Positions 1 through 64,000 of a DNA stretch of 64,000 nucleotides are shown piece by piece. Source of the stretch: Gnetum montanum (Eukaryota > Plantae > Gnetophyta); the NCBI GenBank assembly GCA_015680685.1, contig MNCI01002485.1, positions 1,126,914 through 1,190,913 on the forward strand. The letters run 5' to 3'. The number at the start of each line of letters is the position of its first letter. Position 1 is the stretch's first letter. The notes beneath the pieces are model-generated. The model was not told the DNA's origin and did not search any database. It saw only the letters and a program-made list of their open reading frames with translations. The position numbers were made by a program, and so were the translations under genes.

Positions 1-268
1 ACTTCTATGGATTCAGTAAAGTGAAAAAAGAAGAGAGAAAAAAAAAAGAGAAGAAGAAAAGTGCCATAAAATAAAAATCACTCCTCCCTTGTACTAAACG
101 CCAAGTGATCGTATGACTTGTTGTTATGGTACTCTCATAGTTGTTCATCATGGGATGAAACAATGCGATGTCACTGTTTAGAGGAATGGACTTGGTCTTG
201 ATCTTGGAATGACGGGTTAATATTTCACGCAGGATTCATTGTACCCTGAGTTAGATACCTCATGTCCC

Positions 269-2365
269 NNNNNNNNNNNNNNNNNNNNNNNNNNNNNNNN
301 NNNNNNNNNNNNNNNNNNNNNNNNNNNNNNNNNNNNNNNNNNNNNNNNNNNNNNNNNNNNNNNNNNNNNNNNNNNNNNNNNNNNNNNNNNNNNNNNNNNN
401 NNNNNNNNNNNNNNNNNNNNNNNNNNNNNNNNNNNNNNNNTTATTGATAAATTCCACACCATCATAATTTTCGTGCCTTCAAAACTAGTTGAATTACCCT
501 GGAACCATTTAGTCCATATGTCCTTAGTTTACATCGATTAATTTCAAAAGAAATATTAAAAATTCGGTACATTCTCTACGACTTGCGATTGCGCATCCCT
601 TGCTTTCATATCCACAACTCGCTTGTTGGTACTCCGATTTTCATTCGGTTTGAACCTAGAACCTGGAGTGTTCAGCTTAGTCGTGGGGGAGGGGAATAGG
701 CCGAATAGCGCATAAATTTTTTGAAATTCATCATTGCCTGAAGGACATCTTTAAGGGTAATTAGTTCTAACATTAAGANNNNNNNNNNNNNNNNNNNNNN
801 NNNNNNNNNNNNNNNNNNNNNNNNNNNNNNNNNNNNNNNNNNNNNNNNNNNNNNNNNNNNNNNNNNNNNNNNNNNNNNNNNNNNNNNNNNNNNNNNNNNN
901 NNNNNNNNNNNNNNNNNNNNNNNNNNNNNNNNNNNNNNNNNNNNNNNNNNNNNNNNNNNNNNNNNNNNNNNNNNNNNNNNNNNNNNNNNNNNNNNNNNNN
1001 NNNNNNNNNNNNNNNNNNNNNNNNNNNNNNNNNNNNNNNNNNNNNNNNNNNNNNNNNNNNNNNNNNNNNNNNNNNNNNNNNNNNNNNNNNNNNNNNNNNN
1101 NNNNNNNNNNNNNNNNNNNNNNNNNNNNNNNNNNNNNNNNNNNNNNNNNNNNNNNNNNNNNNNNNNNNNNNNNNNNNNNNNNNNNNNNNNNNNNNNNNNN
1201 NNNNNNNNNNNNNNNNNNNNNNNNNNNNNNNNNNNNNNNNNNNNNNNNNNNNNNNNNNNNNNNNNNNNNNNNNNNNNNNNNNNNNNNNNNNNNNNNNNNN
1301 NNNNNNNNNNNNNNNNNNNNNNNNNNNNNNNNNNNNNNNNNNNNNNNNNNNNNNNNNNNNNNNNNNNNNNNNNNNNNNNNNNNNNNNNNNNNNNNNNNNN
1401 NNNNNNNNNNNNNNNNNNNNNNNNNNNNNNNNNNNNNNNNNNNNNNNNNNNNNNNNNNNNNNNNNNNNNNNNNNNNNNNNNNNNNNNNNNNNNNNNNNNN
1501 NNNNNNNNNNNNNNNNNNNNNNNNNNNNNNNNNNNNNNNNNNNNNNNNNNNNNNNNNNNNNNNNNNNNNNNNNNNNNNNNNNNNNNNNNNNNNNNNNNNN
1601 NNNNNNNNNNNNNNNNNNNNNNNNNNNNNNNNNNNNNNNNNNTTTCAATGCTATCAAATCCCAGACCTGGAGCGCAAGAAAAGGGAAAGACACCTATGGA
1701 GGAGTCATCGCCACCAGGAAGTACATGAGTTCCAAATTTTTGTAAATATTCTGTGTGTTGTGTCTTTGTTTTGTTTTCTTCCCACACTGCGGCATCATCC
1801 CATTTTTTCCATCTAATAATCCCATACCTATCCACTATGTAATGAATGTAGCTTGTTCTCACTTTAACTTGAGGATGAGTTTTCATTCAGTCGTGGGGGT
1901 ATGATGAGACCTGAATTGCACATAGTGCTGGCGGCCGCATTAAGGCACCCATGTTGTATCCTGGGTTGCAATGTATCATGGGCCGTGATATCGCGTATGC
2001 GATATTGCAGTCAGCCACAATTTCTATAAATAAGAGGTGGCTCTCCCTCATTTCCATCCCAGTTTTAGTNNNNNNNNNNNNNNNNNNNNNNNNNNNNNNN
2101 NNNNNNNNNNNNNNNNNNNNNNNNNNNNNNNNNNNNNNNNNNNNNNNNNNNNNNNNNNNNNNNNNNNNNNNNNNNNNNNNNNNNNNNNNNNNNNNNNNNN
2201 NNNNNNNNNNNNNNNNNNNNNNNNNNNNNNNNNNNNNNNNNNNNNNNNNNNNNNNNNNNNNNNNNNNNNNNNNNNNNNNNNNNNNNNNNNNNNNNNNNNN
2301 NNNNNNNNNNNNNNNNNNNNNNNNNNNNNNNNNNNNNNNNNNNNNNNNNNNNNNNNNNNNNNNNN
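269..2365. other. N gaps at 269-440, 779-1642 and 2070-2365 (also 13092 and 20737-21142)
   Basis: Runs of N; the long gaps lie in the repeats that appear youngest. Confidence 0.95.
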
Positions 2366-2711
2366 AGTCGTGCACGAAGTCCAAGATGTGTACGGTTGAT
2401 CAAGGAATCGGTTGCTCGTCGCACTTAGGCTAGATTAGATTTTCTTACCTTTTCCTCTTAGTTTAGATTTAGTTAATATTATTTTCCACTGCCTTCAGGA
2501 GTAGCATAGAATTAGGAACACATCATACACCTCATCTAGACTAAACCATACGTGACATATGCAAAACTAGTCTAGATGGGAAGACAGCGAACTGTGACCT
2601 AAGGCTAACTAATCTAGATGCCACAACTAGTCCATCTGCGGAGTTCGACCGGATCACGCGTGCGACGCTCGTTTCGTATGGTTGAGTGTAGGGGTACCTC
2701 GCCACTCATCA
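1902..2711 (+). repeat. 3' LTR (~810 bp including an N gap), termini TGATGAG/CTCATCA
   Basis: 7-bp terminal inverted repeat; TATAAATA at ~2025; PPT immediately upstream. Confidence 0.85.
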
Positions 2712-3869
2712 ATGAAGCTAATAGTGAGGTGAGACATGGAAAGCATAGATAGTAGAGAGAGAAAGTGGAATGGGGTTCCTAATTAAGGTCACATGATGTC
2801 CCTTGTGAATTTTGTGGTTAGATAACCTAGTAAAATCCATCTTTATTCTAGACCAAAACCATCCACATTCAATGACTTCGCATTACCATTCTAAGACTAG
2901 TCCATCCCCTTAAGACACAAGAGTTCTCCCATAGAATAACCACTATTCATTATTGAAGAAGAAAAGAGAAGTAGGAAGTGAGAAAGGGCCTCAGTTAGAG
3001 GGGACCTTCAAGCATGGGTAACATGTCTTTCTAGTCCCATAACCAGTGCTTGTAGCCCATTTATTTTATCTAAGGGGTGTGCTTTGAATTTCCATCATTT
3101 ATTTTGAATGGGAACCACACCATGTAAAGAATTATTTGACTTCCTATTATTGGTCGACATGGAATGGTAAGAAATCCATGAAAACACACATGCATCCAAG
3201 TAAGCAAAAAGGCACAAAAAGTATTGAGTTCCCTTGAAGTCACATCCTATTTAAGCTTTTGAATCCTTTCCAAATATAAAAATCTCCAAGGTCACAAGTT
3301 TATTAAAGTTTTATTAATGAAAAATGGATTGCACATTTTCAAAACAAGGAAAACCATACAGTTTGTAAATGGGTGGATGTTGTGGACTCATTGCCTATTT
3401 CATGAAAAAGAAACCATGTCCTAGTTATCAGTAATAAAATTCAAAGCTAGAATCTAGACACCAATAATCAGATAACTAGATAGCACATGCCCACATCAAT
3501 CAAACCACACTTTGGCAATAAGGCATGTCCTTATTAAAACATGATAAGAAAATCACATCCAAATAAATGAAAATATAAAAGAAATTATAAAATATGTAAG
3601 AAAAATAAAATGTACTAATGATGTTGTAAAACAAAAACTTTTGAAAAATTAATAATGCAGAAAACAAAAAGGTGTAAGATAAAGAATGTATAAAACAAAA
3701 AGTTGTAAAAATAACAATGTGTAAAACAAAAATCAAGTAAAACAAAAAGATAAAAAATTGAGGAGCCACATATATAGTTAGCATGGATGGCCATCTCCTA
3801 TATGACTAAGTTAAAGGAAGGAGATTTAAAATATTGAGCAAGTTTTCCCATCCAATGAGGCATTTATTG

Positions 3870-6800
3870 CATCGACTTACTTAGGCTTTTGGAAAGGCTT
3901 GACTTGTATGTTGACCAACTACTTTTTGTTTGGGCTTTTAGGTTTGTAGATAAACATGGCACTAGAAGAAAAAGTTTTGTAAATGATATAAGGTCCTTCC
4001 CACAATGTTTGGAACTTAGTTTGTTGAAGTACATATGTGGGGTTCCAATAGAGAACCTTATCTCATGGTTGAAATTTGACTTTCCTAATTCTAAGGTCAT
4101 GGAGTTTTTTGTTGAATGCCTTATGGAACTCATTAGATGATAGGTCCATCAATTGATTTTCATCTAGCAAGTTGAGATTCATTAATCATTCTATTTGTAC
4201 TAGACTTAAGTTAAGGTTAAGGTCAAAGGTTGTTGAAAGTGTATGAAGATGAGATTGAATAGGAAATATGGATAATCTTTTATACACTAGTTGATAGGAG
4301 AATATCCTATAGGGACTTTCCATGTTGAGAGGTAGGCCAAAAGGGCATCATTGAGTTTTGTGCTCTAGTCTCACCTATATTTGCTAATAGTTCTCATTAG
4401 GATCTTTGTGATTTCCCTATTTCTAACACTAGCTTGATCATTAACTTGGGGGTAATAGCATGTTATTAGTTTATGTTCAACCCTCAAGTGTTGCATAAGT
4501 TTTTGAAAGGTAGTGCTTATAAAGTGGATTCCATTGTTAAAAATTAATGCAAATGGCACACCAAACCTATTACAACATTTTTTTGTACAAACTGAGTAGC
4601 AATAGAAGATGTACATTTGGTGACAACTATTGTTTCTACCCATTTTGTACAATAGTTAACAATGACTATGCTGTACACCTTTTCATTTGACATAGGTGTG
4701 ATGAGACCCATAAAATCAATGCCCTAGATGTTAAAGGATTTTGGTGGTTGGATTCATTTTTGAGGTTCCTCCATTTGAATAGTCATTCCATTATCTTATT
4801 GGTAGCATTCACAAGAGTAGACATATTGGTGAGCATCCCTAAAGATTATTGGCAAGTAGTACCCTACCATCAAGATATTAATGGCTATGCATCTTCCAAC
4901 ATAGTGCTCCTCATAAGGACCCTCATGAGCATCCTAGACATACCAATAAACCAAGCCATTGATGCACACCTTGTTGAGATGTCCGTTGATCTCCATGAAG
5001 TGTTTTACCTAGTGAAGAAAATATTACGTCTTTTAATGGTCCAATCCCTGTGGCATCTCTTGAGTGAGAAGATAGGTAAAAATGCCAACATACCATTTAG
5101 GCTCAGAGGAAAATTATTTAATTATTTCCCTAGAAAAGAGGAGTTCATTAGGAAATCAATTATATAGTGGATATTCATCCTCTTTGTTCTCCCATTGCAA
5201 TCCAGACAAGTGATCAAAGATCACATTCTCAGTTTCCTTTCAATCTACCATCATAAGATTGAATTCCTATAAGATCGTCAGTCATCATATGACATGAAGG
5301 CTCACCATTGTCTTGTTCATTAGGAAGTGAATTGCACTATGGTCCATGTGTACAAGCACCTTTTATCCAAGCACATAATGCCTAAAATTCTCTTGAGAAA
5401 ACACCACTATCATCAATTCTTTTTCTCTAATGGTGTAGTTCAGTTGTGCACCCATAATGCTTTAGCTTATGTAGTGGATATAGTATGGACATTTCTTATT
5501 ATCCAATTACATAAGTACAACTCCCAAGGCATAGTGTGAAGAATTTTTCATGACATAAAATGGTTTAGATAAGTTAGGTGCTTGTAGAATTGGAGTTTCT
5601 ACAAGTTTCTCCTTTCATTGTTGAAATGATTTTTCAAATTCCTTGGTCCAAACAAATAGAGCATCTTTCTTTGTTAGCTCAACCAATGGTTTTGTGATCT
5701 TAGAGAAATTATCTATGAATCATTGATGTAGCCAGTGTGTCCAAGGAATGATTGAACATATTTGATGGTTTCTCATTGGTGGGTAATTCTTTAGATGACC
5801 ATTATCTTTTTAGGGTCAACCTCAATTCTTGCTTGTGATATTCTATTTTCCAATATAATGCCTTCCTAGACCATCAGGTGACTCTTTTAGAAATTGAGTT
5901 ACAATTTAGTTTCAACACATCATTTTAGTACTTGCTCAAGGTGGTTTAGGGCCTACTCAAATGTAGCTCCATAGGTGGAGAATTCATCCATGAAGAAATC
6001 CATACCACTACCATTTTGCTGCTAAAAAATGCTTAAGACCAGGTGTTGGAAGGTGGTAGGAGCATTGCATAGACCAAAAGGCATCTTGCAATATACAAAG
6101 GTCCCCTAGGGACTTATGAATGTTGTTTTGGCCTAGTCCTCTAGCACAATCTAGATTTAGTTATAGTCATTATAACTATCCATAAAATTGCAAAAGCAAT
6201 ACCCATATATTATGTCTAACACCTAATAACCAAATGACAATGGAAAATGATCCTTAAATATTGTCAAATTCAGCAACCAAAAATTGATATAGACCTACCA
6301 CTTGCTAACTTTATTTGGCATAATCACAAGTGAACTAACATACTTACTATTCACAATGAGATAGATGAACCCTACCTTAAGGAGTTGTTCAGTTTCCTCC
6401 TTGATGATGTGCTTTAGTTTGGAATTCAATCATCTCTGGGGCTATCTCTTTGGCTTCATGGCTAGATCGATGTAGATATGATGCTGCCATATCCTATGAT
6501 CAATCCCTCTGAGTTCAAGATATGACCAAGAAAAGGCTATTGACCATTTTTTAACCACTTTTAATAGCATCTTTTTCTATTCTTGAGCAAGATTTGCATT
6601 GATTATTATCATATATCCATTTTTTAAGAATACATATTCCATGCCGATAGGTAGAGTTTTTAATTCAAAAGGCTCTTGCTTAAAATTTTAGAAATTTCCA
6701 ACCCTCGCCAATAGGTTTCATCATTTTCATTATTAAAGAGTTGGTGATGAACTTGCTCTAGTTCATCCATGTTTGTGACATACGTGCATGTTAGGCTTTT

Positions 6801-9200
6801 AGTAAGTTCCTTGCGAACTGTGCTACTTTCAAGATCAACAGTTAGCTACTAAGTGCCCTCTTGTTTTATGGCTACTCTGTATAGACACCTTTGAATATCT
6901 ACTTCTAGTGCACACTGCTTGCATGTAGAAATGGATTCTTGTTTAACAAAACAAAGCTTCTACACACAATTGTTCCTTGTATTACTATACATGATGCATG
7001 GAACTTGCTTTTTCTCAATCTTTTCAAATGCATTTTCTTTTGATATTTCTAGGGAAATATCTCTGATGCCCATTCTTGCATCAATGATGCTCAACCATGC
7101 ACTTCCCATGATGATTGGAAAATCCTCTTTGTAGTTCTCCACCTTGATTACTAGGAAATTAGTAGGATAAGACCACCCATAGATAGTGGTTATAATGTCT
7201 TCCATCAGTCCCAGTGAAATAGTGATGGACTGGTTTGCCAATTCTAATATGATATTACTCTTCTTGAGAAGAGGTAGGTTCCATGCAATATACATCTCGT
7301 GAGAAATCAGGTTGACATTGGAACCTAAATCAAGAAGAGTTTTACATGGTTCATTCCTAGCAATCTACAAATAAATAAGATGACTTCCAAGATGAGATAA
7401 TTTCTTAGGAAGGTCGCTAACATGAATCAAATTAGATACAACATGAGTAAGCATAATAGTATGGATCCTAGATGCTATGTTGTTTGAAGGGGACTCAACA
7501 GAATTAGGTGCAGAGAAAGATGGAGGAGCAAGGTTGCCAACAACATGTGTATTTGAGGGCTTAGGTGGATTTTTTGTTTGGAAGAAAGGTATTTCCTTTA
7601 ATTGAGTGTCGAAACCACTCGGTTGATGAGCTAGTTGTAGATTAAGGACCCTAGTAGCATTGCATTATTATAGTTGAGTTGGGAGTTCATCCTACATAGA
7701 TGGAGTAGGTAGTAGCTGTGTTGAGGATGGAGAAAGATGTGTAGGAATAGCAGGAGGAGGAGGAGGAGGATAAAATGTGGTATTCCTCCTTGAATGCGGA
7801 GACTAAGTTTGATAATATTCAAGAGGGTAGTAGTTAGGTTGGAAAGTAGAGACATGACTAGAAGAATCATGTGGAGATAGAGGTTGCTAAACATAATACC
7901 CATATGGATCAAGTTATTTATAAGGGTATTGCTACCTTGGTAGTGCCAATGCCCATGACTGTGGTTGCTACCACTATTGATATTGCTCATATGGTTGTGG
8001 TGGAACTTGGATAATACTATTGTTACTAGTGAAACTACTTGGAATTACCTTGGTGATAAGAAAACATTCTAGGTGTTTTCCTTTGTGTTAATTGTGGATT
8101 TAGAGCATACATCCTAGACTCTTGTAAGTGTGACACAATGGGGTAACATCCCTTAAGATGTTCATAATGGTAAATGTCACACCCATCATCATCATTTGAT
8201 TTGGTTCATATAACTTACTCTATTGGAGAAATCTTACTCTTACCTCTTTAATTAACACATTCAACCTCCTTGCACCTCCTATGATCATAATCACTACTTT
8301 GTTTTTTGGACTCTTCAGCAATTTTAAAGATAGCTTGAAATTTGCTATCCATAGAGTCTTAGAATTAATCAATCTTGGCCAAAATTTCTATAGTAAATTT
8401 TTGAAGTGGCAAGGTTTTTTAGTTCACCACTTCATGAAATAATGATTCTTCCTCGCTGTCACAAAATTGAACCTCCTTCTAGCAAATGGAAGAATAGAAG
8501 TTGTATTCCTCTATACTTTCATGTTTTCCTAATTTTCTTTCTTCTTTTCCTACTTCCTTAATAAAAATTTGGATTTGATGGCCTCTTAGTTCTAACAATT
8601 GCCCCTGCACATAGACACCAAGAACTCTCCTTGGTTCTAATTGGAGCCCATCTATGATGTGGTGAAGTTGCTTTAGTTGAGAATAACCATTGCTAGGACA
8701 TGTGTGCAATAAGGAATAGCATCCAAGGGTTCATGTGTCCCTTGTTTTCATTCTTGGATTTGCCTCTTCAAGTTGGACATTGGGGAGTACGTTTGATATT
8801 TTTCATTAAATAGTTCAAGTATTGTATTCCACCATATGATAGATTCAAGTTTTAAGGAAAAGAACTAGTTCTTTGCTTCTTTAATAAATTTCCTAGGGAA
8901 CAACTTAAGTTTTTTCCACATATTTTATATATTTTGCAAAGCACAAGAATTGTGGAAATCTTGGAGATGGTTCTGTAGATCTAAGTTATATCCCCCTTTG
9001 AACTAAGGAATATTGTTCATGTCTAGTCTCTTGATCCAAATATCCTTAATGTGCCTTATAGGGATTCTTACTATCTATATAATGTTTAGCACGTTTCTGG
9101 TTGCAAGAAAAGGCTCATTGAGGCCATGATTTTGGTTCCTATGATGTCCTATACTATCCATTTTTTCATAGCAGTGGGTCTCTCTTGAATACCTGCACCC
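3870..9200 (-). pseudogene. gag-pol of element A (many stops and frameshifts)
   Basis: PR LLDLGSNVNLI at ~7340-7308; RT MPFGLCNAP at ~6085 and FMDEFS at ~5990; RH at ~5560-5200; integrase core RFGVPFALIFNNGIHF...YYPQVNDQ in ORF 4371-4652. Confidence 0.85.
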
Positions 9201-10134
9201 CTAGTCTTGACTTACTTGATAGTCCCTTTGATAATTTTGGTCCCATCGATCACCTCCTTCATGATTGTGCCTCCTATGATTATAGTTGACGCTAGAAGAG
9301 AAAGAATATGATAATGAATGTAAAAAGGAAGGAGGACTAAAACCATCATAGTGCTTGCTACCCTCTTTTTGATGATCATGGCCATGATCACGATATTATT
9401 TCTTGTCTACATCCTTGCCCTGACTCGTCTCTTTGGATCCACCTTTGTTGTTGGATTCATTCTTGTCAGAACCTAGATTATGAAGCATGGACTATACATT
9501 CTAGTTTTGACCTACTTCACCAAAGTCAAAGAGAAGAATTTCACTAAATCTAAAATCCCTTGAGAAGGATTCTTCATCATCTTTGTGGTACGTTAGGTAT
9601 GGGGAACCATTCAATCACTTTTCCTTCATGGATTTGTAGCATTGTTCTAGCTGTTGATCTCTTAGATGTTGTGCCTTAGTGGGTTGATAATCCTTGGTGT
9701 CAATATCCTACATGATGTTCTTAGCATGAAGTCCTTGGAGACCTAAATGCATAAGAGTTTGTTGGAGCATTGTAGGAATGAATTGATTTGGTAGTAACAT
9801 AATGTTTTCCTCCATGTCATGCCACCACAATAGTTCATCCTAGTGTAGAATCAAAGGGAAGTTGGGTAAATACTCATTAGGATGAGTATATACCACTCTA
9901 TATTGTTGGGGTACCTATTCAATGTACTTCATCAAACTTAGGTAGAGAATCACTCCTTTGAGATGAAGATACCTTATGTTAGAAAAATAAAAATGTAGTG
10001 TGATTTTTAAAATTATTATAGTTATTTCAAAGTATGATATGACTCTAGGATTCATTCCAATGATTTGAATAATGTTTTTCACTAAGTTCTAGATAGTGTA
10101 TGTAAAAACTAAAGATCCCTAGCAATAGCATCAA

Positions 10135-10959
10135 TGATGAGTGGTGAGGTACCTCTACGTCCAACCATATGAATCACAAGTGTTCACACCTGATTTGGTC
10201 AAATTCTGTAGACCTTAAGTTCTTAAGTACACTGATTCTAGGACATGAAATCTAATTGTGACAATTTTTGTCTTCTCAACTATACTTGTGGAGCTTAATT
10301 GTATGGTTAACTATAATTGAGATGCATTATTTTTATTATTTTATATTTTATTTATGTACGATTAAGAATAGGTTGAAAATTAATTTATGAACCACTTTAA
10401 TTAATCTAATTACTTATTAATAACTAACTATCCTAACATAAGTATCCAATCCCACTTTTTGTGAACATCTTGAATGCATATAACATTGCTGGGTTATCAA
10501 ATGTTAAGCATTGTTGGGGTTACCAAGAGTCATATGCATGCTAAAAGTGATCATACTTATGTGCTTAATTAATTGCTACTATTTTATCTAATTAGCTTAC
10601 TTTGGCTTAATTACTTGGAAGTATTAAAGGAAATTACATGAAACATTGAATGCATAAATAAAATATTTAAGCTTGCCAAGCTACTACAAGGTTTGATTAG
10701 AAATCTCATCTTTATTTTCACACACTATCATGTTCAAGTACAAAAGTCCCTAAATAAAGAGCCATATACTTAATGACTCTTGCTATGGGCACTTTGGAAA
10801 ATATTCTTACTCTAAAGAAAACAAATTGCAAGAACTTTGCCATGTTATGATAAAAAATATATGGAAATCATGTGCCTAAGCACTATATTTATAGGTCAGT
10901 GCATACCTTGTGATATTGAATATTCAACATCACATGTTGGGGTTTGATATTGTGTATCC
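10135..10959 (-). repeat. 5' LTR of element A
   Basis: Begins TGATGAGTGGTGAGGTACC on +, homologous to the LTR ends at 2711, 20642 and 22363; TATA reverse complement at ~10890. The right boundary is set where C-family homology begins and is approximate. Confidence 0.7.
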
Positions 10960-11087
10960 GATACTTGAAAAGAAGGACCTCATTTACAAGCTCCTTAAAC
11001 ATCTTCATTTTTGTTAGCAAGTAATTTTAGTAGAGGTAAGTCTTCATCTCATTCAAACTTTCTTTTAAGATTATAATCCATTGTAGT

Positions 11088-11592
11088 TGTAATGTCCCAA
11101 CCCTTGTTAAGGTTGAAAGCAATTGTAAATAATGTAATTAACCTTCTAATGAAGGGACACCTCATTATGAGGAGTTATGATTATTCATGTATCCTTTGGG
11201 AAAGGATTTGACCTATGCCATTTAAGGTTGGGGTTAGAAGTTGTGTTGAGCATAAAGTTGTGAAGCCTAAAGAGGTAAGTAATGGGGGCGAAGTGGGACA
11301 AAAAGGGATTGATCATCCCTTTGGCAGGATAGCCTAACTGTGGTGGTAGTGCTAGATTGCCTCTAAGGCTTAAGTGGCATAGGAAGACAACCCAAAAGGG
11401 CATTACAATGCTCTCTTCCATTAATATAATTTTTTCATTTTCTTTGCTTAATTTTATAGTACCAATTATTTATTTACAAATTAATCCATTATTTAAGTAT
11501 TTATAATATTTTCAATATTATATCCACTAAAATGGTGAATGTAATAAATTAAGCGTTCATATTTTTATGACATCTGAGAATGGGATGTCACA
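11088..11592 (+). repeat. 5' LTR of the chromovirus
   Basis: TGTAATGTCCC...GGGATGTCACA; direct repeat of 19978-20487. Confidence 0.95.
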
Positions 11593-11594
11593 TT

Positions 11595-11606
11595 TGGTAT
11601 CAAAGC
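11595..11606 (+). promoter_or_regulatory. Primer-binding site, initiator tRNA-Met type
   Basis: TGGTATCAAAGC 2 bp after the LTR (canonical TGGTATCAGAGC). Confidence 0.9.
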
Positions 11607-11823
11607 AAAACATGATTCAAGAACCAAAGTGGAAGAAAAACCTTATTTTATTATTATTTTTATCATAAAAAATAAGTACATTTAAGAAAAATAACAATAT
11701 GGAGGAAAATATTATTTTATTTTATTATCAAGAGGAGTGAGAAGAAGTACATCTAAGTAAGATATAGAAAAGGAAGAATAAGGGAAAGAAGTAGAATGGG
11801 AAAATAAAGAAAAAAAACTATAA

Positions 11824-13727
11824 TTATTTGTTATAACTAAATGATTCAAGAATATCTATAATTATTTTTAATTGGTATTCTCTTTCTTTAATAGTAGCAT
11901 CTACTTTGCTAAGCACTGCTTTACATCCAGCTAGTCTATCACATAATTATTTGATATATTTGGTTGCACATCTTGCTGCAGTTGTTGATTCTTCTCTTTT
12001 TTTTTTAAGTTGAGTCTTCAACATATCCATCTATATTGATTGATCATCCATGTCCCTTTTCCATTCCTTCTCCTTTTTCTATAGAAACAAGATTTAAATT
12101 ATGAGTTATTAACATATCAACAAACAAAAAAGAGAGAAGAGAGAAAAGTGAAAAAATAATATAATAATAATAATAATAAAATATATTACCTAAAATTGAT
12201 CATTATTAATTTAAAGAAAGCATGCATGAGCATTCAGATGGTGAGCATAACATGTTGCACTTTCCAACTCTTCTAAGAGTTGCTCCAGAGTTTTTATAGT
12301 ATTTGGAGCATCCTCAGGAATTGGATGCCAAGATGATGGAAGTATAGCCTATACTAAATCATAATATGCTTTTAAATTGCATGACCAAAACTCCCATAGA
12401 TGATAGACATATGCATGACTAGAATAGGGTTTATTGTTAGAGATTTTTTCATTAATATACTGAAGAAGCACAAGTTCTTCTTCAGTAGCTACCATTATCC
12501 TTCCCATGGAATAAGATGAATCAGAGATAGAGAAAAAATAAATTACTATAATATATTTAGAAATTATTGTTGGTGCTACCTTTGAAAGGGAACCTCTTCT
12601 AGGTATTGGTGGAAAATAAGGTATAAGTGGTGAGCTAGGTGGTGGTGGAATAGGAGTCTGTGTAGAAGTAGCACCTACATCAACTCTATCCATTTCTCGA
12701 ATAAAGTACCATCGCTCCATAGACCTTTGCAACAAAAAAAATTTTAATTAACATTATACAAAGAAAAGAAAAAAGTATTCAAATTGTTAAATAATTAATG
12801 CCTACCTTTGGTTACTTTCCCTTATCACATCTTGAACTTTGTCGAGTTGGTTGGGATTGTTGTTGAGCCTATTGTCGGGTTGGTTGTCTTATAACTATTG
12901 GACCACTAGAATTTTTCCTAGTACATTACCTCTACAAAAGAAACTTATCAGAAAAATAAAAAAATAAAAAATATATATATAAAACATTAAAATTAGTAAA
13001 TTATATTTAAATATATGCCTTGGGAGTAGAAACTGTGACTTGTTCTTGTGATTGAACCATACCAAAGGTCAAAGTACCTTGAATTTCTTCANAAAATGTT
13101 TTTTGAGATGATCATAACTTAGGATCATACACATGATCAAAGGTATACAACATAGAGTATAGGATTTTAAAGAATGTTATTGGGCAATAGTCATTTCGGT
13201 CATAGTTGGATTGTTGTCTATACCATAGAACCTTGATACTAATGAATAGACATAATTCAAAGTAAGCATCATTAATGAAATGTTTACGAACAAATTGATT
13301 TTTTGTGAATGATGGAATTAGTAACATAATTGGATAATTATGTCTTATAAAAAGATTTAAATTATGGAGAATAAGTTGAAGGAATCAATGGATATTCTCC
13401 TTGCTTAAAGCCTAAGACTACTTTAATATCAAAAGGATTGATCGTTATCAATCCAAAACCTAATTAAAAAAAAGTACTTTTCTTATTATCATACTGCTCA
13501 AACCACTCTGAGAGAATACCCTTGCAATAGGAAAGTTTAGAAATTGGAAAAAATAGTAAATTAGCCAACCTAGAAGGGGTAAGGAACTAAAAATCATCCT
13601 TTACAAGCAAGCTACGAACTCAATCAAAAGCAGTAAGGACATTATTTTGGCATAAAAAAATATTATTAGGTAATAAAGAGCCACTACCTAAAGGGGCTTG
13701 AGGTGAATCTTAACATTTGGAAGCCAT
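11824..13727 (-). pseudogene. Antisense spliced accessory gene in the chromovirus leader: PMD-like N-terminus, low-complexity middle, coiled-coil C-terminus
   Basis: Hand-assembled exons 13727-13019, 12931-12806, 12724-12190 and 12078-11824. Introns are AT-rich, 81-111 nt, GC/GT...AG and all phase 0. Stops are mostly explainable as C>T changes of CAA/CAG/CGA; two 1-nt frameshifts are needed. Confidence 0.75.
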
Positions 13728-14419
13728 GAATTCTTTATAATAGAAAATCTTAAAGCTTCTTTGTTGACAATCTTATGTTGCTATTAAGTTATGATGAGTA
13801 AATCAACCTACTTCTTATATTTATAATATAATCATAAAAATCTTAGTAAAATCAAAGAGAAAATATAACTTAAGATAATAAAATATTTAATAAAAGGTAA
13901 CATATACCTTTTTTTTAAGAAAAAGAAAAAGCTAACGTTTACTTTTTGTTTTAAAAGTTAACATTTATGTTTTTGGATTTTATAATTTTTAGGTTTACTA
14001 AAGTGGAGTTATCACAAAGTACTCTCCGAGACAATTCCAATGGTATCAATTTCATCAAAATCTAACTTATGGTTTGGAAGATAAAGTCAATTTTGGTTTA
14101 CATGTAGTTTAAAAATTTAAAATTAAAAAATAATAATATAAAAATGATTTTTTTAAAAAAAATTTTAAAAATAAAATTTTAAATAAGGGATCTGAAGCTC
14201 AAACTTGAGCCCCAATTGCTAATTTAAAAATTATATATATATATAAATTTTTTTGGCCGACAGCTAGTTATAGCAAGGCCATGGCCAACTATAGTCAACT
14301 GTAGTAAGGGGGTGGCCAGCAGCTACAAAAGGGTTGTGACTATAAGTTTGGTTCCTAGGGCTAGCCCCAAACTGGGGCAAGTAAGAAAAACTAGCCCTGC
14401 CATCATAGCTATTTTTTTC

Positions 14420-14680
14420 CACCATTGATGTTTTCCATCATTGTCACTGCTATTCCATCATTGTCACTGCTATTTCCCCTGCTGTTGTCACTATTTCTTT
14501 TCCATTATCACTACACTACCTTCTCTTCATTGCCCATCACTACCTCTCACACAGTTCATCACTACCTCCCAAACCACCCATTACTGCCTCCTACACTATC
14601 CATCACTACCTCTTCTGCTATCCATCACTACCTCCTACACACCCATTATTACCTTCTTTGTTAGCCATCATCACCTTTTG
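14420..14680 (+). repeat. Degenerate CCATCACTAC/CATTGTCACTGC simple-repeat array
   Basis: Repeated CATCACTACC and CCATCATTGTCACTGCTATT units; this array explains ORFs 14425-14664 and 14441-14716. Confidence 0.75.
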
Positions 14681-14899
14681 GCCACCACGTGGACCTTGAA
14701 ATGGGTTGTTCATTAATTGATGAAAAAATAATTTTTTTTTTGAAAATTAGCAAAAAATTTTAAATTCCCATCAACTAATAAAAATTTTTCGAAAACAATT
14801 TTTGCACCTGTTAGTGTTAGTTTAAATTAAATACACGCTCAATTATTTACAAAAACTCAAATTGGCATTATGGAATTAATAGAAATAAAAATTTTGTCA

Positions 14900-14951
14900 T
14901 TAAGTGTGCATGTCCTGGAGTAGAACTGGGATGGGTGACCTCTTAGGAAGT
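14900..14951 (+). promoter_or_regulatory. 5S rRNA-derived segment (Pol III internal control region: end of box A, IE, box C)
   Basis: TTAAGTGTGCATGTCCTGGAGTAGAACTGGGATGGGTGACCTCTTAGGAAGT aligns without gaps at 42/52 positions to the plant 5S sequence as I recall it; GGATGGGTGACC is intact. It is not a full 5S gene. Confidence 0.85.
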
Positions 14952-15270
14952 GTCAAAAAATCTAAAAATTGAGAAAACTTAAAATGACTATAAATTTTAA
15001 ATTCAGAGTCCATTTTCAACCAAACAAAAACTAGTTCCAATAGATTTAAACTTCCAAAACTTAATAGAATGGTTATATTTAGCTTTTGGATTACAAAAAA
15101 TTAGCTTTTAATTCATTAATTTAGGTCCCAAAAATAATTAGGATTCTACACTCACTGAGAAATCCATAACAGTTTCAACTTCTTCCAAAACTAACTAAAT
15201 GATTTCGAATCTCATGAAAGGGCCATTGAGGCTAAGGATTCTTAACATACTTGATTTCTTCAACTTACTG

Positions 15271-18200
15271 ATGTCTAAAACATGAAGAACAAATTGGAGA
15301 GAAATGGAAGCCTGAGTCAATGATCGAATGAATACTCTTGAAGATCAAATTAATGAAATCAGGGATGTTCAAGAACTTCAACACTCAAACCAAATGTTTG
15401 GGATAGAGATGCAAAACATGTCTAAAGAAATTAAGAAATTGTCCCAAAATTCATAGGAGAAATGGTCTAAAGTACAAGGAAGATGGATTCCTTTGTAGAC
15501 TCCATCAAGCAATGAATCGACCATCTTAGTCAACCTTCGAGTCCTACCCATGGTCTACCTAGTGATCAACATTAAGATCAACCTTCCACTAGGAATCCAC
15601 AATAAACACAACTTCCACTTGTTAATGGATAGGATACTAAAATCCACCTTGTAGACAATAGAATGAATATTGAGGGTGAAGGATATGGGAAGTGGCTTAA
15701 TCCATTTAGAGAATTATTGACATAAGTTCATGCTAAGAAAGTAAAGTTAGATCATTACGATGGAGCCCTTGGATCTAGCACTAAGGCAAAGGATTGACTT
15801 GATACAATGACAAGTTACTTTGATATGTTGAATTTATCAAGCTATAAACATCTAGAAGTTATCTCCTTGTATTTAAGAAGACTTGCAACAACATGGTGGA
15901 ATGGGCTAAGATCTCAAGGTTTGATTACACATTGTCTTAATTTTTTTCAAGATTTTGAATATAAATTTGTTCTCGATTTTTTTCTCAAAGAGTGTAAAAC
16001 AAGATTTGATTCCTTAAGGTTGGGAAAACAATTTGTAGATGATTACTACAAAGAATTTTGTGATCTTTCTCAGTATGTAGGTCACCAGGATGAGGGAGGA
16101 TTAACTTCAAAATTCATGGGAGGACTACATGCTCAATTACATCCCCAAACATGAGACCATAATCCATAAAATGTTGATGAAGCATATAGAATTACTAAGG
16201 ATTATGAGGAATTGAATCAGATATGAGTGATCCTTCAACAAGAAACTTTTCAAGAAACCACTTTTCCTCAAGTAATGGTAGAGGAGACACTAATAAAAGA
16301 AGCTCAACTAGGATCTAGATGTTTCTTTTGTGGTGAGGATCATTTCAAACTAGATTGCCCAAAATTTTGAGCAAAAATATAAAGGACCAACCATATTAGA
16401 AATTATAAATCAAACCCAAACATGAACAAAGGAAAAATTCCAGCCACTGTCACAGCTGTCAAGAAGATATCCGCATTAACTAAATCAAGTTTGTGAAAAA
16501 TTTTAGTTTGCTTTACTAATTTTTGAAGGTTCAATTGAAGGTAAAAAAATTAAATTTTTGATTGATAGTGGTGGTAGTCATAACTTTATTTATCCAAATT
16601 TAATTAATTTATTGAAATTAAATATACCTTCCTAGAAAATTATTAAGATAGAACGAGCAGATGGAACAACTATGAGCAAGCATATCAAGTATGGAGAAAT
16701 TAACTTTACTTTACAAAACATGCCTTTTGTTGATGATTTTTTTGAATTTGAACTAGGTGACATTAATGAAATTTTAGGAATGTCTTTCCTGAAAAAATTT
16801 GATGTTACTGCCCTCTTTGAAACTCATATTTTAAAAGTTCCAAAAACTCATGGAGTCAAGGTTCTAAAAGGGGTAGGAACAACAAAGAAAATTCATACAA
16901 TAACTATTAAGCAAGCTAAAAGATTTTTCAAAAATGGTGCTATAGTGTTGGTTGTTAAAGTAACCCAACCTCATAAATTTTTATGTGTTAAGATCCCAAA
17001 TGAACTTAAGGAATATAAAGATTCAGCATTTGGTGAAACTATAGAATTACCTCCAAAACAAATTGTTGAACATATCCTTGATATTTTTCCTAGTGCACAA
17101 CTTGTCTCAAAATCTCTTTAATGATTTTCTATGTTGAAATTAAGAGAATTAAAAGTATAATTAGACCAATTATTGGAAGAATGAAAAATTAGACCTAGCA
17201 TATCACCTTGGTGTGCACCAATTTTATTCGTTAAAAAGAAAGATAGTACACTAAGATTATGCATCAATTATAGAGCATTGAATAAAGTAACAATTAAAAA
17301 TACTTATCCATTTCCTAGAATTGATGATTTATTTTATCAACTTATGGGTGCATGTTATTTCTCAAACATTGATTTAAAATCAAATTATCACTAAATAAGG
17401 ATTAAGGAGAAAGATACTGAGAAAACTACTTTTAGAACCAGATATGGATTATATGAATTTGTTGTGATGTCGTTTGGATTAATTAATGCACCTGCAACAT
17501 TTATGACATTAATGAATAATATTTTTCATGAATATCTTGTTAAATTTGTTATAGTATTTATGGATGATATACTTGTTTATTCTAAATCAAGAGAAGTGCA
17601 TATCAAAAATTTGAAAACTAAAATGGAAATTCTGGAAGAACACCAAATAAAAGCTAAATTGAGTAAATGTGAACTCTTTAAGGAAGAATTTTTATACTTA
17701 GGACATATAGTTTTCAAGAAAATATTGCAAGTAGATACTGCAAAAATTAGTGTGATCCAAGATTGGCCTGAATTAAAAGATGTTATAGCAGTTCAAAGTT
17801 TCTTAGGGTTAGCTAATTTTTATTGATTTTTCATTAAATATTATTCTGCGTCGGTAGCCCCATTAACTAACCGTTTGTAGGAGAAATGTGAGTTCAAATT
17901 TGATAAAAAATGTAGGGAATCTTTTCTCAGATTAAAGATGGTACTTACAATAGCACCTATTTTGAGAATTCTGGATGAAGATATACTATTTGAAGTATCC
18001 ATGGATGCCTGTGGAATAGGAATTAGTGTAGTTCTTTCATAGGATGATAAAATGGTATGTTATGAATCTCGTAAATTACGAAAAGCTAAGGTAAATTACT
18101 TAACCCATGATTTAGAATTACTAATAATTATTCATGCTTTGAAAGTTTGCAGACATTATCTTTGTGGAAAGAAGTTTGTACTAAAAATAGATCATAAAAG

Positions 18201-19795
18201 TATAGAATATTTGCAAAGACAACCTATTTTAAATACTCCTCAAAGGTGATGGATAGAATTATTTGTAGAATATGATTTTGAAATCAAATATATAATTAGC
18301 AAAAAAAAAATGTGGTAGCTAATGCCCTTAGTTGAATGTCGAATTTAAAGATAGGTGTAGTAATGACCCCTATGGAAGAATAAATTAAAAAACAAATAAC
18401 AGAAGATCCTTTAAAAATATTTTAACCAATATTTCCTATGAGCCTCAATATCAACTTACTTCTAATGGTTTACTGATGAAAGGACAAAGAGTATGCATAC
18501 CAGAAGGAAATTGAAGACAAAGGTTGTTGTGTGAAGAACATGAAGTACCATACATAGGATACCTATGTTATATTAATACCTATATGATAATATGAAAATC
18601 TTATTTTTGGCTTGGAATGAAGAATGATGTGTCTGCATAAAGTAAAAATTGTTCAACATGTTAAAGAATAAAGGCTAAATAGAGGGAACCTAGTGGATTA
18701 TTGCAACCTTTGAAAGTTCCAACCTATAAATGGAAAGATATCACTATGGATTTCATTCTGGGATTGCTAGTAATTGAAAAAGGAAATGAATCTATTTTCA
18801 TAGTAGTTGATCATCTATCAAAGATGGTACATTTTATAGCTTTGAAATCTACAAATGTAGCAAAAGAAATAGCCTAAAAATTCGTATGAGAAATATTTCA
18901 ATTACATGGTTGTCCAAATACTATCACTCTAGAGAGAGATCCCAAGTTCATATTTGAATTCTAGAAAATTTTCTTCAGAGAGCTTGGAACCCAATTAAAA
19001 TTTAGCATAGCATATCACCCTAAGACTAATGGACAAGCTAAATTTGTGAGTAGAATATTAGAAGATATCCTACAAAGCTACATTGGGAGTAGACCAAAAA
19101 TGTGGGAGAATTATTTACATCTAACAGAATTTTCCTATAATAACAATTATTAAGGTTCCATACATCAAACACCATTTGAGGTACTATATGGACGTAGTTT
19201 TCATACACCATTAACTTGGGTAGATCCAACCTTAAGAGCAGAATGAAAGGAAGAAGAAATGAAAATAATGGAAAACATTGTCACAAGGGTTAAAAAAAAT
19301 TTGCAAGGTGCCCAAGATAAATATAAAGGATATGCAAATCAACATCAACTTAAAAAAGAATTCCAAGTAGGTGATCAAGTATTTTTGAGAGTAAAACTTA
19401 CTAGAAGTTCTCTTAAATTAGCAAAATATACTAAATTAGCACCTAGATTTTGTGGACCTTTTGAAATCTCTAAAAGAATTGGAAAAGTAGAATATTAATT
19501 GAATCTTCCAAAAACCTTAAAAATTCATCCATTTTTTCATGTGATTTTGCTAAAGAAATTTCATGAAAATAATATTCCATATGTATTGGATTGGAATAAT
19601 TTGCCATTCTGAGCCAACACTGGCTTTGAAGTAAAACCCATTGTTATTAAAGACCAATGAACCAAGAAATTATGAAATAAAAATATTAGTGAAGTACTTG
19701 TTCAATGGTCAAATTGTGATCAACAGACTTGGGAAAATAGGGAGTTTAGTTTAAATACTTACCTCCAACTTTTTGATCATCATGATATTGAATGA
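15271..19795 (+). pseudogene. Chromovirus gag-pol with C-terminal chromodomain
   Basis: Gag in ORF 15807-16154; zinc knuckle CFFCGEDHFKLDC at ~16320; PR LIDSGGSHNFI at ~16558; RT VFMDDILVYS; RH at ~17990-18330; INT ITMDFILGL at ~18740; LAPRFCGPF; chromodomain EVLVQWSNCDQQTWE at ~19690. Confidence 0.93.
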
Positions 19796-19977
19796 AAGGT
19801 TGAATTTATTATGGATGTAATAAATTATGTTTATAATTTTTGATATTTTATTTGTATATATGATAATGAGGAGAATAAGGGAACTGAAGTTGAGTAGCAT
19901 AATAATGAAGTAGTCGTTGAGTAGCTGGATATTGAGGAAGCACTTGAGGACAAGCTAGCTAGTTTAGGGGGGTATAT

Positions 19978-20487
19978 TGTAATGTCCCATCCCTTGTTAA
20001 GGTTGGAAACAATTGTAAACAATGTAATTAACCTTCTAATAAAAGGGAACCTTGTTATGAGAAGTTATGACTATTCATGTATCCCTTGGGAAAGGGTTTG
20101 ACCTATGCCATTTAAGGCTAGGGTTAGAGGTCATGCCGAGCATGAAGTTGTGGAGCTTGGAGAGGTAAGTAATAAAATCTAGGTGAAGCAAGAAAAAAAA
20201 GGACTAATCACCCCTTTGGTAGGATAGCCTAACTATGGTGGTAATGCTCGATTGCCTCTAAGGCTTTAGTGGCATAAAAAGATAGCCCAAAAGAGCATTA
20301 CAATACTATCTTCCATTAATATAGTTTTTTCATTTTCTTTGCTCAATTCTTTAGTACCAATTATTTATTTTCCAATTAATCCATTATTTAAATATTTATA
20401 ATATTTTTGATATATTTTCCACTAAAATGATGAATGTAATAACTTAACCATTCGTATTTTTACGACATCCGAGAATGGGATGTCATA
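19978..20487 (+). repeat. 3' LTR of the chromovirus
   Basis: Direct repeat of 11088-11592, preceded by the PPT and followed by the TSD. Confidence 0.95.
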
Positions 20488-20641
20488 GTAGTTATACCCT
20501 AAACCTTCCCTTGCTAAAATGTCTACCATTAGACATATATATTAAAAGATAGAAATATACTCATAGAAATCTACATCATAAGTTATATTTTTAACTGAGT
20601 TGTGTGTAGATGTGACATAGACATCTACTAGTGATGATAGG

Positions 20642-23373
20642 TGATGAGTAGTGAGGTACCCCTATGCTCAACTATACAAATACGAGTGTTTCACACATGA
20701 TTCGGATGAATTCCAAGGACTAAGTGCTTATGCACCNNNNNNNNNNNNNNNNNNNNNNNNNNNNNNNNNNNNNNNNNNNNNNNNNNNNNNNNNNNNNNNN
20801 NNNNNNNNNNNNNNNNNNNNNNNNNNNNNNNNNNNNNNNNNNNNNNNNNNNNNNNNNNNNNNNNNNNNNNNNNNNNNNNNNNNNNNNNNNNNNNNNNNNN
20901 NNNNNNNNNNNNNNNNNNNNNNNNNNNNNNNNNNNNNNNNNNNNNNNNNNNNNNNNNNNNNNNNNNNNNNNNNNNNNNNNNNNNNNNNNNNNNNNNNNNN
21001 NNNNNNNNNNNNNNNNNNNNNNNNNNNNNNNNNNNNNNNNNNNNNNNNNNNNNNNNNNNNNNNNNNNNNNNNNNNNNNNNNNNNNNNNNNNNNNNNNNNN
21101 NNNNNNNNNNNNNNNNNNNNNNNNNNNNNNNNNNNNNNNNNNCTAGAATAACCACTCTAATAATTAGAATAACTGCTACAGTAAACGATAGAGTAACCAC
21201 TCTAATAATTAGAGTAACTACTCTCATCATACCCCCATGACCGAATGAAAACTCATCCTTGAGTATAGAAGAAAAGAAACAAGTTCTTTACAAAATATTG
21301 GGATGGTATGGGATTATTGACTAACTAACAACTGATGGTGAAATGGGATGACAGACTCAATGTGCCTTATGAATGGATCAATAAGCATATTACAACATTA
21401 GTGTTCATGACCATTGTGGTGAACACTGGTACATAAATGACATCCAAGCCTTTATTTGGAAGCTTGTAGAGAAAGAGAGAGAAAGAAAATGGTGCATTTT
21501 GCCACCAATTCCGAGATTGTGCCTTTTGTTATTTATTCATAGCAATGCCACCAAACTTGCTCCTTTCATAACTGCTCTAGTTTTAGTCCATCCTAAGTGC
21601 TTCCTCCAAGCCTGGTCCATTTTTTGTATGATCACCATCTACACACACAACACAATCACAAATGAGCAAGGATAGATAAACCACAATGCAGTTGATACCT
21701 TGCCTCAATATGAAGTGCATTGGTTGAGTTGTTGTTATAGTAGAAATTGGTTTAGAGATTTATCACAGGTGACTACCCAAGGTGTAGGGGTTAGGAAAAT
21801 ACTCATTTTCGCTTAAGACATGTGGGGCATCCTAGGACCACTTACCCTTCAAGGACTTATGATGTCTCTCCTATTGCAAGTACCTATGACATTGTGCCTT
21901 TGTGGGATGGTATTCTCTTGAGTCATGATCTTTCACAATGTATTCTACATGTAAGTGCAGCATGCCAATTCATGTGAGAGCATGAAGGAGTATGCTCAGG
22001 ACTTAATGATTAGGAGATAACACTATGTTACTTTCTAAGTCTCGCCAATGCAGTTTTTCCTCTTGATGGAGATAAAGGTAAAGTTTGGTATATACTCATC
22101 AAGATGAATATATACCACTCAAAATTCTTGAGGGACTAGTGGATCAATGTCATGTGTATTACATCGTTGACTATTTCCTATTTTAGACCTAGGCAATGAA
22201 ATGCTTTCATATGAAGAAGCATACATACTTGTCTACTTAGTGTGAAATGTATTCTTGCTTATTATTTTCTCAATCAACCCTAATGGTTCCTTCCAATGAT
22301 GTGAATGAATTCCTATGTTCTAATTAGTGCACAAATAACTAAGTCATCAGCAACGGTGCCAATGATGAGCAGCGAGGTACCCCTACGCTCAACCATATGA
22401 ATACGAGTGTTTCACACACGATCTGATCGAATTCCAAGGACTAAGTGCTTATGTGACCTTGTGGAACAAGGATAGGTCGGGTGATCATTGTCTTCTCAAA
22501 CTTACCTATATGGCATGATTGTATAATTAAGTAAGCTTGAGGCATATGATTTTTGTAGCTTTTATGTTTTTATGTCCTACGCTAGTAGGGAAGGAGAGAG
22601 GTAACTAAGTGAATAATTTAACCTAACTAATCATTAACTAAGTTCTAACTAATCTTAACACTAGCATCCATTCCCACTTTACATACATATCTTGAACTAG
22701 TGCAACACTGCTAGGATTACCAAATGCTAATCGTTAGTGGGTTACCAAGCGTTACACACATGCTTGAAATGGTCATGCTTCTGTAATTTAACAATTTTCT
22801 TAATTGATCAAAATGAATTTTTGTGCTAATAATAAAAATGTAAAGTGCATAAAATAAAATAAAATAAAATAAAATAAATGAATAAGAAATTGAAATAAAA
22901 GAAATGCATAAGAAAAAAAATCTCAAGTACTACAAGGATGAATCAAAGAGCTTGTCATTATTGCCATACACAAGGTGTGCTTAGGTACACAATGCTCGAA
23001 TAAAGATCCATCCAAACTTAGAACTCCTACTGTAGGCACTTGGAAAATAATCTAACTTTCAAATAGACTACAAGAGTTTTGCTACTTGACTACTAAAATA
23101 CTTTCTTCCCAATTGTGTGTTTGGGCACTATGTTTATAGGCTTGGGAGCAACTACTCTAATAATTAGATTAACCACTCTAATAATTAGAATAACTTCTAA
23201 AGTAACCGCTAGAGTAATCACTCTAATAATTAGAATAACTAGTAGAGTAACTACTAGAGTAACCACTCTAATAATTAGAGTAACTACTAAAGTAACTGCT
23301 AGAGTAATCACTCTAATAATTAGAATAACTGCTAGAGTAACCACTCTAATAATTAGAGTAACTTCTTTCATCA
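20642..23373 (-). mobile_element. Non-autonomous, non-coding Athila-family element B (LARD/TRIM-like)
   Basis: LTRs 20642-21229 (gapped) and 22363-23373; minus-strand PBS TGGCACCGTTGC at ~22350-22361; PPT TGGGGGTA at 21230-21237; TSD ATAGG/ATAGT; 1133-bp internal region without recognisable domains. Confidence 0.88.
23150..23361. repeat. Palindromic tandem array in the LTR U3: 21-bp unit with core ACTCTAATAATTAGAGT interleaved with 12-bp CTACTAGAGTAA
   Basis: Six CTCTAATAATTAGA cores; the same array occurs at 21143-21220 in the sister LTR. Confidence 0.9.
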
Positions 23374-23536
23374 ATAGTCATCTATCTTTTCATAAAAAGT
23401 CCCTTGATAGCTATAATTACATAAAGCTAATCCTTCATTTTTCCCTTATTCTTCCACATGCAAGTGTAGATGACTGAGGGTAGATGACCACGACTTCTTC
23501 AACAATAGTGGTTTATGGATTTCTCTTCCAAATTGA

Positions 23537-25168
23537 TGGCTTACAAGAATATTGTGACATCCAAAGATCCTCCTAGAATAAACAAGATGTGAAAAGAAGC
23601 TTCTTCTAGTGCTACAAACTCCTACACTCAATTTCACTCCACTAATGTCCAACATTGAGTTGAGGTCATTCATTCTATTACCATTGTCTCTAATAAGTCT
23701 CTTTGTTTTTAGCAACAACATAAAATAAACTCATGAAATTTTTTCAAGTATTGAACTAGATGATATTTATTTCCATGAACTTCTATGTTCCTAAAATTTT
23801 CATTAAGAAATTTTGCAGTAATATTGTAATTTCCAATGCTAGTGTTGGTACATTTACTACCACTATTAGGGTATTGTTCATGGATGTCACCCCTCAAGTT
23901 GTAAATGCCATCCTTGGAATTTTTATTGAAGATCTTCATAGGGTCACTATTTACTCTATGATTAATATTTTTACAAATGTTGTAATATCTATGTCCCATG
24001 ATGAGGTTTGTGATGCTTTGTTTGTGTAGTCTATATCCTTGCATAGTGGGAAAGTTCTTAGGAGTCATATGGCTTCATATGTTTCTAGCCTCTTTCTCAT
24101 TGTTATGTATGACATTATTGTAAAAGGGGGAAGCTACAACTATTTGTTTTCAGCCCAAGCCTTTGTCCTTTATTGTTTACTCATTGCATAGACACTAGAC
24201 TTGTGCCATATCCTATGCAGAGACATATTAGGACTCTTTACTATGGAGAGAGTCTATGGGCATCCTCATCTCATTATTCTATTCATCCATTAGAGAGGTG
24301 TTTCCATTTCTAATATGTCTTTGCTTAAAGGCAAGATAAGCCTTGGGGAGTATTCAAAGAAGAGAAGCTCCACCATGTTGAGGTAGAAGAAACTTACACC
24401 AAGTCATAACATTCAAGGAAGAAGGGATCTACATCACCATCTTAGGGCTCTCCTTAGTTGAGAAGATCCAAATCAATTGACAGATAGATGAGATTCGTCC
24501 TCAAGAATCTTCTCAAGCCTTTTTCTACTACCATTGGGATGATTGGTAGGAGCCTCTCTTACCTTCATAAGAGAATGGATGCAGCTGAAGTACCTCTTCC
24601 TTGTGATGGGTAGCAATTTGTGAAGATCACCATTCCTTTCATATTAAAAAATGAGGAGGACTATCCATCCCTAGATAGACACTTGGTAGAAACTAAGCCA
24701 TTCTAGGCATATGACTTTGGAAATGCATTTGATTCAAAGGTGATTGATGCACCACTTGAACAAGTTCAAGGGAAGATTCTTGATGCCATGAAGCTTGGTT
24801 CTAGTTCCCCCTACTAATAATGTTTCATAAAATTTTAAGAAATAGGCCATGGAGAGCATTTATGGGCCTTCTTCTTAGTGAATATTAGTGGACCCCATTA
24901 CATATCAAAGAAAATGCATTTCCTCATCCACTCAACAAGATCTAATGCATCCACCCATTTCATCCCAATTTCAACTGAAGCCTCATCCAAGAAGCTTCAT
25001 CCTAGAAGAGGTCCTATCCATGTTTCATCATCTAATGATGATGATGAGTACCACATCTCTGGTGCTAGCACTAGTAGTGATGATGAGGAGGAGGAGACTT
25101 ACCAGCCTTCTTATGTAGTAGCTGCTTCTTATGATGAGTCTAATGATGCTATCAAGATTAGTAACTAG
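23537..25168 (+). pseudogene. Env-like / putative plant transposon protein ORF of C1
   Basis: MIFISMNFYVPKIFIKKFCSNI...DVTPQVVNAILG and YGHPHLIILFIH*RGVSI motifs; acidic tail DDEEEE; homologous to 50468-48922. Confidence 0.7.
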
Positions 25169-25499
25169 GTTGTCTGATGGTGATCCCTCCTTTTGGGTGA
25201 TGTCCAAAAAATGTAAGAGTTTTTGGGAACATTTTAAAATTTTTAGATAGTGGATATAGGCATATATGGATATATGGACATGTATTTTCAACTTTTTAAG
25301 TGATGATGGACAACGGTATTGTCTCATGATTATGGATAGTTTGGAATTTGGGAACTTTATGGAGACATCCTTGTGTTATCTTTGTCTTAATATCTTTGCC
25401 TTATGCCTTTTAATTATATTCTTATGTTATCCTCAACTACAATTGGAATTTAGTTATCTTAAATGCTATTATCATTTAACTTTTTTGTATTATGAATGG

Positions 25500-26533
25500 T
25501 ATTAACCCATTTTGAATGGAATTTCAAAACCTTAAGAAAAATGGATAGTATAGAATGTATGTGTGAAATTATGATTTTATATAACATGAAAAAGAACTTC
25601 ACAAAGAGATCTAAGAATTCAAGAAAACAATATCTATGTCAAGATGTCAAGATGAAGACTACATGAGCAAGATGAAAGCATGGATGAAAATTAAGTATAA
25701 AAATCAAATGAAGATGCTTCAAGGACTTCTAAGAAAATAAATCAACATGAGAATGACTCAAACTTCAAAGTTCAAAATTTGAGTAGATTTGTTTTAAAAA
25801 AAGAAGACATCTATACTCCATAGTAGACATCTCACTTTCCAAGTAGATGTCTCACTTACATTGAAGATAATTTTAGATAGACAACTAAAATTTGAAATAG
25901 ACATCTATACTAGTCATTTGGTAGCTGTTGCACAGATTCTAAGGAGTTTTTAGAAACTCAAAATCTATAAGATGATGTGAAAATCTTGGAAATTATGTAA
26001 GCATTGTTCACATAAAATTTCTTCATTGTAACATCATTTTCTTGATTATTATTATACTAAGCTTCACGTACAAGGAGCTAAACATTTAGTTACATTCTTT
26101 ACCTATACTTTTGTTTCTTTTTTATAGCCTTGCTAGGTTGATGTGCTCCTTGCAAGAAGACATCATTATTGTGCTTGTTAAGATCATACGAGATTGAGTT
26201 GTTTTGTAGCATCAAAGCACTCTAAAGTATATCATAATTTTGTAAAGGTTGTGGGATCCTTTGAATAATATTTTGAGCTTTTTAGAACCTTGTGGGGTTA
26301 AGTGTTTTCATAGTCATGAAAAACTCTGGGGCAAAGCTCAAAGCTAACATAGGGAGTGATGCCCTTCAAGATACATTTTTGAAGAAATAAAGTTTAGACA
26401 TGTGAATAGATTCTACTCTGAGTGTGGACATAACTAAGTTGGAAAACCATGTAAAGCTTGGTGTGATTTTGTGGTTAGCGTATTTTTAATTTGGGAAAAT
26501 TATTCAACCCCTTTCTAAGTTCTCAATCTAGAG
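25500..26533 (+). repeat. 3' LTR of C1
   Basis: Homologous to the reverse complements of 47694-48523 and of 52768-53111 plus 55962-56668. Confidence 0.75.
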
Positions 26534-28056
26534 GATTCACTTTTTCCTCTTCCTCATGTGAGAAGGATAATTCTTCTAGTAGAATAGGAGTCTAAATTTA
26601 AGAGGTCCCTATACCATTTCCTAAGCATTGTCAAAGCTATGGATCCACCTCAATGAAGGTTGTTCAATTGTGTCTTGCTATTTGAATGTGATGGCACCCA
26701 ATGGTAGTGACATTACAACAATTACAATGTCTAATATAGTCACATGAGTAGTAAAAGAAGGGCATCTTCCTAAAAGAAAACTGATCCTAGTAGTTCCATG
26801 ATGGAGATTCAAATTGATGAGAAAGCTCATTATCTAGATTTATGTAATTCTAGTTTAGAAGTTAATATTATTTCATTGCAATAGTACCTTAATTAGGGGC
26901 TTCCCTATCCAAATATTACTAACATTAGATTGAAGCTTATAGACCTATTGTATACATACCCCATGGAAGAGGTCAATGACATTATGACCACTTCAATGGA
27001 ATGATCATATCTTAATAATTTCTTAGTAATTAAACTATAAAATAATATGGAAGATAGGTTTCCTATAATCATGAAAGAAGGCTGGATGAGCACCATTGAT
27101 GCCAAGATAATTTTCCAAGATGTTCATGTTGATATTGGTAGGAAACAGTAGCTAGAAAGACATAGTATAAGTAGATCTTATATGATTCTTTCCAATCTTA
27201 TGACAAGCATGGTTGTAATTTCTATGTCACTAGGCATTTCTATGTCATTAGATATGTGAATTACCTTGAAGAATTTCTAGTCCATGAAGCCAAACATCAA
27301 TTCTTTGAAAGATCATTCCATATTTTTCCTTATCGAATGTCAAATCATTTGATTAAAAAGTTGAGAATATAATGAATGTAGCTACAATGGTGTAATATGA
27401 TCTTGAATTCTAGGGCATCCTTAATTTGTTCCAAGATATTTCTACATCACCACTCAAAATCAAGACACTTTAAGAAATCTTGGAGTACTTATTCATTATA
27501 GATGATTTCTTTATCATTATTAATTTCTTTTTAATGATCTCCCAAAATTTTGAATTGAAAAGGTAATTGCAAAGTGGAATAAATCATTTACCTAATCCCA
27601 TAATGAACTCATGGAAATTGATACTTTGATATATCAATACAACATATACATAGACTAAAGTGTAAAACCTTGGTAAATACTATAGTGTTGATTCAATCCA
27701 AATATGTAGGTATGGTAAAAAGTGAAATTGTCCATATCCTATGGATTGGTTTCATTTTTACTATCTTTGACAATGAGTGGGTTAGTTTGAGTATAGTTGT
27801 ACCAAAGAAGGGAAATGAAAGAAGAGTCTATATCAACTATAGATTGCTAAATGTTGATGCCTTTAAGGACCATTTCTCACTTACCTTTGTAGACTAGTTA
27901 TTGGATAATATCCTTGGTTAGGACAATTAAAAATTTCTTAATGGGTACTTTAGTAACAATCGAATTAACATTACATTAGAGAATTAAGCAAAAAATACCC
28001 TCATTTATCCATGAGGGATCCTTGTCTTCAAGAGCATGCCCTTTGGGTTATGTAAT

Positions 28057-30958
28057 TGTTGGCACATTTTGGCCATATTATGGAGTAGAAATATAAAAAG
28101 TATGATAAGTTTTTTTTTAAAGAAAGGGGATGTGAAGATATACACTTGAAGACTATTATTAATCATACCTATTTCAACATTAGATAACTATTCTATTTAG
28201 TAATGCTATTAATTCATATTCTCCTTGCCTAAGGTTTAATTCACTATCCAAGATAAACCCATTACAAAACCATTATATTTGGGTGGACACATTTAATTCA
28301 AAAATATATATTTCAGTTGAGGATGGATAGTTTGAATATTAGAAATTTTATAATTCCAAGTCCAACTAAAGAAAAAACATCAGAGTAGTACAACAAGAAT
28401 ACCATTATAGTTCCAATTTTTTTTAAAAAAATATAATTATATCAAGCAAAGGTTCACTCATTATCATTAATACTCACGAAATCACCAATACCATGTTTAG
28501 TGTGGCCTTCATGACATTGATGGGTTGAATCATTGTGGAGACATGACAAGAATAAGCATTAAATCCCTCACAACCCTATTCCTTGGTTCTCAATTATTTG
28601 TTTTACAATGATTTCCTCATTTGTTGCAAGTGTACCTCTAGTGCTTAAAAACATTTCCTACCAAGAAAGAAATATAAATACAGAAATGAAAGTGAATGCA
28701 ACCTTTGCATTTTGTTTAAGGTTTGACAATGCTAGGGAATTATTTTTTGAGCATTTCTCAAGACTCTATAGTTGCTCTATTTCAGTTTTATTTCTCAAAG
28801 ATAAAATATGCAATAGTAGGGTTAACTTGGATGGACACAAGAGCTTTTGCCTATTGTACTATTTTAAAAAAAATAAATGAAACAAATATGAATAATGGAT
28901 ATCCCTGGAAGACTATCTAATGGACCTACAACTAAATAAGAAAGAACAAGAATCATTTCAAATGGTAATGTTGCCAATTGTCACTTCACCAAAAAGTAAA
29001 ATTACAAGAAGATATGGGAGCTCCATTGCCATATTAGCTATCGATTCTTATTCTTGTTTCATTACTATTATTATGTCCATCATTGTTCCTATAGAGGCCT
29101 TCACCGTCTCCATCTCAATGTAATCTGGTTTTGGAATGTCATTGGAAATGGGCTTTGATTATGATTGAATTGTAATGACATCAGCTATGGTAGTTTTAGG
29201 AAGAAAGGATGACATATGGCAAGAGGTATCAAACCTTACATGTGCCAGGGTTTTGATAACTTAATTCCATGTTGTTGCAAGGTAAATTTTTTGAAGCTGC
29301 CATTGGTGATTCTTGCATCATTTTTATTGATGTTTCTAGCAATGACCTTGATAAAGCTTATCAACAAGACATCGAAATTATGAGTTGTTGTAAACTATGA
29401 GTTCATTGCCTAAACTAATGATGGTTATTGTAATAGAATACACACATACCTAAACACTTGGTCTAAGCATATGCTATCTCCTTTAATTAGCCAATCATAT
29501 GTTTACTTGGTTCCACTTAAATAAAAACTCAATTTAAATGGAGAAGAAGAATTTACATGATATTTGTACAACTTGCTATATAAAGAAGATATTTGGCTAT
29601 GACTCCTTTTATTTTTATGGAATTTGTAACTTCCTATGATGATATTTGTTACCAAGGAAGAACTTGGAAACTATATCTTAAATTTTTCATAATTCCCATG
29701 GAAGTTATAACTTCTACAATGGTTATAAATTTATATGCCTAAGATATTTGTAAGATCCATAACTTCACATGATTATTGTAACTACCTTAAGGTCGCTACA
29801 AAAGAACCTTCAAAGGTAGACTAAAAGGGGGAGGAAGATTGGAAAAAAACATTTAAATAATTCTTGTAAGATGGCTTATTGAAGACATCAATTCGGCTAC
29901 TTTGTTTTAATCTTGTGAGTTCATTTCTTTCCATTTTGTTTCAGTTTCTTAGCTAATGGTTTAGATAGTATCATTCTTTGCATTTAATTTTGGAATTTAT
30001 TCTAGGTTGCTTTTATAGCTCTATTTTTGTGCAATATTAGACTTCTATTAAGATTTTCCATAGAAGAGCTCATGTTTTTGGAAGCCTCAAGAGCAATTTA
30101 ATAGTAGTGCCTTAATGAAATTGCCTATTTTGACCATAGAGGATCTAGGAAAGGCTTTGGTATTTTGATGAGACTAAAATAGGTTCTTTATTTTTAAAGT
30201 TTATTACCTTGGTATTCAACCAAAAAAATTATCAATTTTTTTAAAAGCTCTATGGAATGTAATATTTAACATCTATCAACTAGCCAAAATAGAGACTTGC
30301 ACTTTGTGATTTATGGAGAAATATATGGTATTATAATAAGATTGTTTTTATGAAATTGATTATTAAGCTCTAAAAGTTTGGACAATTTGTAGTTATTGAA
30401 TTGGAAATAGCTTTATTGCAAAGTGTTTTCTCATGTCAATTTATCTTACTTAATATTTGAGATTTCACACAAATCTACTTCTTTTCTTTCTCTTTCTATG
30501 TCCATTGAATCTTGCTTTATTTATAGTTTTCATGTGGAACTTTTTCTCTAGGGGAAATTTGGAGTAGATTGAAAGAATTATGCTTAAATGTTTTTGTAAT
30601 ATTTTATTTTTTACAAGTAGGTATTATAAGGATCATATAGACTATGTGATTAAACAAAATTGAAATCTCCAACAACTCATAGTGTTTGACAAAGTTGGTC
30701 AAATCTCCTTTATGATAGTTGATTACAATTTTATACATATCCCAACCATTTCAACATTTTCAATAGTAGAAATATATTCATGTCTAGTACATTTTATAAC
30801 TATTGAGTTTATTTGGAGGTATTTAGGCTTTGGTGCTGCTAGAGACTAGCAAACATCTAAACCCTATTTGAAGAACACTTTCAATCCTATGACTTCCCCA
30901 GGTCGCAAGACTGTGGAGACCACCATGTTGACATTTGCATCCCAAGTGGTCACCAATA
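28057..30958 (+). repeat. 5' LTR of D
   Basis: TGTTGGCACATTTTGGCC...CACCAATA, colinear with 39063-42642. Confidence 0.9.
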
Positions 30959-31339
30959 GTTCTTTTAGTGCTAGAAGGAGGGTGTAAAATTTATCGTCTA
31001 AGTTCATAAGCCTAATAGTCCTAGCACACCAATACTTCTTTATTGCTAGAAGGGTTCAAGAAATTAGATACTATTTTTAGTTGATGACCAAGAAGATTGA
31101 TAGTTTTGGAAGACTTCAAAGCTTCCAAGGAATTTTTTAATTATAATACTAAATATTCATCTAAAGAAGAATAAAAGACATATTCTAAAATTGGAACAAG
31201 TAGTGGAGTAAAGACTAGAAAGATAAGAAGATCGCCCCTTCTTTTTCTTTTATTATTCCATAAGAGAATACCAAAGAAGTATAAGAGTTCAATGATAAAA
31301 ACGAATTCTAGTAGGATGGAAAATCCCTAGCAAAAAGTT

Positions 31340-34300
31340 ACACTTTTAGGTTTTCAAGATTACAATGATATTCCTAAAGTAGTTTCCAAATATTTGCCTA
31401 AAAATTTTATTCCTGGAAAAGCATACTTAGCTAAAGAGTATATTCACATATTTGAGTTAGCTTTGGCTCATGAAAATGTTCAACATCAAGATCAAGCTTG
31501 TAGATTGTTTCTAGAAAATTTAAAGGATATGGATCAAATTTGCTATTTGAACTTACCAAGTAATAGTCTCACAAGTTGAGATGATATGAAGAGTCTTTTC
31601 TTTGCCCAATTAGGTAATCAATTAGATCAACAACAATTGTACTATGGGATAATGCAAGCTAAGAAAGGAGTTAAAGAGTTAGTTAGAGATTTCAATATTA
31701 AGTTTCAAAAAATTTGTAAACTCTTTAAAAGAAACTATAGATCATTAGAAAAAATACTTAGAGATACTTATCTTAAGGCACTGAATCCCAATATTTCAAG
31801 TTCGTTATGAAGAACTCCAAACTTGATAACACTCAATGACTACTTTAGTGAAGCTATATAGTTAGAAAAATAGTTAAACTTGAATCATGAAGAGATTATC
31901 ACAACTCAAAAAAGAGAAGAAAAAAATGATGATTCATGTGCAATATTTTGCTGAACTTAAAACATTACTAGGTCCATATCATATTAAGATAGAGCAAGAG
32001 TTAGAAAGCAAACAATCTAAAAAAGGTTAATTAATGAGAGACTTCTTCAAAAAAGTAGTGAAGCTAGAAAAAGATTTGGAAAAGGTTAAAATCAAGGAAG
32101 ACAAGAAAGATAGAAAACATAAACATAAAGATACTAAGTTAGTAGAAGATGAGGATGAAAGTGATCTTATCATGTCCAAATTCCTTGATATTAAATTAGA
32201 TAATGAGTTATCTAGTGTTCATTATGCAAGTAAATCTTCTAACAATGGATGTAGTGATACTTCTTCTCTATTAGGTTTTGAAGTGAATATATCATTAGAT
32301 GATGAATATAATAATAATGAGGAAAATGGGTATAATATTCAATCAAAAGAAATTTTAACTACTTCTAAACCTCCAAATGTCATTTCTAATCCATATACTA
32401 AAAGAATGGTTTTGAACCAAGTAGAAGAAAGAAAAATAAAAATAAAGAAGATGAAGTAGGGCAAAGTACTCAAAATCAAACTTTCAACAAGTGTATAAAG
32501 AAACCATGCTTTTATGGAGATGGAAAATATGATTTAATTAAAGATCTTAAACATGTTAGAGCCAAAATTAGTATATATCAATTGTTACATATTGATGATC
32601 ATAAAAGAAAAGCTTTAGAGTTTATTAAAGGTAAAAAGAGAGTTGGAGAATCAGAATTAAGCTATGTGTTAAACAATGTTGTTTGTGGAGACTTCAATGC
32701 CAAACATGAAAGTAGTGTTTTTCAATTTTTAAAATATGGAGGTGTAAAGGAATCTTTGGAAGATGAACTTGATTTGAAGAAGATATTTCCGTCAATTCAA
32801 CATGAAATTCCATTAGCTACTGCATATTCTGCTAACTTTGAATCTTCACTAGATAAATCAACTTCTAGAATTTAGGAATGGATGATGTTGATGGATAATA
32901 ATCATCAAGAACCATAATTTACCAATCACTCTACAATGATTAATGAGGATGGATCTACAAACTTTATCATTGAGACCCTATATTATATTTGGTATGATGT
33001 ATGATTCTTTCAAGTTATCAAGTTACTAGAGTTGATTTATAAAGAAGAAGTTGAGAAGAATCAAGATCAAGCCTAGCCATCCTATACAAGACCATCTGAT
33101 CATATACCACTTATGGTAGAATTGCAATTACTTCCATCAATTCATAAAGGTTGATTAAGAACAGGAAGTATTTCATCCTTACTTTTATTTATGATCTTAT
33201 TATTTTATTCATTAGTTTAAATTATATTTCAATTAGATTAATAGAATAATTAAACGTAATGAAAACTTGGGAATAAAAGAATTTGCCTTGCCTTCACTTG
33301 GAAAACCAAATTCAAGTTATACTTTATGTGATCTTGGTAAGGACTAGTGATTGGTGATTGGTAGATATTTAAGTTACTTCTCATTATCTTAAAAAATGAG
33401 GTAAATAATAATAAAGTAATATTTAATTTTCCATATATTTTTCTCACATATATTTTGTTTGAAGAATAAGCAAGAAACAAATTCAAGTTCAAAGAAGAAA
33501 TCAAATTGTTAAAGCATAGGGTCATAACAAGAAGCATTAGAATTGGAAAAATATAGTAAATGTGCACTTGTTTGAGGATAAATGAAACCTAAGGGACATA
33601 GATTATCACATACCCATTCCCAAATGATGGTGCAACCTGATGAAGATTATGCCTTTTCATAACAAGTATTATTGTTATCTTAATAAAGACCCAAAAGGGA
33701 AGTTGTAATTAAGACCTAAAAGAGTATATTGTAATAATGGATGTGTCTCTTAAGGTAATGTTTGGGTGTTTGAACTAAGGCATTTATACCCAAGGTCATG
33801 CCAGCATGGTGTGACAAATCTGATACAACCAAGTCATGAGAGCTAGGTGAAGCAAGACAAGAAGTGGACTAGCCATCCCTTCTGGCCGAGTTATAAGCCT
33901 AACCGTGGTGGCAATGTTAGATTGACTTTGAGGGATAGATGCCAAAGGAAGAAAATCCCAAGGAACACTCTTAGAGCACAATTTGGATATGCTATTCCAT
34001 ATCAATAAAGCATTCTTTTCTTTCTCTTCATGCATTTTCCTATTATTTTCTTTATACATAATATTAAATGTTACATATATTTCGCATTTGGTATATTTCC
34101 TTCATATGTATAATGTCTAATATATTGTATATTATAAAATTTTCCATGACATATGAGGATGGGATGTCATACACATGGTCTTTTGTTGAGTATAAGTTGG
34201 AGTAAAAATTTCTCAGGTTATATGTAAACAAATTATTCACACATGTGGCTACATTGGAAAAGGGAACCAAATCAAATTTACATATATAATGAACCGTTGA

Positions 34301-37300
34301 TGGTTGAAAATACTACTTCAAATGGAAAAAACAATGCTATTGAAACAAGAGCTTTCAAAACCAAAATTTGCACACTTTAAGAAATTTATAATTTGGAAAA
34401 TGAAGAATCTTAAAATGAGAGCAAATGAAAAGTATAGTTTGATGGTTCTTGTAACTTGAAAGGTGCAAGAGCCAGAGTCATTCTAGTAAAAGATGATTTT
34501 TGAAAAATATTCAAGGAAATTCATCTATCTTTCCCTTGTACAAATAACAAGGTTGAATATGAAGCTCTAAGTATTGGAATTAAAAAAACATTGGAAAAAG
34601 GAATCAAGGTAATCATCATAAAAGGAGACTCAAGATTGGTATGTGAATAGGTCAATGGTAATAGTGTAGTAAAGAGTTCATTTTTGTGATCTCATAAAAA
34701 TTTTATCTATAAAATGCTAAATCAATTTCATCATTACCAAATAAAACATATACGTAGAGAAGATAATTATATAGTAGATGACTTAGCAAAAGTAGCTTCA
34801 TCATTAGATGTGAAAAGGATAGAAAGTTATGAAGATGTAATGATCAAGAATAAACATCAGCCATTAGCACCAGATAACATAAAACATTTACAAATATTTG
34901 AAGATGATGATCAATTTCTTATATTGTTGAGAAATAAGAACGAATTTGAAGGTCAAATCATAGCTAAAATAGCATTAGGGTTTAGGACAAATTCCATTCC
35001 CAAAAAAGTGATTGATTATGGACATGAGTTTAAAAAACGTTTGCTTACTAGAAAGGATGTACAAAATCTAGATGATCAAGTTTATGAAGTAGTGATTTTT
35101 AGATTTACTGAGTTGCCAAAGATGTTAAATGTCACAAAGGAAAAGGATTCTATTTTTAAGGAAAATTTATTATTACTCCTACAAAATAATTTGAAAACTT
35201 TTACTTGGTATTATGATGATCTTAAATCTTTTAGATTAGATGTGATGACACATATGAGTCCTTTGATAGATGATTGTAAGATAATTAAAAAAAATTTAAT
35301 TCATCATTTAAGATAGCTATGGAAGCTACGATCAAGAAGTTATTACAAGCCCAAATCATATATTTGGTTTGATATTTGACATGGCTTGTTAACCTTATAC
35401 CAATAAGAAAGAAGAATGATGATATTAGAATTTGTGTAGATTTCAAAAATTCGAATGAAGCCTTAGAAAAATAATAAATGCCCACTTCCTAGAATTGATA
35501 AAATGTTAATAAAAGTATCAGGTTATTAGGTATATTTTCATAGATAGTTTTTTAGGCTATAATCAGATCATGGTAGATGAGGGAAATAGATATAGAACAA
35601 CATTTATCACCGATTGAAGAACTTTTACTTACCAAATAATGCCATTTGGATTATCAAACATTGGAGCTACTTTTCAAAGAGTAATGAATTTGGCCTTTAA
35701 AGGATTCATAGGTGAATTCATTGTGGTTTATTTGGAAGATATCACCATATTTTCAAAAAGGAAGGAGGATCATATTAGTCATATTCATTAAGTTTCTGAT
35801 AAATGTCATGAGTATGATAATTCATTAAATCACAAAGAAATGTATCTTTTAAATTAAATTTGGAAGTTTATTAGGTCATGTAATCTATCAAGAAGGAATT
35901 GATAGATAACTCCTGAATCCAAGTAGTACAAAATATCAAGAATCCTATAGGTAAAATGTCTCTTAGATCTTTCTTTAGAAAGATAAATTTGTTAAGAAAA
36001 TTGTCCCTGGATTCATTGAAATTACTAAACCTCTTATGCATATGCTAAAGAAAAATGTCCTAATAGAGAAGACACTAAACTCAAAGAAATATTTATTAGA
36101 AATTAAGAAATATATTCCAAAAGCTCCTTATCAAAACCAAAATTAAAAGAAGAATTTTGGTTATCTACTTTTGCTTCAAATGATTCAGTATCTACAGTTT
36201 TAGGTAAAACAAAAAAAGAGAAAACAAGAGAGAGTCAAGATCAACTAATCAGATATTTTGGATATTAGTTGAAAGGTTTAGAGCTAAATTATTCAAACTT
36301 AGATAAATAATTATTCATAGTTATTAAGGCACTTCTACATTTCAAATATTAATTGGAAAGCTCATTAGTTCATATTATCCTAATTGAGCTTGTAGTCAAA
36401 ACATTTTTAGCCCAAAATGAAATTGGGTTGAAAAGAGAAAAGTGGCTCATAAAGCTTTAAGGTTTTAGATTTTCATTAGAAATATGAAAAAAAATTAAAA
36501 GAATGAGATTAGCCAAGTTAATAGCTAGAATAGATGAAGTATGTATGCTTAAGACGCATGACAAAAATTGGTATGATGAAATTCTAGAATTCCTTAATAT
36601 AAGAAAGGTTTCAAAAACTTAACTGCAAGTCAAAAGAGAGATTTCTCTAAAAGGGTAAATAAATTTATCATTAAAATTGGATTTTTTATACAAATTATTT
36701 TAGAGGGTTTTTGTTGGAATGTATTCACAATATAAAATTGATCCTATTTTAGAACAATTTCATGATTATTCCAATTTGTTTTATGAATCTTCTAAGTCCA
36801 CTATGTAACATATACTTCGTTATGGTTTTTATTGAAATAATATGTATTAAGATATTAGTTTGAAAATTCAAAGATGTTACAAATGTCAAATTCATGGGAC
36901 AAAATTCAAAAATGCTAAAGCTCCTTTAAAACTAATAATAGCGAATAGACCATTTTAGCAATGGGGCTTAGATTGCATTGGTACAGTTACACATTTGAGA
37001 GCTAGACATAATTTTATTCTCATAGCTACTAATTATTTTACTAAAAGGTCTAAAGCAAAGGCTCTAAGAAACTGTTTAGCATCCAATGTGATTAAGTTCT
37101 TGGAAGATCAAATTTTAACTCATTTTGGTCTACTTGAAGTGTTGATATCTAATAATGCGCATGCTTTTCAATCTAAAGAATTTATAACATGGATGATGGA
37201 AAAATCCATATTTCTATTTTCTTCTTCAAATTATTATCCTCAAGGAAATGGCTTAGCTAAATCTATAAATAAAAAGCTTATTTCTTACATTATGAGATTG

Positions 37301-37770
37301 ATGGATGGAAATCTAGGAGATTGGATTGATTATTTGCAATCTGCATTATGGACTAATCATATTAGATTTAATAAGGCTATTGAAATTCAGCTTATAAATT
37401 ACTCTATTGATTTCTTGCAAGATTATGAACAAAATTATAAGTTTGGCATTAGATTTTGTGAAAAAATATAGTGAGAAAACTGAGAAAGATAGAAGTTTCA
37501 TACACTTTTGTCAACAAAGGAAAAGCCAAAATGGATAAAGATATAGATAATTTATTAAAGAACATTTTCCATGTCAAAAGGTGGCTTGATAGAAAGGCTC
37601 TATAAGGAACTTTTAAGGTTGGTGATCTCATATTATTATGGAATATGAAAAAGTCAAATAAGTCTTAGGAAAAAATTATCTAGAGATACATAGATATTAT
37701 CAACACTAGATGGGATAGAGTTGTAGTTTCCATATAATTTTTTGCATATAAAACATTATTTTGGACAACT
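31340..37770 (+). pseudogene. gag-pol of D with an additional archaeal-type RNase H upstream of RT
   Basis: Gag ORFs 31394-31810; SHMWLHWKREPNQI at ~34240; aRH FDGS...TNNKVEYEAL...GDSRLV...HIRREDNYIVDDLA at 34435-34800; RT MPFGLSNIGATFQR and VYLEDI at ~35640-35745; INT ORF 36995-37471. Confidence 0.88.
33604..34171 (+). mobile_element. Solo LTR E1 (family related to the chromovirus LTR)
   Basis: Homologous to 40476-41112; shares AGCCTAAC.GTGGTGG.AATG.TAGATTG and the GGATGTCA(C/T)A end with 11088-11592. TSD is weak (TAGAT/CACAT). Confidence 0.85.
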
Positions 37771-37789
37771 ACCCACAATTTGAATCTAT

Positions 37790-37980
37790 ATGTATAAATA
37801 AATATATATATGTATATAATATAGTAATATATATGTATATGTGTAGGTAACTATAATAATATTTAGTATACATAGTAGTAAATAATGAAATTTTAGTAAT
37901 AATATATATATATAATAAGTAACATACATATAGTCTTATATAATATTTAACCATACCATATATATCCTATACGTATGTTT
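37790..37980. repeat. Degenerate (AT)n low-complexity tract
   Basis: TATATA-rich stretch after the integrase of D. Confidence 0.7.
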
Positions 37981-39062
37981 AGATAAGTCTATTTAGTATT
38001 ATTAAAACATGTATAGGTTAGAGTACTAGTTTAAATAATATTTAATTGAAGTGTTAATTAAATTATTCAATTTATATTATCTCAAGTAATCATTACTTGT
38101 CATGTGTGTAAGTGGGAGTGATGGTTAGATAATTACTTGGTGGTGAATTAATTTCAATAACCAAGAAGTGGAATTCAAATTGGCCTACTGTATAATGAGG
38201 GAAAGATAATTAATTTTGGCAAAGTGGCAAAGTTGGTTAGTGAAATTTGTGGGAATTTAAAACTTTATTTAAACTATAAAAAGAGATGTGGATTGCTTAG
38301 GATTGCATCATTTCTCAATTCAAGATTTATGGGGGAAATGTAAGTGAAGTGTTTAAGTGTAAGGAAGACGATGGTTCTTGGAGAAAGAGTAATAAGAAGG
38401 TCAGTTATCTCACATGTCATGGGATGTTATCCAAAACATGTGTTGAGGGCCTATTGTAAGGAAACTACCCATGAACCATCAAGTGAAAGCCCTTTCCTAT
38501 TATGGCTTTCAGATGAGTTTAGATTTCTCACCAGTGGACTTTCTATACATTTCAATGTTTAGGATAGCCTCCATGAATGTAATACTCAAGCTAAAGATCA
38601 AAAGGAATCTAGTAGAGATGATTGCTAGGGAGAAGCTTTTATGTCTTAAGACATAGAAGCATCTAATTGGGAAGAACCCTAGAAATTAGCAACAAAAGAG
38701 ATGGATGCAAAGGAGACAAAAACAATTGTGGAAGATAAAGGTGAAGACCAAGATGAGACTTCATCTAGGCAAAAAGAGGAAAGAAAAGCACTCATCACAA
38801 CTACGATAACATATGAAAAAACTCTCAATATGAGAATCCCTGAGAGATTTATTCTAACTATTTTCTTTCCATCCACAAACTAGTTTATATGATATTGAGT
38901 TTGTATAGTTTCCTAAGTTTTATTAGGAATGAGGTTTTTATTTCATCAAACCTTAAGTTTGATGAAATTTTTCCTCAAATAATATTTTTATTTCTATGTA
39001 AAAAGAAAAGTTTATAATAAATTCTATGTATTTCAACTAAAGTGTAAAAATGGGAAATGAAA

Positions 39063-42000
39063 TGTTGGCACATTTTGGCCATATTATGAAGCAAGAATAT
39101 AAAAATTATCATAAGTTTCTTTTTAAAGAAAGGGGATGTGAAGATATACACTTGAAGATTATTATTAATCTTACATATTTCAAATTTAGGCAACTATTCT
39201 ATTTAGTGATGTTATTTATTCATATTCTTCTTGCCTGAGATTTAATTCACTATCCAAGATAAACCCATTACAAACCCATTATATTTGAGTGGACAAGATT
39301 AATTCAAAAATATATATTTTGAATGAGGATGAATAGTTTGAATATTAGTGATTTTATAATTCCAAGTCCAAGGAAATAAAAATCATTAGAGGGCTACTGT
39401 AGGAATACCATTATGATTCCAAATTTTTTTTTAAAAAAAATGTAATAATAGTCAAGCAAAGATTCTGGATCAATGCCATCACTCCTTGCCACTCATTTCC
39501 ATTAATACTTATGGCATCACTAATACCTTGTTCAGTGTGGACTTCATGGTATTGATGGGCTAGACCATTGTGGAGATGTGACAAGAATAAGAATTAAAGT
39601 CTACACAACCTTGTTCCTCAATTCTCAATTCTCTATTCTACAACAATTTCCTCATCTACCAAAAGTGTACCTATAGTGCTCAAAAAAATTGTTTGTTAAG
39701 AAAGGAATATACATAGAGAAATGAAAGTGAATCCAATGTTTATGTTTTATCTAAGGTTTGATAGTGTTGGGGTGTTATTGTTTGAGCATTTCTCAAGACT
39801 CTACAGTTTCTCTTTTTCGATTTTATTTCTTAGAGGTAAAATACACAAGATTAGGGTTAACTTGGATGGACATGAGAGCGTTTTCCTATGCTCAGTATTT
39901 CAAAAAAAAAAAGCAAATGAAATGCATATGAATAATGAGTGTTCCTCGAAAACTATCCAATGGACCTGCAACTAAACAAGCAAGAACAAGAATCATTTCA
40001 AATGATAGTGTTGCTAATCATTGCTCCACCAACAAGTAAAATTGTAAGAAGACTTGGGAGCTTCATTGCCATCTTAGTTTCTAGCTCTTGTGCTCATTCC
40101 ACTATCACCGTCATGGCCACCATTATTCATGAAAACATCATTGCCATGTCCATCTTGATGCTATTTGGTTTTGGAATGTCATAAAAAATGGGCCTTAATT
40201 ACAATTTAGTTGTAATGACATTAGTCATGGCAATTGTAGCTAGAAAAAATGACATATGGAAAGAGGTATCAAACCCTATGTGTGCTAGGATTTGGTAAGT
40301 TAATCCCATGTTGTTGTAAGCTAAATTTTTTGAAGTTGTCATTAGTGATGCCTACATCATTTCTAGTGACATGTCCAACAATGACCTTGGTAAATCTTAT
40401 CAATGAGACATTGAACTTATGAGTTACTGTAAACTATGAGTTCATTGGCTAAACTAATGATGGTTATTATCATAGTGTTACATCCCCACTCCCAAATGAT
40501 GTTTTTACCTAATGAAGATGGTGTCTCTTCATAACAAGCATTATTATCATCTTAATAAAGACCCAAAAGGGTAGTTGTCATTAAGACTTGAGAGGACATG
40601 TTGCAATAATGGGCATGTCTCTTAAGGTAACCTTTAGGGGTTTGGCCTAAGAAATTTATACATACGGTTAGAAGTCATTCTAGCATGGAATGGCAGAGCC
40701 AATATAGGCAAGTCATGGGGTGACGGAGCTAGTATAGGCAAGTCATGGGGTGACGGAGCTAGTATAGGCAAGTCATAGGAAGCTAGATGAAGCAAGATAG
40801 GAAGTGGACTGGCCATTCCTTCTAGTTAAGTTATAGGCCTAACCATGGTGTCAATGTTAGATTACCTCTAAGGGATAGATGCAAAATGAAGAAAACCCCA
40901 AGGAACACTCTTAGAGCACAATTTGGATATGCTATTCCATATTAATAAAGCATTCTTTTCTTTCTCTTTCTAAATTTTTTTCTATTATTTCCTTTATAAA
41001 TAATGTCAAATATCACTTATATTTCGCATTCGGTATATTTTATTTATACACATAATATCTAATATATCATATATTTGAAATTTGCTATGACATTTGAGGA
41101 GTGGATGTCACATATAGAATATACAGACATACCTAAACACTTGGTCTAAGCATATGCTATCTCCTTTAATTAGCCAATCGTATGTTTACTTGGTTCCACT
41201 TAAATGAAAACTTAATTTAAATGAAGAAGAAGAATTTATGGGATATTTGTACAAGTTTCTATATGAAGAATGGATTTGGCTATGAGTCCTTTTATTTTTA
41301 TGAAAATTCTAACTTCCTATGATGATATTTGTTACTAAGAAGGCACTTGGCTATGATAGCTTAAATTTCTCATAATTTCCATGGAAGTTATAACTTCTAG
41401 GATGGTTATAAATTTATATGCCTAAGATACTTGAAAGATCCATAAATTTTCATGATTATTGTAACTACCATAAGGTCATTATAAAAGGATCTTCAATGGT
41501 AGATTAAAATGGGGAGGAAGATTGGGGAAAAGACATTTGAAGAATTCTTCTAAGATGGCTTGTTCAAGACATTAATTCAGCTACTTTGTTTTAATCTTGT
41601 AAGTTCATTTCTTTCCATTTTCTTAGTTGCTTAGCTAATGATTTAAATAGTATCATGCTTGGCATTTAATTTTGAGATTGGTCATAGGTTTCTTTCATAG
41701 CTCCATTTTTGTGCAATATTAGAGTCCTATTAAGATTTTCCATAGAAGAACTCATGTTGTTGGAAGCCTCAAGAGTAATTTAATAGTAGTGTCTTAACAA
41801 AATTGCCTATTTTGAGCATAGAGTATCTATGAAAATATTTGGTATTTTGATGGGATTGAAATAGCTTCTTTATTTTCAAAGTTTATTAGCTTGGTATTCA
41901 ATCAAGAAATTGTCAATTTTTTTGAAAGCTCTGTTGAATGTAATCTTTGACATCTATTAACTAGCCAAAATAGGGACTCGTACTTTGTGGTTTACTTAGC

Positions 42001-42642
42001 AATTTTTGGTAGTATAATAAGATTGTCTTTATGAAATTTCTTGTTGGGCTCTAAAAGTTTGGACAATTTATAGTTATTAAATTGGAAATAGCTTGATTAA
42101 AAAATGTTTTCTCATGATAATTTATCTTGCTTAAATATTTGAGATTTCACACAAATCTACTTTCTTTTCTTTCTCTTTCTATGTTTATTAAATCTTGCTC
42201 TATTTCTAGTTTTCTTGTGAAACTTTCCCTTTAGGGGAAATTAGAAGTACATTGGAAAACTTGTGCTCAAAATTTTTTGTAAAAATTTTATTTTTTGCAA
42301 GTAGGTGTTATAAGGACCATATATACTAAGTGATTAAACAAAATAGGAATCTCCAACAACTCAAAATGTTTGACAAAGTTGGCTGAATCTCCTTTATGAT
42401 AGCTGGTTATAGTTTTATACATAATCCAACCATTTCAACATTCATAATAGCAAAAACATACTCACATATAGTAAATTTTATAACTATTAAGTTTATTTGC
42501 AGGTATATGGACCTTGCTGTTGCTAGAAACTAGTAAGCACCTAAACCCTATTTGTAGAACACCTTCAATATTGTGACTTCCCAAGGTCATGACATCATGA
42601 GGTCCACCATGTTGTTGATTATGTTCCATATAGTCACTAATA
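39063..42642 (+). repeat. 3' LTR of D, interrupted by solo LTR E2
   Basis: Colinear with 28057-30958; purine-rich tract AAAAATGGGAAATGAAA immediately upstream. Confidence 0.9.
40476..41112 (+). mobile_element. Solo LTR E2
   Basis: TGTTACA...TGTCACA; TSD CATAG/TATAG; the empty site is visible in the 5' LTR of D at ~29432. Confidence 0.92.
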
Positions 42643-45600
42643 GCAATGTACTAATCATGTTTCAAAAATTGGTAATGTCTATGTTCTAGGACTACATTAG
42701 TAAGAATGTGAAAGTTTAAATATTTGACTTTTTCACTTATGGTAAATCATTCCAAGAAGTCTTCAACTAGCTCAAAGCTATTTTATGTCATATTTGCTAG
42801 GTGAAATTAAATTAAAATGAAAAAATAAGTCAACTAATGGTGACCAAGGGCATTGTGCTTGGTCACAAAGTTTCATAGAAGAGGATATAAGTTGATCCTA
42901 AGAAGACTCATATCATCAAGAATATGATGTAGAAATACATGATAGTTAAAGATGTGTGATCTTTCTTGGGTTACATTAGTTATTATTATCATTTTATTAA
43001 AGATTATTCTAAATATCTAGACCCTTATTTGATCTCACAAAGAAAAGGATTCCATTCTTATGGAACAAGGAATGTGAAAATACCTTCTAGTATCTATAGG
43101 AAAGGTTAACCCAAACTCCCATGTTGTAGAGTTAGCACTAGACTCAACCATTCCAAATAATGATAAACACTAATAATTTTTCATTATGTGTTTTTCTAAT
43201 GTCATTTGATGAGAAGAAGAGGCCATACTACATACAGTGTACTAGTAGAAGCATTGTGGGACCTCAATTAAACTACACCACCATAGAAAAAGAATTGGTG
43301 ACCATAATTTTTTGCACTCCATAAATTCAAGCATTATGTTATGGGATGCAAAATTTTCATTTACATCGATCATACCATCATCCAATTCTTCATGAACAAA
43401 CTAAATGTTAGCCCCCATGTTATACAATGGATTGTCCTTTTGCAGAAATTTTACCTTCATATGATTGATTAGAAGGATGTTTAGAACATGGTGGTAGATC
43501 ATCTATCATAAGTAAGAATTTGCAATAGGAGAGAAGGTGTACTTCTTGATGAATTTTTGAATAAATATATTTGTAAGGTCACTTTTAAATTGAAGAGAAG
43601 ATATCAATACCCATGGTTTGCAAATATTCTTAATTACCTAGTGGTCCAAATGCTTTGTCCTAGGTGGAACAAATGCAAGATCCAACAATTTCAACACCAC
43701 ATTAGATCTTACTTAGTTATCAAAGAGAATCTTCACAAGTGATGCCCTAATAGTCTATTAAGATGATATGTTTTTGATAAATTCCATGGTTATGTTTTTT
43801 CTCGTGTACACCATCGCATCTGTTGTTGATACTATGTTGGGAAGAGAACCATGAAAAGGCTACATGTCATGGGCTATTTATAGTCCACCATATTCATTGA
43901 TTCTCAACACTTCATGCTAACATGAGGGAGATATATCCTTACATATGGAGGAACCATAGTAGTGGATCCAACTACTAGAGCCCTTTGATGTGTGTGGGAT
44001 TGCCTTTGTGAATTTCATCTCTTCTACTTCTAATGGAAAGGCATACACTTTTGTATGCATAGATTATTAGATGAAGTGGGCAGAAGCTACTACTATTAAG
44101 GACTTCTCATATACCACTATAGCAAACTTCCTTCAAAGAAATGTACTAAATAGGTTTGGCATTTCTCAAATCTTGATCTTTGATAATAGTATGCATTTTG
44201 ATAGTAAGATTTTTAAGAATTTATCATCATCTTATGGATATAATTTTAAGTTAACTTCTCCTCATCATCCACTAGATAATGGCTAGGTAAAATCTACTAA
44301 CCATGAAATTGTTAGAATACTTAGAAAAATAGTTAGTAAGTATAGAAGAGATTGTGCCAACAAGCCTAATGATGCTCTTTAGACCTATTGAATGACATGG
44401 AAAAATCTGTTTGGGTACACTCCATTCAAGTTGAGCTATGAACAGGTTCCATGACTTCCTATTGATCTTGAGATGAAAACCTTAAGTAGTGTTGCAAATT
44501 TTGATATTACCTTATATTCTACTCAAAAAGAAAGGTTGATTAGCCTCAACTTTCTTGATGAAAACTATAGAATTACCTTGACGAATAGTAAATTAAAACA
44601 TTCTTACACCAAAGCTTGCCATAATGTTCATGAAAGAGAGTTTAATTTCAAACTTGATGATAATGTTCTCTATTTTAATCTGCTAGATTTGGCCCATTTG
44701 AGTGAGTTTTTGTGTTAATGGAGATAATCATGCATTCTCCACATTGGTCACTAGTCTAGCATAGAATATATTTACCATCCTAATGAGCTTGATAAAATAT
44801 TTTTGTTCAATGGATAGCACCTAAATTACTACAAAGAATATCTTTCTCTTCTAAGATGACTTAATGATAAATCTTGTATTTTTTAATGAGAGGTCTATCA
44901 AGTAATAGATATGGATTGGTCATGAGGGAGAACTCTACATGTAATGTCAAAGTTTTCTCTTCTTTCTAATACTTTGCTTATGTGCCTTAATAAAACCAAT
45001 TTTTTAATTAGTACTCTTCATATTTTTGAGCTTAATGATCAATAACTCCTAATATTTTCTTTTTCTTAGGTGTGTTTGTATGTGTATGGGGAAACCAATT
45101 AATGTGATTTATAAATGCATACCCTACAAGCCAATGGTAGATGGTTGAGTTATAGATATGAAGATGATGTGAGAGAACCAAATGAATCCAACATGGAGCT
45201 TTGATTGATGAAATGCTTATGCACCAAAATTCATCCACCTACTTTTCTTTTATTCATCATTGGTGAATTAGGCTTAGATTCAGCCAGAAGCTAGAACTCA
45301 CACTATGAACTATTGAAGTTAATATTAAATCCCTAAATGCATTTTTTTCTAAGCATCAACCCAAACAATGGTCATATTCATCACCTTGTGATCATGGTAC
45401 TATAATTTTTATTGGATTTGCTAGCTAGAGGAATCAACATGAGGATCCCTATAGAGCAAAATTAACATAGCCTACCATGCATAGATGCATGGATGGAGGA
45501 AAAGAAAATTGAGATCTTGACTTTTGGATGTTTTGCAGTATGTTTTCTTTGTTTTATTTTACCAATGGTTAGACCATAACAAAGATTAGATGCCATTGGT

Positions 45601-48600
45601 GTAGGTTGGTATGACCTTGCACTTGAAAGGGAAACTTAGAGTTCTATGCCTCCTAGCTAGACAAGTAGTGGTAATGGGATGTGATAGTGGATCTCTCATA
45701 GTGTATAGGACATTCTCACATGCTTCATAAGATAATTGAATGATTAGCTAGGGATTCAGTGATGTTTCATACACATACCTTTTTTTTTCATCATGCATTC
45801 TCCATTTGTTCCATTTTTGTCTTATCCATTGTTATGTATGTTAGAAAGTTAATCAAGAAACACAAAGGATAAGATTGGTCATCCAATGGGATGGACTTGC
45901 ATTTGATGCTAATGTCTCATTGGTTATTGAGAATCCATGGATGTCCCATCAATGAGTTTTACAAGGGCAAGAAATGTAGAAGTCTACTATGGAGAGGGAC
46001 TACTTATGAAGCCTTGCTTGCATAGCATTGTATGTAAGTAAACTCAATCTTAACTTCCAAGATGCTGGTGGTTGCATGACATAAGGTACTTGATTTATGT
46101 TTTGCATGTGTGGTTGCAACTCAATTATCCTAATGATTTAATTAAGACTATCATCCTCCACTTTTATTTTCTTATTGTGTGTTTAGTTACCTCTATTTTC
46201 TTTAGTGTTGGTGTCATAAGTTTTTAGACCCCTTTTATTTTATTATTTCCCATGTTTACATCTGTAATTGTTACACCAATGTTCTTCAATGCATGTTGTT
46301 AGTTAATGATGTCCAAGATTAATTTCTCATAACTTAGTTTTAGTAGAGAGATACTAAGGAGTACATGCTTTTTGATCTTATCATATTCATTATACTAGCG
46401 TATGTGTCTGTCTTTGGGTTGTGAATTTGTTCTTCATGGTTTCTTTGAAGATTATAATTACCATTATTTTAATGCATGATTTTCTCATCATAGAATAGCA
46501 GGCATGGGACATGCACATTCATTAGTAGCTAAATACAAATAAAAAGGTATATAATGAAGATTATTTATCATACCTGAGGCATCATTAGTTTCACATGCAT
46601 AATAGGGGATTCTTCCTTCTAGTCATCATTCCCTAGACTCTCTTTTATGAAAGTGACAATTTTGTAACGTGTCATGTGTCAAAATATTTATATAATTTTA
46701 TTCCTCCACATTGACCGTATCATGTGTTGAGTTCTAGTCATTGTGTCTTGAATGTTAAAGCTATGGAGCTAGTTTTATCTAGTCATGGAAGAGTGACGAA
46801 GCATTAAGTGGTAATTTGTATGTCAATTATAGGTCTTAGATATAAAAAGTATTCTGAACATCATGTGTTTATAGTATAGAATGTTCAATAAAGGTGGTTG
46901 GCTCTCTAAGATGTCTTCTTGCCTCCTAGATCATACTCTGAGGTTTCATGCATTATTTTAGACTCTTTAGGATAATTATAGCTCTACTCGAATGCCTTAT
47001 GTTCCTTCCAGCATGTCCCCTTGGGTTTTGGCTTACATCTAGATCTAAAAGGAAAAGTGTGGTCTTTTAGGAAAAAACACTAGCTACCCTACATTAGTTC
47101 ACTTCATGATCAATGCATGGATGCTAATGCATCCTTCTTGTAGGATTTATTTACCTATCTTTGTCTCTTAAGTATCTTAAGTATGAGTAGTCTACATTGA
47201 CAAGCGTTTGTTGATGCCAAGGTGCTCACAAATCCTCTTCATTCTTGCACAAAATTATAAATACACAAGGTGAGCTTTTCCACAGAAGAAGCTAATGCTT
47301 AGTCATGTTGGTGAATCTTGTGGTATCTAGCTATGTGAAAGCTCTTTTTTCATTGGGTAATTTGATTCCCTTCTCTATTTATGTGTTTTGAATAATTACT
47401 TTCACAAGTGCAACTAGACTTTATTAGGGTGATATCATGAATACATATTCTAGAACCATTTTTTCAATGTGGAGTAAACACCTTAATGAAAATTCATAAT
47501 GTAACTAAATAAAATTTTTAGTCAAATTTTTTCATGTAATTTTGATAGGATTTAAGAGTAAAAATAAAATCCTCAGTTTCCCTTTAAAAACTCACCTTGT
47601 AGCCTTGTTTTGTTAAAATTCCATAGTATTCTCACTTTGTAAAGTGTAATTCATTATATGAAATATGAAAAATGTCAAGAGTTACACTAGAGCTTTGGAT
47701 TAAGAACTTAGAAAGGGGGTTGAATAAGTTCCCCCAAATTAAAAATTCACCAACCCCAAAAACACAACAAACTTTACATGGTTCTCCAACTTGGGTAGTT
47801 CACACATAGAAGATAGGTTCCTTTAACACCTACAGACTTTGTTTCTTCTAAGTGCTTTGAAGGGAACCACACCCTATACAAGCTCTTAGCTTTGCTTCAG
47901 AGTGTTTTTTTGCTATGAAACCAATCAACCCCACGAGGTTTCAACAAGCACTAAATGTGGTTTCAAGGATCCCACAACCTCTACAAAATTAAGCTCCACT
48001 CAAGAGTGTTTTGACACTATAAAATCACTCAACCCCACAAGGTCTTAACAAGATCAATATGGATTTCTTTTTGCAAGAATCACATCAACCCTATAGGGCT
48101 ACAAGAAAGAGAGAAAAGAATAACAAAAAAATGTAACTAAATTTATAGGTCCTTGTCCTTGAAGCTCAGTACAAAATACAATCAAGCAAATGATGTTAAA
48201 ATGAAGAGAAATAATAGAATTTCATAGAATAGATAATTATTAGTCTTTTATGAAAAGTTCTTACAAAATTTCCAAGATTTTGAAATTTTCTTATAGCCTC
48301 AAAGTTTCTAAAAACTCCTTAGAATTCATGCAATAGCTACCAAAAGGCTAGTGTAGACATCTACTTCAAAGTTGGAATGCCTAACTGAGATTGGTCTTAA
48401 TTTAGGAGAGATGTCTTACTAGTCGATGAGTTCCTATTCATGTCCTACAAAAATATTATCCAACATGAACATTCTATTTCTTTTCCATTTTTCTTAAGAC
48501 TTTGACATACCAAAAGGTCAATAATCTTTCCCTTTTTGGTGATGTCCAAAACTTAAGAAAATGGGTTAGTAAATATTATGGCATAAGCCTTAGATAATAA

Positions 48601-48921
48601 AAACTCTTAAGACATATAAGTTCCAATGGTAGCCAAAGAGTATCACTGTGGTAAAAATATAAGAGCTAAAGATAATAGGTTCAAAAGAAATAAGAGATTT
48701 TTATGAACTGTCTAAGGGTCAACTTGTCTCTATAACATAAATGACTTCATATACAAAGGGCATAAAGTTCACATACATATATTCATACATAAGCAAATCA
48801 CAATCAAAAGCAATAATATACTATCACTATCCATCCATAATGTATACATGTATACTATCCACTATCCAAAAAATCTTTCCTTTGTTGGACACCACCCAAA
48901 AGGAAGGATCACCTAAGGAAT

Positions 48922-50468
48922 TTAATCATAGACCTCAGTGACATCATCTGAATCCTCATCATCATCATTATTGGTGTTGGTGCTGGAGCTAGAGACATGT
49001 TTCTCATCATCATCATCCAAAGATGGCATATGAAGTAGAACCCTTCATGGATGAAGCTTCACTTAAAATCAAGATGAAGCTACAAGATCCTGCTAGGATG
49101 GAGCATACTAAGAGGATGAGGAAGTACCATTTCTGTAATAAGTGATAGGATTGGTAGGTCTCCAATTGGAAGAATTACCAAAGATGCTCTCCATGGCTTG
49201 CTACTTTAATGTCCTCGGAGCATCATCCTGATGATGAGAATTTGGTCTAGGCTACATGTGATTAGGAAACTCTCCTTGGACATGTGTTGGTAGTTGCATC
49301 AAGCTCCTCTGAATTAGATGCATTTCCTAAGTCATAAGACCAGGAAGGCCCAATTTATGTTGAGTGTCTAGGTGGGGCTAGATAGTCCTCATCACTATTT
49401 GATATGGGAGGAGGGGTGATCTTCTTAAACTACTAACCATTAGGAGGAAGAGATACTTCAGCTACATTCATTCTCTTACAAAGGTAAGAGACATTCCTAC
49501 CAATCATACCAATAGTATAGTCAAAGAACTTAAGTAGCTTCTTCAAAGAAGATCTCAACTTAATGACAACAAATTTAGACCTTCTCAACTAAGGAGATGC
49601 TTGAGATGGTGATGCAATTTTCTTCTTTCTTAATTTTAGTATGGATGGAGCCCTTCTTTCTTGAATACTCACCAAGGATCCTCTTGTCTTTAAGAAAAGG
49701 CATGTTAGAAATGGAAATAACTCCATGTTGAATTAGCAAACTAATAAGGTGAGGATGCCCATAGATTTTCTTCTTGATGAATGAACCCAACATGTCTCGG
49801 CAGAGAGTATGATCCAAGTCAAAAAATGATCTTGTGAGAAGGTAATAGAGAGTAAATTCTTAGGCTGGAAAAAAATATTTATAACTTCCTTATTTTATAA
49901 TGATATTATATAAAACAATGAAATCTATGATGGAAGCATCTAGAGCCATATAACTCCTATAAATTCTCCCACTACATAAAGACACTGACTGCCCAAAGAA
50001 AATATCACAAAATTCATCTTGAAAAATAGGTCTCACATCATTCATGGAATAAATGGTAACCTTGAAAACATTAGCATTGGATATCCCAAGAATTTCATTA
50101 ACTACTTAAGAAGAAATTTCAATCGACATGCCTCCAACCATGGTAGTGAAAGCCCCAACAAAAGCATTTGTAATCACAATGTTATTATAGAATTCTTTTA
50201 TTAGAATTTTCAGCATACATAAATTCATTGAAATGAATGAAACCCAATTCAAAACTTGAGAGAACCCCATCAATTTCTTCTATAGGTACTACAAGAAATA
50301 AATAGTGCATTCAAAGATAATAGAGATAGTTTGAGTTACCTCAAACTAATTCTAGGTCTTAATGGATCTAAATAGTAAAGAATAGTGCTTGCAATGTTTT
50401 TGGAGACTCCCTTTGACTTCTTCCTCTTCCTAGGTAGTAGCCTTAAATTTCCAACCTTTGTAGGCCAT
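48922..50468 (-). pseudogene. Env-like / putative plant transposon protein ORF of C2
   Basis: LNWVSFISMNL...LIKEFYNN...VVNEILGYP and YGHPHLISLLIQHGV motifs; acidic C-terminus. Confidence 0.72.
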
Positions 50469-50859
50469 GGATTTTAAGAAAAAATACACAACTCTCTGTT
50501 GTTGAAGAAGCCCTAGTTGTTCACCCTTGATTGTCTATGCTTGGACATGGAAGAATAAAGGAGAAATGAAGGTTTGGATTTATATATTCATGGACTTTGA
50601 GTGTTTTTTTAAGAAAATATATATGTCTCCTTTCAATGATAGAAATTTATGCATTCTATTAAAAATTAGGTAGATATCTCATTGGGAAAGTATACGTCTA
50701 TCTTCTTATGAATATGTCTCATGGTAGATGTCTTCAAGTAGATGTCTCAGCAAGAAAAGGTTTAGGATCGACTACCAAGGATTATAGTCTTAAGATATAT
50801 TCAAAATGAATTGAATACTTAACTCTACTTACATTTCTTACTAAAGAAAATGAAGGTGA

Positions 50860-52711
50860 CTAAGGAGCTTGAGAATGAGATCCTTCTTTTGAAGTACCTA
50901 CTCTTATGCAAATTTCTTCTATGTCTAAACAATGGCTCCCTTTCACAAGTTTTTTGGAGAGGATTCTCTCACTATCATCTCCTTTATTTTTGATTCTCCA
51001 TACCTTCTTAACTTTCTTTTCCTTTTTATTTGTCCAATATTTCTTTGTGTCTTGCACATTTTACTTTCTAGATATATTTGGATATGACCAAGGAGTTTTG
51101 TGATATGTCCAAGTGTTCATATGATAATACTTTAAATTTCAATCCTATTACTTATGCCTAAATCTATTATAATAATAACACCTAAACGTTATTTTTAATT
51201 AAAGTTATCAAACCTTAGAATGTATTTTTGTTTGACTATAGTAGTTACCTCAATTTCGGAAGTGGCCTTTGGTTTAGATAAATTTTGTGTGAATGCTTAT
51301 TCTTGTTGATAGCATTCTAGTCCACTTTCATTTTTTGGACTTTTGCCTTGCCCAAGAACTATTCACAAAGATTCTTTTCCTTTGACCAACCTCTCATTTA
51401 GAAGTTTACCATCTAGAAGTTTTATAATTTGCTCATCGGATAACGTTAGTTTTTTATTCTTAGCCCTTAGGCCTAAGGTTTCTTTTGTGACATCTAAAAT
51501 TTCATATTTAAAGAGACATATTGATCCTTGTTTTCTTAATTCCATATTTAATTTATATAGAGATTTTTAATAGATAGAAATTTATTACACAAGAGGTCAT
51601 ACCTTTCTTCATCAATTTCCATTTGATCATCATCATTAAATAACTTGGCATCGTCATTTGTGAGAGCCATACATATGAGATGTGAATATTTTAAAGTGTC
51701 ATCCACCTCTTCTTCACTTTTCTCTCCATCATTCTAGCTTGTGTAGAAGTTAGTATTTTTCATATCCATATCATTCTTATCTTTCTATTGCAACTTGCCA
51801 TTACGAGGACATTTGAAGGCCACATGGCCTCTTCCAGCACATTCCCAACATTCTATTGAAAAAGCATCAAAATTTGAATTTGAAAAACTTTTGCCTATAT
51901 CTTTACCTTTGGTGTTGGATTAGTTAGATCCTAGTTGATTGAAGCTCCTTCCTTTTCTTGCAAGAAACCTTTGAACTCTTCTTGATTGAAGAACTATTTC
52001 TTCCTTGCTATTCATTTCTTTTTTAGCCAATTTCTTCTCTTTAGATGTTGATTTCTAGGTGATAGGATTTTATTTTATATCACCTTCTCTTCTGAAATAC
52101 ATTTCATACGAAATAATAGCACTTTGAAGCTCTTCAAAGTTTAAGATTGAACAATCTCTAATCTCTTACATAGCTGTAACCTTAGGTCTAAATTTAGATT
52201 GTAGTGTTTTAATCATTTTTATGATTACATCACTTTCAAAAAATTCCTTGCTTGTACCTCTAATTGTTATAAATAGATCATTCACCCTAGAAAAATAATC
52301 TTTAATCTTTTCAGCTTCCCTCATTTTAAGTTTTTCATATTCACTTTACAAAACCAAAAGTTTTGATTATTTGACTATGGATGTGCTCTCATAGGTAGCT
52401 TCTAAGGTTTCCCAAATTTCTTTAGCAATTCTACATGTAGCTATTCTATTAAATTTAGACTTGTTTAATGCACAATATAAATAGTTTTTTTCTTTATAAT
52501 TGTACATAAACTTATCTCTTTCTTTAGGTGTCCAATTGCTCCATGGCTTGAGGGCCTTTGATCAATTGTCAGTGGACAATGTGTATCCTTCAAGAATTGA
52601 ATCCCATATCTTGAATTCCATTTACTTGAAGAAGCATTACATCCTTGTCTTCTAGTAAGAAAAATCAAACTTCTAGAACATTGGTGGCTTTGTGTAGGAT
52701 TTCCCCTTCAT
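50860..52711 (-). pseudogene. Copia/Sirevirus gag of C2
   Basis: N-terminal KPPMF; AKEIWETLEATYE; zinc knuckle CWECAGRGHVAFKC at ~51850-51809; C-terminal KKVWRIK. Confidence 0.85.
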
Positions 52712-53111
52712 TGTTTACTCTTGAAAGTTAAAGCATGAACTTGAGAGTACTGTGCTCATATACCACTTTTGGATCAAGAACTTTAAAGGGTGGTTGAATA
52801 AGTTCTCCAAATTAAAAATGCACCAACCAAAAAAACATACCAAAGTTTATGTGGTTCTCCAACCTAGGTAGTCCACACATGGAGCGTATATTCCTTGCAC
52901 ACTCTAGACTTTGTTTTGTCAAAAAGTGCATTGAAGGGAACCACACCTTGTATAAGCGTTGACCTCTACTTTAGAGTGTTTCATTGCTATGAAACTACTC
53001 AACCTTGCAAGGTTCTAGCAATCATAGAATGTGATTTCAAGGTTCCACAACCTTTACAAAATTGAGCTCCACTATAGAATGTGTTAATGCTATAAAACCA
53101 CTCAACCCTAT

Positions 53112-55956
53112 TGTTTGCGATCATTTGGGATGTGACTGCCATTGAGTGTCTCGAACAAGATTTAGGTGCTTGTTGGTCTCTGGCAACACCAAGGCCTAGA
53201 TACCTCCAAATAGACTTAGTATTTAAACATGAGTATGTGTTTGATGTTGTGAATGTTCAAATAGTTGGGTTGTGTATAAAACTGTAATCGGCTATCATGA
53301 AAGAGATTTAGCCAACTTTGTAAAATACTGTGAGTTGTTGGAGATTCCTATTTTTTTCAACTACTTAGTCTATATGGTCCTTATAATACCTACTTGTAAC
53401 AAATAACATTTTTCAAAAAACATTAAGTAAAACTCTACCAATATACTCCTAATTTACCCCAGAGAAAGAAAGTTCCACAAGAAAACTAGAAATAGAGCAA
53501 GAGTCAGTGGAAAGAGAAAGAAAAAAAAGTAGATTTGTGTAAAAATCTTAAATATTTAAGCAAGGTAAATTAATACGAGAAAAAAATTCACAATAAATTT
53601 ATTCCTAATTCAATATCTATTAATTGTTCAAATTTTCTAGGCTCAAACAAGCAATTTCTTAGAGACAATCCTACTGTACTACGAAAAATTGCTACATAAA
53701 ACACCATGTACGAGTCTCTAATTTGGCTAGTTAATCGTTGTTAATGATTACATACAATAGAGCTTTCAAATATTTGACAATTTTTTATTGAAATACCAAT
53801 GGAATATACTTTAAAAATCAAAAATATATTTCAGTCCTATCAAAATACCAATGATTTTTTTAACCCTTTAGACTATTGAATTTCTCAATTGGCTTGTCTA
53901 TAGTAGAGGCTCTCTTACAACAATCCTAATAGTAACCTTAAACATTTCATAATAATAAAATTCTCTATTAAATTACTCTTGAGCTTTCCAAAATGAGCTC
54001 TTCTATGGAAAATCTTAATAAGAGTCTACTATCATGCAACAAAGAACAATAAAAGTGATCTAAAAAATCCCAAATTTAAGTTCCAAGCAAGATACTACCT
54101 AAACCACTAGCTAAGTAGCTAAAACAAAATAGGAAAGAATGAACTCATAGGATTAAAACAAAGTAGTTGAAATATGTCTTTTAGCAAGCCATCTTATTAG
54201 CAATCTTCAAATTTCTTCTTTTCAAAAAGCTTCCTCTGTTTTTCCACAAATCTACCTTTGAAGGTCTTACAAATATCTTAGGCACATAAATTTATAACCA
54301 TATTAGGAGTTATAACTTTCATAATAATTTTAAGCCACCTTTGGCAAGTGCCTTCTTAGTAATGGAAAATAAAATTAGTCACAAATATCTTGGAGTTTTA
54401 GTTGTAACTATCATAAGAAGTTACAACTTCCATAAGGAATTTCAAATTCAATAGAGAATTACATTTTCCAAATATCTCCTATACATAAATATCTCATAAA
54501 TTCCTCCTTTCCATAAGTAACAATATTTTTCCTTTCTTTTATACATGTAATTATTATCAAAACCCACATCATATCCTTATGTCCATCTTTTTATTCCAAA
54601 CTTTTGCATCAGTGCACAAACCTTTTTACCTTGTTCTAACATTTGATTGTATTTCTTGTGCACATATGTGACAAGTGCTGAAATGAGGGTTTGCATTTTT
54701 CCATGTTGCATCTATCATGTCCTGAATGTCATGGATGCCTTGTTTCATGAGTCTAGTAACAATAGTAGTCCTTATTTGGCAGAAACCTTAGTGGCACATT
54801 TGGAAGCAAAGGTGGTTTTTTCCTTGGGCTCCATTTCATCATTCCAAAAATGATTGAAGAGTATGACCTTTATGGATTTTCTTGCATCACATGTATTTTC
54901 TAATAATGAATTGAGCTCTACACTAGCATTAGTATTATTAGAGATAATTTTCCTATCTAGGTTTCCACTAGTTTCATCGTTTAATTGGGGTGTTTATAGG
55001 GAGCTTGTTTTTTGTTCTCTAGCTATGGTAGCCAATGGATCTACTCCTACAATGGTAGAGCAATTGGTTAAAATGAATTCAAACAAGAGGCATGGTGAGA
55101 GGTAATATTTGCCACTAGTTTGCCATAGGCAGGGTAATCTCTAGATGAGTGGTGTGGTTCAAGTTTGTTTTGAATCTTTAGGGGACTGGTTATAGCAGCC
55201 TTGGCTAATGAATCTTCATAACTTTGAATAATTCTACTATTTTTTTTAAATATTTTTTTTTTGTAATTTAACTGAGAGGGTAATACATAAGATCAACCAA
55301 TTTTTTTTCTTCTTCTTTTGTTGATTTCCTTGTAAATTCGATGGCATGGCTTCTCTATGAAACTTCCATTTGTTCATCATTCAATTAGAAGTTGTATGAT
55401 ATTATAGAGGTGATCTTTGGATATGTTCTAATAGATATGCAACTTGAAATACCCAAAAAAATTATTCCCTCTTTAAGAATTCATGGAAAAATAGTTTGGT
55501 AAAATTAGATACTTGAACATCCTTATCCTCCAAATAGAGAGCCATTTTGTTGATGTAACCCTTGATCTTTATCATGTCAATTAGTGTAAGATGTGACAAT
55601 ACAAACATTGTATTTTCCTTCTAAAAATCAACATCAATAACCATGAGATTGCCTAGAGCCAAGGTTGCTGGAGTTTGTAATCCTAGAAATTTTCAAAACA
55701 TTATAATGTTTGTAATAACCGATGTACATAAACCAATTGGAATTTTGCATTTTGTCCATCTCAAACAATTTCTTTTTTAACCTTTTGAGTGGGAGAATCC
55801 AATTTCATCTTTTTAGATGTAGTCCCACTCAATTCAACATTAATATTAACTTCCTAAGATATTTCTCCTAAATACTTAGATGTATCAATCTCATTTAGTT
55901 TTTTTAATTACATTTGCTTCAACTTCTACTCTATGAAATGGTTTAATGTGACAACA
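53112..55956 (-). mobile_element. Solo LTR D' of the D family, inserted in the 5' LTR of C2
   Basis: Minus strand begins TGTTGTCACATT (D: TGTTGGCACATT) and ends GCAAACA; 53112-~54500 is the reverse-complement homolog of ~29550-30958; TSD CCTAT/CCTGC; the C LTR resumes on both sides. Confidence 0.85.
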
Positions 55957-56673
55957 CCTGCAAGGTTCTAACAAGCTCAATATGGATGCCTTCTTACAAT
56001 AAGCACATCAACCCTATTGGGCTACAAGAAAGAGAGAAAAGAATAAGGAAAGAAGGTAACTAAATTTACACGTCCTTGTACATGAAACTTAGTAGAAAGT
56101 ACAATCAAGTAAATGATGTTACAATGAAGAGAAAAAATAGAATTACATAGAGACAATGATTGATCTTTCATGAACAATGCTTGCACAATTCTCAAGATTT
56201 TGACATTTTATTCTAGCCTTGGAGTTTCCAAAAACTCCATGGAATTTGTGCAATGATTACCAAATAGCTAGTATAGACATCTACTTGAAAGTTAGACCTT
56301 CTAACTAAGATTGGCCTCAATTTAGGAGAGACGTCACATTGGCAAATGGGACGTCTACAAAGAGATGTCTTCTATTTTTCTTGATGTCCCATCAAATTTT
56401 GAGCTTTGACTTCTAATAATTTCACCTATCAATTTTCCTTCTTTCCAATCCTTGGAGCATCTTCATTTTATTTGTAGCCTTCATTTTTATCCATGCGCTC
56501 ATCTTGCCCATGTAGTGTTCATTTTGACATCTCATCATAGATCAAGTTTCCTTGAGTTTTTAGATCTCATTGCGAAGTTATTTTTCATGTCTTAAAAATG
56601 CATTATCCACCACAAACATTCAACTTTCTCCATTTTTATTAAGGTTTTGACATAACAAAAGGTCAACAAGATC

Positions 56674-59600
56674 ATTCCCATTGTAATTATCAAAAATGCT
56701 GGTGATGAAAATGCTATAGTTTTGGATGATAAAAATGATCAAAAATGCTATTTAACAACCCAAGAGTCTTGTTAGAGCATAATTAGTAGATAAACCATAA
56801 ATTTTTACTTATTTAAGTGAGAATTAACATCATTTTTTATGATCATTTTTTGGTAAGTCAAAATACTCTTAGTACATTGGAGACCTAGTTAGCATAGAGA
56901 GAATTCTATAGTCTTTAGATCCTTCATCTAGAGCTTATCATAGAGAGTAAAGAGAACCTATTGTAGCATTTTTTCAAGAGTAGATTGATCAAGACAAATG
57001 TAGATAGATTAGTTGTAGAACATACCTTGGCTACTTGTACCAAATCTCAAATGATGGTTCTAGATAGATCTGTGAATCATTTATATTCTTAGGATTTTGA
57101 AAGCTAATCAATCTATAGCTTCTAAACTTAGTTCATAGTATTTTATACTATTTAATACAAATTTTGTAGTTTATTTTTGGCGACATCTTTTTTTAGTCTC
57201 TTTCTTGGTTTGTTCTTGGATCTAACATTGGATCTAATATTTACACATTTTCAGTCATTTTCAGTCATTTTTTTCATCTAGTAATAGACCATTAAGTTAA
57301 TAGGTAATCAACAAGATTGCATAAGGTGCCTCAGATCCTTTTTAAGGCCTATGGATCTTGAGGTAAACCTATTTCACATGAATTCTTTCCATTTCTACTA
57401 TTAATTTTTTGCATCACTATAGTGTTATAGTGCTAAAAGAAGGGCCTCTTCTTGATCTCTTCATCCAAACCCACATGTAAAAAATGTTTGCCTATTTTAT
57501 TTATTTTACAATAGTGTATTTAGTGAATAGAACCTAATTTTGAGTAATCTTTTATTTCAGCATTTTTGAGTTTTATTGTCTTGTTTATGATTTTCATGTA
57601 CTAGTGTTTTTAGCCTAGTCATAAGCATCTTCCATGTAGTCTAAACCTTCAAATATGCTAGCCTTTGGTTTCCTGAATCCTCAAAATCTACTTCAATTTC
57701 CCTCTTTTTTTCAAATGTTGATATAAATATGATGAGTTAAATATGCTATAAGCTTTTTGATCACTTTTTCCTAGTGTTACCTTAAATACGTTAGGTCAAA
57801 TACATTAGCTATTTTTCTATTCTTTTCTAGAGCCATCTCAAATATGATGGAATAAAGAAATTTTAGCTATTTTAACCTTTTATCCCATCATTTTCATAAA
57901 AATGTTGTGTTTAAAAGTCTGCATTTAATACATTATATTTCTAGTTAAGCTATCCCATTCTCTAATTTTTGCATTTATAGTTACAGTTAGAGTTAAAATT
58001 TCATTTACACTATTATAGTTTCTGCATTGTTTTTGCATTTATAATTATAGTTTCATTTACATTATTGCAATTTTTACACTATAATAGTATGTACACATCA
58101 CAATGATTCACATTTACATAGTTGTAGTATTTACACTACATCTACTTCTTTATCTAAAGTATTGAAACATATGCTACATCTACCAATACATAAAATCTAC
58201 ACTATTTTATGCCTTTTGTATCTAATGTATTACCTAATGATATTGTCAACATGAACCTAAATGAGAACTTTTCTTGCATCTATGATCCCAAAGATCCAAT
58301 CATTGTCAAATGTCATCAAACCCTTAGGTGTGTTTACCAAAATCCCCTGTATATGAATATAAATGAGAATTACTATAACTTCATTTGCACAAAGATACTA
58401 GTTAGTTTACATATCTCGTATAAGGAATTAGATTCCAAGAGCCAGTTTGAGATCATTAATAGGAACATGCAATAATTTATCCCATCATCATACAACCACA
58501 TTAAGGTATTGGAACTATATGTTAACATGTTAACATATCTTGTAAATGTTGATAACAAGGTCATAACAAGAGAAGAAGCCAATTTAAACCAAGATCAAGA
58601 GGACCAAGATGATTTTGGGGCCTCTTATGAAACAAACACCCATCTACAAGATCTACTATAACAATCTATTCCTAAAGTGTCCTTGTTTAATTTTGTGCCT
58701 TCCATTTCTATAATAAACCAAGCTCTTCCTATGACCTCTACAAATCTAGGTTCTTAACCTACCTCTTTGTTTGCCTCAATTTTTATGTCAACACCTTTTT
58801 CTATAGTGTCATAGCCTCCACTAGTTTCATTCATGTTACAACCATTTATAGTTTCAGCTAGTCATTCTCTAGGATCTCAAATACCACTGGTGTCTCATAA
58901 CTCATTAGTATTCACTATAGCCTTTGGTCCTCATTTCCCTATGCCAACCTTATTTTCCATGTTTAACCCTCCTACAATAGTAGTCACATGATTCCTCTAG
59001 TTTATATTGTTACCTATTTTACAACCATCAGTTGTTCACCAACCAACGTAGCATGTAGGGAAACCACAAGATCTAGTCAAGCCTTTCAAATAATCTAGAA
59101 CCTTACTAAAGAGCTACTAAAACTTAAGGTTAGTACCATCCAAATAGTAAAAAACATGAACTTCTACCAAGATGATTCCATTAGTTCCACTATTCCCCAA
59201 ATCACATTACCTATAGGCATGCCTATTCCAAACTTCACCAAACACAATAATGAAGGAGACCCTAATGCACATCTTATTACATTCTATTTTGAGTGCCTCC
59301 TATTGCAATCTATTCTACATACTCTTGATTAGTATAAACAATTTTACATTATGAAAGATGCATCTAGCTATGCATTAGGAGTGGTACTAAGACAAATGAA
59401 TGATATAAAATACCCATATTATATCCATTTTGTAAGCAGAACCATTGTGGGTACACAACTCAATTACACCACAATAGAAAGAAACTCATGACAATGATGT
59501 ATTCCTTAGAAAAATTCAAGTAGTATGTGCTTAGATACCTAATTTTTGTGCATAACAATCATAGTGCAATCCAATTCCTAATGAATAATCCAATGGTAAG

Positions 59601-60055
59601 TCCTTGTATTATATAATGACTAGTGATTTAACAAGAGTTTGATCTTACAGTGGTGAATAGTATAGAAACTAAGAATGTAGTTGCAAATCATTTATCTTGG
59701 TTAAGATGGGTTAGCAAGAATAATTAAAAGGCCTTATTTGATTAATTTTCATATGAACTTCTCTTAGCTAAGGTAACTAAAGTCCATGCACTAAGCATCA
59801 CAAATGGTACGATGAATTCCTTTCATATCTACTCACATAGGAGACTTCTACTGAATGAGATCATAGAAGGAAAGTGCAATTTTTTCATGAGATCAAACAC
59901 TACATGAAGATTGAGGGAAACATGTACAAGGTTTATGTTAATGGCCTAGTACAATGATGTGTACCTAATTTAGACCAACTAAGAGTTCTCCAATACACTC
60001 ACGAGAACTCTTGTAGGAGCCACTATGTAGAAAAAAGAATAACCAATAAGATCCT
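56674..60055 (+). mobile_element. Fragmentary gypsy remnant H: PBS-like TGGCGAC (57178), gag start, then RH and INT N-terminus
   Basis: PNFTKHNNEGDPNAHL at ~59225; DASSYALGVVL at ~59357; QLNYTTIE; HENSCRSHY at ~60000. Confidence 0.6.
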
Positions 60056-61045
60056 TGGAGCAAATTCACTTCACAAATAAATCACCTTCACATACTAAAT
60101 CTAGATATTATGCCAAGACAAAATTAATTACTAGAAAATAATAAAATAATATATATTTAATTAAATTATAAAAATATTACATCAAGGTTCACACAACCAC
60201 AAGCACCCAAAAGCCTATCACACTTAAATGATATTGTAAAGCATGAGGCTCTACAACCACATAATCGTAGTTCTCAATGTAGGACACAACCAATATAATC
60301 TATCCCATAACCCAAGACTAAGATCTCAACTCACAAGTGATATACAAGAGAATAGAACACATTGATTAATGCACGACAAACTAATCTTGGAGCTATAATC
60401 ACCAACTACCCTCACCCAGTGTGTTCACCCACTCTCTCTTACACAACTCTCCTTACATACCAACTGTTCTCTTTTTCTTAAGGATGAATGCATACATAAT
60501 TATAGAGATTCAAAATCATATTAAGCTTTCTATTTATCTCTCTAGATGTTTCCCATAAATATTTGGATTCTTTTAGATGTTTTCCAATCAAAATGCCTTG
60601 TCAGATATTTTTTCTTCACTGACACAGATGTCTCTTATTTCACATAGATGCCTCCTATGAAAGTAGTTCTCTTAGGAGAGATGTCTATTATTTTTGATAG
60701 AGGTCTCCTTTGGATTTGGGATGTCTCAACTTCTAGTAAGATGTGTATCTTTCTTGGGAGACGTATCTTCTATAGGTACCAAAAATAAAAGTGCTTATTT
60801 TGATGCCAAAGAATCTGGATGTCTTCCAACAAGTTTCCATAGACCCTGGTACCTCATAAACTTGTAAAAATAATCCAAAAACACATTCAAACATGCCAAA
60901 ATTTTGAAATATATTCATCATAAAAATTCAACACAAAAACACACAAAAACTAGACACAAGTGTTTACATATTCTCCAAGTGTGAAACCTACAAAAATAAC
61001 TTGTAGGACAAGCACAGGGGAATTACAAGAGGTGTTCCTACACCA
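60056..61045 (-). repeat. 3' LTR of G
   Basis: Starts TGGTGTAGG on the minus strand right after the PPT and ends GCTCCA where the H integrase frame is cut. No second LTR in the window confirms it. Confidence 0.65.
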
Positions 61046-64000
61046 ACTCTTTACCCTTCAAAAAGTAAATTCATGTGAACAAGAAAGTAGTGTTAGAAGT
61101 GATTCCCCACTCAACAAGTTTGATCTCATGGACCCATACAACATCATCAGTAGATTGATCCTTCCAATGAATCAAATATTCATGTCTCTTAACTTCCTAA
61201 GTGCTTGAAACTTTTCTCTACTTGAGTATGATTACCTTCTTCTCCATTAAAGGCTTGGATTGATCAATAGCCCCCTTCAACTCATCTATGCTCCCTTGTA
61301 TGGTCTTCTTATCCAATGGTCCATGATAGTGCACAAGATCTAAAACATTAAACACAAAAAAACATAGCAACATCATTTGGTAAATCAATCTGAAAAGCAT
61401 TGTCATTAATCTTAGCCTGATATTGAAAGGCCCCATCTTCTTAGCCTTCAAATTGGATAAGTTAATACCTTTCAATTGCTTATTCTTCAAGTGCACCCCA
61501 ACCAACTTACCAATAGAAAAATTAGGTTTCCTCTTGCCATCATTCCTCTTGAGGACTCTCTCTTCAATCTTCTTCTCAAGATTTTATTTTACTTATGCAT
61601 GGACATTCCTCATCTCTTGCACAAAATTAGCACTAAGTTGAGATTTGCCATCAAATCACTTTAAAGTATCCACCATCTTTGGACAAAATCCATAATTCAC
61701 CTCAAATGATCTTTTTCTAATTGCAACATGAAAATCATTATTATACAAAAATTTAGCATGACACAATAATTTTTCTCACCTATTTGGTTGTCCATCATAC
61801 AAACATTTCAATATGTTTAGCAAAGATTTATTTACCACCTCTGTTTGACCATTAGATTGTGGATGATATGCATATGAAAAATTCAACTTTATTCCTAAAA
61901 TATTTCAAAGGGACCTCCAAAAAGGACCTATAAACTTGGAATCTTTATCACTAACAATATTCAAAGGAATACCATGCAACTTCACAATATGCTAGAAAAA
62001 TAAATTTGCAACATGAGAGGAATCACTCATCTTCTTGCCTAGAACAAAATGTATCTTAGAGAACCTATTCACAATAACAAAAATTTCCTTGTTCTCACTC
62101 TTGGTCTTTGAAATAGTACTCACAAAGTCCATTGACACACTTTCCCATGAACGTTTAGAAATTGGCAAAGGCATATTGTGTCCATCCACACCTTTATCTC
62201 CTTTGAACTTTTGACATGTCAAGCACTCCTTCATAAATTTTGAAACTTATGTTACCATACTAGGCTAAAAATAGTGCTTACCCACAAGCTCCAATGTTTT
62301 ATCCCTATCCACGTATCCTACCATGTGACTACACTACTTTTCAAACAAAATATTTTTCCTAAAATCACAATTAAGAATACATACCTTTTCATTTTTAAAT
62401 AATAGTTCATCTTGAATATGATAGTCCCTCCATTGGTCTAACCTATTGATCAATAGCTCCTTGATGCTCCTTCAAACTTGTCAAAAATTAGCATCATGCT
62501 CATATAAAGAAGCAAAATCACCCATACCTTCCACATGAGGTATGCTAAAATTCACCAGATGCACCTTGGATAATGCATCAGCCACCACATTGGGATTTTC
62601 ACATTTTTTCTTCAACACAAAATTGAACTCTTGTAACTATGCAACCCACTTCATGTACTTAGTACTCAACGTATTTTGTAAATTTAGAAATTGAAGTGCT
62701 TTGTGGTCCATCATCAAAGTAAATTCTTTGGAAAAAAAGTAATTCCTTCAATGTTTGATTGCTTAAATAATAGCATACAAATCCTTCTCATATATGCTAT
62801 ATATTTTTCTTGACTCATTTAACTTTTTAGAAATGAAAGCAATAGGCCTACCTTCTTGTGAAAGTACCCCACTAATGGCAAGTCCAATTGCATCCACCTC
62901 CACGTAAAAATGCTTATGAAAATTTGGAATTGTAAGCATTGGCTCACTATTAATCTTTGCTTTCAACATGTCAAAGCTTCCTTGGGTTTTGTTATCCCAC
63001 CTAAATTCCTTATTTTCTTCAACAAAGCAAACATAGGTCAAAAAATACCCCTAAAAGCTTTTATGAATTATCTATAAATACCTACTAAACTAAGGAATGA
63101 TCTTACCTCCCCAATAGTCTTAGGAGTTGGCCAATCACTTATACCCTTCACCTTAGTAGCTTCCATTTGAATCTGATTTTTAGAAACCACATGCCCCAAA
63201 TATGTGATTTCCACCTTCAAAAAATGACTTTTCTTCACATTGATTACCAAGTATGCCTCCTCCAAATTAAGGCATACCATTCTCAAGTGATCCAAGTGCT
63301 CTTCCTCATTAGAGCTATACATCAAAATATCATCAAAAAAGAAAATACAACACTTACCAATCAAGTCCTTCAATACATCATGCATCAACCTCATGAATAT
63401 AGTAAGTGCATTCATGAACCCAAATGGCATCACCAACCACTCAAAAAATCCATTCGTTGTTTTGAAAGTTATCTTTCACTCATCATCAAGCTTGATTCTA
63501 ATTTCATGCTACCCACTCTTCAAATCAATTTTGCTAAAAATTTTAGCATTGGTAAGGACATCAAGTATATCATGCATCCTTGGAACAAGAAACCTATACC
63601 TCACTATTCTCCTATTCACTAGCCTAGAATCAATGCACATCCTCCATTTATCATTGTCCTTCTTTGGTACTAGCACTATTGGAATTACACAAGGTGAAAT
63701 GGATTCCCTCACAAAGCCATTTTCAGGTAACCCCTCTACTTTCCTTTGCAATGCAATCCTCTAATTTGGTTCCATCTAGTATGCTTTCTTCTTTGAAATG
63801 TTAGCACCAAGAATGAAGTCAATCTGATATTGTACATTCCTCATTGATGATATTCCATCCAATTCCCCCTTGAATACTTTGGAAAATTTCTCCTTCAAGC
63901 CTAGCACACCTATAGGAAATTCAACTTGCACATCATCATGATTAGTAGCAACTATTGTCATAACAACAAAACCAGAACTAGTTTCATCATGTTTCTTAAT
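60056..64000 (-). mobile_element. CRM-like chromovirus G, 3' half (RT-RH-INT-chromodomain-3' LTR)
   Basis: RT ESISPCVIPIVLVPKKD...WRMCIDSR and FFDDILMYS; RH VEVDAIGLAISGVLSQEGRP; INT WESVSMDFV; chromodomain EYLIHWKDQSTDDVVWV at ~61185-61130; PPT at ~61047-61060. Confidence 0.88.

What the first reader, a model, noticed from the sequence alone, without database searches (positions are those of the whole stretch)
11824..13907. Spliced antisense accessory gene (~540 codons, PMD-like plus coiled coil) in the leader of a chromovirus
SEEN: between PBS and gag, the minus strand assembles into four coding exons. Exon 1 (ATG 13727-13019) includes ILSEWFEQYDNKKSTFF*LGFGLITINPFDIKVVLGF and DAYFELCLFISIKVLW...HVYD. 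Intron GC..TTTTGTAG (13018-12932). Exon 2 (12931-12806) is exactly 42 codons and ends SSRCDKGK*PK. Intron GTAGGC..AAG (12805-12725). Exon 3 (12724-12190) is Pro-rich, then TLEQLLEELES. Intron GTAATA..CTATAG (12189-12079). Exon 4 (12078-11824) reads KKEKEWKRDMDDQ...LKTQLKKKREE. A candidate 5'-UTR intron GTATAT..TAG lies at 13907-13808. All coding junctions are phase 0; one frameshift each is needed in exons 1 and 3. KNOWN: the W..Y....TF.L..G.ITI...DI..VLG pattern resembles the plant mobile domain (PMD) found in MAIN/MAIL1 and in TE extra ORFs; introns antisense to the genomic RNA survive reverse transcription. INFERENCE: an element-encoded, divergently transcribed chromatin or anti-silencing factor, now decayed in this copy.
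Basis: partly seen in the sequence, partly recalled or inferred. Interest (0 to 1): 0.88.

Follow-up and report, generated by a model that had tools for sequence, protein, structure and literature searches.

The report
Backwards spliced gene in plant retrotransposon
A high-copy plant jumping-gene family carries, backwards and in front of its own core genes, an extra intron-containing gene, dead in this copy, whose protein likely acted in the nucleus to keep the family from being silenced.

Summary
The gene is real; its protein family is unproven. The stretch lies between PBS and gag of a complete, old Ty3/Gypsy element (LTRs 85.7% alike, TSD GTAGT). A rule-based scan recovers all four minus-strand intron donors, with none in 118 kb of other window sequence. 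The frames hold 15 stops in 540 codons (2.8%), like gag-pol (2.0-3.4%). Over 6,000 contigs in each of two species cover the whole stretch, so it is family-wide. Sisters differ from this copy at the exon-1 frameshift and at one stop, and the listed differences follow the proposed codon phase (8/18/4, p 0.006). Corrections: sisters show no exon-3 frameshift (more likely a decayed acceptor), and the N at 13092 hides missing sequence. Against: one listed difference makes a stop in most sisters, no spliced RNA read was seen, and Pfam, three homology searches, PDB and a low-confidence fold gave no PMD/DUF1985 match; that resemblance is by eye and recalled. Known: unspliced 5'-reverse ORFs in Tekay, PMD+coiled-coil ORFs in Tat/Ogre. 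This scan noted similar spliced antisense genes earlier in fungal and animal elements. Verdict: new variant of a known kind.

The parts
11083..11087 (.). Target site duplication GTAGT, left copy (right copy 20488-20492)
11088..11592 (+). 5' LTR (TG...CA), 505 bp
   Evidence: 85.7% identical to the 3' LTR; 56 transitions and 14 transversions in 505 sites, K2P 0.158
11593..11606 (+). Primer binding site, tRNA-Met type (type recalled)
11607..11823 (-). Likely 3' UTR of the antisense gene; U-rich, with AATAAA at 11726
   Evidence: function inferred
11824..12078 (-). Coding exon 4: 84 codons, 2 internal stops, K/E-rich with heptad-like Leu/Ile/Val spacing (predicted coiled coil)
   Evidence: only weak Pfam hits to MPS2 (E 0.044) and Med9 (E 0.11), below cut-off
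12079..12189 (-). Intron 3 (GT-AG, 111 nt, 83% AT)
12190..12726 (-). Coding exon 3 in one frame: 179 codons, 3 stops; Pro/Ser-rich, then a helical part. A further possible donor lies at 12579.
12727..12805 (-). Intron 2 (GT donor, about 80 nt, 81% AT); acceptor probably decayed in this copy
   Evidence: the decay is inferred
12806..12931 (-). Coding exon 2: 42 codons, 3 stops, Q/R/S/P-rich low-complexity linker; its frame rests on junction phase (another frame has 2 stops)
12932..13018 (-). Intron 1 (GC donor in this copy, 87 nt, 89% AT)
13019..13727 (-). Coding exon 1: ATG at 13727, one frameshift near 13299, 7 stops, an assembly gap (N) at 13092. Holds the PMD/DUF1985-like pattern (by eye, recalled).
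   Evidence: family searches negative
13808..13907 (-). Candidate 5' UTR intron (GT-AG, 100 nt, 85% AT)
13908..14420 (-). Likely divergent promoter region: TATA-like words at 13984, 14237 and 14245; GC-rich patch 14240-14400
   Evidence: inferred, no start site mapped
14433..14670 (+). Tandem arrays in the leader (2.1 x 20 nt; 5.6 x 22 nt)
15600..19810 (+). gag-pol (gag, protease, RT, RNase H, integrase, SH3-like, chromodomain-like tail), with stops and frameshifts
19978..20487 (+). 3' LTR, preceded by a polypurine tract

Best explanation
This Ty3/Gypsy family carries a four-intron gene on the strand opposite gag-pol, between its PBS and gag, which is dead in this copy and likely encoded a nuclear PMD/DUF1985-like protein predicted to protect the family's copies from silencing. 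Shown: the element, the intron signatures, the stop-poor frames, family-wide presence in two species, and lesions in this copy that sisters do not share. Inferred: transcription away from gag from an internal promoter near 14.0-14.4 kb, with polyadenylation before the PBS. Inferred from how LTR elements replicate: the introns survive because the genomic RNA is the other strand and so is never spliced at these sites. Inferred: the protein is a globular N-terminal domain, a disordered Q/P/S linker, a helical part and a coiled coil that would dimerise. By analogy with VANC and MAIN it would bind the element's DNA and oppose host silencing in trans, which would let deletion derivatives lacking it persist. 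It was probably captured at the DNA level with its introns, from a host PMD gene or a Mutator-type accessory gene. My odds: real selected gene about 0.85; PMD/DUF1985-like about 0.5; anti-silencing specifically about 0.3.
For: Intron scan: donors of 4 of 4 introns recovered, 0 in 117.7 kb of background. Stop density 2.8% (15 of 540) against gag 3.0%, PR-RT-RH 2.0% and integrase 3.4%, so the gene decayed along with the core genes. 6,170 (X1, organism A) and 6,607 (X5, organism B) contigs were laid, covering 30 of 30 bins. Sisters differ from this copy at the exon-1 frameshift place and at the stop at 13466 (about 95% of depth). Of the 40 difference rows shown (of 595), 30 lie in exons. There most sister depth (usually over 90%) agrees against this copy, and codon positions 1/2/3 hold 8/18/4 (chi-square p 0.0055), the order expected if sisters vary at third positions. 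The frame that would make these third-position changes has 10-14% stops. PMD + coiled-coil extra ORFs exist in Tat elements (PMC4408406). PMD and the DUF1985 domain of the anti-silencing factor VANC are structurally alike (PMC13547354; bioRxiv 2024.09.27.615353).
Against: No Pfam family hit on exon 1 read through with X (0 families at E<=10). No homologue in two searches of 5.8 billion proteins (7 and 55 candidates, none scored). The only hit among 1.84 billion representatives is a tandem-repeat artefact. No PDB sequence match (best E 0.08). The single-sequence model has pLDDT 40.6 and no fold match. One of the 30 exon rows (12386) turns a sense codon into a stop in most sister contigs laid there, and the loose-end letters at 12236 also read with an in-frame stop (read by eye); heavy CHG deamination (CAG observed/expected 0.34-0.53) could explain this, but that is untested. 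No junction read among 152 (X10) and 7 (X13) RNA reads, most of which fit only in part. No short motif is over-represented in the element's non-coding DNA beyond the tandem arrays, unlike what a VANC-type target system would predict. The tool chose which 40 rows to show, so the codon test is not a dN/dS.
Confidence: 0.45

Rival explanations
1. A real, selected antisense accessory gene whose protein is not PMD-related and does something else, such as helping nuclear import, particle assembly or integration through its coiled coil, like the uncharacterised Tekay and Retand extra ORFs.
For: All the gene-level evidence above, together with uniformly negative family searches. In Neumann 2019, none of the listed CDD domain hits falls in a Tekay extra ORF.
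Against: The order of motifs in exon 1 (helices, W..YD, turn, G.ITI..D...VLG, then a later hydrophobic helix) fits the recalled PMD/DUF1985 N-terminus by eye. The domain-linker-coiled-coil layout matches Tat PMD-CC ORFs. The negative searches had little power.
Confidence: 0.35
2. A captured host or DNA-transposon gene fragment that was already dead and was amplified passively in the leader.
For: A stop shared by most sister contigs at one place. Contigs that skip the gene (11849 to 13923 in X1; 11727 to 13878 in X5). No transcript seen.
Against: Stop density equals that of gag-pol. The codon-position pattern among sisters. Lesions in this copy are not shared. No terminal inverted repeats or target duplication around the gene; only AT-rich chance matches. 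The skipping contigs have different breakpoints, one inside exon 4, so they look like deletions, not an empty site.
Confidence: 0.13
3. What matters is the spliced antisense RNA itself, which limits element activity by interference or small RNAs; the coding capacity is vestigial.
For: Antisense RNA control of retrotransposons is discussed in PMC7264820. The introns are the clearest signal here.
Against: The codon-level signals need protein-level selection.
Confidence: 0.05

Closest known systems
Tekay chromovirus eORF-5'R (Neumann et al. 2019, PMC6317226, Additional file 5: 12% of 782 Tekay elements)
   Same: Chromovirus with tRNA-Met PBS and 5-bp TSD; extra ORF upstream of gag in reverse orientation.
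   Different: That survey called only unspliced ORFs of 250 codons or more, and its domain table lists no Tekay hit. Here the gene has 4 introns and no open stretch of that size, so the method would miss it. Tekay membership here is inferred.
PMD and PMD-coiled-coil eORFs of Tat lineages III, IV, V / Ogre (Ustyantsev 2015, PMC4408406; PMD-A clade, Ikeda 2017, PMC5418596)
   Same: Extra gene in a plant Ty3/Gypsy element; proposed PMD + coiled-coil layout; antisense in lineages III and V.
   Different: Those are non-chromoviruses; their ORF is 3' antisense or 5' sense, no introns are described in the sections read, and they hit PF10536. Here: a chromodomain-type element, 5' antisense, spliced, with no Pfam hit.
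VANC anti-silencing proteins of VANDAL Mutator elements (DUF1985, structurally like MAIN's PMD; PMC13547354, bioRxiv 2024.09.27.615353)
   Same: TE-encoded accessory gene; globular domain plus coiled coil; the working model for function.
   Different: VANC sits in DNA transposons and binds motifs in non-coding TE DNA. No such motif enrichment was found here, and homology is not shown.
Antisense aORF-3R genes: Grande gene23, RIRE2, Retand TRP28, PvRetro13, fungal Boty brtn (PMC7264820, PMC11963269; brtn seen only as cited in PMC8365987 and PMC4227169)
   Same: Family-wide antisense accessory gene with its own promoter (shown for Grande); nuclear protein in Grande.
   Different: These lie between pol and the 3' LTR; this one lies between PBS and gag, and shows no TRP28 hit.

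Membership tests
Ty3/Gypsy LTR retrotransposon | LTRs, TSD, PBS, PPT; order gag-PR-RT-RH-IN | tested here: met
Chromovirus | Chromodomain at the integrase C-terminus | tested here: inconclusive
   PF00385 E 0.07, 13.5 bits, below the cut-off of 25.1, at the expected place after the SH3-like domain
Tekay clade | Groups with Tekay references in an RT/RH/INT tree | not testable with these tools
   No labelled references were held. The top RT-RH hit is 56% identical (range 49-58%), and named hits are angiosperm. 65 of 121 stored proteins (120 RT-RH hits plus P0002) carry a PWGAPVLFVK box, recalled as Tekay-type.
Tekay clade | tRNA-Met PBS and 5-bp TSD (shared with other clades) | tested here: met
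PMD (PF10536) / DUF1985 proteins | Profile match above the Pfam cut-off | tested here: not met
   0 families for P0001 and both halves of exon 1 at E<=10; the query is decayed and gapped
PMD (PF10536) / DUF1985 proteins | Structural match to the PMD/VANC fold | tested here: inconclusive
   Model pLDDT 40.6 from one sequence, first half of exon 1 only; no Foldseek hit at E<=0.001
VANC-type anti-silencing system | Short target motifs accumulated in the element's non-coding DNA | tested here: not met
   The top 6-, 7- and 8-mers do not exceed the null's 95th percentile; one old copy only
VANC-type anti-silencing system | Sequence-specific binding and loss of silencing marks | not testable with these tools
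   needs bench work
Family-wide antisense accessory ORF (aORF) | Present in most copies of the family | tested here: met
   Over 6,000 contigs per run across 30 of 30 bins in two species; some deletion forms. No single contig spans the stretch.
Family-wide antisense accessory ORF (aORF) | Conserved like the core genes (purifying selection) | tested here: inconclusive
   Indirect support from stop density and codon-position pattern; one contrary shared stop; no dN/dS
Family-wide antisense accessory ORF (aORF) | Antisense transcript from its own promoter | tested here: inconclusive
   No junction read in 2 RNA runs, read at about 2% and 26% of their size

The most novel reading that the evidence does not exclude
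A chromovirus family of a large, heavily methylated plant genome captured an intron-containing PMD/DUF1985 (VANC-like) gene, parked it backwards in its 5' leader where reverse transcription cannot strip the introns, and used it as its own anti-silencing factor while amplifying to very high copy number. This would be a third, independent recruitment of this fold by mobile elements (after Tat/Ogre and Mutator), invisible to ORF-based surveys.
Probability: 0.3. Interest if true: 0.75.

Novelty: new variant of a known kind. Interest (0 to 1): 0.52.

Why it matters
Surveys of extra genes in plant LTR elements call unspliced ORFs of 250 codons or more (PMC6317226), so spliced antisense genes like this one are missed, and a review asks explicitly for antisense and spliced transcripts to be sought (PMC7264820). 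A family-wide example in the 5' leader of a chromovirus shows that such genes occur in plants. If the domain is PMD/DUF1985, it bears on an open question stated in PMC5418596 (whether genic PMDs came from Gypsy elements or the reverse). It would also offer a candidate anti-silencing factor in a retrotransposon, a role so far shown for VANC of DNA transposons.

Tried and rejected
No genome is held for the window, so copies could not be collected. No second copy of the leader or of the exons in the window. Run search: no RNA holder listed. An exact LTR-end/PBS pattern found 0 matches in metagenome contigs. RT search of metagenome contigs gave 79 loci, none similar to any exon (best E 0.29). The viral-contig search was sent in the wrong frame and is void. 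P0002 (E 3e-27) was rejected: a 65-residue tandem repeat whose 17 weak stretches add up. Looking for a PMD seed for profile comparison: none in 7 antisense ORFs or in 107 of 228 non-pol ORFs. The genome search by family was not possible for these loci. The ESM Atlas gave no answer, so language-model similarity is untested. Single-sequence fold uninformative. Rejected: a one-off nested insertion; the exon-3 frameshift; the reading that the differences are third-position changes in a shifted frame (that frame is closed). Literature: eight answered full-text searches; in their listings and the passages read I saw no report of a spliced or PMD-bearing antisense gene upstream of gag in a plant chromovirus. 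Steinbauerova 2011 and Zhao 2011 were not read, and Neumann's Additional files 1 and 3 were too large to open; they may bear on novelty.

Full report
Setting. The finding lies inside one complete Ty3/Gypsy element on the plus strand: 5' LTR 11088-11592, 3' LTR 19978-20487, 85.7% identical, 56 transitions and 14 transversions in 505 sites (K2P 0.158), flanked by the duplication GTAGT, with a PBS directly after the 5' LTR and a purine tract before the 3' LTR. Pfam finds gag, protease, RT, RNase H, the integrase zinc finger and the Tf2-like SH3 domain, and a weak chromodomain at the end (E 0.07, below cut-off). The nearest RT-RNase H proteins are 49-58% identical (top hit 56%) and, where named, from flowering plants, so this family is not represented in the protein collection. 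CG and CAG are strongly depleted in the window (observed/expected 0.15 and 0.34), which I infer to mean a large, heavily methylated plant genome; the host was not identified. 'Tekay-like' rests on a recalled RT motif (65 of 121 stored proteins carry it), the Met-type PBS and the 5-bp TSD, not on a tree with references.

The observation. The four introns are 80-111 nt, 81-89% AT and 52-60% T on the minus strand; together they are 15% GC against 33% in the exons (p 5e-12). A rule-based scan (AG|GYA donor, 70-130 nt, AT >= 80%, T >= 50%, HAG end) returns donors at 13907, 13018, 12805, 12801 and 12189 on the minus strand, none on the plus strand, and none in 117.7 kb of the remaining window read on both strands. 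The excess persists at all 12 settings tried (weakest P 4e-4), though the settings were chosen after seeing the introns and nearby donors are not independent. Read piece by piece, the frames hold 15 stops in 540 codons, against null means of 27.3 (best of three frames per piece, P 0.0006) and 22.2 (best of six, P 0.019). This 2.8% matches gag (3.0%), PR-RT-RH (2.0%) and integrase (3.4%), so the gene decayed with the core genes and not long before them. Exon 2 alone is not discriminating: 3 stops in the chosen frame, 2 in another.

Sister copies. Four runs were laid on 11600-14100 at 80% likeness. DNA runs X1 (organism A) and X5 (organism B) gave 6,170 and 6,607 contigs covering 30 of 30 bins, so the segment is a standard part of a high-copy family in at least two species; no contig spans it whole. 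Sisters show an indel at the exon-1 frameshift place (16 and 15 contigs, plus loose ends at 13300) and differ from this copy at the stop at 13466 (about 95% of depth). Loose ends on both sides of the N at 13092 show that it is a gap hiding more sequence. The tool showed 40 of 595 difference rows; I dropped the 10 outside exons. The other 30, where most sister depth (usually over 90%) agrees against this copy, fall 8/18/4 on codon positions 1/2/3 (chi-square p 0.0055; third position 4 of 30, p 0.012). This is what selection on this frame predicts, since sisters should be least uniform at third positions. It is indirect, and the rows were chosen by the tool. Against: one of the 30 (12386) makes a stop in most sister contigs laid there, and loose-end letters at 12236 also read with an in-frame stop; repeated CHG deamination is a possible but untested explanation. 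Single contigs skip the gene with differing breakpoints (11849 to 13923; 11727 to 13878), and there is no terminal repeat around it, so these look like deletion forms. RNA runs X10 and X13 (about 2% and 26% read) gave 152 and 7 reads, nearly all partial, many ending in poly-A/T, and no junction; expression is not shown.

The protein. Exon 1 reads as a globular domain, exon 2 and the start of exon 3 as a Q/R/S/P-rich linker, the rest of exon 3 as helical, and exon 4 as a charged heptad-like helix (6 of 8 core places Leu/Ile/Val/Met in the best 28-residue window). The exon-1 pattern resembles the PMD/DUF1985 N-terminus as I recall it, but no call supports this. Pfam gave 0 families. Two searches of 5.8 billion proteins scored nothing. 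The one hit among 1.84 billion representatives, queried with the first 99 residues of the domain only, is a repeat artefact. PDB sequences gave best E 0.08. The single-sequence model has pLDDT 40.6 and no fold match. The ESM Atlas did not answer, and no PMD seed could be found for a pairwise test. With one decayed, gapped sequence and no relatives these are weak negatives, so I keep the PMD-like reading at about even odds and do not file the protein as a PMD member.

How it likely works. An internal promoter near 14.0-14.4 kb (TATA-like words and a GC-rich patch) would drive a transcript away from gag that ends in the U-rich stretch before the PBS. The genomic RNA is the other strand, so these introns are copied intact at every round of transposition. 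The same logic explains capture of an intron-containing gene in reverse orientation. The product would act in trans in the nucleus. By analogy with VANC, whose DUF1985 domain is structurally like the PMD of MAIN (PMC13547354 section 10; bioRxiv 2024.09.27.615353 passages), the likeliest single role is to oppose silencing of the family. A prediction of that model, short target motifs enriched in non-coding DNA, was not met in this copy. Rivals: a selected gene of another fold and role (0.35), a passively carried dead fragment (0.13), a regulatory antisense RNA (0.05).

What is known. Neumann 2019 (PMC6317226; passages, section 9, Additional files 4 and 5) lists 5'-reverse extra ORFs in 12% of Tekay elements, called as unspliced ORFs of at least 250 codons, and PMD hits only in Ogre. 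Ustyantsev 2015 (PMC4408406; passages and sections 6 and 11) describes PMD and PMD-coiled-coil ORFs in Tat lineages III-V. Ikeda 2017 (PMC5418596; passages) places Gypsy PMDs in clade A and leaves their ancestry open. Vicient and Casacuberta 2020 (PMC7264820; parts 1-2 of 3) and the Retand paper (PMC11963269; passages) cover 3' antisense ORFs. PMC9289625 (passages) finds PMD the commonest extra domain in plant Gypsy elements. brtn was seen only as cited. In eight answered searches I saw no spliced or PMD-bearing 5' antisense gene in a plant chromovirus; unread papers and files may hold one. Earlier notes of this scan describe spliced antisense genes in fungal and animal Gypsy elements (unchecked) and no look-alike of this stretch.

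Verdict. A real, family-wide, spliced antisense accessory gene in the 5' leader of a plant chromodomain-type Gypsy element, dead in this copy. Each ingredient has a precedent; the combination of position, introns and host lineage was not found in print. New variant of a known kind, interest 0.52; 0.75 if the PMD/VANC-like anti-silencing reading holds (probability about 0.3).

Noticed in passing
window 13092: The single N is an assembly gap; sister contigs continue with extra sequence on both sides, so a coding stretch or another intron may be missing.
   Followed up: partly
window 12579 (minus strand): A further donor-like site inside exon 3, followed by an AT-rich stretch, passes only the loosest scan setting; a possible fifth intron, though the frame stays open across it.
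   Followed up: partly
window 13019, 12806, 12726, 12078: Coding exons 1 and 2 both end in a Pro-Lys codon pair, and all three coding introns are phase 0 on the revised model; this may reflect a common origin of the junctions or just the exonic AG preference of donors.
   Followed up: no
window 14433-14670: Tandem arrays of 20 and 22 nt between the likely divergent promoter and gag.
   Followed up: partly
window 11727-13923: Single sister contigs skip almost the whole antisense gene with different breakpoints: deletion derivatives of the family.
   Followed up: no
window 61323-63751 (-), 5300-6348 (-), 35540-35785 (+): Other decayed RT/integrase remnants; long direct repeats at 28054-30885 / 39060-42569 and near 47694-56151 look like LTRs of further elements.
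   Followed up: no
whole window: CG observed/expected 0.15 and CAG/CTG 0.34: very strong CG and CHG deamination.
   Followed up: partly
window 21137-23382: A compound 12/21/33-nt tandem repeat next to an N gap.
   Followed up: no

Follow-up and report, generated by a model that had tools for sequence, protein, structure and literature searches.

A 5S rRNA gene relic with a well-preserved internal promoter in the leader of a Ty3/gypsy retrotransposon of Gnetum montanum

In a 64-kb stretch of Gnetum montanum DNA (the window), we identified a gag-pol element of the Ty3 type, now broken, that carries most of a 5S rRNA gene in its long 5' leader. The 5' half of this gene is eroded and the promoter half kept, and only the internal promoter is well preserved. 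An earlier note on this DNA had reported a 52-bp match to 5S rRNA; judged from the sequence comparisons below, that observation is real and larger than first claimed, and a function for the piece is plausible.

Results

The element that carries the 5S piece

The plant DNA of the window is rich in A and T, shows heavy deamination (CpG observed/expected 0.15 and CHG 0.29 across the 64 kb) and is composed of LTR elements nested in one another. The element studied here is a decayed Ty3/gypsy LTR retrotransposon on the plus strand at 11088..20487, flanked by an exact 5-bp target duplication (11083-11087 and 20488-20492). All the features of a Ty3/gypsy element are present in this interval: a 5' LTR (11088..11592, plus strand) without 5S similarity, a primer-binding site (PBS; 11595..11606, plus strand) that we take to be of the initiator-Met type, domains in the order gag-PR-RT-RH-INT, and a short G-rich polypurine tract (PPT) just before the 3' LTR (19978..20487, plus strand). 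Pfam searches identified gag, protease, RT, RNase H, an integrase zinc finger and SH3 in gypsy order and in three frames. The plus-strand gag region (15271..16400; Retrotrans_gag, E 2e-6) is broken, and the pol region (16450..19780, plus strand), which runs from protease through RT, RNase H, integrase and SH3 to a faint chromodomain, contains many stops. The copy has 12 stops in 618 PR-RT-RH codons and, when the integrase region is followed in a single frame, 14 in 447 codons there. Its LTRs are identical at 436 of 503 aligned sites (K2P 0.15), and 52 of the 67 differences between them are transitions.

The studied copy is an old dead element of autonomous layout. The earlier description of it as an autonomous chromovirus holds for the layout and not for the copy itself, which has many stops, domains in three frames and no intact gag-pol frame. 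On the chromovirus assignment, the Pfam Chromo match, located where expected after the integrase, is sub-threshold (E 0.082; 13.3 of 25.1 bits). We use Tekay-like as a label for this chromovirus layout on our own assumption. Database proteins, among them many pine or JGI entries, reach no more than about 55% identity to the RT-RNase H region. In a FastTree RT tree of the 112 of 120 proteins retained after an alignment-length filter, built without named lineage references, the element sat on a long branch, with 104 land-plant-type RTs as its sister group (support 0.94), and several of the conifer proteins carry PF00385.

Elsewhere in the window, a large LTR element at 28044-42614 has repeats of about 2.9 and 3.5 kb that are 79-86% alike and a distant gypsy-like pol; its repeats have patches of 71-73% in common with the 3' LTR of the studied element. 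Gypsy pol remnants also lie on the minus strand at 61326-63934 and 4428-6471, neither with a 5S-like piece within the window.

The match to the 5S internal control region

The 52-bp piece at 14900..14951 (plus strand) aligns without gaps to 5S nt 52-103, the internal control region with its A box, its intermediate element (IE) and its C box. Identity to real angiosperm-type 5S genes is 42 of 52, as the earlier note had claimed. Across the plant 5S references, identity was 40-42 of 52, apart from an N-rich contig with 37; for the divergent L047 5S gene, which we take to be of moss type, it was 39 of 52. These references are real plant genes from contaminant contigs, the host's own 5S not being among them. 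A motif scan of bacterial assemblies yielded 29 loci, and all 20 of those checked in Rfam were RF00001 above the gathering score. Plant-type 5S rDNA was thereby found in 29 bacterial assemblies (L020-L048), nearly all on short contigs, which are evidently plant contaminants.

Searched against the 64-kb window, blastn and nhmmer each recover the match with E 6e-9 and no other site. Its ungapped score of 54 compares with 23 for the next-best site in the window and with a maximum of 33 in 150 Markov-3 simulated windows; together these results rule out a chance match. The positions first given for the piece were also accurate: it lies 320 bp upstream of the gag ATG at 15271, 1173 bp from the antisense ATG at 13727 (said to be about 1 kb away), and, as the only match in the window, in neither LTR.

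The piece forms a 48% GC island between flanks of 21-28% GC, and 44 of its 52 positions agree with one of the references. Four further positions are C>T or G>A changes, all at CG/CHG sites, and the four non-deamination changes (5S nt 62, 65, 66 and 76) fall at the A-box edge or between boxes. The C-box core at 14928-14937 matches the 5S gene of L048 at 9 of 10 bases, the differing base being common to L047. The base at 5S nt 80 is one that L047 has; from the sequence alone, this base and the conifer-rich RT matches suggest that the host is likely a non-angiosperm land plant.

Significance against RF00001, a test set beforehand, was not obtained: a 181-nt scan gave 13.4 bits against a gathering score of 38 (E 2.6), and the 15-kb and 64-kb Rfam scans contained no RF00001 match. 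The score is likely sub-threshold because the RNA fold is lost, and since a covariance model would here be scoring a lost fold, we gave more weight to the direct comparison with 5S. We found no stable RNA fold of the piece (z +0.71), and the 3' end that would supply its pairing partner (nt 104-119) is unrelated to 5S (1 of 16 identical). These two results rule out a conserved RNA structure and indicate that a DNA motif was kept, not an RNA shape; the changed nt 76 is presumably a position in the loop E motif. The piece is accordingly not a full 5S rRNA gene, as it falls below the Rfam gathering score and has neither the fold nor a T-run terminator after nt 119.

An eroded 5' half and a step in conservation

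The flanks of the piece had been described as not 5S-like. This is correct for the 3' side and incorrect for the 5' side, where a decayed 5S 5' half (nt 1-51) continues in the same ungapped register at 14849..14899 (plus strand). There, 18 of 51 positions are identical to 5S and 17 are C>T or G>A changes, the remainder being 1 reverse transition and 15 transversions. In this comparison, a post hoc observation made in the single register set by the promoter match, the 35 of 51 positions that are identical or C>T/G>A have a permutation p of 5.5e-4. A fraction of 2.7e-4 of 36,576 AT-matched 51-mers from the window did equally well, none of 80 shifted registers reached the score, and MAFFT aligned this half to 5S without gaps. 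Purines and pyrimidines agree at 36 of 51 positions, where 25.6 would be expected (p 0.003). Taken by itself, identity is modest (18/51, permutation p 0.03), and the signal is weaker against L047 (p 0.01). The piece has collinear 5S homology beyond chance, the mark of a 5S-derived pseudogene. We infer an old capture of most of a 5S gene, which would long predate the insertion of this copy.

The two halves of this gene have been retained to very different degrees. C/G positions are kept at 5 of 29 sites in the 5' half and at 22 of 28 in the promoter half (Fisher 4e-6). None of 600 permutations equalled the best conservation split, which lies between 5S nt 51 and 56, by box numbering what we take to be the start of the A box. 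Methylation context differs between the halves, with 22 of the 28 promoter-half C/G in CHH context. The step nonetheless persists when CG/CHG sites are left out (16/34 versus 40/46, p 2e-4) and when the comparison is limited to sites that do not vary among three references (13/27 versus 35/39, p 5e-4); on A/T sites alone it is not significant (13/22 versus 20/24, p 0.10). Among the CHH-context C/G of the promoter half, 20 of 22 are kept and none is deaminated, which fits protection.

The LTR pair provides an estimate of decay since insertion, with a ceiling of 13.6% deamination per C/G per copy if all LTR transitions are counted as deaminations. By this measure, 3 of 28 sites are deaminated in the promoter half against 3.8 expected, and the 17 of 29 in the 5' half are far above expectation (p 2e-8), with the caveat that LTR rates may understate decay at CG/CHG sites. 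This pattern suggests that the promoter half was near-intact at insertion and that the 5' half was already eroded. The simplest reading is that erosion of the 5' half took place in earlier rounds, with the promoter half maintained up to the insertion of this copy. Because the promoter half is spared relative to the 5' half of the same gene, the earlier prediction of a retained Pol III factor site receives indirect support, stronger than the note itself could offer.

The antisense gene and the long leader

A broken antisense accessory gene, with four coding-like blocks and three intron-like gaps, occupies the minus strand at 11822..13727. The blocks are 29-39% GC, and the gaps are about 78-112 nt long, 12-18% GC and 54-58% T, most with splice-like ends; stops and at least one frame change disrupt the gene. 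Pfam and two homolog searches assigned it to no family, nor did an atlas search with a single ORF (best 0.76), and a phmmer comparison with 340 ORFs from related loci returned nothing (best E 0.027). By eye, we take its first block to resemble plant-mobile-domain or DUF1985 motifs; a Pfam scan of 14 of the 150 non-gag-pol ORFs of related loci contained no such domain. Reverse transcription of the sense RNA would leave introns on this strand in place, and the gene could thus travel with the element. Neither the leader nor the antisense gene has detectable similarity in other elements of the 64-kb window. At 14420-14691 there are four copies of a pyrimidine-rich repeat of about 22 nt and a G-box-like hexamer (14686), and this region is probably the leader and promoter of the antisense gene.

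The 5S piece is situated in the AT-rich spacer between the antisense gene and gag, in a 3.7-kb leader. The PBS and RT are 5551 nt apart here, compared with 453-3192 nt in those related loci (19 of 80) that have an LTR end and a PBS, so the long leader is particular to this lineage. Given the many upstream ATGs, gag-pol likely needs an internal start or splicing. A TATA-like hexamer at 14989..14994 (plus strand), 38 bp downstream of the 5S piece and before gag, is a candidate internal Pol II promoter, of a type common by chance in AT-rich DNA.

Transcription signals around the 5S piece

Cassandra TRIMs of plants, reportedly described by Kalendar in 2008, are the obvious comparison for an LTR element with a 5S promoter. 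The genomic RNA of an LTR element must start in the 5' LTR. The 5S piece begins some 3.8 kb into the element, which places it about 3.3 kb downstream of the 5' LTR, and T runs occur at +44 and +147 from the 5S +1. This internal position and the T runs rule out a Pol III-made genomic RNA or gag mRNA, and exclude the Cassandra mechanism. Upstream of the 5S +1, at 14821..14838 (plus strand), there is weak evidence of external signals in the form of a TA-rich hexamer at -28..-23 and GC at -12/-11. These are plant 5S upstream element positions according to PMC8264772, and GC at -12/-11 occurs in 8 of 15 distinct real 5S upstream sequences against a local background of 2%. Position -1 is T, where the plant 5S external promoter has C, and the whole profile is not significant: a profile of 11 real upstream regions did not single out this site, as 27% of leader 35-mers score equally.

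Searches for the piece elsewhere

We searched for the piece in related elements identified by a profile scan of metagenome contigs, using the best 80 of 572 confirmed loci (RT identity 40-59%), 39 of which have at least 2250 nt upstream of RT. None of these best 80 loci contained a 5S-like piece (best nhmmer E 5.4 over 499,582 bases), and in a deamination-aware scan of them the best score was 34, compared with 44 for the window. A lineage-wide trait appears to be excluded on this evidence; the 80 relatives are other families by sequence, with no bearing on sister copies. A variant-specific motif had 0 matches in metagenome contigs, and a protein scan of viral contigs for relatives of the element returned nothing. 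Nineteen 15-mer matches in viral contigs were all chance (19-27 of 52 identical including the 15 fixed bases; 0 in Rfam).

Discussion

We consider it an evenly balanced proposition that the 5S piece is a lineage-maintained TFIIIA/TFIIIC site, known from one copy, whose action would be on the local chromatin lying between two promoters. The 5S internal control region is where TFIIIA binds and then brings in TFIIIC and TFIIIB. In the explanation we prefer, the element lineage would have kept the A box to C box as a binding site for TFIIIA/TFIIIC, by selection during replication, and the bound factors would hold a methylation-resistant patch between the antisense promoter and the presumed internal gag-pol start. 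We infer both factor binding and an effect on chromatin or on the flanking promoters from the sequence. That the bound site would keep the inter-promoter patch open or separate the promoters, with family-wide upkeep, has in our judgment as much in its favor as against it. We offer a broader version tentatively and with more doubt than belief: a full-length chromovirus family may have domesticated a whole 5S promoter as an internal Pol III-factor insulator and activator, with a leader split into an antisense gene and a sub-genomic gag-pol promoter. Such a family would be a coding counterpart of Cassandra that uses the promoter for chromatin control and not for making RNA, and possibly a model for the first entry of 5S promoters into LTR elements.

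The alternative to be taken most seriously, although we consider it unlikely, is that the piece is a passenger 5S pseudogene, whose boxes had been spared before pickup (for example by bound factors) and which sits in this copy or a small branch without use to the element. Biased A- and C-box conservation is reported for mouse 5S pseudogenes outside any retrotransposon (PMC3261910), 5S pseudogenes are abundant in some gymnosperms (PMC6526317), and a 2024 review offers the speculation that transposons gain no benefit from most of the rDNA modules they carry (PMC10946416). The absence of the piece from all of the best 80 of 572 relatives, which are distant, also agrees with a passenger. However, we found no convincing scar of an enclosing insertion, the flanking direct repeats being low-complexity A/T runs only; decay of the promoter half agrees with the post-insertion expectation; and the piece is located in the element's one intergenic spacer.

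It is improbable that the piece is instead the remnant of a Cassandra-like TRIM, or of another 5S-derived short element, that lay in the leader and lost its own LTR sequence. The piece does coincide with the Cassandra core region, its changes fall at inter-box positions that vary in Cassandra, and some Cassandras have more than 100 nt in common with 5S. Nevertheless, the match is single in the window and no second copy, PBS or PPT lies nearby, no TG..CA unit combines a good inverted repeat with an exact target duplication, and the flanks are as GC-poor as reported above (21-28%). Neither a plant 5S-derived SINE nor a gymnosperm Cassandra is known according to PMC10946416. Beyond analogy, the link to Cassandra proposed in the earlier note finds no support: the piece lies outside both LTRs, we found no convincing Cassandra-like LTR or target duplication around it, and its in-register 5' half argues for a 5S gene as the source rather than a Cassandra core.

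A functional role of the opposite sign, in which the promoter would tether the element to nucleolar or 5S chromatin and damp gag-pol or the antisense gene as a form of self-restraint, seems quite improbable. The sequence evidence for it is identical to that for the explanation we prefer, and in mouse, ectopic 5S rDNA led to more nucleolar association and a lower linked Pol II reporter (PMC3261910). On the other hand, the sparing of CHH C/G in the promoter half (20 of 22 kept) fits local protection better, and our literature search found no plant precedent. Finally, we give almost no credence to a bare 52-nt piece of 5S RNA acquired by a reverse-transcriptase template switch with a chance resemblance upstream, since the modest identity of the 5' half (p 0.03) and the sharp 3' end at nt 103 are outweighed by its purine/pyrimidine agreement (p 0.003) and by the direction of its mismatches (17 C>T/G>A versus 1 reverse).

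In what is retained, the piece resembles the promoter relics of Cassandra and Ajax, and it departs from them in position and coding capacity. Like Cassandra, it is an LTR-element 5S sequence of A box, IE and C box in which the boxes are kept and the inter-box positions varied; in Cassandra itself, the boxes are fixed and positions just before the IE and C box vary (Maiwald, bioRxiv 2023.07.14.548913). Unlike the Cassandra promoter, the piece is single, internal to a 9.4-kb gag-pol element with gag, PR, RT, RH and integrase domains, unable to start the genomic RNA, and attached to a decayed 5S 5' half. Relative to Cassandra and TRIMp3, the 5S boxes are present here, whereas a 5S region in both LTRs and the short non-coding form are absent. 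Ajax and Helenus (TRIMp3) likewise keep just the promoter portion of a small-RNA gene, without its RNA fold, but they are non-coding TRIMs that carry the piece in each of their two LTRs (PMC10886601). The same paper expects autonomous partners to use Pol II promoters and calls the autonomous partner of Cassandra unknown.

Mouse 5S pseudogenes offer another likeness, in that their boxes outlast the rest of the gene and a TFIIIC-bound chromatin or positioning element has been proposed. They are dispersed chromosomal copies in a mammal, not retrotransposon cargo between divergent genes, and in mouse, 5S sequence is associated with repression and H3K9me3 and not with opening (PMC3261910). An antisense accessory gene within the element is likewise found in Grande, RIRE2 and Retand, with its own promoter in Grande. 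Their antisense ORFs lie between pol and the 3' LTR (PMC7264820), whereas the antisense gene here is 5' of gag, has intron-like gaps and is preceded by a 5S promoter relic.

Every plant transposon that the 2024 review lists with a 5S promoter is a non-coding Cassandra TRIM that carries the promoter in its LTR (PMC10946416, Table 2), and no Cassandra is reported there from gymnosperms. Banana 5S units linked with copia remnants inside rDNA arrays represent the reverse arrangement (PMC7025596). Our search of open-licence papers found no gag-pol element with an internal 5S promoter, and the layout studied here is not described in the available parts of PMC5688495, PMC9289625, PMC3692318, PMC6526317 and PMC13570524. 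If present family-wide, the piece would be a second way of exploiting host TFIIIA/TFIIIC, in which a coding element uses them as a tool on chromatin, and it would provide a plant example in which a barrier role of Pol III factor sites can be tested. A one-off would be a clear example of box-biased decay in a plant 5S pseudogene, of modest interest.

Two further observations concern sequences around those analyzed here. A tandem repeat with 12/21/33-nt units occurs twice beside an assembly gap in the window, at 21143-21229 and 23158-23382. Among the metagenome loci, Athila ORF1, a copia RT and an LRR gene fragment lie beside chromovirus-like elements (L057:292-897, L066:2240-2824 and L058:578-1258).
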